Shown: positions 1 through 64,000 of the stretch, piece after piece
Layout of the letters: each line of letters begins with the position of its first letter
Numbering within the stretch: the first letter of the stretch is position 1
Assembly (NCBI GenBank): GCA_977862235.1
Contig: OZ374565.1
Coordinates: 868,001-932,000, forward strand
From: Dudresnaya verticillata
Taxonomy: Eukaryota
Length of the DNA: 64,000 bases
Direction: 5' to 3'
The notes under the pieces: generated by a model
Seen by the model: the letters and a program-made list of their open reading frames with translations, nothing else
Database searches by the model: none
What the model was told of the DNA's origin: nothing
Position numbers and translations under genes: made by a program

Positions 1-387
1 ATTGCTGTGTGCTGGCGTGCATTACTGTGCAGCAGTGGAGCGCACCAACCGTAGCGGAGTAGTTGTAGTTTTTGTTCTTTATTTTTAGTGAGTATCTGCA
101 CAGTGCGTAGAGTAACCCAGCAGCCAATGAGAAGGCTGCACATGTCCGTGTCGAAGATTGGGACCAGCAGGGCCATTTCGACCATGGGTCCAGACCCTTA
201 GGATCTGACGCACACGGACCGGACCGCTCGGTGTCACCCTGACTTGAATATCAGGGCGGCACCGCAGTACCTCCTAAGGCAAACGGGCAAGCAACCCTTG
301 AGCCTCAATCCCACTGTAGCTCTTTCCTTTACGGTTTTCTCCGCGCCGAGCCCGTTGCAGTCTACCACCACCACCGTTACGGAGCCC
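1..387. repeat. Left part of an older LTR (family X), split by Gypsy-A; begins before the window
   Basis: Reverse complement aligns with ~26350-26750. Joining it to 18586-18776 restores the uninterrupted sequence ...ccaccgttacggAGTCCgtcccg... seen in the 26164 copy. Confidence 0.85.
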
Positions 388-879
388 TGTGGTATAAAGA
401 ATGTCCACGGAGACGCGGGGAAGTCTCGCACTGTAAGGGATGGCCTCGGAGCCGAACGTGTGGCCTCGTAGCCTAAGGGAAAACGAAGAAAGGAAAAGGG
501 TTGTAGCGTGGTAGAGCGAGGCGAACGACGCGAAGGACCACGGTGTCAACGTATTCGTGAGCGGAAGGGAGAACTCGAGCAATCGATGACCGGGGACGAC
601 TCCGGGGGCGCAAGGCTATCGAAAGAGAGGCTCGACCGTATCCGCGGTCACGAACACGAAGATACCGAACTCGAAGAAACAAGTGTTTACCGAAGACTCC
701 GAGGTCCGGGCGCTAGTCGCTTACCGGAAACCGTCGAGGGTAGTGCTAGACGACTGGCGAAGTACTACTACTACGTGAGCACGAATACACGTCAACACGG
801 GAGACGGTTCGTACTCGAAGGATTCGTAACGGCCTCGATTCCAGTGAACAGTCGTCTCACGTATGGTGGCGTTTACGAG

Positions 880-1716
880 TGTGGCATAGCTGTAAGACCA
901 GCTGTGCCACGCACGCGCAGCTGTAAGACCAACTGCGCCACGTGTTCACCGCTGTGCGCACGCTGTCAGCCGGTGGTGCCGAAGCCCCGCTGAAACTGTA
1001 AGGAATTCACTGCGGCGCCCGCGCGTGCACGTGTACGCGTGTGACACTGAAACTCCCACGTAATTTCTACGTTTATTTTTGTGTAGTGTACAGCACCGTC
1101 TAGTTTAAGCGGCGGTCGAACGCCCTGCTGTCCTGCGCGCCGTGCGCACGCACTCCGACGTAGAGCCGTTGAGAGCGTGACACGCGCGCGCGTACTCCGG
1201 CGTCGAGCCGCTGAGTACCTGTGCACCGTTTCGACCACGCGCGCCCCCGGGTTACCGTTACCCGTACGCGGCGACGCGTGTCGGGGCGCGCCGGCGCACC
1301 TCCCGAGTTGGTGCCGCCGCAGGCCCTGTAGTCTATTTAGTAGTCGCCCCTCTGGACTTGAGTAAACAAGGCAACCCAGCCTACACCAGACTTTCCCCTT
1401 TCTGCTTTGGGTTTCTTTCCCAGTCCTTCGCCCTACGGCTTCCCTCTTTCCCTAGCCGCCTAGGCTTTCCTTTTCCTTTCCCTACCGTCGGCTTCGTGCC
1501 GCCCCACGACGGGGACGCAGGGATCCGGCCGCTTCCGCCCGCGTACGGTCCGCCCTGTGCGCGCTCAGGCTTCGATGCCGTAGAGCCGCGACCGTCGACG
1601 GCGCGCGCGGCCGACACCACGGCTCTACCACCACCACTACCACCCTTCGACGGGTCTGGCTGCGACTACGAGATCAGCCGCGCTAGACGTCAGTTCGACC
1701 TGACGTCTATGCCACA
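880..1716. mobile_element. Solo LTR (837 bp) inserted in the Gypsy-A 3' LTR
   Basis: Perfect 10-bp terminal inverted repeat TGTGGCATAG...CTATGCCACA. Perfect 5-bp TSD ACGAG (875-879 / 1717-1721). No coding capacity. Confidence 0.9.
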
Positions 1717-1983
1717 ACGAGGTGCGCCAGCAATGCATGCGGAGGTGCATGCGCGTCGTGGGCCTCGGAGCCGTTCGAGCAGGAAACAACGGGAAACAAG
1801 GAGGTGTCAGCGATTTCATGTTCGGTGCGCACGGTAATGCGAATGCCATCGTGGCGCGGTCACAGTATTTGCAATGTAATACGTTTGCCATCGTGGCGTG
1901 CGCGTTCATGGAATCACTTCGAACTTCGTATTTCTCGATTATTTTCACGAAGACCACGAAGTAGTTTTGCGCGCAGCGTCAAT

Positions 1984-4900
1984 CCCCATTGCTAGATGGT
2001 GATGATTTGGCTGTTCTCCAGAACCATAATTATTTTTCGAGAATAAATTGAACTCGTGATCCGGCGGCGACGCCCCTTGACCCCCGAAGGAGAATCGTCA
2101 CCGCTCCAACAAGAACTGCTTGATTTTGGAGAGTCTCGAAGCACAAACTGCTCACCTTCCGCGCCTTTCCCTTGTGCAAACACCGCCCACACACGAGCCC
2201 AACGTCAGCGTATAACCGCCCTCGCCGACCGTACAAAGAATTGGATCCAGGATGTCTGCACCGCTGTGGAAAGTGCGGCATCCTGAACCAAAACCTGCCA
2301 GCCCCAGCATCGTCTGAAGACGCAATGGCCCGCCACCAGAATGGCACAAATTAAGCGAGTGTCATCCGCGCCGCCAGATGTTGATCATGACATGCCGACT
2401 GAGCGTATTGCTCGATCTCTTTTTGGCGTTTTTGGCAGTGATTATGAAGCGGACGACCCGATTTGCGTCGAGGACCCAGGACAGTCTCCTGTGGGAGCAA
2501 ACTTTGATCGCGAGGGCATGGCAGTACTCAACACAACAACGACACCGATCCAGCGGGAAACCACGACAATCCACAAACAGTTCCGGGCGCGTGGAACGCT
2601 CCGATTTCGCAATGGAGAGACGATGTGCAGCAGGATCCACGGACGCCTCTCACGGGGACTACATTTGGTGCCCCGCAGCAGGGGGCCCAAATTCCTAACC
2701 CAACGACTGTTTGCCTACTTGATGCGGTAAACAACGACTCCTTGGACCCCTCTGATATAACATTTTCTTTATCGCAAGAAAGAAGGCAGCTTAATGACAG
2801 TGGAGATGACAGCATGTCGAGAAATTATTCTAATCCGGTAGGTGTTACAAGTGAGGAGCGTACATATCTACTTACGTTGTCCAATGGAATTCGAGAGGAG
2901 GTAGTGAACTCAGCATCGAGCGAGGCACTTTGTGAGGATATCTTTTCAATGCTGTTCACAGACTGTGACATTGAGCGGACATCTACACCGTGGGAAACAG
3001 GGGCACAGGTCGCCGGTGATGACGATGACGACTACGTTGAGGTAGAGGAGGAGATGGAAACGCGAACTGCTGCCCAACCAGCTAGACTGTCACAATGGTC
3101 GTACGATGATGCCTTTTGTACCGTTAGTGCTGCGTTTGATGATGTCGACAGTACGTTAGAGAAGCGATTTCTCAAAGAGGCGAATGGGATGCTGTCCCGC
3201 GTCCTGCAGGATGTTCAACAGCTCCGAGTGGAGCGAAAGTCGGCACAGAAGAACTCGGACGTCTCGAACGTGGTGTCAGATATCTTTGATGACTCATTTA
3301 CAAGACTTGAGTTCCTGCGCTGTTTTGTTACAGGTGCCCTGTTAGAAAAGCTGAAGCCTCACGTCAATCGCAGTCTAATCGCTCGGAAAAAAGATCCAAC
3401 GACCGGACAGGGGCTCTTGGCAATACTGGTCTTGCATATCCTGTGCGCCTCATACGATCAAAGTCCCACGATCGTATGCGATCCCGTTGAGAACAAAATT
3501 TTCTTCCAGATGGGCATTGAAGCCCAGCGCTATCATGAAGCCTGGTCTGCTCTCTCAGGGAGCGAAAAGAGAAGGGCGACAGTAATATATTCCAGTACGG
3601 AGTGGTGCAGAACCGCAGATTCAAATACGTCGCTAATCAACTTAGTTGAATGGGAGGTCGCCAACATTAACCGCCATCTGTACGTCCCAGGGGCCAGAAT
3701 CCTTTCTTTGGACGATGACCATTTGAGAATGGCATCTCGATCGGTTCTAACTCTAACACGTTTGCGACAGTACAACAATCCCAGAAAAGGCTTGGGTCCA
3801 GTCGGTAATGCACTTTGCAGTGCTCTCAATCCCGTCTTCCTGTCTTGTCACTTTACGCGATGCGGGGAGAAGCTTGTGCATACATGGGAGAGAGTGGTTT
3901 GTCTACGGCAGGGCGTTGCGCATGAAGGCGCGCTTAAACCAATGTCAGATGCTGTCTTCGCCGCCGATCGCGGCTACAACACCAAGGAGACCACATTGTT
4001 CATTTCTGAAAGGCTCGTTTCGACATTTCTTGGGACACATAAGCGCGACACATGGTACCCGTACGTGTTTGGGGACGGAGCTATTACAAAGAGGCATACA
4101 GGTCTGGTGATTTCCCAGAAGGGCTGCAGGGCAGTATATAACGCACGATGGGATCATGAAGGCTGTAAGAGACGTGGGCGGGAAGTAATTGCAAGTCTGT
4201 ATAGAGAAAGCCGCAGCGGACGTATTTCAGTATTGACTCATAACCATGACGTTATGTTTCCTCCCAGAAGATTCACAATTGTTCCACCCGAATGGTTCAG
4301 GAATCAGTTAAACGCAGTTGAGCTAGAAGAATTGTAGACAGTCTATATTGCTGTCCAAAAAGAAGGCCGGAGCCCCGGGGACGAGATAGCATCACATCAG
4401 CGAATGGTTAACGAGTTTCTTTCTCGTGTTAGGATGTTGACCTACTATCAGTCTGAGGACCCTCTTTGGTTTTTTTACGAGCTTTCCGTTTTACATCTCG
4501 CACATCGCACTCATTCCATTCAGCTTTCGCCTCGGATTTTGATGTGCACGTGCAGAGAATCTCGTTCCTGCTGAAGGGTAAGAGCCTGAGCACCACGGCT
4601 GCAGCACTTCCCGATGACGCCTCCGCGCTCTCAGATCAAATGAAGGTGAAGTGGGATGCTGTTATATATGTTATAGCTGTCGGGATGCGCAAAAGAGCGG
4701 CGTTAACTGTCTCGAATAGGATGCGAACTAAGGAGCATTTGCTGTCTTATACGGCGTCGCGACTTGGGCGTTTCACAATTAGTGAGCTAAAGTCTTTCCT
4801 GAACACGTTCTCAAGGCTACCTGTCGGACGAAAAACGAAAGCAGAATACGTCATGGCGGTTGTATTGCTTCAGGAAAACTTGAGGGCCACGGACAGTGCA

Positions 4901-6916
4901 GAGAGTAGTGAAGCTGCTGCTGGTGCACAAGAAAATAATGCTGAACAGCCCCATGGTATCGCTGCTTATACGACATTGCTCAAAACTTTGCAGAGTGCGT
5001 CATTGAGCGCCTGGGTCATGAAACCCTTTGTCTCAACCGAAGGCATGAAAGAAGGGAGCCGCAATGAAGAGAACGTTTTACATGCGCTACCCACGTTTTT
5101 CGAACATCGCGTAGGGATGCTACCAAAGGATTGGGGTACTGCAGAGTATTGTCTGGACCCCAACGGCAAGATATCAGTCAAGCTAATTCGGGCAGTGGGT
5201 CTGGTAGCCAGTCGTGGTACTGGGATTCTAGCGGACAGTGCAGAGGGATTGGCTGTTCTGACAAACACGGACTCACGCGTTATCGAGGAAACAATATTGG
5301 CGGCGATTGAAGTCAAAACAATGCCATCACTAAGACCTGCTTACAAAGCCGAGAAGATCGGTGAGGAGCATTCTGAAGCAGTTGTTGTGTCGGATGTTGG
5401 AATTTCAAAGGCTAGCGACGAGATGTTTAGAAAGCTGGTTCCAACTACTCCCTGCCATCTACAGTGCCTGCATCATGCCGCGGTTTACAACACCAGATGG
5501 GTTTTTTCGTGGTTGCGCGTGGCACAAACGGGGGAGCGGTGGAATAATTTACACATGCCTCATAGACTTTACGGAGACTCTACCAGAGTCGTGCAAGTAC
5601 TCACTTGACTGTATTTGGGGAGCAGGATTCCAATGGATTGGAAAGGGACACAAGGTGCATTCCGAGGGAATACGATGGCATATTGCAAAAACTCTCATGT
5701 CTCAGATTTATCCTCTTTTGCCTCGTACTACGGCTCGAGCCGAGCGGTGAATAGCCTCGTTCTGCAGACAGGCGAACCGCTTCCGCCTGCGGGTATGGTC
5801 CGCCTGACATCGCCTGTATGTTGGCACCACCTTAAAGGCGGTGTTGATATAATCTCGAGATACTTAAAGAATTTGGCTCGGTCTAACATGAGTGAAAGTC
5901 CAGTGGTCAGTATTGTGGCTTGTTTGTTGGTTCTTCAAGTGCATAATGCCGCCGTGCTTTATCGACTATATAAGGCAAGAAACTTGGGTCGTCTGCCAAG
6001 GACAGCGAGTGAAACCGGCGGAAAGGGCTATAAGTACAGCAGGCACAAAATGACGGAGTTCGAGACTTTCGGACGGTACGCTAGAGCGTTGTCGGAGGAA
6101 TGGTTACTTAAAAGTAACAGAGCCATGACACCTATGGGGAGCGGTCGAGTAAGGAAAACTACACCACTCCGCATGAAGCCATGGTTTTCCCGGGGTATTA
6201 TCGACAAGTATAACAGAGGGGTTGTCAAGAAACGGCGTCTTCGCGCACTTGTAAATCTCAGCACAAGCGTGCTATTGTGTGATGTGCACGTGGCGGCTAT
6301 ACAGCGATGTAGAAGGGGTGAAGCACAGCAAAGTTAAAGGAGCGAGGCAGGTGCGTTGGTGTGGAACCTGTAGGGACGCAATATGCAAAACGTGTTGGGA
6401 CCGTTGGAATAGCACTGCAGTGCTACAACGCGCTTGTCAGTCCGAAGCCGAGAAGCTGGCGTTTGACCGAGAAGTCAGGAACAAGAAGCGTCAAAAGAGA
6501 AACTGACAGAGGTAGGTACTCGGACGGGTGAAATAGTTGGAGTTCCCGAAGAGTACTGGACGATTGTCCAACAGGCGTCATCCGGTGTTTGCGGGATCCA
6601 TTTTAGTAGTACAGTGTGCCTTTAGTGAACAGTGCATGCACCATCTCTCCAAACAAAGTGAATGTCACACGAATTTCGTGAAGCTTTCATAAACTGTTGG
6701 ACCGATTTTTCCTTCGATTGGTCCACCTCAGAATTTTCAAACCTTTAGCGCTCCAAGTGTTTCTATGTGGCAGTTGAAAGGCACATGACTGGAGCCGTAT
6801 AACTCGCCCGGTTTGAATGAGGCCACCTGTTAATGCATCATATGTAACTGAGCGAAGCAATACAAATAAGACCCTTTCGGTCCTATCTTTTAACATCACG
6901 AAAACGGCCACGTGGG
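1984..6916 (+). mobile_element. Divergent piggyBac-like DNA transposon (~4.9 kb)
   Basis: Boundaries are fixed by the empty site in the sister LTR (agcgt-CTAT-agcaca). The insert starts CCC, ends GGG and is flanked by CAAT (1980-1983) / CTAT (6917-6920), a 4-bp duplication with one mismatch. It encodes a DDD transposase. Confidence 0.82.
2341..6506 (+). pseudogene. piggyBac-like DDD transposase with internal YqaJ/lambda-exonuclease-like domain, SAP motif and C-terminal Cys-rich domain (one stop, several frameshifts)
   Basis: Stitched from ORFs 2625-4337, 4466-5608, 5361-5750, 5615-6337 and 6279-6506. Transposase motifs: LSLDDD (D at 3711), AADRGY (D at 3966), WHHLKGGVD (D at 5846). Nuclease motifs: LTYYQSEDPLWF/LRAFRFTS, MKEGSRNE, ADSAEG, IEVK, LQCLHH. 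SAP-like FTISELKSFL..RLPVGRKTKAEYV. C-terminal CVMC...CGTCRDAICKTCW. Start codon uncertain (2341 or 2625). Confidence 0.8.
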
Positions 6917-6926
6917 CTATACCATA

Positions 6927-6943
6927 CGTCCCCCTCCTCAAGA
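6927..6943 (-). other. Polypurine tract of Gypsy-A
   Basis: Minus strand TCTTGAGGAGGGGGACG immediately precedes the 3' LTR. Confidence 0.85.
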
Positions 6944-7541
6944 GCGGAGGTCCCGGTCGCGTGTTACGAATCACGAATTGGCGTGGCCCGGTTTCCCTCG
7001 GAGGAGCGCGTGTGGAGCCATCCGACCGGCGGCGCGGTGATGCATCCAGCTAACGTTGTCGCGCAGAGGTGCCTCGGGGCTCAAGAATTTGAATTCGGAT
7101 TACGTGTGCGATGGCGCCTTCGTATTGGCTGATCACGGAGATATTTCGTATACGTAGAACGGGCTAGGGATTTGGCGCCGTCCGCCGACGCGTGCGCGCG
7201 CGGATCACGGAGATGGGGTGCGAACCGCGTGGGGTATTTCAACTTCGTCTTGCACTGGGTCCGAGCTCCTTTCTTCTTCTGTCATCGCTCTCACATACAA
7301 CTCGCTGCAGCGCCTTGGCTTTCGGTCTTCGCGGTCCCGTCTGCTTCTCCGTGTGCGTCTTTCCATCCGCGTGCGCCCTTCTCCACATCGTTCATTCCGC
7401 TCCGTGGCGCTCGTGTTGCTGCTCCGTTGGTCTCGGTGGTTTGCGGTGGTCGGTTGTGGGTCTCGGGTCTCGGTGTTGGGGCACGTGCTGCTGGTCCTCC
7501 ATGGGTTGCGTTGAGGTCGAATTCGTACCGCGGGTCCTTCG

Positions 7542-9525
7542 ATGGCGGACAAGGGTCACGGCAAGCGAACTGAGTCCCACGAAGAGCACGTCAATGCTAC
7601 TCCTCGTCGCCTCGAGGGTGAGCTCGCTGCTGCCGCGGAACGCGTGGCTGCGGCGCCTATGCAGGATGTTGCGGTGCCTCCGAAGGCTTCGCGTCTTTCA
7701 TCGAATGTCGCTGGTCTTTCGGTTGACTACGGTCAATACATGCCACGGACTCTCGCGATTCCGCACGTCGTGAACATCGGGGTTTCGGGGCCTCCGGGTG
7801 CGGCTGACCTCGGTAGTCCGTACGTAAGTTTGGGCGGATCGAATCCGCAATTCGTAAATTGTGGTTGGCAACCGAGTGCTTCGTTGGGTCCTCCGAGATT
7901 CGGAAAAAGGGTTGAGAGTGCTCCGAGGCTTCCGGCTGCGCAGTTGTACTTCGCGTGGTATGGGTTGGCGGTCTCCGGAGGTACTCACGAAGAGGTCGTT
8001 GCTTACGATGGCCGTGTTTGTCCGGATCTCGGTCGCTTTCGTGCGCTCTGCGAGGGTCACGATTATAATGGAGTTGGTGTCTTTCACGTATTGTGGCCCC
8101 GTGGCCCCGTGTATCCGACTCCGATGGGCCTTCCGTGTGACGTCTCCTACGTGGCCACGGTCGACGAGGTTGCTTACGTAGATGCGTGTGCTCGTGTGCT
8201 CCTGGTACCGTGTTCGTGTATCTCCGTGGATTATCCTGTTGTCGCAGTGGCCCGTTTTCGCGTCTTCCCGGAGTCCGAGTGCGCCACGGGGAACGTGTGG
8301 CGCCACGTAGATTCGATATCACACATCCTTCGTGTTCACATCGGTCCCGGAGACCGGGATCTGTTTCGCGGAGTGGGCACGATGCCAGACCGAGTGGGTA
8401 CGAATGCGCGTTTCTACGACCGAGTGCCCCTGAGCATATTTAAGAGTTCGTATTGGCTCGACAGTTTCGGTATTCGCGCCCCGCGGGCTTGGTCGTTCTA
8501 CCTCCGAGGGTGATTCGGTATTTCTGCCTCATCGTAGATACGTATCCGGAGCCAGAGAGGAAGTGCTTCGAACGTTTCCGTGACTCTGAGTATCGCTTCG
8601 AGCTGGGCCACGCATTGATATCCGTTTGCGCTAGTCGAAGCCATTCTCCGAAGATGGCGGTTATCCGGATCTTCCGCTCCGAGGCTCGGATCGTACGACG
8701 TTGTTTTCGAAGATGCTGGCGATTTCCATCGGGGCAGCCGATCGGAGGGAGCTCCAGTCGACTCGGCGCGATTTCCCGACGGGACAGTGGTCCCAAGTGG
8801 TCGTGGGATCCGGAGCCGGGTTCAATTGGAGTCACAACCGACCCTCACGAGGGGGACGCGGTCCGCGAGTCGATCCGTTTCCGCATCTGAGTGCCGTGGT
8901 TCGTGCCATCGGAGGGGATTTTGGTCCGTTGCCACGTGTTCCGCGTTTCGTAGCTCCGACTTCTTCGCCGTCAATGACTCTGCGGTCAACGCTTGGCACC
9001 GGGGCCGTTACATTGGTGCCCAGCGCTTCGCGTTCCTAGGTCGCGAGTCTCGAGGTGCTCTGCCCCACGAATATTCGTACTCTCGACTCCGTGAGTGATG
9101 CGTGTTGCGAAGCGGGCATCTCCCCCGATGGGACTCTTCGGCAGCTGATAGACGACATCGGGGGAAGCTTCCTTCGAGCGGTTACGGAGGTGAGGCGCTT
9201 TCGTAGGCAGCTTTGTGATCGGGATGCGGAGAGAGCGGACTTTCGTCATCGTATTCGGGACCTCGAGTTGAGCGGTAAGCGTCGGAGCGAAGGTTATGGT
9301 TATCCGAGTTACGACGCTTCACGTTACGGGTCTGGCTCCAGAGGCCCTTCGGGCTTCGGACCCAGCGGTGGCGATGGCTACGATGGTCACCGCGGACAAT
9401 CGCAGACATCGGATCCGAACGCCCCGAACTTGCTTCGAGTGACTCGTGACAAAAACGGAAGCGATCCTCGTGATAACCCCCTTACGACTCCGCGAATCGG
9501 TATGATCGCTCGTAGTTGTACGTAG
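7542..9525 (+). pseudogene. Antisense accessory ORF of Gypsy-A (frameshifted; unknown function)
   Basis: Consecutive ORFs 7542-8513, 8453-8890 and 9055-9525 lie between integrase and 3' LTR, opposite to gag-pol. They share motifs with the 955-aa antisense ORF of Gypsy-B. Confidence 0.65.
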
Positions 9526-10789
9526 CGGTAGAACCGAGTCTTTTTCTTTTAGCTTCGTAGCTGCGTTGTTTCTTCTTTTCGGTATCGAACTCCTTGTTCT
9601 CGGAGCTCAAGGTGGGGGGGCTCGGTCTCGTGGTATCGTCTCGAGTATAACGTCTTCTCTTTCTCGACTCTTCTTTTGCCTCGTAGCTGTAGGCACGTAG
9701 TTGTTAGCAGCGTAGCTCTAGCCTCGTAGCTTCTCAGAAACGAGCTTCGTGCTCAACTGTGCAAATTGAGACTGGTGTTGATTACGAATAGAATTACGCG
9801 TGTTTCCTTCGAGGAGTCGAGTCAACGAGACTTCGTAAATCTGTGTGCACGGCCCTCTCCTCAAGAAGAACGCGTCCACGCCGACGTTATGGGGGAAATA
9901 CGTGGATACGGAGAGCTGCGTGGGTGTTTCGATGATCGCGCTGAGCAAGTCGCGTGAGCTCCGGGGCTTTCCTGAGCGAACTGCATCGGTTGCGCATCGG
10001 GGCGCAGGCGAACGAGACTGCGGGCCGAAAAAGGAGGACTCTGTGGTTTTTCCGACGGCTCGTTATGCAGCGGGAAACAGGGGGCTCCGTGGCTCCGGCA
10101 AGGGGGTGAGGCGGCATGTGCGCTGCTCCGAGGCAAGCGATCGAGCGAAGTTGCCGTGATGCGCTGGTTGCGACTGCGAAGTGCGTCTTGCGGGTGGCAT
10201 CGGCCTCGAAGTATGACATGACGACAGGCGCGAATGACAAGTTGAGTATAGTGCGCCTTGTCCGTCCGTCGCGGAGTCAGACCCTGTGATGCGAGTGCCG
10301 CGGTGCAACCGTGTGCGTGTGTGAGCCGGTGTCGAATATCACGAAACTTGCTGTGTCCACCACCACAGTGGTGGGCGCGCCCATCGCGATACTGCTCGAC
10401 TGCGTGAGAAGCGACCTCGTGGTGGCATCGTGGCGAACGAATTCGAACATGCGGAGAAGGCGTCGTGTTGCCGCCGAGGGCTGCGTTGTCGTACGTCGCC
10501 CGCAACCGAAATTGCACAGCGTGAGATGCGGGGTGACGCCCATCTGCTCCGAGGCAACCGTATGCGTCGGGGCAGTTGTAGTGCGCGAAGAAGGCGCGTT
10601 GCGAAGTACGGCGACCAAAATCACGAGGTGGTGCCAGGAGGGGCACGTAGCGGCACTGTGCAAACGTATGTCCCGGAGCCATCGGAATGCGCACTATCGC
10701 AGTCAGCACGTGTGCAAGAACGTAGTGGGGCGCCGGGGCCGTTCGTATGATGAGCTTCGTGTGCCGCGCAACTCGAGTGGGCGTAGGCG

Positions 10790-13700
10790 TTATTCATGCT
10801 GCGGAGTGCGGATCACGAATTCGGAGCTACGGAACCATTCGGGGTCCCAATCGGAGAGCCATTCGTGGGCGGGTAGCACGGGATCACGCGGGTCCGCTTG
10901 TATTCGAAGCCTTGCGAAGTAGCGCGAAACGAGTTCTTCGGGCACTTGCGTACGAGGTTCCCACGTAGGCGTCGCGTAGCCGTCCTACTTGATACGAAAT
11001 ACGACGTTGCCGTCGTCTTCGGTCACGTGATCGAGGATCCGATCGACAACGTATTCGGGGCCTTCGGTGACCTTCTCCGCGATATCTTTGGGTCGCGTTA
11101 TTGATGGTCTCGAATTCGATGGCGGGGACGCGTAGATACAGCGGTCCGCGGAGACACGTTCCACGAGGCCCTTACGGTCGATCACGAGTGTGCGCGTATC
11201 ATTGAATAGAACCTTATACGGCCCATCCGCGGGGATTTAAACTTCGGAAGTTTCGTTTTCCCATCATGGGTATCGAGGAAAACGTAGTCTCCGGGTTTGA
11301 CGCGGCTCTTCCTGCGGCGGATGCGCTTATCGAAATCGCGTTTGTAGCGGTTTTGCAAGCGTTGTAACGAAGTGCGTGCGGAGTTGATTGCGACATCGAG
11401 TCGCTTAATTAAATCGTTGCGAATGTCCTCCGTGGGTTTCGGTCGGTGCTTCCGGGAGCGATGATTGACCGTGAATTCGGGCGGCGGTCGCGATAAAACG
11501 ACATTGAACGTAATTGTCTTCGTAGACCGATGAACGTGGCAATTGTACGAATACGTTAACGCGGAGACATGGCGATCCCAATCGTCTTGATGGTCGTTCA
11601 AGTAGTTACGAAGCATCGTGAGGATAGTCCGGTTTTATCGTTCTGTTTGTCCATTCGTTTGAGGATGATACGGGGAGGTGAACACGTTCGATAACCCGAG
11701 TAGTCGGCAGACGCCCTGAAAGAACTTCGAAGTAAGTTCTTTTCAGTTATCCGAGAGCACCGAGGCTGGCGGTCCGTACTTGAAGATCCAAAGTTCGTAA
11801 AACGCAACTGCGACGTGATACGCTGTTATGACTCGTAATGTGGCCACCTGGGTCACCTTCGGAAATAGATCCGTAATCACGAGTATGAACTTGCTTCCGG
11901 ATTTCGTTCGGGGCAACGGGCCTAAGATGTCAATCGCGACCGATTCGAGGGGGCGCATGGCGGGGAAGAGCCTCAATCGTTGAAGGTTTCTTCGTAAACG
12001 AATTCGATTTCTCGTGCAGTGCTTGCAATTTCGAACCGTGGATGCGATGTCGGCAGCCATGTAAGGACAGTAGTTCGTTTCACGTAGTGAGTAGAACATG
12101 AAATTCTGCCCCGGGTGGCCAGCGAGTAACGAATGATGCACTAGGGTAAGTATCCGGCGTCGGAGCGTTTCGGGCAATACGATTTGCGTTAAATTCGTAA
12201 TTATCGGATGCGTTCTTCGCAGGGGACCGTCTGCATCTTCGTGAAAGAGACTATGTTTCGTTTTGGATTGTCGTGCTTGCACCGTTTGGCAGAACGAATA
12301 AATACACTGTCCCTCGAGGATCTCAGATACGGTAATCGGTGCGGGTAGGTCTACGCGTTTGACATCGGTTAGTTCACGCGGTTCTTCGTTAGGATCGATT
12401 CGATAAAGGTCAGACAGATCATCGTCATCGATATCGTCCCATAAATCGTAGTCATCGTAGACATTGTTTTGTCCTGCGTATTCATCACGTAGTGCTTCGT
12501 CGTGTGCGTGGGCGCAACATTCGTGGCGTTGAGGATGGTGAGCTTCGTAATCTTTCGGGACCTCCGTGGATCTTTGCGTAGTGCCTTCTCGAATTATCCG
12601 TTTTGCGGGCGTAGTCGTCCGCGTGAAGAGGTGGCGAATCGCGTTGACTTTCGATTGACGTTTGCGAGATCGCGTAGTGATGAGAACCGGGTCTCTTGCG
12701 TTTTCGATAGTTTTTTTATGTCGTTTCGTAAACGTGCTTCGTTCTTTGCTGCGTTTTGATCCGAGTCAAACGTAGGCACTTCGTCTTCGATTGCGGGTTA
12801 TTCGTGATGCGGGAGTAGCAACCTCGAGAGGGCATCGGGAATCTGGTGGACGCGACCGGGGCGATACAAGATTTCGAAGTCGAATTCAGCTAATCGCAGC
12901 CGCCCTCGCGTGAGTCGCGCGGACGAATCGGTGAGAGAAAGAATCCAGCGGAGCGCGTTGTGGTCCGTACGTACGGTGAGCAGGGTCCCTTCGATATACG
13001 GACTAAAGAGGTAACCGCCCTTACGACTACGTACCATTCGCGCTCGGTTGCGGAGTAGTTCTTCTCGGCATCTTTTAACGAATAAGACCAGTATCCCAGC
13101 GGTTGGAACTCTTATTTATCTTGCTTCTGTAGAAACGCGCACCCGAGGTGATACGCAGACGCGTCGGTATCGATGATGTAACGTTTCCCGAGTTGCGGTA
13201 GCCGGACTATCGGCGGTGACATGAGCTTCCTTTTGAGCGTTTCGAATGCGGTAAACTGATCTTCCTTGGGATTCTCGTAATCAGGATCCACGTCCTTTCG
13301 TGTAATGTCCGTAAACCGTCGCGCAATTTTCGCGAAGTCTTTCACGAATCTTTGGTATACGTTACACGCGCCGAGGAACAACCGGACTTGGGTGAGTGTC
13401 TTTGAGAACTTCTTGTATCGGAATGCCTCGGAGCTCTTCTCGGCCATACTAAGCTTCCCCGGGGAAATTACGTGTCCGAGATAGTCGACTCGTTTTAGGA
13501 AGAGGAAGCACTTCTTCATCTTGAGCGAAACCCCGGAGTGACGAAGTAGCGCGAGGACTTGATCGAGATGCGCGATGTGTTCACGAATATTCGCGGAGAA
13601 AACGATCATGTCATCGAGGTAAACGAGGCGGCACTGCCAACGGACTCCGGATAGAATGATATCGAGTGCAAGGTGAAACGTAGCGGGCGTGTTTTCAAAC

Positions 13701-15300
13701 CGAAGGGCACACGAAGATAACGATAAGTTCTGAGAAATGAAGTAAACGTGTTTTGTCGCGGTCTTCCGGGGCAACCGGAATCTGCCAGTACCCGCTGCTA
13801 CAATCGAGTGTCGAGAAAATCGAAGCGTCTCCGAGGGAATCGATACAGTCTTCCATCCGGGGAAGCGGGTACGCGTCCGATAGTGTCTTCGTATTTGGTC
13901 TTCGGTAATCCACGCAAAAACGAAGTGTTCCGGCTTTCTTCGGTGCGAGTACTACCGGAGACGCTCACTCCGAGGTGGCTGGTTCGATTACTCCTGCTTT
14001 GGCGTACTGTCGATTTCGTTGCGGACGATTTCTCTTGTTACGGGCCCTTGGCGATAGGGCATCGAACGAATAGGTCAAGTTCCGGGTTGTACATCGATAC
14101 GATGCTCCGTGGCTGCGATCGTTCCGAGGTCTTCGTTCCAGACCGATTCGTGCTTTCGTAGCGTCTCGAGTACCTCATTTTGCGTAGTTTCGTCGGGTAT
14201 CTTCAAAAAGTATACGCGTTCTTCCCAATCGCGAGAACTCGAATTGGCTTCGGTAGTCGCGGTCGCAGCGCCTTTCTTGAGCTGTTTTCCTTCGTGGATA
14301 CGGATTCTTCCGGTGAAATCGAGTCGTCGTGCTGGCGTAGCGTAGAAATGTTGAGCACCTTGGCAAACGAATCCGTGACTTCGCGATCGGTTGTCAAAAT
14401 CGCGAGCGGGTTTCGAGATGCGTATCCGATGACGGTTCCCTTTCGTAGAGATCGAGGCTTATCCGTGAAGTTCGCCATCAACACCGAAAGCTCGCAATTC
14501 GGACTGATATCGTGTATCCCGTTCGTGAACCATACTCCGTTTCGGTGTTGTAACGAAGGTTTCGGTTCGATGTGAATCAGCCTGGGCGCTTCCAAGGTCA
14601 CGGTGACTAGCTTCTGCGAATACCTCGGGATAGTGAGTCGGCGGTTCAAACGAATGGTGCGGGGGTCTCGGTCCCAATCGTGCATCTCGCGTTGATGTCG
14701 CTTCGATAGCGTTTTCCCGAATTTCTGCTTCGGATTTTTCGAATTAATAGCGAGCGGAGCCGATCCAGAAATACGGTTGGTAATCAGGCTCGTGCCTGCC
14801 CGCTTCGTATGGAGCCTCCGTGGGCTGAGCTCGATGCTTCATAAATGCACTTTCATCCACGAAGTTCCAAGGAGAACGTCGACTGCGAGTTTTTCCGCAA
14901 CCACGAAGGGTACGCGGTATCGAACGTTCCCAAGGCGGACTGTCAGGTAAACGATACCATCTAGTCGCAACCGGGAGCGATCAGCGGACGTGAGCCTCGG
15001 AGCTGGTTGCAATCGTATGCGGCTTCATTACGGAGGCATTGAGGCCAATGGATCCGGTCACGAGGAAGATCTCCGATGTCATCAAGCAAATTGTATCCCT
15101 CGGTGTAACTTCGGGTTCGATTTACGAAATCGGTATCTTCTTCGAATTGTTTTCGGACGAAGCGGCTTTCGCAAGGACTCGACATCGCGTTCGGTCTCTT
15201 TGTCGTGCAGCGCGCTTCTTTCACATCGCAGCGGCTCTTGGAATCTGAATACGCGGAGTGTCTCGGGGAACGGATTCAGACGAAGTACGTGACACAACGG
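10790..15300 (-). pseudogene. pol: Gypsy-A pol (protease, RT, RNase H, integrase, chromodomain), many frameshifts
   Basis: RT: DAYPLPRMEDCIDSLG, LDCSSGYWQI, VYLDD. RNase H: DTDASAYHLG, RTDHNAL. Integrase: HHSLLAGHPG..CKHC, VAIDILGP, SDN. Chromodomain: EYVVDRILDH..IK*DGYATPTWEP. Confidence 0.93.
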
Positions 15301-15312
15301 GTGTCTTCGCCT

Positions 15313-17789
15313 TTACTGGTTTTTCGAATTCGAACTAGAATCCGAATCCAGAGGGTGTGTGTCCGAAGGCGTGGTTGATCGCTCACCTCTTCTGTTATTC
15401 CCGGAGTCGTCGTAAGCCTCCGAGGATAGGTTCGGGTGACTCGGCCCAATCGCGTCAACGTTTTCACGGACTGCGAGAACCGGTTGGCGGCCCGGAGCCT
15501 GCGCGTGTCTCGGATTGCGGAGGACGGTTGGCGGTCCTCGACGCTCAAAGCTGACTTGACGCCAGGCCCGGTACCTCGGGTAGCGCGTATCGCCTTGACG
15601 AAGGTCTCGGTTTACGCGATTGTCACGCGATCCTCGGGAGTTCTGTCCACGGTGACCTCGATTGTCCACGGATTCGAACGAATTCCCTCTAGCGGCACCG
15701 CGATTCACCAAGTTATTACGAGTGTACGGTCTCGTCTCGAGTTGATAGAGTTACCTCTGGTACGCACAGTAGAGTTGTTGCTCCTTCGTGAGATACGGAC
15801 ACAAATACATCAGGTCACCGATTTCGCGACAGAACCAACACGGCCACGCATCCTGGTTCTTCGGGATCATCGAACGCGCCATCTCGATTTGCTCCGGGGT
15901 CATCGGGGGACACGCGCGGGTACGAAACGCTCGACGCGACTCGTAAGATCTAATGTATCATCTACGGAGACCATTGTCGAAGTAGTCGGTGTAGCGGAAG
16001 TGGACCCGGGTCCTGAACGAATCATCATCACGGCCATTTGCGGATCTTCGTTTATCGGGTACTCGAATTCACTTCCGGGGTATCGTAAGCTTCGGTAAGC
16101 ATCGTGCGTCCGGGCGCTCGACGACTCTTCGGGTACGTAGCAGACGCTCGGTTCTTCGAATCACGCGATTCTTGGGCCGCGGTGTCACGATGTTCATGAG
16201 CTTCGCTGGAATGTCGTGTCTTCGGCTTGCGCGATTCGTTGTATGCTCATGAATTTCTTTTGCTCGGACAACGGTAAACAGAGAACCTGGTGCGCCCGAT
16301 AGGATACTTAGTAGGTAGTACTCCACGAATAAATTGGTGCGTTAACGAAGAGTCATCGTAGACACCTGAGCGGACATCCGCGTAGGCTTGTAGACGAGTC
16401 GGGAATTCCATCTCGGTTTCTTCGGACTTCTGCTTCGCGGTAATCACGCGATCGTGGGCGTCAGCGATTACGTCTTCTGAGAAATCGTTGGAGCAATACG
16501 TTCACGATAGCGGACCAGCAAACCGGGTTGCCAGTACGAACGCCTCCGAAGGCATAGTGTTGATACACCTTGAGCGCGGTCTCGTCGAGGAACCACGAGA
16601 TCGTACGAACTGCTGCTCCTTCGGTGAGCCCGACTCCGTTCAGCGCTTGTCGAATATCACGAAGAAATGAGAGAACCTCAATTGGATCGCGTCCCGTAAA
16701 CTTCTCGAGTCTCGGCATCATCGAACGCATGCGCGAAACGGTTTTCGACGTGTTACCTCGGAATACTTCGTGTTGGTTATCCCGAGGTGACGAATTCGTG
16801 AGTCGATACGATCGATAGCTTACGGCCCGCGCGAATTCGGGGATGAGCGTCGGTATCGGTTCGACGCCCGGCTCGAGCGATCCCCAGGGCCAGAACGATG
16901 ACACGGGTCCCGCGAGCGATAACGAATTTTCGATTACGGGTCCTCCGGGGGACATCGGTGGTTGAAGTGAATCTCGTAATACTGCCGGGTTGATACGGGG
17001 GTTGTCGGAGGCATCCGTTGCCTGATGCGATAAAGAGTGCGAAGACTGATTCGGATACGTGTTTTTCGGTAACGTAGATTGGGCACCCGGGCCTTGCACG
17101 GGTTCAACTAGCGGAGAATTGCGGGGATCAGGACGGGCTTCGGGACGATCTTCGCGACTTCGAGTCTTTTCCTTCGGTAACGCGGCGGACGCGATTTCAC
17201 GAATAGCGTTCAACTGTTCCTCCGAGAATGCGTGCGAGCTGCGAACGGGAAGCGAGTGACTCTCCTTGCCTACGGGGGCGGATACGTTGCGTTCGAGCAC
17301 GAGAAACCGGTTGCTGACTTTCGAGACGAGATCCCGGAGACTCTCGAGTGAGTCTTCGATCCTACGGGCCTTGCCAGCGCGGAAATGGTCGAACTCTGCG
17401 TGAACTCGATTATGCGTATTACGAATTGAGAGCTGCGTGATACGGTACGCAGTGGAAAGCGCATCAATGACCTCTTCGTAGAGTAAACGTAGTTCTGCAC
17501 CGGAGACTTCATTCATCGATAAGAGTCGATCGAAGGTATCCGAGGGAACGATTTCTAATGGAGTGTACGTGTACGAAAGGTCCGACTGGCTACCGTGAGC
17601 CTGCGAACGCGAGTCTGTGCGAAGATCGGGTACCGTTATACGTGAAGCGCGAGTGCGAGAAAACGGTTCTCGGTCACTCGCGTTCGAGTCGAATAACGGG
17701 AGCTCCGGAATCGGTACGTCATCGGGTTTCGGTACCGGCGAATCGGGACGACTCGGAGCATGAGACATCGTGTCTCGGATAGAAACCAA
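15313..17789 (-). pseudogene. gag: Gypsy-A gag (frameshifted after 16461)
   Basis: 442-aa ORF just downstream of the PBS. FARAVSYRSYRL and FTGRDPIEVLSFL match Gypsy-B gag FVKALDFRTYRL and FNGTDPITVLGFL. It ends at a slippery site/stop at 15313. Confidence 0.85.
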
Positions 17790-17820
17790 TTACGAATAAA
17801 TGCGAAACTTCGGAACCACG

Positions 17821-17838
17821 TTCTAGGTCGGGAGACCA
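17821..17838 (-). other. Primer-binding site of Gypsy-A (probably tRNA-Tyr)
   Basis: Minus strand TGGTCTCCCGACCTAGAA, 1 nt from the 5' LTR and identical to the Gypsy-B PBS. Confidence 0.85.
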
Positions 17839-17839
17839 G

Positions 17840-18585
17840 TGTGGTATAACGAAGTCCACGGTGACGCGGGGAAGTCTCGCACTGTAAGGAATGGCCTCGA
17901 AGCCTAACGTGTGGCCTCGTAGCCTAAGGGAAAACGAAGAAAGGAAAAAGGGTTGTAGCGTGGTAGAGCGAGGCCACAGATGCGAAGGACCACGGTGTCA
18001 ACGTATTTGTGCGCGGAAGGGAGAACTCGAACAATCGATCATCGGGGACGACTCCGGGTGCGCGGGGCTATCGAAAGCGAGGCTCGACCGTATCCGCTGT
18101 CACGAACACGAAGAAACCGAAATCGAAGAAAAAGGCCTTTACCGAAGACTCTGAGTTCCGGGCGCTAGTCGCTTACTGGAAACCCTCGGAGGCCGTGTAC
18201 TACTACTATGCGTGAGCAAGAATAAACATCAACACGGGAGACGGTTCATACTCGAATGATTCGTAACGGCCTCGATGCCAGCAAACGGCCGTCTCACATA
18301 TGGTGGCGTTTACGAGGTGCGTCAGCAATGCATACGGAGGTGCATGCGCGTCGTGGGAATCGGAGCCGTTCGAGCAGGAAACAACAGGAAAACACGGAGG
18401 TGTCAGAGATTTCGTATTCTGTGCGCACTGCAATGCGAATGCCATCGTGGCGCGCGCACAGTATGCGCACTGTAATGCGTTTGCCATCGTGGCATGCGGG
18501 TTCACGGAGTCACGTCGAAATCCGTACTTCTGGATTATTTTCACGAAGAGCACGGAGTCGTTTTGCGCACAGCGTCTATAGCACA
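17840..18585 (-). repeat. 5' LTR of Gypsy-A (746 bp)
   Basis: TGTGGTATA...TATAGCACA termini; homologous to the split LTR at 388-6926. Confidence 0.92.
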
Positions 18586-18776
18586 AGTCCGTCCCGCCAC
18601 TTGTGCCACCCCCTTGTATGTTGCATACCAATATCCGTCTCGGTTAGCCGCTCGCTGTTCTCCCGTAACGGTGCGAACGGCTCTACCACCCCGTGGAGGT
18701 AGTATCGCTCTCGTCCCGTGAAGGAAGGCAAGGCCAGTTCCCCTTTACGGAGTTCTTGACTTTTCACTATACCACA
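18586..18776. repeat. Right part of LTR family X
   Basis: Reverse complement of 26164-~26355; ends ...cactataccaCA. Confidence 0.85.
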
Positions 18777-18899
18777 ATTACTTAGAGAACCCGTAGAGGA
18801 AGTCATTGTATGTCATCTTAAATCCTGGTAAGCGGACGTCGAACCTCAATATCGCTCTTAGCTTGCGTGTACCATCTTCTACAGCTTCAAGTTTACACG

Positions 18900-19130
18900 T
18901 CATTACCACCTGTGCCACATCGCAGTGCTTTCATGTTTCGAACTGTCAATTCAAAGTGTTTCTTTTGGTTTTGTTCCTTTTCCCTCTTCGCTTGGCATAC
19001 CTTCCACCAAGGCGTTTGGAGTCCGCCCTGTAGCGTTGCCATCCTGCTCTACTAAAACTGTCCTTTGACGCCACTACCCGCCGGGCTCCGAACTCCCCGG
19101 ATGTGCTTTCCGCCGGAAACGCTTTGCACA
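18900..19130 (-). repeat. Degenerate LTR-like fragment related to 21006-21723 and 22269-22889
   Basis: Its reverse complement contains agggcggactccaaacgcc..gg and ccgg..gttcg.agcccggcgggtag, matching 22388-22500. Confidence 0.55.
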
Positions 19131-19733
19131 ACAGGCGTCATTCCACTACATCGTTGTGCTAAATTTCCGTGAGGCTAATTAAACACGAAATCAAAATGAA
19201 CAACGAATGGTAATGCAGAGAGCTGTGATGAGATGGAAAGGAGAAGAAGATGCAATTCGAATTCGAATGTAGCCACGTAGGCTTTGTGCCCTTCCCAAGT
19301 CTCTACCCCTTCTGGAATACTTAAGCTAGTCTTTGTGCGGCATCAGAACAGCTGTACACACTGTCCTTGCTGGTTTCGTGAGTTCTGACTGGACACGCCA
19401 TACTACTGTTCGAACAGTACTATAGGGGAGCGCACCGAAGAGTAGCGAATCAGAACATTGTGCCATTAGTGAGCTTACGGTACAAGCAGTAACTGGAATA
19501 AATGTGACCGAATCACCGGTGAGATATTTTCGGCCCTTTTGCAGTCACTCTATTCGCCGCGTGAGGCACAGTGCACTTACGGTTGGTCAAACGGGAGTAG
19601 AACAGGAGTATTACTACTGTACTGCCTTGTACTATACAGTCTGCTCACCTGCCCATTCCCGCACCGCCCCACCACCACCACCGTACTCGTCACTCGCCAG
19701 AACCACTGTGCGAGGCACTTGCATGTGCGACGC

Positions 19734-20842
19734 ATGCGGACTACGCAAGCCGTGCTGGCTGTGCTGAGTCGCCGCCGCTACCGACGAGGCTACCGTAGAG
19801 ACCTCTTCCGAGCAGCGCATGAGTTTGCTGAGGAGGCAAAGACCCTCAGCTTACGCAACCTTCGCACACTGCGCATCGCCGCGCTAGCCTTTGACTTCAA
19901 GTTCGAGCGTCTCACTGACCAAGAGTCTCTGGAGCCGTTCCAGTTCTGTTGGATGCACATAGGCAAGTTGGCAGGCTACATGGGGCTTCAGACACCGTGA
20001 ACGCAGCGCAACGCCTACAGCACTACGCCACTGCTCAGTACATGTCTCCTCCGCCGCCGTCTCGTGTCGCCATGTCGCTGGGGGGACATCGAAGAGCTGT
20101 TTGGGAAGCATCCGTCGCACAAGTCAGAAATCTTCTGGGAGACAGGGGAATCGTTCGCGGAGCGGTAAGGGCATCTCGTAACCAGTGCAATCCCTCCTTC
20201 TACGATACACGATAGGGCAGTGGTCTACGCGAAGGCTGTACAGGACAAGACAGGCGCTGGAGAACTGCGTGGGATTCATAGATGGCACTCTTATCGTTAT
20301 TGCAAAGCTAACGGGGCACCGCTTGTAGAACGTTCCGTAAACCGGACACAAGCACATGCACTGACCATCGCAAGCGCAGATACGTCCTTCATACGTATGG
20401 CCCAACGGAAGGCCGTAGGCATGACTGGTACCTGTACAGCACAGGTGGGACAGACGATATGCCGGATGCCGCGCTGATTGTAGACACGGTACAGAACGGC
20501 CTGTACGGGGATAGTGATTACAACCCCAGGATGTTTCTAGAAAGACCGTATGAGGGCATGACGCTTATGGAAACGCAACAAGCTGTCCGCACAGCAATGA
20601 CTGGAGGGCGTATCAATGTGGAATGGCTGTAGAATGAGGTAAAACTATATTGGTCAACGATATACCTTATACGTAAGATGAAGGTGAAGGAATCCACGGT
20701 TGGTTCGCTGTACATCATTGCGATCACGCTCATGAACTTCAGAAACGGCATCCATCCCAACACTGTGTCACTTTACTTCGACTGCCCGCCGCTAGACCTA
20801 GACGCCTACATAGATCTACGCAGTGGCAACGATAGTGTTTAG
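19734..20842 (+). pseudogene. PIF/Harbinger (DDE_Tnp_4/HARBI1-like) transposase relic
   Basis: Across frames: CVGFIDGT, GPTEGRRHD, LYGDSDY, RINVEW, YFDCPPLDLDAY. Paralogous to 27722-28823. Several stops and frameshifts. Confidence 0.85.
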
Positions 20843-21005
20843 CTTTTGACAAGTAGCATAAAAGTTGCGTAGCATCCGGGGCCCCCGGACCCCGCTGGGG
20901 ACTACGCCCCCAGACCCCTGCTCCGCTAATCCTTCTCCGCAAGGGAAGCTTCCATCATCAGCTTGAACTTCTGCAACTCCAGATCGTTCTGCGCCTTGAG
21001 TTCCT

Positions 21006-21723
21006 GTGTCCCGTGTACTGCAAAACGTCGTGGACGGATAACACCAAGTGCCGGCCGTTCGTAGCCCGGCGCTAACTCGCCTCAGGCGGGTGAGCCCCGA
21101 GGGCGGTAGTAGGAGTAGACCGTAGATAAACGCCCGGGGCAGACTGTAAACGCCCGAGGCGGAGAAAGGGGAAAAGCGCAGTGTCGTACTGACGGGAAAA
21201 GGAGACAAGGGGAAGACACACGTCAACGACGGAAACGACGCGTGTGCACGGTATTCCGGCACGTATCCCACTCTAATAGCGTAACGATTATGTCCGCTCT
21301 TGAGCGCTGGGGGGGGGAGGACACCGAGCGTCTCGGATGAGAAAGGAAAAAAGGGTAGAAGTACGGAACTCGACGCGGAAGCGCGATCATCTTGTCGCAT
21401 ACCCAACGAAGTTAGAGGTGATGACGCTAACGAGCGAAGGGGCGAAGTCTGAAGAGTGAAAGGCTTGCCTGGGGTTTACTGAGTCGTCTCCCGACTGGGT
21501 TCCTATGTAGTACTGCTACTGCTAGAGCAACGGCGGCGGTGTCACGGCGCGCGGGAACGCAGGACAATTGTCCTCCCAGCGTGGGTCTGACAAGTACCCT
21601 GGAATGCAGCCACTCGCCTGACAGATTTGTCTATACTGCGGCGCAAATAAAGAGGATGCTTGCACTTACAAGTGGGTACGTGTCGCGCTTACAGAAGCGT
21701 ACCACGTGATTTGTTCAGCCACA
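21006..21723. repeat. Relic LTR-like repeat (boundaries approximate)
   Basis: Shares ordered blocks with 22269-22889: ccgttcgtag, gactgtaaacgccc, gacgcggaagcgcg, ggcttgc..gtttac, atgcagcc..ctgacagat. Also weakly similar to the reverse of solo LTR 880-1716. Confidence 0.6.
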
Positions 21724-21777
21724 TGGTGGCACGGTTGCGGCTCGGCTATTGCCGAGTGTGCAACGTGTCTGTGTATA

Positions 21778-22268
21778 CAGTGATGGCAAAAACTATAAGA
21801 CATTTAGCCTTATCAGGGCGTCTTTCAGACAGGTTTTAAGCTTTCACCAAAACCGTTTCTGCGTATCTTCCCACAGACACATCCAAAGCAACGGAGAGCA
21901 TATTTTCAGAAAAACAAAAATCGTTTCGATTTATATACAAGTTTCGTTAGAATGCCCGGCAAAAACTATAAGCACACTTTCTTTCGAAAGCCTCCCAGGG
22001 CGCCAAAATACCTACAATTCCCCAAAACGTGCTTTGCACGACTCACCGCAACCACCCCAGGCCGCAGGTGGAAAGACCTGCTTCCTCAACGCTAAGCACC
22101 ACCCACAGATATGCCGCGAAGGACGAACCTGTCTACCTTCGAAAAAGGGCAGATTCTCGCCCACCAGTCGAACTGTTTGTCAGTTGCAGCGATCGCAAGG
22201 GACCTTAAGCGGCCCCGTACCATTATAACCAACCTCCTGAAGGACCAACAGCGCTGCAACAAAACATC
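21778..22268 (+). mobile_element. 5' remnant of a Tc1/Tc3-like DNA transposon
   Basis: TA|CAGTG terminus. Motif GGCAAAAACTATAAG occurs twice (21785, 21958). ORF from 22111 (MPRRTNLSTFEKGQILAHQSNCLSVAAIARDLKRPRTII..LKD) resembles the Tc3 N-terminal HTH and is truncated by an LTR-like repeat. Confidence 0.8.
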
Positions 22269-22889
22269 TGTACTGCGTGTGCCGCGTGTCACTCATCGGA
22301 AACCGGCTTTGCCGTAATCCACGCCTAGGGCGACATTTCCCGGGAAGTGCGGGTGGCGCAAACGCGTCCGATGACTAACTGCACCTCCGGACCGTTCGTA
22401 GTCCGGTGGGTAGCCGCTGGAAGCGGGTAGGGTGGTAGATCTAAGGGAAATCGCCGAGGGCGGACTGTAAACGCCCTGGGCGGTAAAAGGGAAAACGAGA
22501 GAACAAAAGGGAAAAAAGGGGGCAGAGAGAAACACGTCATGGACGCGTGCGGACGCGGAAGCGCGGGAGGTCAGACGCTTGGGCCTCAAGGCTAGCGAGT
22601 AGGTACGCGTAGCGCGAGACGGGTAGTCTGGACCAGGGTCGGCTTGCTGGGAGTTTACCTCAACGTCTGGGACGGATCAACTAAGTATAGAACTACCTAG
22701 CGGTGGCGGTGCGTGCGCGCGCGCCGCGAGGGAACTCGGGACACGTGTTTTCCCGAGGCGTGTCTGACAGATCCGTCCGTCATGCAGCCGCGCGTCTGAC
22801 AGATCACGCGTAGCTCACCGCTCGAGTCCTTACACGTACACGTGGATGTACTTCCTTCCAGCCGCACGCGTCCTGTGGAGCGTGCGATA
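22269..22889. repeat. Relic LTR-like repeat, probably continuing beyond the pogo insertion (25132-~25330)
   Basis: Starts TG at the point where the Tc3-like ORF breaks; homologous blocks with 21006-21723. Confidence 0.6.
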
Positions 22890-25129
22890 CCAAGCCCTCT
22901 AAGTGGAACCACTCAGTGGAATGGGGTACGTTCCACTTATTGAGAGGTTTCAGTTGGCTGGAGGCATACAGTACAAGTGTGTCACATTTATTTGAAGAAT
23001 TGATCAACGCGGGTTTGTCGCATGCGCAGTCCTTTCTCGACACGTAGCTCGCCCTGTAGATTCCTCAGGCCTCTGAACAACTTGTTATCTTCCCCTTGAC
23101 GAGCACCGACAATGCACTTCACACGAGCGATGGCAGCGAATTGCTCCTGTAATGAACCAAGGTGGGTAGGCTCGGTTGGTTCCTCAACGCTGATCTCATC
23201 GGTAGCACGTCCCCCCGAACCCCTGCATTGACCACTGAGTCCACCATGTCCATCTCAGTTGTAACCTGTGTGACCTCCATCTCGTCTTCCCAGCACAAAA
23301 GATCCGATATAGGAATGCGCCTGTGCTCGGGCACTACGGAAGAAATTGAAGAATTAACATCCTCCGCCTCGAAGTTCGGCTCTTCTGTGCACTGTACAGC
23401 TCCCTCCATTGTGCTAGTTACATTCGATCCCATCAAAACAGTTGTACGCCAACAATTCGAAATTGTTTCGGCCGTGATTTCCTTCCATACATCCGTAAGC
23501 CACCTCATTGCAGAAAGTATGTCCACTTTGTAAATTTCCCCAGCCCCGATGTCTGCTAAATCTACGGCGTATTCCATTTGACGCCGTCTATAGCGGAGTT
23601 TCATTGCTGCAATAATTCCGGCGTCGAGAGGCTGCAGTCGACTTGTTGTGTTGGGAGGAAGGAATTGCACAGAAAAGTTCTGTAGTGACGGCAGAGAATC
23701 AATGGAACCATGAGCAGAGCAATTGTCCATCAAGAGCAGGACGTGTCTACTCGGAGTTTTTCGAACGTGGGCGTCAAATGCGAACAACCAATCAGTAAAA
23801 AGCACAGATGTCATCCATGCCTTCTTGTTGCTCTTGTAGCTCAGGCCCAACTCTTCTGGTTTTTTTCTTTTTGAAACATCTCGGTGACGTTGCAGTACCA
23901 ATAAGGAACAATGGCACCTTTTCTGAGCCATCTGCGTTACAGCAGCACATAAACGTGAACCTAGACTTTTGTTTCTTGCGGCCAGAGACAGAGCAGCTGG
24001 CTATGGTTCTGTCTGGTGCCATTTTCCAAAACAATCCCGACTCATCGCAGTTGAATACATCTTTTCGACTGTATTGTCTGACTTTGTCCTGCAGTGATGG
24101 GAGGTCTCTCGATACCGTGTCCTCGGATACGTCACCACTTTCGCCATGCAGAAGAAAAGAACGTAGTTTCCAACGTTGTTTAAAGCGTGCTATCCATCCA
24201 TCAAAGAACTTCATATTTTTCTTCTGGCCTTCTGTGACTTGTTCATTTGCCAAAGAAGCTAAACGCCGCGCTTTCTCCTGAATCATCACACCCGAAATGC
24301 AGCGCCTGTTGTGACTCATGTCACAAATCCAGGCATAGATGGAGTTGTCAAGCTCTGTATGTCGTGGGCTAGAGCAATGGAACATGTTTTCTGAAGTCGA
24401 TTCGGTGTCTTGCGGGGCAGAGGCGTTGATAATCCGTGACATAATGGCTTTCCCCGGCAATTTCCGCAGCCCGTACTGGACTTGGCCCACTCCGCCAGGG
24501 CCGCATGTGTTGCTTTGCGGCCATCACTCAGGCGAGCGTTACGTTCCTTCACAATGCCGCGCTTTTGCGCTAGGGACAGACTTTGAAGTGGCATGGAGGC
24601 CTCGGTTGATTATGGGGACGAGGATCGCTCGCAAGGAATGGGGAGAAGTAAAGCATGCGGACACTTTGCTTTGAGGCTCTATCCATTGTGGGATTTTATC
24701 ACAAGCAGCCCTCATGAACGTAACCGTCAAGCAGGACCAACTTGGTCCGTTACGACACTTCATTGTGTTGCGTTGCACCCACTTAGTCCGTTACGATACT
24801 TCGTTGTGTTGCGTTGAATGCAAGACAACGAAGTGTCGTAAGACGTTACGACGCAACACAACGACGTGCCGTGAGACGTTACGACGCAGCACATCTTAGT
24901 GTCGTAACGTCTCTGAAGGCTGCTTACAGTCTAAGAAAAGACTTTTATGTGTAATGTATGAGTATTTAGACTGAACTGAAGTCACCAAAACATGGTTCCA
25001 GTTAAGCAGAAATGGAACTTTCTTCTTTTTTAATTAAAATTTCGCATCCACGACCATGGTGGATTGGAATTGGTTCCAGTTACACGTAGGTTCCACTTGC
25101 AGCGGGTTCCACTTAGAGGGCTTTGACTG
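22890..25129 (-). mobile_element. pogo/Tigger-family DNA transposon
   Basis: TIRs: AAGCCCTCTAAGTGGAACC at 22892 and GGTTCCACTTAGAGGGCTTTGACTG ending at 25129. TA on both sides. The outer bases of the left TIR are slightly deleted. Confidence 0.9.
23119..24594 (-). pseudogene. pogo/Tigger (CENP-B-like, DDE_1) transposase, frameshifted
   Basis: ORFs 24316-24594, 23792-24490 and 23119-23931. HTH/CENP-B-type GWIARFKQRW, LHGESG. Catalytic motifs VFNCDESGLFW, LLLMDNCSAH, LQPLDAGII (33 residues between D2 and D3). Confidence 0.92.
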
Positions 25130-25712
25130 TATCGATCCGGACTAATCCCGATCGAATCCGGATTCGGGCCAGCCATGCGGATGCGCGAGGCTTACAGGCG
25201 CGTGCATTACACCTCTTGATCCCGATGTCTGATCTCGATGCGGGATCCCGATTGGATCCGGATCCGGGCCACGCTTACAGCGAACGTTCCCGCCACTGTG
25301 CCCACGCGCGCACGCGTGGCGCCGTACAGTGCTGCGGAGTCGGGCGTGCGGTTTGTACGCCAAATGAGCCGTTATGGGCCGGGTGGCCAGCGGCACGCGT
25401 CGGTGACGTCTTTGCGCCGCGGGCGGGTTGAGCGCGCCGTTGGTGGTCGCCCGTCGGTAGACGCAAACATATCAACCTGCTGAAATCGAAAAAGGGGGAC
25501 CCCCCTGGCACTACAGTGCGAGTCGGATTGCTCCCGAATCCTGATTTTGAACGCCGTTGGCGGCGAAACGCCGAGGGCGGTAGAGGTCCGTCCGAGATTG
25601 TATGACTGCGCGTAGGGAGGTATTGAGGTCGGTACTATATCCTGAACTTTCGTTCAGGATATAGTACCGCTGCAGTCCTGCTGCATCTGCACCCGGTGCC
25701 GTTGCCTTTCTT

Positions 25713-26160
25713 CTACTTCTCCCCGTACTCCAGGCACAGACGCTCTCGCTCGAGGTCGAGGCACTCCATGCCGAAATCCACATGAGCCATCTCCGCGTCG
25801 TGAATCGACTTGGAAAATATATCCAAGTCGGCCTCAAAGCGCTCCCCATGGTTGACCATCCTGCGCTTCTTGCGATCGGATCCATTCACCACCTCAACGA
25901 CCTCACCATCCGACTCTTCCGTTGCACGCCGTCCCCGCGCTATCGCCATACGCACAATAACCGCAGCAGCCCGCAGCTTTCTCTCCTCCCTCTCCTTGCG
26001 CTCCACCTTCTACAGCTTGTCTTCCGCCTCTTTCGTGCGCGTCATTCATCATCGCCAACCGCTCGTCCGCCTCCCCGACCTCCCCACCGATGCCCGAAAT
26101 GTGGCTCTCCCTGCTGTCCTTCTTATCGTAGTCCTTCTACAGGTGTGTAAATAGTAGAAT
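25713..26160 (-). pseudogene. C-terminal half of a Harbinger-type Myb/SANT-like protein
   Basis: FTHL*KDYDKKDSRESHISGIGGE (end of a Myb/SANT-like domain, 'SG' motif) followed by a charged coiled-coil similar to 40904-41635. Confidence 0.6.
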
Positions 26161-26163
26161 GGC

Positions 26164-26920
26164 TGTGCTGTAGTGAAAACCCACGAACTCCGTAACGGAC
26201 AGCTGGCCTAACTTTCCTACACGGGACGAGAGCGACACTACCTCCACGGGGTGGTAGAGCAGTTCGCACCGAGACGGGAGAACAGCGAGCGGCTAACCGA
26301 AACGGGTATTGGGAAGCAACAGACAAGGGGGTGGCACAAGTGCCGGGACGGACTCCGTAACGGTGGTGGTGGTAGACCGCAACGGGCTTGGCGCGGGGAA
26401 AACCGTAAAGGAAAGAGCTACAGTGGGATTGAGGCTCAAGGGTTGCTTGCCCGTTTACCTTAGGAGTCGCTGCGGTGCCGCTCTGATATACAAGTCAGGG
26501 TGGCACCGAGCGGTCCGGTCCGTGGGGGCCAGACCCTAGTGGTCTGGTCCTATGGTGGAATCGGCCCTGCTGGTCCCAATCTCCGACACGGACATGCGCA
26601 GCATTCTCATTGACTGGCGCGCTACTCTACACACTGTACACAGACTCACTAAAAATAAAGAACAAATACTACAAATACTCCGCTACGGATGGTGCGCTCC
26701 ACTTACAGTACAGCGATCCAGAACAGTGCACAGTAATGCGCACACACCCGACACGGTTACAAGTTGCCAGATAATCAGCGTGGCGTATTGCCACATCACC
26801 CGTTACGGTTAGCTTGCCGTCGGCGTGCCGCATGCGCGGGGCCTGTGCCCGCCTTACAGCTTGATGCGAGTGGGCGTCTTACACCTTAATGCGCACACAT
26901 GACTTACAGTGCGCCAGCAC
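26164..26920. mobile_element. Solo LTR of family X (right end approximate)
   Basis: Inverted, uninterrupted copy of 1-387 + 18586-18776. Starts TGTGCTG; a possible end CAGCAC lies at 26920. No clear TSD. Confidence 0.8.
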
Positions 26921-26932
26921 TTCTGCTGCGGC

Positions 26933-27304
26933 TCATTCTTCGACAAGGTGGGTGTAGCGATCATGCACTGGCTTGCAGTCGACCTTCTCGGCGGAGAAGC
27001 ACGAGTTCCGATTGCTCGCGTCCGCAGCCTTCTGATACAGTAGCCTCTTGTTGCCATACGCGGCGATGTAGGCCTCGCTAGCCGCCACCTCGCGGAAGAT
27101 GACCACGTCTTGATCCTTGGAGAACTTTGGGCGACATCCCTTCTTGGATCTCGCCTGCTCAGCATCGGTTGCGAGCGGTGTCGGCGTGAGCGGCAGCGGG
27201 GTCGGCGTGAGCGGGGTCGGCGGGGTCGGCGTGAGCGTTGTGGTTGGCGCTGGAGCTGGTGGCGCTGTAGAGGCATGCCCTGTCTCTGCTTGAACTTGGG
27301 CCAT
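26933..27304 (-). pseudogene. N-terminal half of a Harbinger-type Myb/SANT-like protein
   Basis: Pro/Thr-rich N-terminus, then RPKFSKDQDVVIFREVAASEAYIAAYG..YQKAA...VHDRYTHL. Paralogous to RICRDEHNVPLMQEIIACGAH..CRDRFKLL at ~41.6 kb. Confidence 0.7.
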
Positions 27305-27721
27305 GGCGGTTGGGTGTAGTGGGGTACATCGCTCTGTGTAGAGGGCAAGCCGTGCACTTGGTGCCAGACTCGGCTCCAAAAGGGTGAGCAGGTTTGCGCA
27401 CGGGTCGTGACCAATCGGCCACTATTCCGCAAATACAGTCACAGCCATTTGCTCCTGGGAGCAAAGGGCTGTAAGTAATGTAATGTTTTCCTGAATTTAG
27501 TCACGAGCATTTGCAGAAATCTGCTACCGTAAACCCTCTATTAGAAAGTTTTGGCAGACAGATGTGGGATGATTTCTTCGGTATTTTCTAATCCCACATT
27601 GCGAGCCGAAATAAAAACACACGAGGCTTTGGCAAAACACTACAGTAGTTTATTCCGGTAGACTACAGTAGGAGACCCTACAGTACCCGCGAGAGCTCCT
27701 ACTCCAGCCAGGCAACAAAAC

Positions 27722-28823
27722 ATGCGGATCCGTGACGCTACCATTTCCAAGCACCGCGACCGCTCTACGGAGTCCATTCTGCTTGTGGCACGATTCCGCA
27801 GCACGGATCTGAGCAACGCCATGACCTGCTTCTTCCTGCGGGACGTGCTCTACGCCGAGGGAGAGCAGACGCTCAACCACGAGAGGCACCTGCGCATTAG
27901 CGCGATGCGCTTTGACCTTGACGCCATCGACGATATGGTCTGCCTGCAGCGCTTTCGCTTCCGCAAAAGCGAAATCTACCGTATCGTTCAGAAGATGGAG
28001 TGGCCTGCAGAGCGAAATGTCACTACCCGCCGCCGCTACCGCACAACTGCTGGGTTTTCTTTCTGTGTCCTGGCTCGCCGTCTTGGCACCATCTGCCGTT
28101 GGTGCGATCTGGAACTGGAGTTTGGAAGGCTGGCTGCTGCGCTGTCTGAGATATTCTACGAGGCTCTGGAGTTCATGTTCGACAAGTTTGGTGCGCTGGT
28201 TACCACGTTCAGGTCGTCCTTTCTGCAAGAGCGTGCGGAGATGTAAGGTGACGCTATTCATAATGCGGGTGCGGCTTTGGACTCATGCGTCGGGTTCATA
28301 GACGGAACCAGTCTCTACATCGCCCGTCCGTCGGGGCTTTCGCAGCGTGCCACATAAAACGGGCACAAGTGCCGAAACTGTACTGCCTGAAGATGCAGGC
28401 CGTGTGCACGCCGGATGGGTTCATCTTCCATATGTTCGGTCCGGAGGAGGGGCGTCGTCACGACATGACGCTGTTCCGCCACTCGGCCATCGAACACGAC
28501 CTCTCGACCTCCCTGCTCATCGACGGACGCCAGTTCTACATCTACGGCGATCCCACATACGCGTTGCGGTCGTATTTTCAGGTAGGATTCAAGGCGGCCC
28601 CGCTTTCCGAGGACCAGAAGGCATTCAACAAGAGCATGTCTCTAGTGCGGGTGTCGGTGCAATGGGCATTCAAGGACTTGAAGAAGTATTTCACGCACGT
28701 CGACGCGACGCGCAAGATGGTGCTGCCGAGGGTTCCCGTGTCGAAATCGTACTTCGTTTCCGCTGCTCTCTGGAACTGTCGAGCCTGTATGTACGGCTCG
28801 CAAAGCGCGCGATTCTTCAAGTG
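27722..28823 (+). pseudogene. PIF/Harbinger transposase, interrupted near its C-terminus by Gypsy-B (last codons at 40721-40765)
   Basis: CLQRFRFRK, CVGFIDGT, GPEEGRRHD, IYGDPTY, RVSVQWAF (catalytic E replaced by Q). In-frame TAA at 28244 plus a frameshift. FFK|CPAPSFAAYIATL* is restored across the TSD. Confidence 0.92.
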
Positions 28824-29498
28824 TGTGGTGAAGCGGCCGTTGCGGAGTGCGGACGACGGTTGAACCGACCCGCGCCCGGCGCACTGGTGAGCTGGCGCCA
28901 AAAGCCGAAGCGGAGTGCAGTGACACAGTAGCACTGTATGCCCTGCTGGAGTCTGCGCGCACCACCAATAGGAGTCGAGTAGTTGATTTATTTGTAATTA
29001 GGTAATTATAATCATGCTGTACAGTACGTAGTGTCAGCCGGCCAATAAGAATGCCGAGCATGTCCGCAACGGTGACCGGGACCAGTAGGGCCGGACCCAC
29101 CTGGGGGACCAGACCCATTGGGGTCTGGCCCACACGGACCGGACCGCGGGGCGTATCTCCCAGTATATTAATGGGTGGCCACCGCGAGTCCTACAGTAAA
29201 CGGGTACGCAACCCTGGGCAAAGTGACTTACCCTAAGCCTTACCCTCATACTCCTTTACGGTTTCCCCTCGCCAGCCCCGTGCACGGATTCCTCCTACCT
29301 CCGTCCCGGTGTAGCTGCCCTGGCACTGTACCGTCCCCCTTGTCTGTTGCGTCCCTTTACTCCTTACAGGTGTTGCCGCTCGAGGTACTCCCTTCGGTCT
29401 ACGAACTAAGCTCTACCACCCCGGTGCCGTGTGAGATCACTCCTTATTGGGATTGTCTGATCAGCTCTCCTTACAGGTGTGCCTTTCACTTCACCACA
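28824..29498 (+). repeat. 5' LTR of Gypsy-B
   Basis: TGTGGTGAAG...CTTCACCACA 10-bp inverted termini; direct repeat of 40046-40720. Confidence 0.97.
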
Positions 29499-29504
29499 TC
29501 TTTT

Positions 29505-29522
29505 TGGTCTCCCGACCTAGAA
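29505..29522 (+). other. Primer-binding site of Gypsy-B (probably tRNA-Tyr)
   Basis: TGGTCTCCCGACCTAGAA, 6 nt after the LTR. Confidence 0.88.
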
Positions 29523-29663
29523 AGGCAGTCAAGGTAGAAGAATCTCCGTTGGACTCCGCTTCGGTAGGAGATCAGCTTTGTGACAACTCCGTATTAGTGT
29601 AAAGGCAGGACAAGGCAAAACACTCGTTGACTCCATTTTGGTAACCTAAGAGTAGAAGAACAC

Positions 29664-32396
29664 ATGGACCCTACCGCATCGGATCAAGGTGAGGTGCCGT
29701 CGACCGCGAGATCACGCCGCGGTGACGACGACACCGTCCCGGAGGTACCCTCTACTGCGAGAGCACGCCGCAGTGAGCCCACCGAACCGGAGGTAGCTTC
29801 AGCTACGAGAACACGCCGTGGCGATGCTGCCGACCTGAACCCCGGTATGGAGAACCCCGAAGAACTCCTTAAAGGTGTAGCCAGTAAGCTCTCTAGATCC
29901 CGACCTGGTTCCGACACTTCCCGCAAGGGTGTATCCAAGCCAGGTGACTCCAATCGTGTCCATTGGATACTTTCGGAAGTCATCCCACGGGTGTTGGAGC
30001 ATCTCCGTATAGAGGTGCAACCCAACATGGTCAAGGAGGTTGAGACCACGCTCGCCGACACCGTTCCGGTTATTGTTAGCTCCTACCTGGAGAAACACCT
30101 TCCGGAGTTGGTACAGACGCTCATCCGTCAGGAGCGTCAGGCGTCGGAAATCGAGCAGATGCTCATCCCCGGACAACCCCTACCGGGACCCAAGGAGCAG
30201 CCCTTTTCTGGACCTACACCGATACGGAATAACTTCCCGGTCAAGGGAGAAACGACGTATATGCCAGAAATCCCCACTCAGGTGTTTCCGCCCGATCCGG
30301 TAAGGACAGCGGCAGCCCCTGGGTTACCTACCCAAACTCAATACACCGAATTAGATCCAACACACCAACCCCAACCGAATCGGAGTACGGTCCCTGGACC
30401 CGCAGAAGTGCCTGCGGGGGAACGTATCACCGTGCCGGTGGCTTCGCGTAGAGGCAGTGAGCACTCCGATGGTGACTCCAAGAGAAATCAAGACCGGAGT
30501 GGTAGAGACAGTGCTGACAGAAAGGCCAAGGACTCCCACTCCGATAAGGAACATGACCGTTCGCAACGGAGCAAACGCGCTTCGCGACGGGACAAAGAAC
30601 ACTCCGGTACGGAATCTGATGATAGCCAACACCGCAATAGGAAGAAGAATAAGCGCAAGTCGCGCCATAGGCGACGAAAAGGGCATGACTCCTCCCATTC
30701 CTCTGGCTCTGATACGAGCTACTCCGATACGGATAGGGACGAGCGGCGTCGGGCCAGAAAACGCGACGCCAAACACCGAGAGGTCGACAGGCCACTCCCA
30801 AAGGTGATCCGGCCCCTGAACGACAGGTTCGTGAAGGCGCTGGATTTCCGAACATACCGTCTGGAGAAAAGGAGTTCTTACTACAGCTCCAGCTTGTCCC
30901 AGAATATGGGACGTACCCGCAAAAAGCTGGAGGTGCAAATGAAGTCCCACTCCTTTAACGGTACAGACCCCATCACGGTCCTTGGATTTCTCGCGAAGTT
31001 CAAGGATGCGTGTAACATCAACTCCATTTCGGAAGGAACCGCACTGTGGTGTTTCCAGTTTTTCTTAAGTGGACAGGCTGAAGCTTTGCTTCAAGCCCGT
31101 CTCGCTGGTGGCACCATGGCGGTCGACGAGGAGCAAGCAGAGATGCTTCGCACCTATACCGAAGTGGTGAACTTTTTGCTAAGGACTTATGCTACCGATG
31201 AGGTGATTGCCGAAGTGTATTCGGACGTAACGTCGTTTCGACAAACGTCGGCCTTAACGGAAGAGCAATTCTCTAACCAACTTTGGACTAAGGCACTCCG
31301 ATGCGGTACAGTATTCTCCGACAGGTCCCTCAAGTCGCTGTTTGTGGAAGGACTCCTACCGGGAACGTGTCAGCAGATGCGCAATTATCTGGCAACACCC
31401 CCCCACATGGATTACCAAGCCATCACCCGCTACGCTAAAGGGCTCGGAGAATCCCATCGGGCAACCAGACGCAAACGAGCACTTCTCGTTTCAAGACGAG
31501 CGAATGTAGCGAGTATTAGACGTCGGATCGACCCGACGTGAAAACGGCCACTACAATTGTATGGATGTGACAGGTCGAGCACGTGGTCGCGATCGCTCCC
31601 ACGTCGGCATATCGTCAGCGACGCAATTTCGTGCAGCGGCTGGGCGTCGGTGCCCTTCGCCGTCAACGGCCGCTGCCCCAGGCTTGGTTAGCTGGGGGCT
31701 TGCCGCTCCCCAACTCCCACACCCGCTGAATCGGAGGAGCACGTTCTCGCTCTGGAAGGTGGCGCGGGTCGTAGCGCCGGCACCTCGTCGGGGGTTACGT
31801 TTACTACAGCGTACTCTTCCCCACCGAGTAGTGTCTACCCTACTCCGCCTCGGACTCCCAACCTTCGCCCACCAGCGCCACGGATGCCACCACCCCGGCA
31901 ACCCCGCTACGGACCGGCTGATAGCCGCTACGGCCCCGCCACACACCGTCAGGGAACCACCGGGCAGCATCCCAGCCATATTGGACACCCCCACGGCAAC
32001 ATGCCTCCCCGTCAAGGGCAGGGCAAACACCGTATTGGAAAACAATCCCCTGCTGCAGAGCATACGGATCACACCTCACCGGATGTCCGACGCCTCTATG
32101 GAAGCGGCTACTGTCGCTTGTGCCTTTCCCCGGACCATGTCATTTGTCCGTATCTGAGCGACACCGAAAAGGGTCCCCTGATGGAAGAGCGCGAGCGCAA
32201 CTATCAAGCGCTCCTCCTCAAGCGGCAGGCCTTTGCAAACTCCAATACGGGAAATCGTCCGCCGGGCAACTACCAGCAACGCCCAGCACGGGTGCTGACT
32301 GTCGATGGTGGTGCGGTTGGCGAGTCCCCAGCTGAAATGGAGGAGGAGGCACTCATGGCGCACCCCGACTCGGAAAACGTCGCAGGAGACGTGTAA
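29664..32396 (+). pseudogene. gag: Gypsy-B gag (625-aa ORF plus frameshifted C-terminal part)
   Basis: ORF 29664-31541 with capsid-like FNGTDPITVLGFLAKF. ORF 31884-32396 with Zn-knuckle-like CRLCLSPDHVIC. Confidence 0.88.
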
Positions 32397-35300
32397 GGGC
32401 ATCCCCGTCTCCTCAACGCGACGTGGTACGCCCACCAATACGGGCTTTGCCGGACTGTCAGTCCGCCACCATTACGGAGTACCCCCTTGATTTTGTTCCA
32501 GAAATCCCCCTTGAATTTCCACCACCCGGTGATTCTGTCTGTGTTCTACAGCGGCAGAATTACAAAATCCAGATTACCGTGGGAAGGAGTAATGACCTCA
32601 TGTTACCTCTCATCACCGTATCGGATTCTGGTGCTGGGCCAAATCTCATTAACGCCAGACGGCTTCCACGCCACTGGTTGTCCTTGATTCGCCCCGCTGT
32701 CAGTCCACCTCTACGGGATGCGTCCAATAGGTCGATACGCCGGCTTGGTGTCATTCAACGTTTTGTCCGTATCGGAGAATTGCGTACTCGAGTCCACTTC
32801 CTGGTGGTCGCGAACCTCGCTGCTCCGTGTATTCTGGGAACCAGTTTCATTGATCGCCATGTCAAGGCGATCCTCCCACCGGCACGGAAAGTTGTTTTTC
32901 ATCACCACTCTCCGGTCTCACTAATGGGACAAACCAGACACTCCAAAACGGTGGCTGCTTCTACTCTTCAGGGCCCCCTGTTTCATCCGCTTCGGTATCG
33001 CAAAAGCTCCGACTAGCAAAATCCCTTATTATCCCCCCTATGACCCAATCCCTTGCATTGGTCACCACTCCTACCGGTGGTTTGTGTTTTCTTCAAAACC
33101 ATCCCAAACCCATCCAAAAGCACCTCACCCTTATGGCTAACGCAGTTATGGATATAATCCCTAACAAACCCTTTAAGGTGTGGCTGACTAATTTTTCCCC
33201 CAAACCGGTGCGTTTACCCAAGTCTACCGTCCTGGGCCTCGCTACTGCTGCTCCCGCTGCCATACTTACCGTTAACGGTGTACCTCCATTTAAGGAGGGG
33301 GGAGGACATATTAATTCCTTTCCTACTCCTCCTAATGAAAGCAGCAAGGCTACACCCCAAGATGGATTGAAAAGAAACACCGTATCGGAATCAACTACAA
33401 CCCCTGACACCGATTGGAAAGATAACATCCATATTGGTGCCAAGGATGAAAAACTCCGCGCTAAGGTGGTTACACTCCTCGAGGAGTTCAGCACTATGTG
33501 GAACGGCGAGTTAGGAAATATAACTGCCGCGAAACACCGTATTGAATTAATGCCTGGTACCAAACCGGTGTATCAAGCACCATATCGGGCAGGACATAAA
33601 CAGCGCGAGCTGGAGAAGGCAGAAGTAGATCGTATGTTGTCCGCTAAGGTGATCGAGCCATCCGCTTCGGAGTGGGCCAGCCCTGTGGTCTTTGTTCCTA
33701 AAAAGGACGGCTCCATGCGGGTTTGTGTCGATTACAGGCGTCTTAACGCTGTCACCGTTCGGGATTCATACCCTTTACCCCGGATGGATGAATGTATCGA
33801 CTCCCTTGGAGAATCTACAGTATTCACCACGCTGGATTGTAATAGTGGCTACTGGCAAGTAGAGATCCCCGAGGAGGAGCGTGACAAAACTACCTTCACC
33901 AGTCATTATGGATTATACCGCTTCCGGAGAATGCCTTTTGGGCTCAAAAACGCACCGGCTACTTTCCAAACGGGCAGTTGACAGCATCCTATCTACGGTG
34001 AAATGGCAATTTGCCTTAGTCTACCTGGATGATGTGATTGTATATTCTAACACCGTCACGGAGCACTTCGAACACCTTAAGGAGGTCCTCACGCTACTCC
34101 GTTCCGCAGGTGTAACTCTGAAATTATCGAAGTGTGCCTTCTTCGACACTTCCGTACAGTATCTGGGCCACATAGTGCGTCCGGGCCAATTGGAAGTGGA
34201 ACGGAAGAATATTCTCGCCGTTAAGGAGGCTAAGCCACCTACAAACCAAACGGAGTTGCGCTCTTTTCTAGGGTTATGTAACGTCTATCGACGCTTCGTT
34301 CCTAATTTCGCACGCATTGCTTCGCCACTCAATAAGAAAACCGGCAAGGGTCTGGTATTCGAGTTTGGAACTCTCACCGAAACGGAGTTTAACGCCTTTG
34401 AGGAGTTAAAGAGACACCTAATCTCCCCTCCAATATTGGCTTTACCCCGTCATGGTTTCAAGTATACGTTGGATACCGACGCTTGTGATTACCAAGTTGG
34501 GTGTGTCCTTCTCCAGGAGCAACCTAGTGGAGATAATCTACCAGTGGGTTACTGGAGCCGAAGTCTAACCGATGCGGAGAAGAATTACACAAACACGGAA
34601 AAGGAGTGCCTTGCTGTCGTTTGGAGTATGCTAACGCTACGCCCCTACCTTTACGGTGAAAAGTTTATACTCCGTACGGATCACGACGCATTAAGCTGGA
34701 TATTGAGTCTAGCCGATGCGTCTGGACGCTTAGCAAGATGGCGCCTACGCCTATCGGAATTTGAGTTCGAGGTACAATACCGCACTGGAATCAAGCACCA
34801 ACTCGCAGACGGAATGTCGAGACTCCGAAAAGGTGGTGTTGACAAAGCCGAGTTGGATGAAGAAGTACCTTGCTTCGTTATGGAATCGACTCCTAATGGT
34901 GTAGTGCAACATGGTGTGCGACTAACCAATTGGAAACAGACCCAGCACCCTGATGCCGCAAGCAGCCTTGTCCTAGGCGTTGAAAGTGGAGACACCGAAA
35001 CGGATAATACGCCTGAAAAGGATACAGTACCATCCACTCCGCTCCGGCAAACGGTCATCCAACAAGAGGACATGCGCAATGAGACCCTTACCCGTGAGGA
35101 GTTCATATCCGCGCAAGCAACAGATAATTTCTGCAAGCTTAAAGCCGAATCGGTGGGATCCCCTGGATCACAATTTGACTACGACCGACATGGGTTTCTT
35201 GTGCGCAAGTCTGCCCTCGACGGCGCACTCCAAAAGGTGGTACCGCAACAGATGCGCGGCAGGGTCCTGTATCTTGCCCACTACACCTTGATGTCGGGAC

Positions 35301-36779
35301 ACCCTGGTGGAATTAAGATGTACTACACCTTACGGAGAGACTACTATTGGCCACATATGGCTAACGATGTATTCGAGACCGTTCGGAGTTGCCGCTCATG
35401 TGTCAAAACCAGAGGCTCGCGGTTTAAGCATCAGAAGTTCATGAAGCTATTTCCCGCGAGTGGCCCACTGGAGTTTGTTGCTACGGACATACTAGGCCCG
35501 CTGCCGAAAACCAAACGGGGATACGTCTTTTTACTGGTCATCACCGATCGGTTTTCTAAACTAACACGGTGCATTCCGTTACGGACGATTACAGCCGTCG
35601 TGGTGGCGAATGCATTTTTAGACCATTGGGTGTATGCTGTATGCGTATGGCGAACCTAAATTCGTACTCACCGACAATGGAAGACAGTTTACAGCGAAGT
35701 TCTTCGACGCTGTCTGTGCCCTACTCGGAGTGCGGCATTTGCTGACCGCTGCCTACCACCCGCAAACCAACGGGCAAGCCGAACGGTTTAACAAAACCAT
35801 AGCGCAGCGCCTCCGACACTACGTCGAGGATCACCACACCGATTGGGATTTATACCTACAGCCGTTGACCTACTCCTATAATATGCAGGTACACCGGATT
35901 ACGGATACTACTCCCTTTGACCTGGTGTTAACTCGACACCCATCGGATATTATTGTGCGTGGCACCCCTGTGGAGTTGGAAGAAACCGTTACGGAGGGGC
36001 GTATGACACCCGTACTCCAAAAACGGGGAACCATGCGGCGTTTGCGTTATGCCCTACAGAAGGCGCAGACCAAACAGACTACAGCCCAGTTGAAGTCCAA
36101 GGCCCTATTCGACCGTAAGGTACGCTTCCGACTGGTGGTTTGCGGTGGCGATCAAGTCTACGTAGATCGCCCGCCGCGTAATCTACGACCCACCGAGCGA
36201 CAGGAACGCGACCGATTGGGTCAAGGCCCTGACCACATCGGTGAATTTGCGGAGCAAATGAAAAAGCTCCTCCCAAGGTCGACGGGCCCCTACGAGGTGC
36301 ACACCGCAACGGATACTGTAGTCACTATCAAGAAGGATGGCGTCCTGATTCCCATCAGCATCGATCGCATCACTAAGGTACCAATTGGAGTTCCCGTGCA
36401 ACCGGCGCCGCTATTGGCCCCGCCGGTTACGCCACACGCCGACATGGACGGTACAGTATCCTAGCAGGCGGGAGGCACCACAGTAGTACCCCAAACACCA
36501 GGTGGTATTACTGTAACGCCTCAAACGCCAGGCGGTACTTCTGCCCCCGTGCCGGAAACAATTGATGCCGACACGGAGTATGTCATCGAGCAGATAGTGG
36601 GACACCGCGAAGAACCCACGGGCATGACCTACAAGGTGCGTTGGTACGGCTACCCACCAGACCAAGACACGTATGAACCCGCTGAGGAGTTGCCGCAAAA
36701 CTTCATACACCGCTATTGGAATAGAAAGCGTACGGCAGCAGCTGCAGCTCGACGTCGCAGAGCTCCCGCACGTCGATAG
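32379..36779 (+). pseudogene. pol: Gypsy-B pol (protease, RT, RNase H, integrase, chromodomain); few frameshifts and one in-frame TAG
   Basis: Protease: SDSGAGPNLI. RT: LDCNSGYWQV, MPFGLKNAPATFQ, VYLDD. RNase H: DTDACDYQVG. Integrase: HYTLMSGHPG..CRSC, DILGP, TDNG, QTNGQAER. Chromodomain: EYVIEQIVGH..YKVRWYGY..TYEP. Confidence 0.96.
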
Positions 36780-36814
36780 CCAGTCGCTACTCACCCACGC
36801 AGTAGGGGTTTTGG

Positions 36815-36973
36815 AAAAATCGGGCATGACCCGTGGACTCCGTGTTCACAGAACCCTTGCTCAAGGGGCTCTACTCCCTATTGGTGACTTGGCGTTGATA
36901 CAAAATGGGCATGACCTCTGGACTCTGGAACCACAGAACCCTTGCCCAAGAGGCTCTACTCCATATTGGTGAA
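36815..36973. repeat. Imperfect 85-bp tandem duplication between pol and the antisense ORF
   Basis: gggcatgacc..tggactc..cacagaacccttgc.caag.ggctctactcc.tattggtga starts at 36822 and at 36907. Confidence 0.85.
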
Positions 36974-37162
36974 TCGCCGGCGAGCGAGCAACCACTTCTG
37001 GTGTGAGATGGTCGTCAACCGGCCGCAAAGCCTTGTGTGGGGTAGGGTAGCCTCTCCACTTCAAGACTCACTCCACAGTGGTGTTATTCCACTTCCCCTC
37101 CGCCAGCGAAAGGGGGGCTCACACAAATCACAAGATTTTATTGACAAGTGGCATTTCTACGC

Positions 37163-40030
37163 TTACACCGCATTTCGGGGACGCTTTGCTGGCGGCGCCA
37201 GGTCGGCCTCCGTATCTTCCTCTTTGGCCGTACTCTCCTCCAAGTCGGGAATATCCTGACCATATACCCTTGCGGTAATCATGGTGAGTCTCCTGCCGGT
37301 GTCTGCCATGCGTCGACACAAAGCGCGAATGGTACGCCTTAGGCGCGCCAGGCGCCCGACCCACAGCACGGCGGTGTTAATGGCTTCGTTCGCCGACGCT
37401 GGAAGGGGCATGCCCGCGTCTCTACACCACTCGCGGAGTCGCTGCAGGGCATCCCCATCTACGCGCAACTCCGCTTCGGTCCAACTCGGCATCTCCCTCG
37501 GGGCATTCTCCTCTTGTTTCACCACCACGGGGTCGATATGACGGGGTGGCCCTCCACCTGGACCCGCAGCGGCCACAAACGTCACGGAGTCACTCGACGC
37601 GGGCGACACCGGCTTGACAACTTCACCCCGCTTCGGTGTAGTGGTCTTCACTGCTACTCCAGGCCGTGTGGTCGCGCGTTCCTCCACTTGGTCGGTCCCC
37701 ACTGGTGTAGCGTCCTCTTCCATCTCGGAGTCGTCGTGCTCCCCGACGGGACCCAACTTAGCCGCGGTTGCCGCCACTACCGTGGGTTTCCCTACCGCTA
37801 CGGTATTCGCCGCCTTGTCCAACTTGGTGTTCGCGTTGACCCCCGGCGAGACAGCCGGTTTCGAAGCCCCGATTGGTGTAGATGCTGCGGCCACCCCCGA
37901 CAAACCCCCCTGCGCCTCGATCTCCGCTCCTACAGGAGGAGACTCCGTTACGGTCTTCTTGGGTGACGAAGTCGTGCGGTCGCCCCACACCTTTATGGCT
38001 TCTCCACCAGGGGATTCTCTTGGCACAAGGACCCTTGGGTCCCCGCGCCCCTTCTCAATCTCGTCAACCCCCACCGGTGTAATCTCGTCTGCAGGCGGAC
38101 TGTCGAGGCGTCCCTGTGGATACGGCACACCGGATTGAGTACCCCACTCACATGATGGCGGAGCCCTCGATGGCCCCTCCGTCATGGGGTAGAACCTGGA
38201 GCGGGCGCGTATCGCGTGCCAGTTTGACATCTTCTCGTGGATCAACCACGCCGGCTCGGGGTCTTCTTCCGATAGGAAATACGCCATACCACACCCGGAG
38301 TTTAGCGGTGGCACCGACAACACGCGGTCGTCATTCCAATGATAACCGATGAACCCTGGCGTTCGCTCCCAATTGGTGTCTGCGTGAACCGTGAAGAGGC
38401 GTTCCACACGCGCCAAGGGGTATTCGGTCCCCTCAACCAACCGGTCTACTCCAACTTGGTGTATAAGGGTAACCACCGGCCCTGGTAGCTTGAATATGCG
38501 CCCGCACTCGCCACCTTCCGGATCCGTTCTGCTCCGCGGGTACGCCCTCCAGTCGGTCATCTTGGTATTGGCTCTTAAACCCCTGTAGGTGACCTGTAGC
38601 CAGGAGAAGAGGACTAACATGGCCCATTCCGCTTGGAGTATCCGACCGAACACCGTCATCAGCGGATGGTCGATTGACTTCTCTCCGCCTGGGTGTGCAG
38701 CTTTCCAGTCGCGATGCTGAATGAACCGGTTGGAGAAGTACGCCACCACCGTCGGCGTTGGCACTGACAACCAACGGGTGACTTCATACTCAGCCCACCA
38801 ATCCGGAGCGGTGCAGTACAAGCGACGGTGCGCTCCCGGCGGCACCTGGAAGAATTCGTTGGTGTTCCAAGTGTGGAGTATCGCCCTTCCGAGACGGCGT
38901 CCATCTCTACTCCGCAACCGGAGTCGATGCTCTTTCGCTGCGTCGTCGGCCCACCGTCGCGGATTCGCAAACCAGTGAACCCCTTGGTCATACGGCTTCT
39001 CGTAGCACAGGAACTCGACACCAACCGGATGCTCTCTCAGTCGATGAGCCATGGCCAACAAGCGGCACACCTTATCGGGATAGCCTTCTTCTTCCTGACA
39101 CCTCAGCCACACGATGTCACACCCGGTTGGAGTTCGCACTCTGCAGTTTGAGTGAATCCACCTGGCTCGCCACATCTCCTCACGCCGATTCGGGAACGGC
39201 TTGTTGTTGATCAACCCACCGGCGTCTGGAACAGCACTGTAGCGACGCCCCTCGAGGGTACCACCATAGTGGGGCACGAACACCGATAGGGGCATGGGGA
39301 GACGCACCATATCGCGCTCCTCCTCGGTACGCTGGCGCCTCCCGGTGCGGTGATCGTATTCCCGGCCAGGCCAAGTTCCCTCATCGGTGTAACCTGTCAA
39401 GTCCACGCGCCCATGGTAATTCCCTTGCATCCCCGGCGCGTACGGCATTGAACCAGACAGCGTGCCGCCAACACCCATGTGGAGTGGGGGTGAGGTCACG
39501 CCACCTCCCACCTGACCAACCTGGAGACCCTGCGCGTACGCCTCATATCGCCCATGCGGAGTTGCACGACGATATCTCCCAAGCTCCATCTCGGCGTTGC
39601 CTTTGGAAGGACCGGGTCGTTGTGCCCCCGGCCCAACCTGTCGATCCGGAAGCGGAGTCGGCACCTGTCGAGCCTCGCCGTCATCGCGCCGTCGCGGCAC
39701 CCTCGGGCTGCCCGCGCGTGCTGGCAGCGTCGGCGTTGTGCCCGCTTCCGCCGCAACTCCCGCTATGGTGTCCGCGATTCGGCCGCCTTCTTCTTCTTCT
39801 GCCTCCGGCGCCGGAGCCGCCCCCACCGACGATGTACGCCGTGTCGGTTGGAAGGGGCTCCGTGCGCGGTCGGTGTTCCCGCCCGCCATTGCTAGCGGTA
39901 CACCGGTTTGGACCTGTCCGTTGGTTGACCTGCCTGAAGTGGAGTGTACCGATGAGGCTCTCTCCGTTGTTGGGTACACCTGAGTGGAGTCGTAGAAGAC
40001 GTGCTGTGGCGCACGAGGACGTGTCGCCAT
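37163..40030 (-). CDS. 955-aa antisense accessory protein of Gypsy-B, unknown function
   Basis: Uninterrupted 2.9-kb ORF whose ATG abuts the PPT. Disordered ends, a Trp-rich globular core and a C-terminal helical/coiled-coil segment ending in NLS-like PPAKRPR. Confidence 0.85.
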   Translation of the reverse strand: MATRPRAPQHVFYDSTQVYPTTERASSVHSTSGRSTNGQVQTGVPLAMAGGNTDRARSPFQPTRRTSSVGAAPAPEAEEEEGGRIADTIAGVAAEAGTTPTLPARAGSPRVPRRRDDGEARQVPTPLPDRQVGPGAQRPGPSKGNAEMELGRYRRATPHGRYEAYAQGLQVGQVGGGVTSPPLHMGVGGTLSGSMPYAPGMQGNYHGRVDLTGYTDEGTWPGREYDHRTGRRQRTEEERDMVRLPMPLSVFVPHYGGTLEGRRYSAVPDAGGLINNKPFPNRREEMWRARWIHSNCRVRTPTGCDIVWLRCQEEEGYPDKVCRLLAMAHRLREHPVGVEFLCYEKPYDQGVHWFANPRRWADDAAKEHRLRLRSRDGRRLGRAILHTWNTNEFFQVPPGAHRRLYCTAPDWWAEYEVTRWLSVPTPTVVAYFSNRFIQHRDWKAAHPGGEKSIDHPLMTVFGRILQAEWAMLVLFSWLQVTYRGLRANTKMTDWRAYPRSRTDPEGGECGRIFKLPGPVVTLIHQVGVDRLVEGTEYPLARVERLFTVHADTNWERTPGFIGYHWNDDRVLSVPPLNSGCGMAYFLSEEDPEPAWLIHEKMSNWHAIRARSRFYPMTEGPSRAPPSCEWGTQSGVPYPQGRLDSPPADEITPVGVDEIEKGRGDPRVLVPRESPGGEAIKVWGDRTTSSPKKTVTESPPVGAEIEAQGGLSGVAAASTPIGASKPAVSPGVNANTKLDKAANTVAVGKPTVVAATAAKLGPVGEHDDSEMEEDATPVGTDQVEERATTRPGVAVKTTTPKRGEVVKPVSPASSDSVTFVAAAGPGGGPPRHIDPVVVKQEENAPREMPSWTEAELRVDGDALQRLREWCRDAGMPLPASANEAINTAVLWVGRLARLRRTIRALCRRMADTGRRLTMITARVYGQDIPDLEESTAKEEDTEADLAPPAKRPRNAV

Positions 40031-40043
40031 TTAAGGAGGGGGG
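40031..40043 (+). other. Polypurine tract of Gypsy-B
   Basis: TTAAGGAGGGGGG, 2 nt before the 3' LTR. Confidence 0.92.
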
Positions 40044-40045
40044 TC

Positions 40046-40720
40046 TGTGGTGAAGCGGCCGTTTCGGAGTGCGGACGACGGTTGAACCGACCCGCGCCCG
40101 GCGCACTGGTGAGCTGGCGCCAAAAGCCGAAGCGGAGTGCAGTGACACAGTAGCACTGTATGCCCTGCTGGAGTCTGCGCGCACCACCAATAGGAGTCGA
40201 GTAGTTGATTTATTTGTAATTAGGTAATTATAATCATGCTGTACAGTACGTAGTGTCAGCCGGCCAATAAGAATGTCGAGCATGTCCGCAACGGTGACCG
40301 GGACCAGTAGGGCCGGACTCACCTGGTGGACCAGACCCATTGGGGTCTGGCCCACAGGGACCGGACCCCGGGGCGTATCTCCCAGTATATTAATGGGTGG
40401 CCACCGCGAGTCCTACAGTAAACGGGTACGCAACCCTGGGCAAAGTGACTTACCCTAAGCCTTACCCTCATACTCCTTTACGGTTTCCCCTCGCCAGCCC
40501 CGTGCACGGATTCCTCCTACCTCCGTCCCGGTGTAGCTGCCCTGGCACTGTACCGTCCCCCTTGTCTGTTGCGTCCCTTTACTCCTTACAGGTGTTGCCG
40601 CTCGAGGTACTCCCTTCGGTCTACGAACTAAGCTCTACCACCCCGGTGCCGTGTGAGATCACTCCTTATTGGGATTGCCTGATCAGCTCTCCTTACAGGT
40701 GTGCCTTTCACTTCACCACA
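40046..40720 (+). repeat. 3' LTR of Gypsy-B
   Basis: Direct repeat of 28824-29498. Confidence 0.97.
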
Positions 40721-40903
40721 AAGTGCCCCGCACCGTCGTTTGCAGCGTACATTGCGACGCTCTGAAACAGCGTTTCGGATCTGTTTGCGATCCCGCAAGT
40801 GGTGTCAGATTGCAGAACGCCCGCCAAAAACGATCTGTCGCCCGCTCGCGCGGGCGGACGAGGAGCGATTGAATGATCTAAAGTAAACTTTACTTCCGTG
40901 TTT

Positions 40904-41932
40904 CTACTCTTTCTTGCCCTTGTCCGCAAACTTGGAGGGGAAGTGGCGCATGCTGGCCTGAATGCGTAGCTGCATTCGGCGTTCTTCGGCGTGGTCTCGG
41001 TCGCGTTTGGCGTCATCAGCTGCTCGCTGCTCCTCGAGAGCGACGCGGCGGAGGTTGGGAGCTTGAATAGCCTCTGCACTCGTCGTTTCGCGATCGGGAC
41101 GGAGGTCTTCAATGGCTAGACGTCGGTCGTCGCGTGCCGTGGCTGCCAGTAACGCCTCACTGCGAGCGCGCTCGCCACTTTCAAGTGCGCTTCTAGCGGC
41201 TCCTAGATCCCTGCCGCGTTCTGTTACACCGACGTGACGCTTCTTAGACAGAGTTCCCACTGGGCTGTCGTCGTTCGCCTCTGGTGTTGCGTCCCGCGCC
41301 GCATGTCGGTTAAGCGCCATTTCCCGAACGGCAGCACCAGCGCCCAACAGCAGCTCTGTCTTGTCCTCCTTCTCCTTAAGGGATTCTTCTTGTTCCAACT
41401 TATGCGCATCCATCTCCTCCCTGATATCGCTGCACAACCGTTTTGCCACACGTTCGAACGCCCCGAAGTCCTCCCTACCACCTGAGGCAGCAGCCCGGGT
41501 GCTGTCCTGCGACTTCCATTTGTCCATCAGCAGCTTAAAGCGGTCGCGACAGTGCTTGCCGTCTGTCTTCCAGGGCAACGCGAGGTGCGTGTTGGCATTC
41601 AGTTTGACAGCCACCTCCGAAAACTTTGTGAGCAACTCTCATTTCCACGGCACGTGTGCACCGCAGGCGATGATCTCCTGCATGAGGGGGACGTTGTGCT
41701 CGTCCCTGCAGATGCGACGCGGCTTCGGAGCAGCCCGCGTCGCGGTGTTGGTCGAGGGTGCAGGTGGAGCACTGCTCGGCGTAGCAGGCGACGGACCTGC
41801 CGGCGGTGACGGCGTGTCCAGCTCGAGGATGTCGCTCTGCGGCGTTGGTGGGGGAGCGGTAGTGGGATCGGCGTCCTCATCCACTGCGATGGCGTCGGAA
41901 GGCGCCTGTTGCTGGCAAGATGATGTCAGCAT
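40904..41932 (-). pseudogene. Harbinger Myb/SANT-like partner protein (single in-frame TGA at 41639-41641)
   Basis: Convergent with the transposase. RICRDEHNVPLMQEIIACGAHVPWK*ELLTKFSEVAVKLN...DGKHCRDRFKLLMDKWK...ASG, then a coiled coil. Confidence 0.82.
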
Positions 41933-42542
41933 GGTAGAAGGCGTCGGAGGGCGGTTTGGATGCGCGTGTCCACGAGGAGGTGGGTGGGCTATCTGGAGAG
42001 CACAGAATGGGGTTCGCGCCAATTTTGGTTGCGAACTTCGCTTCGCTGTTGGTCCGGGAATGCCCATTTTTCTGTGTGGTGACTTCGGTATTTTCTGCCT
42101 ACTGTAAATATATGCCGAATAAATCACCGAAGTGGCACCGAAATCGGTATGCCAAAACCCACGATAGTCGTCATTGTACAACCTGTAGTGTCCGCCCCCG
42201 CGCTTGCGATCACTCCGGGGGCACTTGTCTTTTGTTTGTTGGTTCGTCGTGACAGTCAGAATCGTGGAACGGGTAGCTGTTTTTTAGATAAATACCGTAC
42301 ACTTCCTTGCCGAAGTTGAAATACAATTATGTTTAGAGGCCTCGCGGATACCTCTGCTACGAACTTCTCCGATACTGCTTAGTGGGTGGCATAAAATTAC
42401 CGCATTACTTATCTGAAAGAAGAACGCATCATTCCCGCAGGCGCAGGCCTCCGAAAACAGCCCGGCGGGAAAACGGTTGCGAGTCGGCTAACCCAACCTA
42501 CCCGCCCCTCCCCCGCCCCGCAGCCGACTCCCAACCGGCAGT

Positions 42543-43346
42543 ATGGAGCGACCGGGATCGCTAACGTCGCCTTCGCCTGGCCTTTCAAAGCCCGCGACGG
42601 CAAGCGCAGCACGCATACAGCCGCGCCCGCCGCCACCGCCGCCGCCACCGCCGCCGCCGCCTCTCTCGCCGAGTCCGCCCACATCGCCAACAGCTTCGGC
42701 CGGGCGCTCGCGCGCGCGCAGCAAGAAAACCCGCGCCGGCATCCCAAACTACTCCTCGTCGGACGCAGCCGCTCTGCTGGACCTGGTGGAGGCGCTGCAG
42801 CCGCACTCATCGTCGCACTGGGAGGCCCTGGCCGTGCGCTTCGCCCATTGGGCGCGTCTGCATGCGCGCCCGCCTCGCGACGCCGCCTCGCTGCGCGCAA
42901 AGTTTGCGAAGTTCTGCGCAGGGGCCGACCACGCGCCGGCATCGCCGCTATCCGCGCGGGCGCGCTCCGCAGCCAGGGCTATCGCCGCGCGCGGCAGGCA
43001 CGGGCGCGAACGCGGCGAGGAGAGCTGCAGCGCTGATGGAGGTGACGTGCTTGTTGAACGAGGCCCCAAGAGGCGCAAGGTTGGTGCTGAGGGCGCCGCA
43101 CAGGTCGAGCTGCTCGAGTGTGTCGGGGAGATGTCGCGCAGGACTGCTGCTATTGCTAACGCCCTGCGTAGCTCGGCTGTTGCTGGGCAAGGGGATGTGC
43201 GGCAACAGGGCGCGGTTGGTGGTGAGCAGCTTGCCGCCGCTGTGAGGGACGGCATTCGTGAAGGGCTTCAGCCGGTCCAGGAGGCGCTCAACGATATCAA
43301 GGAGCTGCTCGCTACCGTCTGCGAGCACCTTCGGGAGAAGGACTGA
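42543..43346 (+). CDS. Myb/SANT-like (DUF6818-type) domain protein, 267 aa
   Basis: Intact GC-rich ORF. GIPNYSSSDAAALLDLVEALQPHSSSHWEALAVRFAHW...RPPRDAASLRAKFAKF. Basic PKRRK motif and C-terminal amphipathic helix. Confidence 0.75.
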   Translation: MERPGSLTSPSPGLSKPATASAARIQPRPPPPPPPPPPPPLSPSPPTSPTASAGRSRARSKKTRAGIPNYSSSDAAALLDLVEALQPHSSSHWEALAVRFAHWARLHARPPRDAASLRAKFAKFCAGADHAPASPLSARARSAARAIAARGRHGRERGEESCSADGGDVLVERGPKRRKVGAEGAAQVELLECVGEMSRRTAAIANALRSSAVAGQGDVRQQGAVGGEQLAAAVRDGIREGLQPVQEALNDIKELLATVCEHLREKD

Positions 43347-44393
43347 CGCCCGCGACACTCGAAGGCCTTCGATACGAGAGGGGCTTCGCCCAGTCTGTGG
43401 GGCACTCCACGAGATAGGCGAGTCGATCGTGAATGTCGGCAAGCGTCTGTGGGAGAAGGACCGTGTCAACTGTACATCTGCCCCGCAGCTGCCCCTCGTT
43501 GGGAACCGGTCATACCCTCGCTTCGAACGGGAGTTTCGACCGGTCGATATCTTCACCATATCAAGGCGCTGCTCGCTATCGTCTACAAGTAGCCGCGGGA
43601 GACGGACCGACCGACTCGCTTGCGTAGCTACTGCGCAACTGGCTTCTGCGCATATCGAGTCAGCTTGCTGGGGCGAGCTCTGGGCTGCTCTGTATTCAAG
43701 GTGCTCTGTGATCTGGTTGCAATTTTTCAAGGGGTGCAAACCTAACATTGAAAGTGCCCAACCGAACGATGCGTTGTACATGTCAGGTACAACATCACCG
43801 AAGCTGCACGTGTCCTGCTGCCATGAGAAATCTTATATCAGGGGCTTGCGGTACGGAGCAGCTCCGGACCCAAAGCTCATACATGAGCTACGGGATGCTG
43901 CAGTTCACGCCACTCTCATCGTGATATACGAGTTTTCCGCTTTAGAGTTGGAACAGCCAAAGCTGTCCTCTCGCCTTTATTCTGCTGCTGTGGGAAGTGT
44001 TAGCCTTGGATACATCAATCGGGAACAGCACATTCCTCAAGTTGGCGAACTGCCGGCTACCAGGCAAGATGTGCTGTTTGGCGCGCACGGCAATCTGTGC
44101 AGGCCCGTGAGCTCTTGTCGTCTGTGCACCGGCGATTTGTAACGTCTCGCCTCTTTTATCTAATCTTTGGAGAGTGCATCAATAGCAGATTGGCACGGCA
44201 GGGGGAGGCATAGCAGCAAACGGCGGTTTGACTGGCCTTCCACAGCTGTGCTGTTGGTTCTCAAGACGAGTTGTCGATGCTGGAGCATATGGGCAGGCTA
44301 CTTCTGGTCATTCGACAGTTATCGCAAGCAACGAGCGCACGGAAAAAAGAGATCCAGGTATGGCTCGAGTTGCAGGAGGCGAGCCATCATATA

Positions 44394-45392
44394 TCACCGT
44401 CTATCGGTATCCGTAGCAGAGGAAAGGAAGACGCGTGCTTTGCGCAGACCCTCCTCGTTGACATCGTCTGCGAGGGCATTGAGGCGGCTATACGTAGCGT
44501 CACCAAAACGCAGTGGTCTCTTCATGATGCGATCCAGCTCTTCGTCGGGGCCCTTGTGGACATTATGACTTTGCACGGTCACATTGCACTTGAGCACTTG
44601 CAAGAGCTTGCCAAGATCCTCACCCAACTTAGGCGCACGAATGACATAGTCCGGCACTAAGCGCTCTTCTGCGGGCACGCCCAACGGCGTGCCGTTAAGG
44701 TACAGATACGGATAGCCCTCCAAGAAAACCTCGGCGCGATCGTTTTGAGAGAACCTCTTGATAGCCTTCATCTTGCTCTTCCCCGTGAGCGGTTGGCCAT
44801 TGCGAGTAGCAAAGTCTTTTGCGCCGGACCACATGCGCTCGCGGACATTCTTGCACGACGTGACATAGAACAAGCTCCGACAATCATTCCGCAGGGCAGC
44901 TACATCGTCCAGCGACATATACACGTGGTGCGACAGCATGCCGATGCGTGGACGAGACAGGGCGAACATGTTGCGCATGAGCCTGTCCCTGTGTTGGCGG
45001 CTCGGGGCGCGCGGCTGGACAAAGCCGTGTGTATCCATGCATGGCTTGATGACGCGCGAGATGGTGGTGCTACCAGTGCGCGGCGGGCGGTCGTACACGA
45101 AGCAGTGGGGCTTGTCGGGGGCGTCGGGGGGTGGGGCGTTGGCGGGGGCGGGGCTGGTGGCGGCGTCGAGGGCCTCCTCGGCGAGCTCGTCCGGGTCTGC
45201 CTCTACGTCGAACTCGTCAGGGTCTTCCGAGGCCGCGCGCGGCGGGGGCGCGGGCGGGATGAGGCGGGGCGGGGCGCGCGAGTGGGTGAGGTTTTGCAGC
45301 TCGTCCTTGAGCGGGGTTAGCAGCAGCAGCAGGAAGAGCGCCGCGGGGAGGACCAGCGCGTAGAGAAGGGTGTTGCGACGCCGGGCCGTCAT
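44394..45392 (-). CDS. Golgi-type (type II membrane) sulfotransferase-family protein, 332 aa
   Basis: Short basic N-tail, TM helix and Pro/acidic stem. PAPS 5'-PSB-like FVYDRPPRTGSTT and 3'-PB-like YVTSCKNVRERMWS. Confidence 0.78.
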   Translation of the reverse strand: MTARRRNTLLYALVLPAALFLLLLLTPLKDELQNLTHSRAPPRLIPPAPPPRAASEDPDEFDVEADPDELAEEALDAATSPAPANAPPPDAPDKPHCFVYDRPPRTGSTTISRVIKPCMDTHGFVQPRAPSRQHRDRLMRNMFALSRPRIGMLSHHVYMSLDDVAALRNDCRSLFYVTSCKNVRERMWSGAKDFATRNGQPLTGKSKMKAIKRFSQNDRAEVFLEGYPYLYLNGTPLGVPAEERLVPDYVIRAPKLGEDLGKLLQVLKCNVTVQSHNVHKGPDEELDRIMKRPLRFGDATYSRLNALADDVNEEGLRKARVFLSSATDTDRR

Positions 45393-46362
45393 TGCGCGGG
45401 TGGGGAGCGCGGAGCGGATGGGGAGGGGTGGGGCAGGGTGGCGGTGATGCGATGTAAGACTCTATCAACGCGAATTAGTATGCAATACTGCACCGTGGAC
45501 TTGCTATTGCGGTGCCCATATGTGCTATATGGGAACGGAAATAGAACCCTTCTGGGTGGTGTATACCCCTTCGAAGGATACAACCTAACAGCGCAATACG
45601 CATTGGTATCGCAATTGTGCCAGGCACTTGGGCTGAAGATCAACGCCAACGCCCTTTACGCTGTCGCGGTTGGTTGCAAGTGTACCAGCCTCGGATCAGG
45701 GGCCATCCAAACCGCGAGCAGCCTCGCCTGACACTCACGCCGCGACGTACAACATGAGCTGTACATGAAGGACTAGCAAGCCGGTTCGTTCGCCGGTGGT
45801 GGAGCGACGGGCGTCTACGTGCGGCACTCTGCCTCGTGGCGCGGCATGGAGGATGAGCGGGTGGTGTCAGGAGAGCCGCGTCGCGTCAGCTCAGAAGTGT
45901 CCCGCGTAGGCGCTCTCTCCGTGCGGCGAGCGTGTCGCGAGCCGCGTGGGACACCTGAAACACCTGTCAGCTTCGATGCGGTGCATGCGGTGCTTTATAT
46001 CACAATTGTGCCCCGATTGTGCGCCGAATAACGGAATTTGTCACGTAATCGCCGCGGCGTATCTCTGTATATTCCGCTCTCCTCGCAGCGTTAAACTGTT
46101 TACCATCAACAACGTAAGCTGAGACAGCGTTCGGTCCCTCTCGATGCAGCCCCACTATTGCACTGCGAGTTGCTCCGCATGGCGAGCGCTTCGAAGTAAC
46201 TGCTTGCCCTACAACCCTCTGCGGTAGAATTTGCCCAAAAAACTATCTCAAAGTGAAACGTCAACTCTTTGAGATCAGAAGACTCTTGCGTTGCTCTTGA
46301 ATACACATACTGTCCGGATCACTCATCCCCATCGAGACCCCAATCCCGAAACCCCCGTCTTT

Positions 46363-48675
46363 CTAATTGTGAGCGCTGTCGAACCGCCGGAGGGCACTCT
46401 GACCAGCGACGTTCATGTGGAAGCTGTCAAACCTTCTTAGCGCGCTGAATGCACAATCTTGAGCCTGACTGTTTCCTTGAGAGATATCACGGCCTCCTCC
46501 AACTCGTGATGCAGCCACTTCAGCAAGCCCCAAATCCCTCAGCACAGGCCTACTAGCGCGAATGCTTTCAAGCCGCCGCAGCGCACTTGACGAGTATCCA
46601 AAGTTGGTCCTGCTCGGGTTACGCAACGCTCCCGTGCCAGACACCCTCGCATGGAAGCTATCCAACCGACGTAAAGCATTCATTTCAGCTGTGTTGTTCT
46701 CCGTAGAGCTAACATTTCCAGAGGGGTCCGCTTCAGGCCCAGACACCTCAGTGATTCTTGGACTGGCCGCCACATTCGATAGGCGAGTGTTGGCTTGAGA
46801 GTACTTCAGCTGTCGCGGAGCGCTCGGTGCAGGTAAGTCCACATGAAAGCTATCCAGACGACGCAAAGAACCGCACGAAGAGTTGACATGGGAGCTGTTG
46901 AAGCGTCGCAGGGCGCTGGAGTCAGATGCAGGCGGACGGGGCCCCTCGAGTGGGCGCGACCGATTTGAGATATTTGACTTCACTTCAGATCCATTTCGCA
47001 AACCGTGAGCATTCGATCCTGATGCATTTTGGTGAAAGCTGTGAAGAGGGCGAAGAGCACTTGGTGGAAAAAAGACTGCGTTGGACCCTGGGCGATTCGA
47101 GTATGACCTGGACAACGATCCGTCGGGGTGATTCGCATGCGGTTTTCCAAGATTGTGGTTGGCTCCAACCTTGAAGGGGTTCGAACTCTGGAACTGGGGC
47201 GAAGATAGCATCCGAGCGTGGTCGCGGGAAAAGCCAAGGGGGCTCTCCTGCTTGTCAAGAGATTTCAAATTGCTGAGCATTCGATGCGATTCTCTTGGGG
47301 AGGCTCTTGGGACTCTGAATCCCTTCGCAATGGTATCTGGATGGGTCGCAACAAGCTGTCGATCCGTAGCGGATGGCTTCAGTTCGTTTTTCGTTCGCAG
47401 CTGTTGCGACAGCAATCCTTGAAAGCGGTTGGAAGCAGACTCGCTATCTCGATAGAATCGGTTTGCACGAGTCCTTTCAGTATGCCAGTCATTCTGGATA
47501 GATGCCCCGGGCAAGTCTTCTGAAGTTGCCCGCTCTGATGGGTCAGAGCTGCTACCGACTGTTTCCGTAGCAAGTCGCAAGCTGAAGAAGCGACGGAGAT
47601 GAGAAGACCCAGAACCCCGGTTACCCATGACCGAGCTACTCAATCTCCGAAGTACATTGGATTGCAGGTTGCCACCGGTCTGTGACTCACTTGACATTCT
47701 ATTCCATTCTTCGTCGAGATTGGGGCTAGTGCTGGTGGCCATCTGCTCCGCTGGAGCCGGGCTTGCAAATCGCGGTCGGCGTCCAGATAAACTGAAGCTC
47801 CTAACCTCTCCGTTGGCCGCCAGCCTGGCCAATCTGCTTTTCTTGTCGTATGTAATAGTAGCCTTATTGTCATCTCGGCGAAGGAGGTCAGACGACATTC
47901 GTTCTCCATTCGGACTGGACGAGGTCTTCACTTGCTCTCTTGAATTCCGTCTAGAGTCAAAAGAAGTTGACCTGTTGAAAACACCACGAGTAGTTCTTGG
48001 TGACTCAAGCCATGGTGAGCGATCCTGAGGAACAGATCTTGAAGAAGGCTCAGAAATGGGAGTGCATGTCGACGTAATATCTTCTTCACCGAGGTCAGGG
48101 ACAGAGCGCTTTTCATGAGACCCTGATAGAAGCTTTGGGCGGATCATAAAAGACGGTTGCTTCCGTGGGGTCTCGATATTGCGAGATAGTAAATCGTGAC
48201 GACCCCACTCAGAGCGGACATTATCGATCTGGACTTGTTGCGGTCCAACCTCAACCCCCTTGCTCGTATCATGATGGCCAGAGCAACTCTGTGCATTGAA
48301 GTCGCTCTGAACTCGAAGCCTCTCTCCAGATGAGGTTTCACTTCCTTCAAGAACTGCACCAGAGAATGCCTCTGTGAGAGCCCGTCTCGAAAACTTCGAA
48401 GCGCTGCGCTGAGGTGCTTGCTCGCTATGCGAAGGCCTGGAACGTGCAAACGAGGTAGAGATTCGAGACACTCGGGCAGTATGAGAGCTCGGCAAGTGGC
48501 TTTCCGTGACGTCTGCGTCTGATGCTTCATCGACATGACCAGTACCAGTTGGGTTGGGGTCATGAGCAAGAAATGAGGCTTCCCTAGACGTCCCCCTACG
48601 AGAGGTACGCCGACCTGTGAGAGTTGCAAGAAGGCGTGAAAACCTTGGGTGCTTATTGCGTCTCCTCTCGGACAT
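46363..48675 (-). CDS. Ser/Arg-rich, largely disordered protein with C-terminal SALRR(L/F)DSFH repeats, 770 aa
   Basis: Uninterrupted 2.3-kb ORF; peptide repeats conserved at protein level. Confidence 0.78.
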   Translation of the reverse strand: MSERRRNKHPRFSRLLATLTGRRTSRRGTSREASFLAHDPNPTGTGHVDEASDADVTESHLPSSHTARVSRISTSFARSRPSHSEQAPQRSASKFSRRALTEAFSGAVLEGSETSSGERLRVQSDFNAQSCSGHHDTSKGVEVGPQQVQIDNVRSEWGRHDLLSRNIETPRKQPSFMIRPKLLSGSHEKRSVPDLGEEDITSTCTPISEPSSRSVPQDRSPWLESPRTTRGVFNRSTSFDSRRNSREQVKTSSSPNGERMSSDLLRRDDNKATITYDKKSRLARLAANGEVRSFSLSGRRPRFASPAPAEQMATSTSPNLDEEWNRMSSESQTGGNLQSNVLRRLSSSVMGNRGSGSSHLRRFFSLRLATETVGSSSDPSERATSEDLPGASIQNDWHTERTRANRFYRDSESASNRFQGLLSQQLRTKNELKPSATDRQLVATHPDTIAKGFRVPRASPRESHRMLSNLKSLDKQESPLGFSRDHARMLSSPQFQSSNPFKVGANHNLGKPHANHPDGSLSRSYSNRPGSNAVFFPPSALRPLHSFHQNASGSNAHGLRNGSEVKSNISNRSRPLEGPRPPASDSSALRRFNSSHVNSSCGSLRRLDSFHVDLPAPSAPRQLKYSQANTRLSNVAASPRITEVSGPEADPSGNVSSTENNTAEMNALRRLDSFHARVSGTGALRNPSRTNFGYSSSALRRLESIRASRPVLRDLGLAEVAASRVGGGRDISQGNSQAQDCAFSALRRFDSFHMNVAGQSALRRFDSAHN

Positions 48676-49759
48676 GTCGAATTCTCAAAGCCTCGTCAAT
48701 CAAACCGGGTTGCTCACTAAGAGAGCAGTTGAGAATCTCAACCAGTGTGCTTGGCGGTAGGGAAGATGCTCCAGGACAGCTTCAGCGCGAGAACGGAACT
48801 TGATTGTCCGGGGTGAGTTGAAAACAGAAAATGAGGGGACACAAAACGAGAGGCTCTTGCGTGCAAACTAGACGTAACTGTGTGCCAAGAACGTGCGACG
48901 AAGATCCTCTCAGATGGCATGCATTAAGGACGAAGCTTGGTGATGTCGCATGTGTTTGGAGCTTGCTCTCTACCGTGCCGGTCCGAAGGAGGGGGAGGAA
49001 AACCTCTGAGCAGAACAGGGTTCCCGTTTGGTATCGAGTAGAGATCCGAGGGGAAAAAAACTGGTCAAGTCGGGATTGAAGGGCGAGGGCAGGCGTTGTA
49101 ATGGATTTCGTGAAGAAGAAATATGCTGTGCGATCGACAGCCGCGACGTCAAAAACAGGGCCCACATCGTCGAGAGAAACCTGGCCCGAATACCAGCCGG
49201 ACAAGCAAGAAGGGTACAAAGACCTAATGCAAAGGCCGCTTGCTGCGAAGTGGCCCGGCCACATTCGTCGAAGGCTTTGCGAAAAAGACCGACCTTTTCC
49301 CGCGAGTTGGTGCATTGTGTCGGAAAAGTCTTTTCAAAGACCTCCACCAGTGTCTAAACCAGGCGTAAGGACTGCAGCGAAAAACTCTAGAAAGCAAACA
49401 GTTGCGGCTTAAACAGTACTACTTGAATTAGGCTAGTTCAGTTGCGCCTGTTTTGTTCGCGAGTAAATGCGCCTAGTAGCGAGGGTAGGAATGAAGATTT
49501 TGTTATCGGAGCTTGATGCTAAAAGACTTTACATATGGAAACCTGCGAACTGCAGTTCGCCACAGAGATATCCCCCTAAAAGCTTGATATCTCTTTGCCC
49601 AGAGATGCTACTTGAATCGTTCATTAATTCTACGTTCGAGGGCTAATCGGTTCAAGACCTGTACTGGTTTCTACTACGAAATGCTGTTCATATCACTTGG
49701 AAGCTCAACAACGCATAAGCTCTTATTCTTATCCGTCGAGAGGAACGGATCGGATGCTC

Positions 49760-49847
49760 GCATTATGCTTTTGACGGCATCCATGTGAGTTGAGACTCTA
49801 TGCGAGTCGCATACTTACACACATGGATGCCGTCAAAAGCATAACGC
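49760..49847. repeat. Intergenic hairpin with a perfect 25-bp stem (pre-miRNA-like)
   Basis: TTATGCTTTTGACGGCATCCATGTG (49763-49787) is the exact reverse complement of 49820-49844. Inner pairing GACTC/GAGTC closes a 5-nt loop. Confidence 0.85.
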
Positions 49848-51805
49848 AGTCGCTTAAGAAGTTGTCTACGGCAGGTTTCAAAGTACATAGGGCGGAGCTA
49901 CATGTTATTCGCACAGGAACTGGGACCCGCTTTAGGTCTCTCCATTTCCAAACACACAGTAGACCTTCCGTTGGTGTAGGAGAATCCCCTTGTCACGTGG
50001 TGACACATCTCCTTTCGTATACACATCTTCAATTTAGTTTTGTCCAAGCGGTGAACGTGTCTTTCCGCTTGCAGGAAGACCTTCGCGGCTTGGATGTGGT
50101 GTGGGATGACAGTTCTTTTTCTGATTCATGCATCTGCATCTGTTTCGACCTCACTATTATTTCTCCTTCTATTCTCGCTCTATGTCTAGTGTTAGTGTTG
50201 TGAGTTGCTGCGCATGAAAGACGAAGTATTTTTTGATGAAACGAGGAGCTGCCGATATACTCTTCGCTTCCTTCTCTAACGGTGGAACTAGGAACTAGTC
50301 CGGTTGGTTAACATCGTGGCGTTTTTCTAGCTGAACACAGTATTTTTTTGTTGTATTGGAGGGTAAAGCCACAAGAGTTAGAAATCGATCATTGTTGTAC
50401 TCGGGTAAGAAGTAAGAAGGCATGCACCCAAAAAAGAACCGAGTTGAAAAGTTTGAACCTTTCTGTGTGACGCAGGTATTTCTTGCTAGCCACTGTTTGA
50501 AAGCTTTTGTATATGTCAGTGAAGAGGGCCAATCTTGCCGACAGAAATCAGACGCACTAATGAGCGGGTCTGACGAGACTTCAAGTAGTGAGTAGCAGGT
50601 AACAGTATTTCCGTTAGCACGGCTACAAGGACAATATCTGTCTGAAGACGAGACAAGAATCAGCTTGTCGAAGAGGAGACTGACGATGAGCCGTTGCGGA
50701 AAAAGAACACACTTTCCACGCCCGTCATTCGTGCCGGGGATATCGATTTGAACTAGGATGTCTGCTTCCATAAGAATAATTCTAAGAGCACCTCTAAAAG
50801 AGTTCTCTTCTGAAAGTTTCTCAAGCCCCTGTTGCAAATGTCGTGATACATGATACAGCAGTGCTCTGATATTTCATGCCTTTCTTGCGGGTAATGCGCC
50901 TATTATCAAAGCAGAGATGGCGGAATCATGCACAAACCTTGAAGGCAAGAATGTATTTCCTTGGCTTGCGGCAGCAACCATTGTCTGGATGGATGGGTTC
51001 AAGAATAGACAGAGACTGTTGGTCTGACGATGATGCTCTAGATACTCTCAAGCACTCTCGAGGCGTGAGCAGACCATTCTGTGGCAGCAAACGACGCAAA
51101 ACGGATCGTCAATTGCGCTGAACTCAAAAGCCTGAATTCTTTGTTGACGGGCTACCTCGACCAATCAGCGAGATGTCACATGCGACGTGCAATCCGCTGC
51201 CTTTTGGCACCACTCTGTCCACAAGCTTTTCGCGACGTCAATGCTTCTCTACTCGAGGATTCTTGTGAAGAGCGAGAGAATGGGGAGAATGGATAACGTT
51301 ATAGGGGGTTACGAGGAGCTCTACAAACCTCCTTCCAGACGGCAAGAAGAAAAAGAAACTTCACGTACTGTGACTTCGGCAAGCGAGGCACAAGCAGTTT
51401 AAAACCCTTCTTGTGAAGAGTCTGTTTAGCCTTCCACGCTGTTTCTACACATCTTCTGGAAGGGCGCAACTACTGCAGCATGGGTTCACCTGTACTCGGC
51501 ACCAGGCGGCGATGTCTGCGACGGGTTGGGGCACCGATATATCACGCGATACTGCAAGGCTGCGTGCACGTGCTGTCAAAAAATATATATGGGAGGTGGA
51601 GGCAAGGAGGTTTCAGGGCGACGATTGCTGACACTTCTCGCTGGGAGGGTAGGGGTTGTGATGTTGATCAAGTGGAAAGGTCATGATGGGTGCATGCTGC
51701 AGCAGAGATCGATATGTGGCTGCGGCCTAGCCAGATAAACCAGTCGAGAGACCAATGGCGAGAGGTTGCAACTGAAGCTACATCAAGGTCCTATGCTTCT
51801 AGACT

Positions 51806-52012
51806 TGAGAGAGACCGAGAGAGACTTTTAATTTGTTGATGGTTAAGGGGATCAACTGAAATGTAGGCACCGCCATATTCACCACCGTCGAGCACGCGTG
51901 GTCCCGTGATTGAGAGAGACTGAGAGAGAGTTTTAATCTGTTGATGGTTAAGGGGATCACGGGACCACGCGCTCGACGGTGGTGAAAAATGGCGGTGTCT
52001 ACATTCCAGTTG
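51806..52012. repeat. Composite direct + inverted repeat
   Basis: ~57-bp imperfect inverted arms (51853-51910 / 51956-52012) around a ~45-bp spacer that also occurs as a direct repeat at 51806-51853. Confidence 0.85.
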
Positions 52013-53567
52013 CATTGGGTCAGAGGCAGTACGTGTTGGGCGTTCTTGAAAACGAATGTCACCGGCAGCCCGTTGGACCGCTTGTAAGGAGGGCCAGTTG
52101 CAGCTTCCTAGCGGTGCACCTGTGTCTTGTGATCTTGTATCTACAAGTCAAGTGTTTCGCGGGACGTTAGGGACCGAGGGCTACGCTACCAGGCTGGGAC
52201 GAGGGCGTGCGAGTAGCAGGGGCGCCAGCAGCCCGTTTGGAAGGTGCGAAGGCGGGTTGGGCCTTGGGGATTTGTTAGCGCGACGGCGTAGCGATATCGT
52301 GCAGCAGGCGTGTGGTTGTGGCGGCGGCGAGCGAGAACGGGAGGGTGGTGACGAGTTTCCGGCGTGGAGGGGACGCGATGTGTCCCTCGCAGTCCGAAAC
52401 TTCCCTACTGTGCGCGCGGCGTCGCTCGTTGACCCGCTCTCAGCTCGGCGGCGGAGGCGCTTGTGACAGCTGAGGGGAGCGGCCGCCAGTGGCAACAGCC
52501 AACGGCGCGTGGCGCAGTGGCGCAGCGGCGCAGCGGCGCGGCGCGTGAGCGCTGCGCATGTGCCGCGCGGCGGCCGACGCACCAATGGGCGCGCCGCGCG
52601 TGTAGCCCGCGCGTCGAAGTCGCGTCCGCCGCTGTCGGCCAGAAACAGAAACGACTGAGATCGCTGCGCCCGCGCTCTCGTCGGGTGGTGTGCCCTGTGC
52701 TGCGCTCGGGAGCTCACGCACACGCTTTCACGCGGAAACATTAAAGCCGAGCTCACCCCGCCTTGTCTGCTCCACCAGAACACGTCCGTGCAAGTAACAA
52801 ACACACACACAACCAAAACCACTACACTACCTACTTTTACTCCCAAAGCGAGAGAGAACGAGACAGATAGAGGTAGAGAGATACAAACAAGGCAGGAGAA
52901 GGGGGAGGGCCCCGAGGGCACGCTCACATCCCTCCCCATAACATTCTGCCAGTCCAGACTAGTCCAGACCAATTCTCAAACTGTGACGCCTTGCGCTCAA
53001 GCGATGAGCCCCGTCCCTTTATCACCAAGCGCTGCCTCACCCTCGCCCCCACTCACACATTCCCGCGCTTGCCCCGAGCCGCGCTTGCCTACCTGCACTT
53101 GCTTGTGTGCAGCCCAAGCCTACTCATCGATCATTGCCTGTGCCCCATCTTCTCCGACATTCCACTTCCAATCCACAACAATCACTCCAATATTAGTCGC
53201 TGTCTCCAACTTGATTCACTTTCACTTTACTGTCGTCCTTGTCCTTTCTTCCATTCCAATTGCATGTGTGAGTGGGTGCGCGTGTGTGCGTGCTTGCGCG
53301 AGTGCGTGCGTCTCTGAGCCTGTTGGTGTGTGTGACGTATAAAAAAAAGCTTCCCAAACCTTATCTCCGGACTTCCCCCAACTCCCTCCGCGAACCCCAA
53401 CTTGACAAGTGCAGCATCAACGAAATCCCAGACGCTGACCAATGTAACAATGGCGTGCCAAAACAAATCGGCAACAACAATAACAATAACAACACGCAAA
53501 CGCCAACACCCATAGCACGCCATTCTTTCTTTCCTCTTCAATTACTCAAGACATTCCGCTTGTGTCC

Positions 53568-56411
53568 TTAAGACTCCGAAATGTTACTCGACCGATCCAT
53601 TAGGCCGTTTCCATTCCCACCATTCTTCGACCACCCCTTCGGACCTCCAAGTGCCCAAGCACCCTTCGGCGCAGTCTGAGATCCCTGCTCGGCTTTCCCG
53701 ACCTTTACCGCATTCATCAACTTGCCCTGACCCGCACTCCCAGATTCCAAAGATAGCTGGTTCACGTCCGGTACGTCACTTCCACTGGATCCAGAGTCTG
53801 CAAGAGCCTTCCCGGCGATTTTCATGCTCATCTCAGAGCTCTCAATTTGGCCATTACCTGCCACACTGCGAATCACACCCTCGACAGCGCCTCGTCTCTC
53901 TCCAGCGCTCTCGTCAGAAGCCTGCTGCTGCTGCTGCTGTGCTGCAATCGCATTTCCCTTTCCCTGGTCACCAAGATTGGAGCTCACAACACCCTGTCGA
54001 ATAGTAGACGGCGTCGAACCGGCTGCTTGGAACAACGACTTGGGCTTGTTTGCCCACACCGAGTGCGGCCGGCTTGCTTCTGGCCCAGCTCGCCCTTTCC
54101 TAGCCTCGCTTGAGACAAAATCTTTTCCAGTCACGTTTCCGGCACTGGACACGCTGCTAGACTTGTCCATAACTCTGGCCCCGTTCGGCGCACCTGCACC
54201 ACCCTCCACCAAAGTTTCCTTCGGCATGTCTCCATTGGCTAGATGCAGAGCAGAGCTGCTGTTCGATTTTCTCCGGCGGGGAAAACGGTCCTTGCCCACA
54301 GCAACATTACCATCTGCAGATCCAGTCGTGTCCGCAGACTTGGATGACGAATCCGAGGTTCCCCGCTGCAACGCATTTGCAGGTTTTGGGGACGGTAATG
54401 TAGCCGGCTTCTTGGATCGAAGAATCGCCGCATACGACAGGGTCGAGCCATGCCCATTGCCCGTGGTTGTACTCCGCTCAACCGCCACCACCTTTTGGAA
54501 AACGGCCTTACTGGTATCCTTTTGAGTATTGCTGCTATCCACATTCCCAGTGGGATCAGCAGCCGTACCCGCAGGCTGCAATACAGCAGCAGTCATGTTC
54601 TCAACAAAACCTGTTGTATCGTTCCCACCAGTCACATCTGCAACACTTTCCTTGTGATCAGCAGCAACGTCTCCGCCTACTCCATTTGGCTCAGCATTCG
54701 CGGAAGGCTGCTCCAAACAACCAACCTTTTCCGCCGATTCCGATCCAGACCCGGAACCGATGCTGGGATCAATGCCGTTTGCAATGGAGACCTCCTGCTT
54801 TCCATCTCCTGGGGCACCAGAGCTTGCCATCACAGATGAGGCAGGGCCTGCAACAGTTGCACCCTTCGCATCCTTGTCACCTTGTGACTTTGGCAAGACA
54901 CCATCGGCCATCGGTAGCGGCGGAAAGTGCATTGAATTAAGATTCGGCTCTGGACGACGTTCTTCCTTTCTTCTATCGTCCCTGCCACCTGGCGAGTTGC
55001 CCTCCCTCGAATCGAACCCACGATCATTTCGATCGTGTCGACCATTGTTTCCACGGCCGCCCTTCTTCCCCTTTCTCGGCGGACCGCGTCCGGAATCGAC
55101 AGAGTTCATCCGCGGGCCACCGCCACGGCCGCCATCACGCAGGCGCATGCCAGTGTGATGTTGCCGTCTATAGCCGCCCATCATGGGGTCCGGCCCGAGA
55201 CCACCGCGTTGCATGTAGTGCCCGTCCATGCCCTGCTGCTTGACCGGCAGCATTCCCGACGCGTCCATCTGCCCACTCATGAGTGGCATTTGCATCTGAC
55301 CCGAGTAGCGTGCGGCGTCCACCGACAGCATGTGGGTTCCGGAAGACGCCATAGGCGCCGATCCATCGGTGGGGGTGCCCGACTCGCCACCCTCTGCGGC
55401 TTGCTCGGAAGCGGCCGCCGGATCCGTTGCGACACCTTGGGCTGCAGATGGGCCCGATCTGGACGCAGCCTCCCCCTGCTGCGTACCAGAGGTTCCTCCT
55501 TGTTGCTCTTGCTGCTGCTGCTGCTGTTGCTGCTGTTGCTGCTGCTGCTGTTGGGCGGCACCCCCCACGTTTCCGTGCTGCATCTGCATGGAATGCGGAT
55601 CGTATGGGTGGTGCTGCTGCGGATAGGCACCGACAAAACCCTGAGGCGGAAGGCGGCTATGCGGAAGAAACTGGCGCGTTACGACGTGCGAAGTGTACGT
55701 GGCGGCGGGGGCGACATACGGATAGGCATAGGCGTGCGGGACAGGGTCATGCAGCGGGAGCGGCATGCCCATGGGCGAGACAAAGGCCGAGGAATGCGGA
55801 GACGGGGGAGCGTAGACGGGTGCTCCAGCGACAGCAGCGGCCACGGCCGCGGTGTTGGGCGGGGGTGCGGAAGCGTCTGCGGGGGGCTTTGGCGGGGCGG
55901 CCTGGAGATCGGCCGGGCCGCGGGTCATGGGGTCGATGTGGACCTCTGCGCAGATGGGGCGTCCGTGCAAGGACTTTCCCTGGACGAGCGGGAGGGCTGC
56001 CTGAGCGCCGGCCGGGGTCTCGTAGACGGCAAACCAGGCGGTGTCCGAGGCCGGGTGGACCGAGACCAGGCCGGCGGGGGCGTCCGGGGCGGACGGGGAG
56101 AGCAGGGCCAGGACGTCGTCCAGACGGGTGGGCGGGGCGAGGTCGGACAGGACCAAGGTGGAGCGGCGGGCCCAGGCCGGGCGGATGCGGGTCGAGGTTT
56201 GGTCGACCTCGACAATGGTGGAGCGGTGCGACAGCAGGGCGGCGACCATGCGCGGGTCTGTGGCGCCCAGGCGGATCATCTTGGGGAAGGCGAGGATTAT
56301 GGAGAGGTCGACCCAGAGATCGCGGTCCATCTGGTTCTTGAGGTAGACATCCGAGAGGAGGTTGACGCGGCCCAGGTACCACTCGACCTGGGCGACGATG
56401 GCGTCCTCCAT
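53568..56411 (-). CDS. La-related RNA-binding protein (La motif + RRM, LARP4-like), ~947 aa
   Basis: La motif MEDAIVAQVEWYLGRVNLLSDVYLKNQMDRDLWVDLSIILAFPKM. Adjacent RRM STLVLSDL..WFAVYET. Poly-Q, RGG region, HFPPLP and LSYAAIL motifs. First plausible ATG at 56411. Confidence 0.9.
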   Translation of the reverse strand: MEDAIVAQVEWYLGRVNLLSDVYLKNQMDRDLWVDLSIILAFPKMIRLGATDPRMVAALLSHRSTIVEVDQTSTRIRPAWARRSTLVLSDLAPPTRLDDVLALLSPSAPDAPAGLVSVHPASDTAWFAVYETPAGAQAALPLVQGKSLHGRPICAEVHIDPMTRGPADLQAAPPKPPADASAPPPNTAAVAAAVAGAPVYAPPSPHSSAFVSPMGMPLPLHDPVPHAYAYPYVAPAATYTSHVVTRQFLPHSRLPPQGFVGAYPQQHHPYDPHSMQMQHGNVGGAAQQQQQQQQQQQQQQQEQQGGTSGTQQGEAASRSGPSAAQGVATDPAAASEQAAEGGESGTPTDGSAPMASSGTHMLSVDAARYSGQMQMPLMSGQMDASGMLPVKQQGMDGHYMQRGGLGPDPMMGGYRRQHHTGMRLRDGGRGGGPRMNSVDSGRGPPRKGKKGGRGNNGRHDRNDRGFDSREGNSPGGRDDRRKEERRPEPNLNSMHFPPLPMADGVLPKSQGDKDAKGATVAGPASSVMASSGAPGDGKQEVSIANGIDPSIGSGSGSESAEKVGCLEQPSANAEPNGVGGDVAADHKESVADVTGGNDTTGFVENMTAAVLQPAGTAADPTGNVDSSNTQKDTSKAVFQKVVAVERSTTTGNGHGSTLSYAAILRSKKPATLPSPKPANALQRGTSDSSSKSADTTGSADGNVAVGKDRFPRRRKSNSSSALHLANGDMPKETLVEGGAGAPNGARVMDKSSSVSSAGNVTGKDFVSSEARKGRAGPEASRPHSVWANKPKSLFQAAGSTPSTIRQGVVSSNLGDQGKGNAIAAQQQQQQASDESAGERRGAVEGVIRSVAGNGQIESSEMSMKIAGKALADSGSSGSDVPDVNQLSLESGSAGQGKLMNAVKVGKAEQGSQTAPKGAWALGGPKGWSKNGGNGNGLMDRSSNISES

Positions 56412-56541
56412 GACGACGACGGGTGTGTGTGTGAGTGTGTGTGTGTATTGGGGGGGGGATGTGTGTGTTTGTGTGTGCGGAGAGAGAGGCGGAAGAGCGA
56501 AAGAAAGAGAGCGAGAGGGGGCGAACGGGAAAGGGGGCGGC

Positions 56542-56543
<2 letters not shown>

Positions 56544-56603
<60 letters not shown>
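56544..56603. repeat. (GGC)20 trinucleotide microsatellite upstream of the LARP start codon
   Basis: Pure run read directly from the sequence. Confidence 0.95.
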
Positions 56604-59172
56604 AGGTCGGGCCGCGGCGCGCGGGCGGGCGGGCGGGGCGGCGGCGCGGCGAATGCGCGCGGCGGGGGACGGGCGGGACGGCGGGGGTGGGGGAGACGCG
56701 CGGGTGCGGCAAGGGGGCGGCGGGGGTGTTGTTGGATGGGATGGAGGGTGGGAGGAGGGATGTGGAGGCAGATGAAGGGTGGAAGGGGGGGGGGGTGTCG
56801 GGTCGAGGGAGGGGTGAGGGGAGGAGCAGCGAAGCGAAGCCAAGCGAAGCGAAGCGCGCGGCGGAGTTGGGGGCACGCGTCGGTCGGAGGGAGTCGGGGA
56901 GTGCGGTGGGGCAGTGGGGGCGGTGGTGCGCCGGGCGCGGGACGTGTGGGACGTGTACGGCGGGGGCGCGGGGTGCGCGGTGCGGCCAGCGCGTCGCCGT
57001 CGACCGGCGCGGTGGCGGCGCGGCGGGCGCGCGCGGCGCGCGTCTTTTTAGGGTAAAAAGGCGGCGCGGCCGTGTGTAAGCCGATGGCGCGGGACGCGCG
57101 AGTGTAAGAGCGCGCGCGCTGCGCGCCGCACGTTGCGCGGCTGACACCGCGCGTCGCGCGAGGTGTAAGCGCGCGCGGGCGCCAATGGCGGCGCGCGGCG
57201 GAGCGGATCAAGCGTTGATCCCGCGCCGCGCGCGCAGCACGAGTGACGCGCGCGCCGCCGCTCGCGCCCTCAGCCGGCGCCGCGATGGCTGACCGGAGCG
57301 CGCCGGCGGCGCGGACACGCACGCCACGTGGCACGGCGGACAGCAAGGACTGCGGCGCCTCGGCCTTGCAGCCGCGAGATCGCGCGGCGCTCGCGCGTGA
57401 GCTCGTGGCGCGGCGCGAAGCTCCCAGGCACTATCTATGATGCGCTCTGCGCGCGCCCGGGCCGTTCGCACCAGCGCGCCGCGGCGCAGAGTGTCCACGC
57501 GACGCCCGCGTCGTACCGCCCTCGCGCTCACGCTAGCAGCCCGCCGCGGGCACAGCTGCGGCCGCGCGAGCAAAAACAACAGCACCATGACCTGCGCGTC
57601 GAGGGCTGGCGGCCGTGCCGCTGCGGAGACGGCCGCACGGTACTTGTAATTTGCTTCCTCCGCCGCTGCGCGCACGCACTCTGCACAACAACGATAGACT
57701 GCAACACCTTCGATCCTGTGGACACCTGTTGTATCTACATGCAAATAAAAGTTACCGCGCACGCTGCGCTTCTCCACATCGCGACGTGCCCGGCCCCAAG
57801 CGCCGTGGCATCGCGATCGCACAACACTCGCGCAACTTTCAAAACATTTTCCAAACTTTCCCAAAAACAAAAAGCCTCAACTTTGAGCACACCGCGCGCC
57901 CAGCGATCTCACCACTGCCTGTACTGTACAGTATCTCTACTGCAGATAGGATACCGAACTGCTCGCTAATTAACGCTATCTCCGCAGCCCATCTCCTCCC
58001 CTCCTGCAACCCAAATGCAGCCTTCCCGCATCGCCAGGGAGCCACTGTTATTCACACCAAGCAAGTCCCGTCCCGTCCCGCTCGCCTCCTCCACCAAAAG
58101 TGGCCAGCCCGTTATTGAACAACACCCACACCGTGCGTATCCGATACGACATTGCTTCGATGCATCTCAAGTGCACACTTCCAGCCCGCAGCATGCACGC
58201 AACAACAACAGCCATAGTCCGTTCACATGCAACACGCCTATCGAGCTGATTCGGTAACACCTATATCTACTCTACCCAACTGAACGACCCACACACGCTC
58301 TCATGCCTTCTACCTCCGCGCTACGTGTCCGCATTGTTTTCCCCCGACCCACCCTTGGCGGCGTGCCGCGCACGCCCCATGTTTGCGTACAATGTTGCAC
58401 CGAGTCTACTCACGCTGCGTCGCTGATCGCAGCACACGCGACGCGCAACCAACTTGTCCGCTGCACTCCAGCTGCACCAGAGGTGCACAGCAAGCCCATC
58501 TTTCGAGAGCTTCTCTCCGCGTGTAACCCAAACCCTCCAGGCACAGTAGTGAACAGCATGCCGTCAGAGGCAGTCAGTCGTCCGACCTGGTGCGTGTGCT
58601 CTGCACCAGCGGAACGGAGAAATGAATTCATCAAAAAGCCCATGTCTCGCAGCCGGGAAGACACACGCCGTCAGCGGGAGGCGCCGCGTCCGGAGCGTCA
58701 CCCGCGCGCGTCACGTCCGCGAGAACCACAGCGCCCAAAACGGACAAAAACGGCCCCACTCGTTGGCTGTTGCCGCCACGGCGCGTCGCTCGCCCCGCGC
58801 GTTCGCTGCCGCATTCCAAAATGGAAAAACTCCTCTGCGTGCACCGCGTGCGCGCTGCGCTTCCCCCTCCGTGTAACCGCGATGCGCGCGCTCCTCGTTC
58901 CAGACGCGTCCGCCATGCCACATCGCTCCGGCTTTGCTTGGCTCCCGCCCGGCGTGCGCTGTTCACCACCCTTCGCGCCGCTTCCAACCCGCCTGGTGCC
59001 GTTGGAGAGCACTCGCCTCTCTCTCTCTCCCTCTCTTTCCAGAATGGTATAACAGAACACCGGGCACGCGCGTCTCTCAGCCATCCGCCCCGCACCGCTC
59101 ACACGTCATCTCACAACACGCTACCCCAACCCACCACTCCTCACAGCACCTTACCACACTCACGACACGAAA

Positions 59173-60092
59173 ATGGCAACCCCGAACGAGACCACGCTCA
59201 TCATCGGTGGCAGCACCGGCATTGGCTTTTCCGTCGCGGAGATGGAGGCTTCCGCCGGCCGCTCCGTCATCATTGTCGCACGCAACGAGAACCGTCTGGC
59301 AGACGCCGCTCGCCAGCTCGAGAAGCTTCTCGCCAAGGACGCAACCGTCACCGTCTGGAAGGTCGACCTCGCGTGCCCCAAGTCCGTGCAGGAGGGCCTC
59401 GTCGATCGCATCCGTGCCCTTCCAGAGCATGTCACCCTCTGCAGACTCGTCAACTCGGCAGGCCTGTTCGTCCCAAAGCCGTTTTTGGACCATGAGGAGA
59501 GCGACTATGATGTAAGTTGAGCCTGTACTGTTCGTGCGGTTCCTCAATAGGCACACAGCCGGTTGATTGACGCATTATTTTGCTAACTTCCCCAGCCATG
59601 CTGTTGCTTGCCGTTGCGTATTCCTACTACTCCTCCTACCAGATGTATCATGCTCTGAATCGTGCCACTTTCTTCGCAACCCAAGCCGTCGCGAAGAGAA
59701 TGGCAGCAGGCTCGGGCGGGTCCATCGTCAACATCGGGTCAATGTGGGCGAAGCAGAGCATCAAGGCGACGCCGAGCAGCGCATACTCTATGGCGAAGGC
59801 AGGCCTGCACTCACTGACCCAGACCCTGGCGTTGGAGCTGGCCGAACACAACATCCGCGTCAACGCAGTGTCGCCGGCCGTCGTGCAAACTCCCATCTAC
59901 AAGGCCTTCATCTCGGAAGAGGAGATCGAAAGTACCATGCGTTCACTTGACGGAATGCATGCCATTGGACGTGTTGGACGCCCAGAGGATGTTGCCCATG
60001 CCGTAGAGTTTTTGCTTGATGGAGAGAAGGCGGGCTGGGTTACTGGTGCGGTGTGGGATGTCGATGGCGGCGTTATGGCAGGGCGAAACTGA
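59173..60092 (+). CDS. Classical short-chain dehydrogenase/reductase, 2 exons (59173-59511, 59643-60092), 262 aa
   Basis: IIGGSTGIG (Rossmann), VNSAG, IVNIGS, YSMAK (YxxxK), [17 protein letters not shown]. Intron GTAAGT...TGCTAAC...CAG (59512-59642) preserves frame. Confidence 0.93.
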
Positions 60093-60399
60093 CGCAGTTA
60101 TCGGTGTTTGGGGGCAGACTTCTGTCTTATGCCACCTTGTTCGAAGGACGCTCAGTCTCGGAGGGTCGGGCCCCATCATCGTAACTGTGATGTTGCATTG
60201 TTTGATGCTGTTTTGGTCATCCAGCGTGGGGGCAAGTAGGGCTCAATTGCAAACGCGCAGATTGAGAGTCTCCATTTCAACACTTTCTCCCAAGTCAGAT
60301 TGTAACACTGGACTAGGTCTGTGTGTTAGCTCTATTATGCTGCAGTCATAGTCTCTATCGTAGCATACGACCTAGAGCCTAAGAGGCAGACTAAAGCCA

Positions 60400-61708
60400 A
60401 AGTAAAGTTCTTGTTTTGCTTTTGTTACACTTTGCTTTGCGGTGAATTTCAGACAGAAGCTTCACTGCGTTTGCTCCCCACCCGGGTTCCTTCGCACATC
60501 AAATACAAGTCCGACCTGCGGCATCTGTTGAATAATTCGTTTCCATTCTCGAAGAAGTCGGCGATTTACTGGCATCAAGAAGGATCGAACAACCAAGCGC
60601 CCTAGAGCGCCACTGCTGGTCCGAATAGTTTTAGCCGAGAAGAACTTTTGAAAAGCCACTCCTACGTGTACCCGTTTCCGATCTAGAACCTCAATCCTTT
60701 CATACCCGGGATACTTCACTGATGCGTCGGGAATCGTTAGACGCAAATCATCCTCGATATCCTCCCCAAGCACTGAAGAGATGATGCAAGGGACTCTTAA
60801 CTGAGGCTTTCGTTCGGACGCAAACAAAATTCTGTTTGCTACCTCAGGCGCTTTTACAACGAAGAACCTCCACAGAACTGCGTGGCTGCCCCGGGACCCG
60901 TTAATTGACTACTCGATCTTGACCACTTCTTCCATTGGCATTGGCAGTCGCAGGCACAGGAATCTTTTCCTCGTGTGACATCCAGCACACCGTTTGCTAC
61001 TTGTGCTGCTTTGTTAGAACCGGAACCTCCCTCTCCTATATTTTGAACGAAATTGTCTATTGGATCACCGTTCCAAGTTAACAGCTCCACGCCCCACGTT
61101 AAAAGTCGAGTTCAGTGGTGGTCGGTCCAACAGAAATATCGTTTACGACATATCGTTGTCGTGGTTTCCCGCTCTCAGTGTTTCTCGGTTCGAAGAAAGT
61201 CTTGATAGAAAACCCAACAGGATCAAGAGCTGCGCTGTATGCACCTGAAGGCATAAAGGTGGTATGGCCACCGTTCATCTGCTGGAATATATCTCGCATG
61301 GCAAAGGAGAAGCCGACATTTGACATTTGTGGCTTCTGTCCAACTCTCTTGGACAACTTATCTAAGTTCGCAACAGGATCCACTTTGAGAAGACTGAGAT
61401 GAAGAGCTCTGTGTTGGCTATACCCATTGAGAATTATTCGGACTGCACTAATAATTGTCTGCTGAGCAGAAGGAGAGAGCTTGGGTTTGATAGTCTCGTC
61501 GAGGATGGATTGAAGCAAGCGCATTTCTGTAATGACTCTCCCTACTTGTTGCTCGCTTTACGAAATACAGATCCGATGTTCTTCGATGCAGACATCAACT
61601 GTGTGTGGGTCTTTGTCATCGCAATGCGGGCTGTGTTCACACCACTGAGAGAATGTGACTGCAGTCCAAACTGCAAAGAAGATGGTGAATGTGAATAGAT
61701 TCGTACAT
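60400..61708 (-). pseudogene. Degraded secreted S41-family (tail-specific/tricorn-like) peptidase
   Basis: Fragments 61099-61524, 60854-61090 and 60462-60827. Signal-like NLFTFTIFFAVWTAV, RDIF..MNGGHT, PDZ-like ELLTWNGDPI, GRLVVRSF, GLVFDVRRNPGG. Stops and frameshifts; no catalytic-Ser region recognised. Confidence 0.68.
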
Positions 61709-64000
61709 GTCTTACTGATGTCTAGGGAAGTGAGGATCCCTCGCAGCCCGAGTGGATCAGCAGTAACTGGCTTGCTTGAAATATCGCTACGGTCACCAGT
61801 CTGAGAAAATATATCCGATGAATCTGAAATGCACTTTGGCTGCTACTGCAATTGCAGTAAAGCTTGTGAGGTGTTACACTGCTATCGTAAGAAAATCCCG
61901 TAGAATCGTGACTAGTAAGCCCGGAAGGAAAACATGGCTTGCTGCTGAGTTGTGGAACATAGGGTTCAAGCATTGTGCAATATGTGGATGATCTGACACA
62001 AGGAAAGTACCAAACGCATGGTCCCGTGTTATCCGTTGGGAAAGACCCCCTGTTGATCTTCCCAGAAAGGCTACCTCTTTCTCGCTTGACATGACGATGT
62101 ACATGGCTTCGCCCTGTGGCGTCTCTCTCAACTGTCTTTTTGAGGGTCACATTTCTCTTCCTCTTCCATATGGATTTGCGATTCTACTTGAATTCCATGT
62201 TCTCTTTTGAATGTTTCCAAGTCTACTTCCTGTCATACAGTTTGCGAAAGAGTCTTCATCGATGGCGCCAGCTGGACGCAGACTCTGTAAACCAACTATT
62301 TTCTCTCACCTCGACACCACAATCTGCCAAGTATTAGAGATTTTTCATTTGTTGTTTAGGGTGGTCCTACGCGGGCGACTCGGGCCATTTGCAGGCACAC
62401 CATGGGGTGTGGTCGTGCAGGATGTACTAGAGCTTCGAGCGAGGAGATGGGCATAGCGGGTGATCATGACCACAGATCTGTGGACAGATGCGCCGGTGTC
62501 CTGAATCGCGTGGGAGATGTAGCGGAGTATAGAGTGGGACGGGAATATCCCTATACTGTACTGATAGTGAGCACGATATTTTATTGCCTACGCAGCAATT
62601 GAAACAAGTCGCGCTGAAGTCCCAATAATCAGATTATTGTTGCCGGTGCACTTCCTCGAGTTGACTGTCATTTATTGTTATTGTTTCACTGCCTCCAGTT
62701 GACCCTCACTTACTGGATGAAAAAATTCTTGGCACAGGACCGCTGGAGTAGTCTGAGGTGGACTCGTGGAACCCCCACAATGGGGGGTGCCCCTTCCCCA
62801 AGTCCACGTCTGATACATGGTGTCAAGTGGGCCACCATGGACAGGTTGGGAAAACAGTGGATCCCCTTGCCCGTGTCGGATCATTCACACCACTAATAAC
62901 TCCCCGGGAATAGTAGAACCAATTCCACTCCATGCTATCCCCAACTTTTTGAACATTTTATAGCGAGCAGCGAGAAGTAAGCAGCTTCCCTAATAACAAG
63001 TCGAAAAGATCGCAGCCGTTCATCAATGCATCGTTGCGTTTTGGAATGTACCTCACTTGTGGCTTCACTCCAAAGTTTTCCACGATTGACCCAGCCTTCT
63101 TCCCAGTGCGATAGAATCGAAGAAACTAACAATCACTTGTATTCGACATTCTACTGTACAAGTTACAGAAGAGTGAATTTGGCGGCCTTGCGTGGAGGGC
63201 AAGGAAATTTGTGAGAGTTGGAGGCTCGAGAACTCAAGTCTTGGAGGGGGCAGTCATGTAGAAATTTAACCACCGCAATAAGCTCTCCATGAGGAGTATC
63301 GTGAAGTGCTACGAATTGAACAATGCTACAGAATCGTGGTTCAACATGCCGAGAAATAAGCTCTGCCCTCCGGACTTGGCCTGCATGCTCTCACATTCAG
63401 TACTCTCAAGACTCCTGTGAGCAAGCCCGCACAGAACCACCGTAGGACGGCCGCATCCCTTTCCCCTGCTGTGCTTTCGTTCCCACGTCAGTGCCCTAGA
63501 TGGTGCTACTGTGCCGCCATATATTTTGCTCATGGGCCAAGGTGGTGTTAGCCTTTCGAAATAAGTCTTTCCGCAGACCAGGGAACGAAAGGACAAAGGT
63601 GATGTTACACTTTACTTAACCTGCTTTTTGAGTAAGTCGGCTTTGGAAGCTGAGGCCTATGAACCAACATACAAGGAAGTTGCAGCATAAACTGGTGCGG
63701 CGACTGGAAAGCTTGCGTCAAGTAACGACAACAACTACCTACTGATGAATCAACGTGGCAATTCCAGAGCTGAATTTTTCTCAGTGACTGGCGAGGTACG
63801 TTTACCTCAACGAGGGAACACAACCGCGAGGTACAGTACTGTCGTGCCCCGAACATTACTCGCCGTCGTTAGAACTTGGCCCCACCTCCATCACATCACT
63901 AGATAAATTGAACCATTACTGCTGTTGGTGCCCTGATCAAGGCATCAGCGAAGGTCCCGAGTTCATAGACATGAGAACTCGATAAATCGTTTGACGCGAA

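What the first reader, a model, noticed from the sequence alone, without database searches (positions are those of the whole stretch)
2341..6506. piggyBac-like transposase with a complete YqaJ/lambda-exonuclease-like nuclease (plus SAP motif) built into its catalytic core
Seen: after mending one stop (4335) and a few frameshifts (two in T-runs at ~4470 and ~5502), a single ~1,300-aa protein emerges. Its order is LSLDDD (D1, 3711), DRGY (D2, 3966), a nuclease block, WHHLKGGVD (D3, 5846), then a C-terminal CxxC...CxxCx4CxxCW. The nuclease block reads TxxQx5WxxxRx4TS, SAP-like helix, MxxGxxNE, GL, ADSAEG, IEVK, Q. Established: piggyBac transposases use a DDD triad with a 'GGVD' third motif, have ~100 aa between D2 and D3 (the insertion domain) and end in a Cys-rich domain. 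The block motifs are the signature of YqaJ/lambda-exonuclease PD-(D/E)xK 5'->3' exonucleases of phage recombination systems. Here D2-D3 spans ~625 codons. Inference: this is a two-nuclease transposase in which the exonuclease may resect or process donor/target ends or promote homology-directed repair of the excision site. As I recall, lambda-exonuclease domains are known in some Kolobok elements and divergent piggyBac lineages are catalogued from red algae/oomycetes. An exonuclease nested inside the piggyBac RNase-H fold is not something I recognise as characterised.
Basis: partly seen in the sequence, partly recalled or inferred. Interest (0 to 1): 0.92.

Follow-up and report, generated by a model that had tools for sequence, protein, structure and literature searches.

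The report
piggyBac-like transposon with built-in exonuclease
This is a broken 4.9-kb jumping gene, likely from a red alga, whose piggyBac-like cutting enzyme carries a second domain inside it, predicted to be a phage-lambda-type DNA-end-chewing nuclease that would help the element multiply by steering how the excision site is repaired.

Summary
Confirmed and extended. Window 2727-6494 aligns end to end (570/1222 identical) with an intact 1,315-aa Chondrus crispus protein. This copy is dead: one clear stop, six frameshifts. Relatives from four groups about 20% alike keep the order D1-D2-exonuclease/SAP-D3-Cys-rich; 21 of 21 that span D2-D3 carry the nuclease. An AlphaFold model of a relative matches piggyBac (Z 19.8) around a whole lambda exonuclease (Z 14.2). 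The window's own block matches lambda/LHK exonuclease (Z 12.0), though sequence profiles barely detect it. Both active sites and the 5'-phosphate pocket are nearly invariant. New here: the ends are 1984-6916 (CCC...GGG, no long inverted repeat) with a CTAT duplication (left copy CAAT), fixed because the element splits one LTR of a gypsy element. Best mechanism (inferred, 0.45): the nuclease resects the donor ends, blocks seamless rejoining and forces repair from the sister copy, so the element gains copies. Not found in ten paper searches; Repbase could not be checked. Precedents: KolobokE, ISL2EU, Dada. The scan noted this architecture before on other DNA (diatom-type, clubroot).

The parts
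1984..6916 (+). Whole transposon, 4,933 bp, 5'-CCC...GGG-3', no long terminal inverted repeat; decayed copy
   Evidence: the flanks joined over one CTAT match the partner LTR without gaps over 110 nt; two searches found no convincing long TIR; GC 0.50 against 0.59-0.60 in the flanks
1980..1983 (+). Left target-site duplication CAAT (one mismatch to CTAT)
   Evidence: the partner LTR has CTAT at the same position (18576-18579)
6917..6920 (+). Right target-site duplication CTAT
2727..6506 (+). Broken transposase gene (homologous part); one clear stop and six frameshifts; true start not determined (2341 unsupported)
3246..3700 (+). N-terminal half of the piggyBac-type dimerisation/DNA-binding domain (approximate limits)
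   Evidence: Weak Pfam DDE_Tnp_1_7 hits on the matching part of relatives (E 9.7e-5 P0009, 6.6e-4 P0017); model of P0107 aligns to 6x67 from residue 117
3711..3713 (+). Catalytic D1 (LSLDDD)
   Evidence: D in 11 of 11 relatives that reach it
3966..3968 (+). Catalytic D2 (ADRGY)
   Evidence: D in 11 of 12
4030..4290 (+). beta5 and the presumed three-stranded piggyBac insertion domain (inferred)
   Evidence: Strands 354-360, 405-409, 416-422 and 431-437 in the P0107 model, at low pLDDT 35-72; PMC7351741 for the topology
4425..5750 (+). Lambda-exonuclease/YqaJ-fold PD-(D/E)xK domain, with a helical/SAP insert between motif I (Q..W..R..TS) and motif II (MxxGxxNE)
4763..4870 (+). SAP-like helix-loop-helix
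   Evidence: Pfam SAP E 1.6e-6, above the cut-off, on the aligned stretch of P0017; no Pfam hit on the window's own sequence; the least conserved region, 23% within the clade
5846..5848 (+). Catalytic D3 (LKGGVD)
   Evidence: Family profile aligns to T. ni piggyBac 433-530, E 2.9e-4, top hit in the PDB sequences; D in 12 of 12
6270..6410 (+). C-terminal Cys-rich domain
   Evidence: aligns weakly to piggyBac 544-591 (not significant alone)
388..1979 (-). Host 3' LTR of a minus-strand Ty3/gypsy element, part to the left of the transposon (holds a further insertion at 880-1716)
   Evidence: 87% identical to 17840-18579; RT and integrase on the minus strand at 13112-13951 and 11743-12765
6921..6945 (-). 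Last 6 nt of the split LTR and the adjoining polypurine tract of the gypsy element
   Evidence: the minus strand reads GAGGAGGGGGACG directly before the LTR
17840..18585 (-). Partner (5') LTR, which serves as the empty-site reference

Best explanation
This is a decayed copy of a cut-and-paste DNA transposon whose single protein joins a piggyBac-type DDD transposase to an internal domain predicted to be a 5'-phosphate-dependent 5'-to-3' exonuclease, which likely resects the donor ends after excision so that repair from the sister copy would restore the element and raise its copy number. Shown here: the ends, the 4-bp CTAT duplication, the domain order, the two predicted folds, and near-invariant catalytic residues in both domains. 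Inferred from piggyBac (PMC7351741): a dimer nicks each end, forms and opens hairpins, integrates with a 4-nt stagger, and leaves complementary 4-nt 5' overhangs at the donor site that can be rejoined without a trace; this holds for CTAT/ATAG as for TTAA. Inferred from position: the nuclease follows the insertion domain, which in piggyBac lines the channel for target DNA, so it would sit on the flanking side, not on the transposon ends. Hypothesis: it chews back the 5' overhangs of the donor break before they are ligated, which turns a copy-neutral move into a net gain by gap repair. The SAP-like motif would stand in for the DNA grip that lambda exonuclease gets from its trimer ring.
For: Architecture: (21 of 21, in 13 clusters at 90% identity). 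Folds: 6x67 Z 19.8, rmsd 4.9, 361 aligned, model 84-1002; 1avq Z 14.2, rmsd 3.2, 209 of 228, model 480-884; window block, pLDDT 83; Z 12.0. Catalysis kept: positions matched by motif to lambda Q19, W24, R28, T33, S35, G81, E85, S117, E129, K131 and Q157 are invariant in 12 of 12 proteins, D119 in 11 of 12 (lambda sequence), while the clades share only about 23-26% identity. R28, S35, S117 and Q157 form the 5'-phosphate pocket (PMC3239189, passage); E85, D119 and K131 are catalytic and L78 is the wedge (PMC7496540, passages), and the L78 position is M in 11 of 12. Recent mobility of the family: two Chondrus crispus copies on different contigs are 98.6% identical as proteins. Lambda-type exonucleases were acquired also by KolobokE and ISL2EU (PMC9587614, PMC4122938, passages), which points to a benefit common to cut-and-paste elements.
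Against: No experiment or sequence signal here shows the substrate. Host nucleases can already resect breaks. An unrestrained exonuclease could damage the transposon's own ends. The nuclease's position in the transpososome rests on a monomer model of a 20%-identical relative (mean pLDDT 56.8, pTM 0.52; insertion-domain region 35-64). Sequence evidence for the YqaJ call is weak: Pfam YqaJ E 0.053 at best, 3 of 40 fragments; hhalign against lambda exo 2.2% and 0.1%; Foldseek E 0.011 for the window block. The residue equivalences are by motif, not by a residue-level superposition. The TSD rests on one insertion with one mismatch.
Confidence: 0.45

Rival explanations
1. The nuclease trims the 4-nt 5' overhangs from the transposon ends or from the strand-transfer product. 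With a non-palindromic target (CTAT/ATAG), an insertion in the reverse orientation would leave flaps that cannot pair with the target.
For: The TSD is CTAT, not palindromic. The 5'-phosphate pocket is conserved. Hairpin opening leaves 4-nt overhangs on the ends (PMC7351741). A monomer without the ring may be non-processive, which suits short trimming (inference).
Against: Host flap nucleases do this job for other DDE elements (my knowledge). A fixed orientation to CTAT would need no trimming. It does not explain the gain of such nucleases by unrelated superfamilies.
Confidence: 0.25
2. The second nuclease takes over a cutting step of transposition (second-strand cleavage or hairpin opening), as TnsA does in Tn7 (recalled), so the element does not use the piggyBac hairpin route.
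For: A PD-(D/E)xK domain tethered next to the active site. The loop after D1 and the termini differ from canonical piggyBac; there is no long TIR.
Against: The DDD core folds most like piggyBac and Tn5, both hairpin enzymes (Z 19.8 and 16.3). The 5'-phosphate pocket points to an end-dependent exonuclease.
Confidence: 0.12
3. The nuclease acts outside transposition chemistry, for example by degrading excised competitor DNA, silencing RNAs or other nucleic acids, as herpesvirus SOX does with RNA.
For: SOX and BGLF5 share the fold (Z 8.6-9.3) and are monomers (PMC3239189, passage).
Against: Such a role would not need the domain to stay inside the catalytic fold in 21 of 21 proteins. The best matches are DNA exonucleases.
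Confidence: 0.1
4. The domain is a catalytically dead DNA-binding scaffold, or a chance nested insertion or assembly artefact.
For: The window copy has E for the catalytic D and is full of lesions.
Against: Catalytic and pocket residues are kept across clades about 20% alike. It is in frame in intact relatives from several sources (ENA, JGI, NCBI, Logan). It has no ends or TSD of its own that any call showed.
Confidence: 0.04

Closest known systems
Trichoplusia ni piggyBac and Myotis piggyBat transposases (PDB 6x67/6x68, 9c0f; Pfam PF13843)
   Same: Best structural match (Z 19.8 and 18.1); DDD triad with GGVD; helical DNA-binding domain on both sides of the core; C-terminal Cys-rich domain; CCC...GGG termini (CCC as the piggyBac end is recalled); 4-bp TSD
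   Different: D2-D3 is 531-627 residues against 101 (D346-D447, PMC7351741); internal exonuclease and SAP; TSD CTAT, not TTAA; no long TIR seen; 10-12% identity
Phage lambda exonuclease / LHK-Exo / YqaJ family (PDB 1avq, 3sm4, 3syy; PF09588)
   Same: Fold over nearly the whole chain (Z 14.2 and 12.0); catalytic E-D-ExK; 5'-phosphate pocket R/S/S/Q; W24
   Different: Embedded in a transposase; about 150-residue helical/SAP insert between motifs I and II; no partner annealase gene in the element; trimer formation not tested; 13-14% identity; below the Pfam cut-off
KolobokE and ISL2EU transposons (PMC9587614, PMC4122938)
   Same: Eukaryotic DDE transposons that encode a lambda-exonuclease/YqaJ nuclease
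   Different: There the nuclease lies downstream of the transposase domain (KolobokE) or in a separate ORF (ISL2EU); other transposase superfamilies; Kolobok has TTAA TSDs and RR...YY ends
Dada transposons of Laccaria and Ectocarpus (PMC3706591)
   Same: An exonuclease nested inside the DDE core after the second D
   Different: A DEDDy 3'-5' exonuclease in a C/DxxH-type transposase; targets small-RNA genes
Chondrus crispus CDF34053.1/XP_005713872.1 and CDF37961.1/XP_005717830.1
   Same: Same family, 47% identical over 1,222 codons; same domain order
   Different: Intact; annotated only as unnamed or 'PiggyBac transposable element-derived protein domain-containing', with no mention of the nuclease in the names shown
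Repbase 'piggyBacX' / 'piggyBacA' groups (recalled; from no call)
   Same: As I recall, divergent piggyBac-like groups, one of them from red algae and oomycetes; this family may be one of them
   Different: Could not be compared: 'piggyBacX' occurs in none of the listed papers and the review I recalled is not held

Membership tests
piggyBac superfamily | RNase H-like DDD catalytic triad with the third D in GGVD | tested here: met
   the profile's top PDB hit is 6x67 433-530, E 2.9e-4
piggyBac superfamily | piggyBac fold: DNA-binding/dimerisation domain, catalytic domain, insertion domain | tested here: met
   on relative P0107: Z 19.8, 361 aligned, ahead of Tn5 (16.3); Foldseek E 3.1e-5; Pfam PF13843 above the cut-off in P0137, not in the window pieces
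piggyBac superfamily | C-terminal Cys-rich domain | tested here: met
   CxxC...CxxC...CxxC in the window and similar Cys clusters in full-length relatives
piggyBac superfamily | TTAA target and TSD | tested here: not met
   The TSD is CTAT/CAAT; one insertion only. Filed as piggyBac-like, not as a canonical member
piggyBac superfamily | Terminal inverted repeats beginning CCC, with subterminal repeats | tested here: inconclusive
   Ends are CCC...GGG and share GTGATG 15-20 nt inside, but there is no extended TIR; the copy is decayed
piggyBac superfamily | Hairpin intermediate and seamless excision | not testable with these tools
   Needs biochemistry
Lambda exonuclease/YqaJ family | Lambda-exonuclease fold | tested here: met
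Lambda exonuclease/YqaJ family | Catalytic E85/D119/E129/K131 and phosphate pocket R28/S35/S117/Q157 | tested here: met
   by motif: 12 of 12 except D119 (11 of 12); the window copy has E at D119
Lambda exonuclease/YqaJ family | Pfam YqaJ (PF09588) above the cut-off | tested here: not met
   Best E 0.053, 14.2 bits against a cut-off of 22
Lambda exonuclease/YqaJ family | Toroidal trimer and processive 5'-3' activity | not tested
   No complex prediction was run; activity needs an assay
Kolobok (KolobokE) | [quoted passage not shown] | tested here: not met
   CTAT TSD, CC...GG ends; nuclease between D2 and D3; features from PMC9587614
ISL2EU | YqaJ protein in a separate ORF; THAP domain on the transposase | tested here: not met
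   A single ORF in intact relatives; no THAP hit in Pfam scans; features from PMC4122938
Repbase piggyBacX/piggyBacA (recalled) | Sequence match to the Repbase entries and their TSD | not testable with these tools
   Repbase is not held

The most novel reading that the evidence does not exclude
An undescribed, old lineage of piggyBac-like transposons, spread over red algae and other protists, with a non-palindromic CTAT target and a two-nuclease transposase that destroys its own cohesive donor ends. It would be a cut-and-paste element that encodes its own switch from seamless excision to copy gain by homologous repair, and a natural transposase-resectase fusion.
Probability: 0.35. Interest if true: 0.85.

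Novelty: new variant of a known kind. Interest (0 to 1): 0.66.

Why it matters
How cut-and-paste elements gain copies, and why several superfamilies carry accessory exonucleases (KolobokE, ISL2EU, Dada), are open questions. piggyBac is the sharpest test case: its chemistry is solved and its seamless excision gives no copy gain by itself. Here the nuclease is in the same polypeptide, intact genes exist in a named genome (Chondrus crispus), and the ends and TSD of one copy are now defined. DDD and D-ExK mutants can therefore separate the two activities. A piggyBac-like enzyme with a CTAT target and a coupled resecting domain could also be useful in genome engineering. This window copy is itself a fossil.

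Tried and rejected
No genome is held for this window, so other copies could not be collected. The look-up of sequencing runs listed no run (no evidence either way). No second copy, and no second end, lies in the window. Pfam on the 7 window pieces gave nothing relevant. hhalign of the family against lambda exo alone gave 2.2% and 0.1%. The profile of the nuclease block against PDB sequences gave only mimivirus R354 at E 0.85 and a designed helical protein at E 0.0026, read as chance. DNA scans: metagenome contigs gave 1 partial locus of 128 pattern matches (L001); viral contigs 0 of 22 and 0 of 1; prokaryotic genomes 0 of 18. These scans need exact short motifs and are weak negatives. Searches for long TIRs gave only 9-10-bp matches at chance level, such as 2176/6592; rejected. 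TTAA-flanked ends were rejected: the TTAA sites at 2351, 2791 and near 6830-6890 fit no boundary. Introns were not invoked, because the relatives align through the stop and shifts without gaps. The ESM Atlas did not answer. The wide structure library was not searched, so folds that Foldseek ranks low were not examined. No complex prediction was run. Paper searches that found no description: piggyBacX/piggyBacA, YqaJ+transposase+piggyBac, Kolobok+exonuclease, piggyBac+Chondrus+exonuclease, piggyBac+insertion domain+lambda exonuclease (60, 0 papers), piggyBac+lambda exonuclease-like+Repbase, a six-term search, piggyBac+CTAT (73, 0), transposase+YqaJ+SAP (78, 0); one search was for lambda residues. 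Most listed papers were seen only as listings.
Full report
1. What is in the window. The gene is in pieces on the + strand. Pfam finds nothing relevant in the 7 pieces, so I turned to relatives. No genome is held for the window. The host is likely a red alga, because the only named close relatives are from Chondrus crispus; this is an inference.

2. Intact relatives. The nuclease block (P0001, window 4457-5608) found 99 proteins among 1.84 billion representatives, 6 of them at E below 1e-30. Several are single ORFs of 1,260-1,331 aa. A search with P0017 gave 7 full-length proteins among 7,990 candidates, including Chondrus crispus CDF34053.1; a second Chondrus copy, CDF37961.1, lies on another contig and is 98.6% identical. 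The window aligns with the Chondrus protein from residue 49 to 1313, 570 of 1,222 identical. The lesions are a stop at 4335 and six frameshifts (about 4473, 5504, 5527, 5650, 5685, 6245); a second stop at 6252 appears in 3 of 5 alignments. Two shifts lie in T runs and could be sequencing errors. The stop, the other shifts, the D-to-E change in the nuclease and the TSD mismatch show real decay. ATG 2341 has no homology support.

3. Is the nuclease part of the transposase? Of the 141 fetched proteins scanned with the family profile, 21 span both D2 and D3, and all 21 contain both ends of the nuclease; they fall into 13 clusters at 90% identity. Most were found through the nuclease, so this count is biased. 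A search with the transposase half alone gave 24 proteins among 7,994 candidates; 7 span D2-D3 and all 7 carry the nuclease, and the other 17 are fragments that do not reach D3. Four groups about 20% alike share the order. D2-D3 is 531-627 residues against 101 in piggyBac (D346-D447, PMC7351741, passages). Pairwise identity in the transposase core and in the nuclease correlate (Spearman 0.83 over 55 pairs, 0.71 over 21 pairs within one clade; pairs are not independent). This fits an old fusion.

4. Folds. A model of relative P0107 (1,175 aa, 21 sequences, mean pLDDT 56.8, nuclease core 76-93) matches T. ni piggyBac best (Foldseek E 3.1e-5; Z 19.8, rmsd 4.9, 361 aligned, model 84-1002 to chain 117-536), then piggyBat (18.1) and Tn5 (16.3). 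Inside that span, model 480-884 matches lambda exonuclease over 209 of 228 residues (Z 14.2, rmsd 3.2), then LHK-Exo (12.7) and mimivirus R354 (12.4). The window's own block folds with pLDDT 83 (71 sequences; its last 35 residues or so are out of frame). Its top matches are lambda exonuclease (Foldseek E 0.011) and LHK/lambda exonuclease (Z 12.0). Among viral models the top hits are YqaJ and alkaline exonucleases and IS4 transposases. By sequence the family profile finds piggyBac 433-530 (E 2.9e-4), and PF13843 passes its cut-off in P0137. The YqaJ signal by sequence is weak. SAP passes its cut-off only in P0017. The nuclease appears to be inserted after the three strands of the insertion domain and before the helix that leads to D3; that region of the model has low confidence.

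5. Active sites. In 12 long relatives, D1 is kept in 11 of 11 that reach it, D2 in 11 of 12 and D3 in 12 of 12. The positions matched by motif to lambda Q19, W24, R28, T33, S35, G81, E85, S117, E129, K131 and Q157 are invariant; D119 is kept in 11 of 12 (lambda sequence). The one exception, P0115, has also lost D2. R28, S35, S117 and Q157 bind the 5' phosphate (PMC3239189, passages); E85, D119 and K131 are catalytic (PMC7496540, passages). So the family keeps both nucleases, and the second is predicted to act on 5'-phosphorylated ends.

6. Ends and target site (new). An earlier scan note mentioned a CTAT duplication in a diatom-type relative; I took it as a lead. The transposon lies inside a minus-strand Ty3/gypsy element (LTRs 388-6926 and 17840-18585, 87% alike; RT and integrase; 5-bp TSD AGCCC/AGTCC). 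The left LTR follows its partner up to 1979. The partner goes on CTATAGCACA; the window reads CAAT, then CCCCATTG. At 6917 the missing end resumes, after GGG: CTATACCATA. Only 2 sites between 1984 and 17800 match that 10-mer at 8 of 10 or better, and this one is followed at once by the polypurine tract. The joined flanks align with the partner LTR over 110 nt without gaps. The element is therefore 1984-6916, 4,933 bp, CCC...GGG, with a 4-bp CTAT duplication (left copy CAAT). It inserted after the retrotransposon did. No long TIR remains or existed. This rests on one insertion.

7. How it likely works. piggyBac nicks each end, forms and opens a hairpin with 4 nt of flank, and leaves complementary overhangs at the donor site that rejoin without synthesis; its insertion domain lines the channel that holds target DNA (PMC7351741, passages). 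The same logic works for CTAT/ATAG. Seamless rejoining removes the donor copy, so a move gains nothing unless it is timed to replication (my knowledge). A 5'-phosphate-dependent exonuclease tethered on the flanking side would remove the cohesive ends and leave 3' tails, so that homologous repair copies the element back from the sister chromatid. I give this 0.45. Trimming 4-nt flaps (0.25) is made plausible by the non-palindromic target. A role in strand cutting (0.12), a role outside transposition (0.10) and a dead scaffold or artefact (0.04) follow. No step of the nuclease's function was tested.

8. Comparison with what is known. It works like piggyBac by fold, triad, Cys-rich tail and 4-bp TSD, but fails the TTAA test, so I file it as piggyBac-like. 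Lambda-type nucleases are known in KolobokE, downstream of the transposase (PMC9587614, passages), and in ISL2EU, as a separate ORF (PMC4122938, passage). An exonuclease nested in a DDE core is known in some Dada elements, but of the DEDDy fold (PMC3706591, passages). PMC6431247 and PMC5718144 (passages) did not mention this architecture in the passages shown. Nine searches for it found no description. I read no supplements. Repbase, its reports and the review I recalled are not held; I recall a Repbase group 'piggyBacX' from red algae and oomycetes, and this family may be catalogued there. The scan has noted the same architecture in other genomes (7 findings, unchecked notes); none came up for this sequence, this genome or red algae with CTAT.

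9. Verdict. It is a new variant of a known kind, with a testable and unusual two-nuclease design and now with defined ends. The window copy is a fossil, and the function is inferred. Interest 0.66.

Noticed in passing
window 388-18585: Minus-strand Ty3/gypsy element with 87%-identical LTRs and a 5-bp TSD (AGCCC/AGTCC), itself inserted in an LTR-like repeat whose unbroken copy lies at 26164-26703. It holds the transposon and a further insertion: four nested layers.
   Followed up: partly
window 880-1716: 837-bp insertion in the same LTR, with TGTGGCATAG...CTATGCCACA ends and an ACGAG duplication; looks like a solo LTR.
   Followed up: partly
window 28821-40720: Younger + strand gypsy element (LTRs 98.8% identical) with a 955-codon antisense ORF at 37163-40030 that has no Pfam hit. 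The older gypsy has antisense ORF remnants at the same relative place (7515-9525); blastp between them was not significant (E 0.055).
   Followed up: partly
window 23119-24523 (-): Broken pogo/Tigger-type transposase (DDE_1 E 7.6e-36, HTH_Tnp_Tc5).
   Followed up: no
window 53568-57047 (-): Host gene for a La-domain protein (E 1.1e-12), probably La-related.
   Followed up: no
L001 77-100: In a related partial copy, TTAA-CCC is followed by ATGGTG at the same offset (13-18) as in the window's left end. It may be that copy's left end, which would mean the TSD varies within the family; post hoc, one case, and the right end is missing.
   Followed up: partly
window 49760-49847, 51805-52012, 24752-24872: Long imperfect palindromes in the self-comparison; possibly MITEs.
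   Followed up: no

Follow-up and report, generated by a model that had tools for sequence, protein, structure and literature searches.

The closest described systems are the antisense 3′ ORFs of Gypsy retrotransposons, which have been reported, with unknown function, in Grande (gene23), RIRE2, Retand, PvRetro13 and the fungal element Boty (PMC7264820). The GENE23 protein of maize Grande is nuclear (PMC7264820). According to the available text of PMC11963269, 97% of Retand clusters carry TRP28; the word 'alga' is absent from that text. The available part of a survey covering green plants only, in which an extra ORF had to span at least 250 codons, sorts the extra ORFs of gypsy elements into 314 groups, mostly from non-chromoviruses (PMC6317226). 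Accessory genes of red-algal DNA transposons are treated in a preprint, the accessible portion of which discusses Plavaka PAG1–3 and the VANDAL anti-silencing proteins and describes PAG1 as having no known domain (bioRxiv 10.1101/2025.02.11.637652). The accessible parts of PMC6431247 and PMC4455052 hold nothing on an ORF of this kind. Our literature search found no description of antisense ORFs in red-algal LTR elements; Repbase (1181 Chondrus families, according to the available part of PMC4455052) and the supplements of a Bostrychia preprint lay outside its scope and may note such ORFs.

The window analysed here is a stretch of 64,000 nucleotides from Dudresnaya verticillata (contig OZ374565.1, positions 868,001 to 932,000; coordinates below are those of the window). 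Compared with itself, it reveals two LTR elements, Gypsy-A and Gypsy-B, both of them chromodomain-bearing Ty3/gypsy elements. We consider it more probable than not that 7542–9525 is a decayed antisense gene of the older element, Gypsy-A, which likely belongs, at a great distance, to the family of the 955-aa protein encoded by Gypsy-B, a predicted nuclear helper that binds nucleic acids or chromatin.

Gypsy-A spans 388–18585 on the minus strand and is flanked by AGCCC and AGTCC. Its 5′ LTR (17840–18585) is followed by a PBS of 16 nt (17823–17838) identical to that of Gypsy-B (~29506–29521), by an open gag frame (16461–17768) homologous to Gypsy-B gag, and by a broken pol with a chromodomain (10910–15024), in which PR, RT, RH and IN are recognized by Pfam and by tblastn with the pol pieces of Gypsy-B. 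The chromodomain (11083–10910) contains one stop. The PPT (~6941–6930) and the initial 10 nt of the 3′ LTR lie at 6917–6941, and the remainder of this LTR (1717–1983 and 388–879, also on the minus strand) is split by two later insertions. The LTR pieces are about 90% identical (429/473 and 233/264). Gypsy-A is an old element, and this copy is dead.

The larger insertion in the 3′ LTR (1984–6916, 4.9 kb) has CCC...GGG-like ends and is likely a decayed DNA transposon; its long ORFs (2508–4337, 4457–5608 and 5609–6337) have no Pfam match above noise. The second one (880–1716) has TG...CA-like ends and is possibly a solo LTR. Gypsy-A itself is nested within the LTR of a third element (34–387 and 18586–18776), an uninterrupted relative of which lies at 26164–26703 and is ~70% like the Gypsy-B LTR. 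An ORF for a DDE_1 transposase (PF03184, E=7.6e-36) is found at 23119–24000. A second PPT-like motif, CCTCTCCTCAAG (plus strand, ~9853–9864), lies between the end of the antisense gene and the Gypsy-A chromodomain and is a possible central PPT.

Gypsy-B (28824–40720, plus strand) is young, with LTRs identical at 668/676 positions and a target site duplication AAGTG; reverse transcriptase, RNase H, integrase and chromodomain are all found by Pfam. By features and their order (gag, PR-RT-RH-IN, a C-terminal chromodomain, and LTRs with PBS, PPT and TSD) both elements are of the chromovirus type of Ty3/gypsy. They share the PBS and have similar PPTs. Their gag products align with a score of 114, reached by 0/500 shuffles, and tblastn finds pol pieces 28–64% identical, those of RT being 33–64% identical. 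The two families have no LTR similarity in blastn, and the preliminary description had seen none by eye. The antisense gene of Gypsy-B is a single intact ORF of 955 aa on the minus strand (37163–40030), with its ATG at a distance of 3 nt from the PPT; that of Gypsy-A starts ~600 nt inward from the PPT. Two tandem copies of 78 nt (36817–36979, 81% identical) separate the Gypsy-B chromodomain from the end of the antisense ORF and recall the tandem arrays in the pol-3′LTR regions of Retand elements.

The preliminary description had proposed that a gene in the same position and orientation as that of Gypsy-B is present in Gypsy-A. This is borne out: 7542–9525 is on the plus strand between the Gypsy-A chromodomain and the PPT/3′ LTR, antisense to gag-pol, so that position and orientation both match. 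Reading across 7542–9522 (1981 nt) takes a minimum of three stops or frame changes. Two sets of Markov simulations gave means of 9.7 and 7.0 disruptions, with as few as three in 0/500 and 3/500 runs; Gypsy-A's own gag-pol has 3–7 in comparison windows, and three non-genic windows have 11–12. The longest frame, of 323 codons, is matched by 2/500 and 13/500 simulations. Codon-position bias is pronounced in the first piece (P=3.8e-8) and in the last (P=5.1e-5): first positions are rich in G and third positions poor in A. Given the low disruption count and this bias, we are confident that the plus-strand gene is real and decayed. The last 300 nt of its 600-nt leader are A-poor, and its 3′ flank is T-rich.

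The gene product is not one ORF; it comes in at least three pieces, with a frame change near 8484 and a break near 9037–9040. Piece 1 (7542–8513, plus strand; 323 codons from the ATG at 7542) comprises a low-complexity N-terminus followed by what is presumably the N-terminal half of the core. It contains D.GRF.A (8019), YPTPMGLPCDVSYV (8112–8153), CDVSYVATVDEVAY (8136–8177) and RFYDRVP (8409), and departs from the family-like frame at ~8484. Piece 2 (8483–8640, plus strand; 3′ end uncertain) reads LVVLPPRVIRYF and then DSEYRF in a second frame. The middle part (8640–9039, plus strand) has two long open frames, 8619–9098 and 8641–9036; were the Gypsy-A gene a full homolog, the second core half would be expected here. 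The last piece (9040–9525, plus strand), in a third frame, includes a C..AG..P motif, SDACCEAGISPDG (9094–9132), VRRFRRQLCDR (9190–9222), a charged heptad-like helix, GKRRSE (9274) and a Gly/Ser-rich tail, ends with a stop at 9525 and is without the terminal KRPR tail. The peptides that had been quoted as shared with Gypsy-B all exist; one of them was joined across the frame change near 8484, with RFYDRVP and YWLDSFGIRAP (8451–8483) in one frame and AGLVVLPPRVIRYF (8483–8524) in another.

The Gypsy-B protein is one member of an old and conserved family. An exhaustive phmmer search recovers 95 homologs, counted as clusters at 50% identity, at E<=1e-3 (26 at <=1e-10); they are 25–47% identical to the query and match it nearly always over residues ~200–630. 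Among 30 clusters looked up, the named homologs come from a single one and from Gracilariopsis chorda, as four proteins and five accessions in a 90% cluster, a multiplicity that fits a repeated element; the other clusters consist of ENA, Logan or JGI records. The Gracilariopsis proteins point to a red alga, likely a florideophyte, as the host. The 955-aa protein has a disordered N-terminus, a folded core (~aa 235–600), a linker, a C-terminal helix block (860–899) and a PPAKRPR tail (946). No Pfam family covers the core of this family, and neither the Gypsy-A pieces nor the Gypsy-B protein has a Pfam match. The core, of ~360 aa, has no conserved Cys cluster; conservation reaches 75% or more in 34 columns, a good number of which are Arg, Glu, Trp, Tyr or Pro. 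Its N-terminal half contains, in this order, the motifs D..RF, cD..v...eE..Y, R..lY..vP..W and L.VPtP...Y, and its second half an E-W helix, D.R, GrlF.LP and dW..pgF..yd. A second block of 40 residues near the C-terminus, with C..aG..P and a helix, is found in 17/106 proteins. Eight members (P0028, P0030, P0055, P0066, P0075, P0083, P0087 and P0090) form a subfamily in which ~40 residues of the second core half are missing, some of them with an insertion in the N-terminal half, and in P0018 and P0057 (889 and 1162 aa) the C-terminal coiled coils are very long.

The AlphaFold2 model of the Gypsy-B core, built from 71 sequences, is mostly helical, with a mean pLDDT of 83.5 and a pTM of 0.83. Foldseek finds nothing at E<=1e-3 in PDB and BFVD, and the best hit among 48,161 chains in a VIA search has a Z of 3.7; the 430-residue model exceeds the size above which single-domain matches can be missed. 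The predicted fold is unlike any structure searched, which is a missing match and not a proof of a new fold. The Gypsy-B core has no neighbours in the Atlas. Searches beyond the elements were also negative: Gypsy-B pol has no match in viral contigs, P0030 none in prokaryote genomes and piece 1 none in metagenome contigs. An integrase pattern common to both elements is found in three contigs of 1–3 kb, too short and none with a family match, and in no viral contig.

How far the Gypsy-A gene resembles this family differs with the method of comparison. Pairwise alignment of the 7542–9525 product with the 955-aa protein, which had been suggested as a check, is at chance level: the best local score is 50, against shuffle means of 44–45, and is reached by 39/300 and 59/300 shuffles for two X-joined versions of the gene, and the best alignment falls in the low-complexity N-termini. 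Among the tblastn matches listed for the Gypsy-B protein, those at the Gypsy-A gene are only low-complexity noise, and against each of the 106 family members the best E-value is 0.17. Word-indexed homolog searches returned nothing for the Gypsy-B core or for piece 1 and one protein for alignment A1; the blank for piece 1 says little, since this method missed the 95 homologs found by phmmer. The PDB sequence search with alignment A1 gave a best E of 0.032.

Profiles pick up a weak but repeatable signal in piece 1. It scores 2.9–5.3 bits on the four HMMs of the family that were used, including one built without Gypsy-B; these values are reached by 0–3/2000 global and 0–1/2000 local shuffles and by 0/1000 with a rebuilt HMM. 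Among 1562 frames of the window it ranks third on three HMMs and eighth on one, and an unrelated frame (4153–3977, minus strand) outranks it on every HMM. Comparison of piece 1 with the family by hhalign gives P=0.0023 over 63 columns, with a probability of just 12.7%. The stretch matched in these tests is the first of the motifs proposed earlier and extends past it; within it, DEVAY of Gypsy-A fits the family consensus eEvaY better than does EEGY of Gypsy-B. MAFFT placed the motifs of piece 1 in register unaided. In piece 2, LVVLPPRVIRYF matches the family block L.VPtPpv.aY; nowhere else in the region does this block match as well (per-position p=8e-6).

Order and spacing of the motifs add to this picture. 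When 12 blocks were selected automatically from the profile without Gypsy-B, three best regional matches and one second-best match followed the family order, spaced by 42/87/29 codons in Gypsy-A versus 49/95/20 in Gypsy-B; the other eight have no colinear match in the Gypsy-A gene, and LVVLPP is a match for a later family block as well. In six out of six settings the block-chain score of the Gypsy-A gene is higher than that of any of the 114 remaining segments of the window. It is reached or exceeded by 0–1/200 Markov controls and by 0–6/200 controls with shuffled codons (Gumbel P 6e-4 to 2e-2), with settings chosen after the blocks had been seen. Over the local profile and motif-chain tests together, P ranges from about 0.0005 to 0.02. 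Whole-domain alignment tolerant of frameshifts gives z ~2 (P 0.06–0.09), and several unrelated window segments score higher.

The remainder of the gene is silent. Invariant R310 and the E.R.R motif are absent, and no Gypsy-A frame has a signal for the second half of the core, the stretch that is broken. Piece 2 by itself is matched on the core profile by 316/1000 shuffles; when the last piece and the two middle frames are included, the counts run from 88 to 630/1000. The idea, formed by eye, that the frame from 8641 carries the last core motif of the family found no support, as 630/1000 shuffles do as well. The last piece has a C-terminal look-alike at a fitting distance, 187 codons from the P...Y motif versus 191–429 in 11 family members and so at the short end; against the C-terminal profile of the family 393/1000 shuffles are nonetheless as good. 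The profile of the short subfamily (8 members) has no match in the Gypsy-A gene. The colinear similarity claimed in the preliminary description has a signal for motifs 1 and 2, in profile tests only, and no support for motif 3; the profile comparison it suggested is weakly positive for the N-terminal half and yields nothing in the C-terminal half or the tail.

Structure prediction hints in the same direction for a short segment. In an AlphaFold2 model of piece 1 made with the family alignment, residues 31–100 have pLDDT values of 77–91 and the helix-helix-strand-helix order of the Gypsy-B model, in a prediction that is steered by that alignment and uncontrolled; from residue 103 onward pLDDT is <50. 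The model matches nothing in BFVD. The Atlas places piece 1 nearest to capsid clusters of ssDNA viruses at 0.78–0.83, below 0.9. We treat this apparent kinship as noise; a third of shuffled proteins reach 0.8.

We conclude that the Gypsy-A gene is probably homologous to the Gypsy-B family, with the relationship detectable only over the N-terminal half of the core. This estimate combines the weak profile signal with shared position and parentage as a prior. The chief alternative is that the antisense gene of Gypsy-A is real and was acquired independently, its motif matches being due to chance helped by a similar layout. The weak statistics between the two genes speak for it, as do the lack of support in the C-terminal half, the richness of piece 1 in alternating Val/Ile together with its capsid-like Atlas neighbours, and the 314 unrelated groups formed by extra ORFs of green-plant Ty3/gypsy elements in the available part of PMC6317226. 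Against it stand the four motifs in family order and spacing, the persistence of the signal when Gypsy-B is left out of the profile, and a Gypsy-A model that matches no viral structure. We consider independent gain unlikely, though it deserves the most weight of the competing accounts of the gene's origin. The antisense third gene is present in Gypsy-B, is likely in Gypsy-A, and we infer it for the 95 homologs. The earlier view of 'a conserved third gene in these retrotransposons' gains a real antisense gene in Gypsy-A and is founded on two elements in the window. That of an old accessory gene family of unknown fold holds for the Gypsy-B protein, with its 95 diverged homologs and a predicted fold without match in PDB or BFVD; membership of Gypsy-A is likely.

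A nuclear accessory role involving nucleic-acid binding is our tentative proposal for the mechanism, somewhat short of an even bet. Antisense transcription of the gene would come from the 3′ LTR or from the leader inside it, and the protein may use its basic tail for nuclear entry and its C-terminal helix for assembly. The core, rich in Arg and Trp (40 and 16 residues, respectively, among 366 aa in Gypsy-B), would then bind the element's DNA or RNA or chromatin, and such binding could favour expression or propagation of the element. A basic cluster is located within the last 30 aa of 23/38 long members, a count that includes near-duplicates and has no control, and we take these clusters to resemble nuclear-import signals. 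The nuclear GENE23 protein of maize Grande (PMC7264820) and the absence of any strongly hydrophobic segment from the Gypsy-B core also speak for such a role.

The family could instead be a cytoplasmic or particle-associated factor (an RNA chaperone, or one acting in packaging or in passage from cell to cell via pit connections), or else an enzyme, and not a nuclear regulator. No fold match ties it to DNA binding, its conserved H/D/E/R residues could form an active site, and 15/38 long members are without the basic tail. The basic tails in most long members argue the other way, and so does the absence of a signal- or Env-like hydrophobic segment in the Gypsy-B protein, whose maximal Kyte-Doolittle value is 1.45 (17/106 members reach 1.9). 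We judge this alternative improbable to about the same degree as independent gain. An Env role is unlikely given the antisense orientation and the lack of a hydrophobic segment in the Gypsy-B protein.

The damaged middle of the Gypsy-A gene bears on two further accounts. The middle frames have no codon periodicity (P 0.30–0.62). A first codon model for frame calling was dropped, with 2/8 training sets out of frame, and a second, trained on piece 1, did not settle the frame of the middle. Splicing might explain part of the damage, ~8640–9040 being or holding an intron and the Gypsy-A protein having no second core half; the lack of periodicity and profile signal there would agree with this. The stretch is however about the length that the family needs, the Gypsy-B gene is a single ORF, and Gypsy-A is old and equally broken in pol, so that we regard splicing as quite improbable. 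Least probable of all is that 7542–9525 is not a gene, its frames arising from GC-rich, A-poor sequence or only antisense RNA mattering: the opposite strand has a 260-codon frame (reached by 18/500 and 64/500 simulations), the middle 400 nt are non-periodic and no relative of the Gypsy-A gene was found in the word-indexed and metagenome-contig searches, but the disruption count, the periodicity and a profile signal in the same frame speak against it.

Compared with known systems, the Gypsy-A gene has the features of an aORF-3R: it is antisense between pol and the 3′ LTR and has a frame of at least 250 codons (piece 1 has 323, with periodicity), the gene as a whole being broken. It resembles the aORF-3R/eORF-3′R genes of maize Grande (gene23), rice RIRE2, Silene Retand and bean PvRetro13, as presented in PMC7264820 and in the available text of PMC11963269 and PMC6317226, in position, orientation, ORF length and suspected nuclear role. 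Grande, RIRE2 and Retand, all from flowering plants, count as non-chromovirus (Retand/Tat) elements, often with Transposase_28 (PF04195), whereas both elements described here bear chromodomains and have a likely red-algal host. Ogre elements, a related lineage, have the plant mobile domain (PF10536). The Gypsy-A pieces and the Gypsy-B protein have no Pfam match, and neither PF04195 nor PF10536 is among the matches listed for 71 family members (seven families at E<=0.01). The antisense ORF of Boty (Botrytis cinerea and Sclerotinia; cited in PMC7264820) is alike in being an additional antisense gene of a Gypsy element from outside the plants; this comparison is by description, and for the Gypsy-B family it involves the ~360-aa core without a Cys cluster. 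Env-like third ORFs of Athila, SIRE and errantiviruses likewise lie between pol and the 3′ LTR, but they are in sense orientation, whereas the gene described here is antisense and, in Gypsy-B, without a transmembrane-like segment.

Plavaka PAG1–3, compared by description from the available text, are similar as conserved accessory genes of red algae and differ in belonging to DNA transposons. The VANDAL protein, as described in the same accessible text, serves as a model: a protein encoded by a transposon that acts on the sequence of that transposon. No methylase or SET match was found in the Gypsy-A pieces, the Gypsy-B protein or the 71 family members. By analogy with the VANDAL accessory protein, red-algal chromoviruses might share an ancestral antisense gene for a nuclear protein of new fold, with copies barely alignable and an anti-silencing, self-binding function. 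We rate this extended scenario as speculative and doubtful; if true, it would help to explain the expansion of LTR elements in seaweed genomes.

If the Gypsy-A gene does belong to the family, the gene is older than the divergence of the two element families, which are no more than 33–64% identical in their RT pieces, and has evolved faster than Gag. Proteins engaged in conflict with the host often evolve fast. The dead Gypsy-A copy adds weak but probably correct evidence of the age of the Gypsy-B family, and the intact Gypsy-B gene is the better object of study. The Gypsy-B family itself appears to be undescribed, and the Gypsy-A case appears to follow the known kind of antisense 3′ ORF of Gypsy elements in plants and fungi. 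In plants, such additional ORFs are for the most part confined to single lineages and have no known function. The Gypsy-B protein defines a widespread family with a well-predicted core that matches none of the structures searched, and offers a tractable target for studying the role of these genes.

Follow-up and report, generated by a model that had tools for sequence, protein, structure and literature searches.

A 955-codon gene, P0001, runs antisense to gag-pol in Gypsy-B, a retrotransposon of Dudresnaya verticillata, and we are nearly certain that the element bears it as a real gene subject to selection. Its product belongs to what appears to be an undescribed protein family; the arrangement itself is already known. 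Our preferred reading, which we consider plausible but short of probable, is that P0001 is an accessory gene of a chromodomain-bearing Ty3/Gypsy clade, likely a red-algal one, that it is likely driven by the 3′ LTR, and that it encodes a predicted nuclear protein likely to act in trans against host silencing. Unless a locus is named, coordinates are those of the window, the whole stretch of 64,000 nucleotides that was analysed.

Gypsy-B is a complete and young Ty3/Gypsy element. Its 675-bp LTRs (28824..29498, TG...CA, and 40046..40720, both plus strand) differ by 7 mismatches and are flanked by identical AAGTG target-site duplications (28819..28823 on the left and 40721..40725 on the right, plus strand). 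A primer-binding-site-like motif (29505..29517, plus strand), a polypurine tract (40033..40043, plus strand), and the domain order protease-RT-RNase H-integrase complete the features by which it was assigned to Ty3/Gypsy; the same primer-binding motif occurs in the minus-strand element Gypsy-A (at 17838) and in the related loci L013 and L014. The gag-like region (29664..32396, plus strand) matched nothing in Pfam and is broken, with a 625-codon ORF that stops at 31541 and a later piece in another frame; in relatives the gag position is filled by a single ORF of 700-790 codons. The pol region (32489..36779, plus strand; protease, RT, RNase H, integrase, and chromodomain) contains three frameshifts (~32960-33000, 33969, and 35636) and one in-frame stop (TAG at 36462). 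This stop separates the integrase from the chromodomain at its end (36579..36725, plus strand; PF00385, E 5.8e-13).

Gypsy-B interrupts a Harbinger-type DDE_Tnp_4 gene within its final codons (27722-28823 and 40726-42067), and short minus-strand ORFs at 40904-42067 may be the Myb-like partner of that gene. Long broken ORFs of another transposase-like element are present at 2508-6337 (plus strand), between the internal region and the far LTR of Gypsy-A. The 3′ half of the Gypsy-B LTR (40400-40720 and 29180-29498) holds two pyrimidine-rich stretches ending in CAG, resembling intron 3′ ends in a sense leader.

P0001 occupies the interval between the chromodomain and the 3′ LTR as a stop-free minus-strand ORF (37163..40030, read from 40030), as the initial annotation had described; an antisense frame lying between pol and the 3′ LTR is what defines an aORF-3R. 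When this stretch was base-shuffled 300 times, the longest open frame had a mean length of 188 codons and never exceeded 355; the composition-based probability of the observed length was ~3e-14. The ATG (40030-40028), immediately preceded by an in-frame TAA, had been said to touch the polypurine tract, which is correct to within 2 nucleotides. A Trp-rich core was also reported, and 15 Trp were counted in its 334 residues. Nor is the protein env-like, again in agreement with the earlier description: it is antisense rather than sense, its N-terminus is polar, and its highest 19-residue hydropathy, which falls within the globular core, is only 1.45, so that P0001 has no clear membrane anchor. The intact frame had further been contrasted with the broken gag and pol. 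The lesions are as described, but their use as evidence of function does not hold: gag-pol carries 5-6 lesions over 7.1 kb, and at that density a frame of 2.87 kb would stay intact by chance with P 0.09-0.13; intactness in this single copy is therefore no evidence of selection.

Relatives of P0001 were detected only by a full phmmer scan of 1.84 billion representative sequences, queried with residues 235-955; word-index homologue searches with P0001 returned none. The full scan found 100 clusters at E ≤ 0.001 (28 at E ≤ 1e-10), each less than 50% identical to the others, with matches centred on residues 244-577. The best match (E 1.8e-31, 35% identity) was a Gracilariopsis chorda hypothetical protein that is itself multicopy, with four near-identical sequences under five accessions. 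Among 20 representatives looked up, only this cluster carried an organism name, which makes a red-algal host likely; a profile of the core now lets such multicopy G. chorda ‘hypothetical proteins’ be checked as transposon genes. P0001 had no match in Pfam, and scans of the family against Pfam, NCBIfam, and PHROGs gave only coiled-coil matches, in 1-4 members. Neither TRP28 (PF04195) nor the plant mobile domain (PMD) was matched by any of 101 family members, and PF04195 was also absent from P0001 and from the ORFs of L006 and L014 in an HMM scan, below whose reach a remote homology may lie. The family profile matched no sequence in the PDB, and neither viral contigs nor prokaryote genomes yielded anything when scanned for the family's motifs. 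The viral collection did include a 2387-codon Gypsy polyprotein (L001, 948-8111) that is unrelated to the P0001 family and whose C-terminal part looks envelope-like.

Long members of the family share a layout: a disordered N-terminal arm, a globular core of 330 residues, a low-complexity linker, a short helical motif, often a coiled coil, and a basic tail. In P0001 the core spans residues 244-577 (38300..39301, minus strand), is mostly alpha-helical in the model described below, and belongs to no catalogued family. The second, short conserved helical motif and a predicted coiled coil lie at residues ~853-925 (37256..37474, minus strand), where some relatives give coiled-coil or SMC-type matches. 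The C-terminal NLS-like motif PPAKRPR was found as claimed, at residues 946-952 (37175..37195, minus strand). Such basic motifs are enriched among family members: of 26 long members, 11 have K[KR]x[KR] within their final 40 residues and the other 15 lack it there, compared with 10 occurrences among 424 windows taken elsewhere in these proteins. Conservation reaches at least 75% in 31 alignment columns, and W287, H293, D305, E367, R369, E392, Y405, V423, P424, P426, and E468 are identical even among six divergent members. Across the family H293, D305, E367, E392, and E468 are 81-93% conserved, R369 likewise, and position 314 (E in P0001) is either E or D; there is no conserved set of Cys. Within clusters, amino-acid differences were lower in the core than in the rest of the protein in 8 of 11 pairs, equal in one and higher in two, weak support for a more constrained core.

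AlphaFold2, given residues 235-600 and 97 aligned sequences, produced a confident and mostly helical model of the core (pLDDT 88.3, pTM 0.89); a single-sequence fold was useless (pLDDT 30). Foldseek found nothing at E ≤ 0.001 for the core model in the PDB or BFVD, the ESM Atlas held no usable match for P0001 or P0148, and among 48,161 chains compared with VIA-align the highest Z was 3.6; these results are no proof of a new fold. Net charge of the core is near neutral (median +3, range -14 to +9 in 53 members), so DNA binding by the core is not directly indicated.

The same gene recurs in related elements. A metagenome scan queried with a distant subfamily gave two loci, L002 and L003. In L002 a distant member lies tail-to-tail with a chromodomain. 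Across 75 residues this chromodomain matches the end of the Gypsy pol P0045 with 100% identity, and the antisense ORF overlaps the pol end; in L003 no pol was found within 757 downstream bases. A scan by pol alone, blind to the antisense gene, gave 78 loci, six of which belong to the Gypsy-B clade and reach the chromodomain. Complete genes were present in two of the six, antisense behind intact gag and pol and recognised by a profile built without either locus: L006 (1007 codons, E 1e-20) and L014 (853 codons, E 6e-18). L007 and L013 retain only the C-terminal end, the rest being cut by the contig edge, and were recognised by likeness to L006 and L014. The remaining two were uninformative, with no trace of the gene in 1.2 kb (L005) and 0.6 kb (L010) of 3′ flank. 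No match was found in the 66 other Gypsy loci (in L015-L081), a set that includes 20 with 3 kb or more of 3′ flank. The pol-to-3′ LTR antisense frame is thus conserved in full in L002, L006, and L014 and as tails in L007 and L013. Contigs of L004-L014 and of many of L015-L081, some of them complete Gypsy elements, sit inside prokaryote assemblies, ten of them in one Algimonas assembly, and look like eukaryotic contaminants.

A quickly built tree from 129 RT-RNase H rows, none of them a named reference element, put the gene carriers in three sub-branches of one 51-row clade (SH-aLRT 96) nested in a 69-row clade (99). Carrier elements of the three branches are only ~45-53% identical to Gypsy-B in RNase H-integrase, and the simplest reading is an old origin of the antisense gene within the carrier clade. 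Of the 100 clusters, only a few have a known genomic context. Two pairs of a pol and a family member come from contigs of equal size (P0003/P0155, 9545 bp; P0012/P0236, 6194 bp), which suggests that the members of each pair share a contig; as circumstantial evidence these pairs were not counted. Gypsy-A, which falls in the same clade as Gypsy-B, carries a broken antisense frame behind pol (7545-9525, plus strand) in a layout similar to that of P0001. Only one short motif of that frame matches the family (3-7 bits; HHalign probability 2%), which is below significance, and the frame was therefore not counted as a homologue. The Gypsy-B spacer that separates the ends of pol and of the antisense gene contains two 78-bp direct copies, 81% identical (36817-36979), and short repeats likewise occupy this spacer in L014.

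Selection was estimated from one pair, L006 and L007, mostly over the C-terminal half of the gene. In the antisense frame, pS was 0.69-0.83, near saturation, and pN was 0.33-0.41; pN was 0.09 in pol and 0.15 in gag. The antisense frame is under purifying selection and evolves faster than pol. The initial annotation would have given up its proposal if the ORF proved unconserved or neutral among copies: by this one pair it is constrained, and it is conserved across 100 clusters, with the same antisense position in L002, L006, and L014.

A start of the gene at or inside the LTR recurs. In L006 and L014 the frame continues uninterrupted through the polypurine tract into the LTR; its first ATG falls inside the LTR, and another follows ~40-45 nt inside the polypurine tract. 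In L014 (12623-12644) the first ATG falls in the terminal inverted repeat of the LTR and the frame codes through the polypurine tract. The ATG of L002 lies ~165 nt from the best polypurine tract candidate. The LTR edge in these comparisons was supported by terminal inverted repeat and primer-binding site in L014 and by the polypurine pattern alone in L006 and L002. In Gypsy-B no minus-strand ATG occurs between 40030 and 40237, and the first 190 bases of the 3′ LTR, likewise without one, end in an AT-rich patch (~40205-40240) that is a candidate antisense promoter. A start at or inside the LTR leaves little space for an internal promoter and therefore points to U3; its recurrence fits a predicted LTR-borne antisense promoter. 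At the other end, an AATAAA 20 nt past the Gypsy-B stop (37137..37142, minus strand), followed by a GT-rich run, is a likely poly(A) signal. The hexamer recurs 30 nt past the stop in L014, ~30 nt in L013, and 135 nt in L006, and is absent from this position in L007, L002, and L003; it thus occurs within 140 nt in four of seven elements, against a per-element chance of 0.02-0.05, and may not be the red-algal signal. Taken together, these signals make an antisense mRNA that starts in U3 and ends after AATAAA probable.

A dedicated nuclear accessory factor, for instance in anti-silencing or copy-number control, was the function first proposed. Its accessory, element-borne character is borne out by the conserved clusters, the recurring position, and purifying selection; its nuclear destination is so far a prediction, with the enrichment of the C-terminal basic motif in its favour, and import through the basic tail is very probable. 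Under the mechanism we propose, the 3′ LTR would drive an antisense mRNA ending before pol, the protein would enter the nucleus via its basic tail and perhaps self-associate through the coiled coil, and the core would keep its own element family transcribed despite host silencing. We put forward this anti-silencing or trans-activating role, akin to that of VANC, tentatively. It is argued from fast evolution, from likely separate expression, and from analogy with VANC and with the accessory genes of red-algal Plavaka transposons; the comparison is one of analogy because searches of Pfam and of solved and viral structures gave no link from the core to VANC, to PMD/MAIN, or to TRP28.

Other readings of the same evidence deserve weight. 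The conserved H293, D305, E367, E392, and E468, along with R369 and the acidic position 314, could belong to a likely metal-dependent enzyme that acts for the element on nucleic acid or a chromatin protein, by modification or cleavage, and enzymes are encoded by accessory genes of other mobile elements, e.g. PAG2 and PAG3 of red-algal Plavaka (10.1101/2025.02.11.637652). Such an enzyme would be compatible with anti-silencing, but no enzyme family or fold was matched and the conserved Arg/Glu pairs could equally be buried salt bridges, so that we regard this as unlikely. Still more doubtful is its most specific version, in which an ancient, lineage-wide red-algal protein with a fold unseen in solved structures would act as a 3′ LTR-expressed enzyme whose His/Asp/Glu active site removes or blocks silencing and whose translation would, in some elements, pass directly across the polypurine tract. 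P0001 might instead help the replication cycle in the manner of retroviral accessory factors, by export of unspliced RNA, import of the pre-integration complex, or guidance of integration together with the chromodomain. A role of this kind has been proposed for plant antisense ORFs (PMC7264820), and it would suit the basic tail and coiled coil and the fact that L006 and L014 have kept the gene together with an intact gag and pol. We think it rather unlikely, however, since the gene evolves much faster than pol (pN 0.33-0.41 versus 0.09), more like a host-conflict protein, and, instead of relying on co-expression with gag-pol, likely has a promoter and a 3′ end to itself.

HTLV-1 HBZ, too, starts in the 3′ LTR (PMC7264820, PMC11963269), which raises the prospect of a self-limiting regulator, with the antisense RNA or the protein dampening the element as a form of copy-number control. 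Convergent transcription could yield double-stranded RNA, and the ORF of L002 runs into the pol end. Yet in Gypsy-B, L006, L007, and L014 a gap of 380-1670 nt separates the ORF's end from pol, and AATAAA usually follows shortly after the stop; an RNA effect needs no conserved fold of 330 residues; we judge such a regulator improbable. The idea of a captured host gene or neutral passenger confined to the Gypsy-B copy draws on the non-significant intactness of that copy and on the many relatives, most of the 100, whose context is not known. It is largely refuted, and we give it almost no credence: the gene lies antisense behind the chromodomain in other elements, in the same position and orientation across three branches as divergent as those described above, it is under purifying selection, and it matches no catalogued host family.

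The role of antisense extra genes in LTR retrotransposons is described as an open question (PMC7264820, PMC11963269). Antisense ORFs between pol and the 3′ LTR are known from the plant Retand lineage and the fungal element Boty (PMC7264820, PMC11963269, PMC6317226, 10.1101/2021.04.13.439636). Among titles and abstracts we found no red-algal Gypsy element described as carrying such a gene; the ORF may already be shown in the Chondrus genome paper, Repbase, or preprint supplements. The closest parallel is the Retand lineage (maize Grande gene23, rice RIRE2, and Silene Retand, with TRP28/PF04195), which resembles P0001 in position, orientation, and lineage-wide presence, and whose antisense ORFs likewise have coiled-coil (SMC-like) segments, a nuclear prediction, and no known function in the accounts available (PMC7264820, PMC11963269). 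Grande GENE23 is reported to be nuclear and transcribed antisense (PMC7264820). Retand elements differ in being non-chromoviruses, described from flowering plants only, with TRP28 in 97% of clusters (PMC7264820, PMC11963269); in the P0001 lineage, by contrast, a chromodomain is present (PF00385 at the end of Gypsy-B pol), none of 101 members has TRP28 or PMD, and the frame starts at or inside the LTR. Chromodomain Gypsy lineages are reported to exist outside the chromoviruses (PMC12477816). The brtn gene of Boty (BcGypsy1), from Botrytis and Sclerotinia, likewise lies on the antisense strand from pol and before the 3′ LTR, here in a non-plant Gypsy element, a likeness drawn by description (PMC7264820, 10.1101/2021.04.13.439636).

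Several systems beyond this arrangement offer functional parallels. With its antisense gene, 3′ LTR promoter, and nuclear product (PMC7264820, PMC11963269), HTLV-1 HBZ resembles P0001, for which promoter and localisation are predicted. The two differ in size and domain content, HBZ being a small retroviral bZIP protein. VANC of VANDAL and the MAIN/MAIL1 plant mobile domain share with P0001 the character of a transposon-borne accessory with a globular domain, a disordered arm, and a coiled coil (10.1101/2024.04.02.587720), and VANC anti-silencing proteins are predicted to dimerise via the coiled coil (10.1101/2024.04.02.587720). VANDAL elements are DNA transposons of flowering plants, however, and the P0001 family showed neither a Pfam match to PF10536-type/PMD domains nor a structure match to them in the PDB, BFVD, or VIA-align chains. 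Nearer in host, red-algal DNA transposons carry chromatin-type accessory genes (10.1101/2025.02.11.637652). Plavaka PAG1-3 are, like P0001, mobile-element accessory genes of red seaweeds, and PAG1 is described as having no known domain (10.1101/2025.02.11.637652); these are DNA-transposon genes, and PAG1 is set beside the P0001 family by description only. In most red seaweeds, genome growth is reported to be driven by LTR elements and transposon silencing to be barely studied (10.1101/2025.02.11.637652). Plant antisense ORFs are mostly very diverse (PMC6317226), whereas the P0001 family keeps one alignable domain of 330 residues across its whole clade. Because this domain is alignable, confidently folded, and marked by few invariant residues, point mutations and structural studies could test its role.
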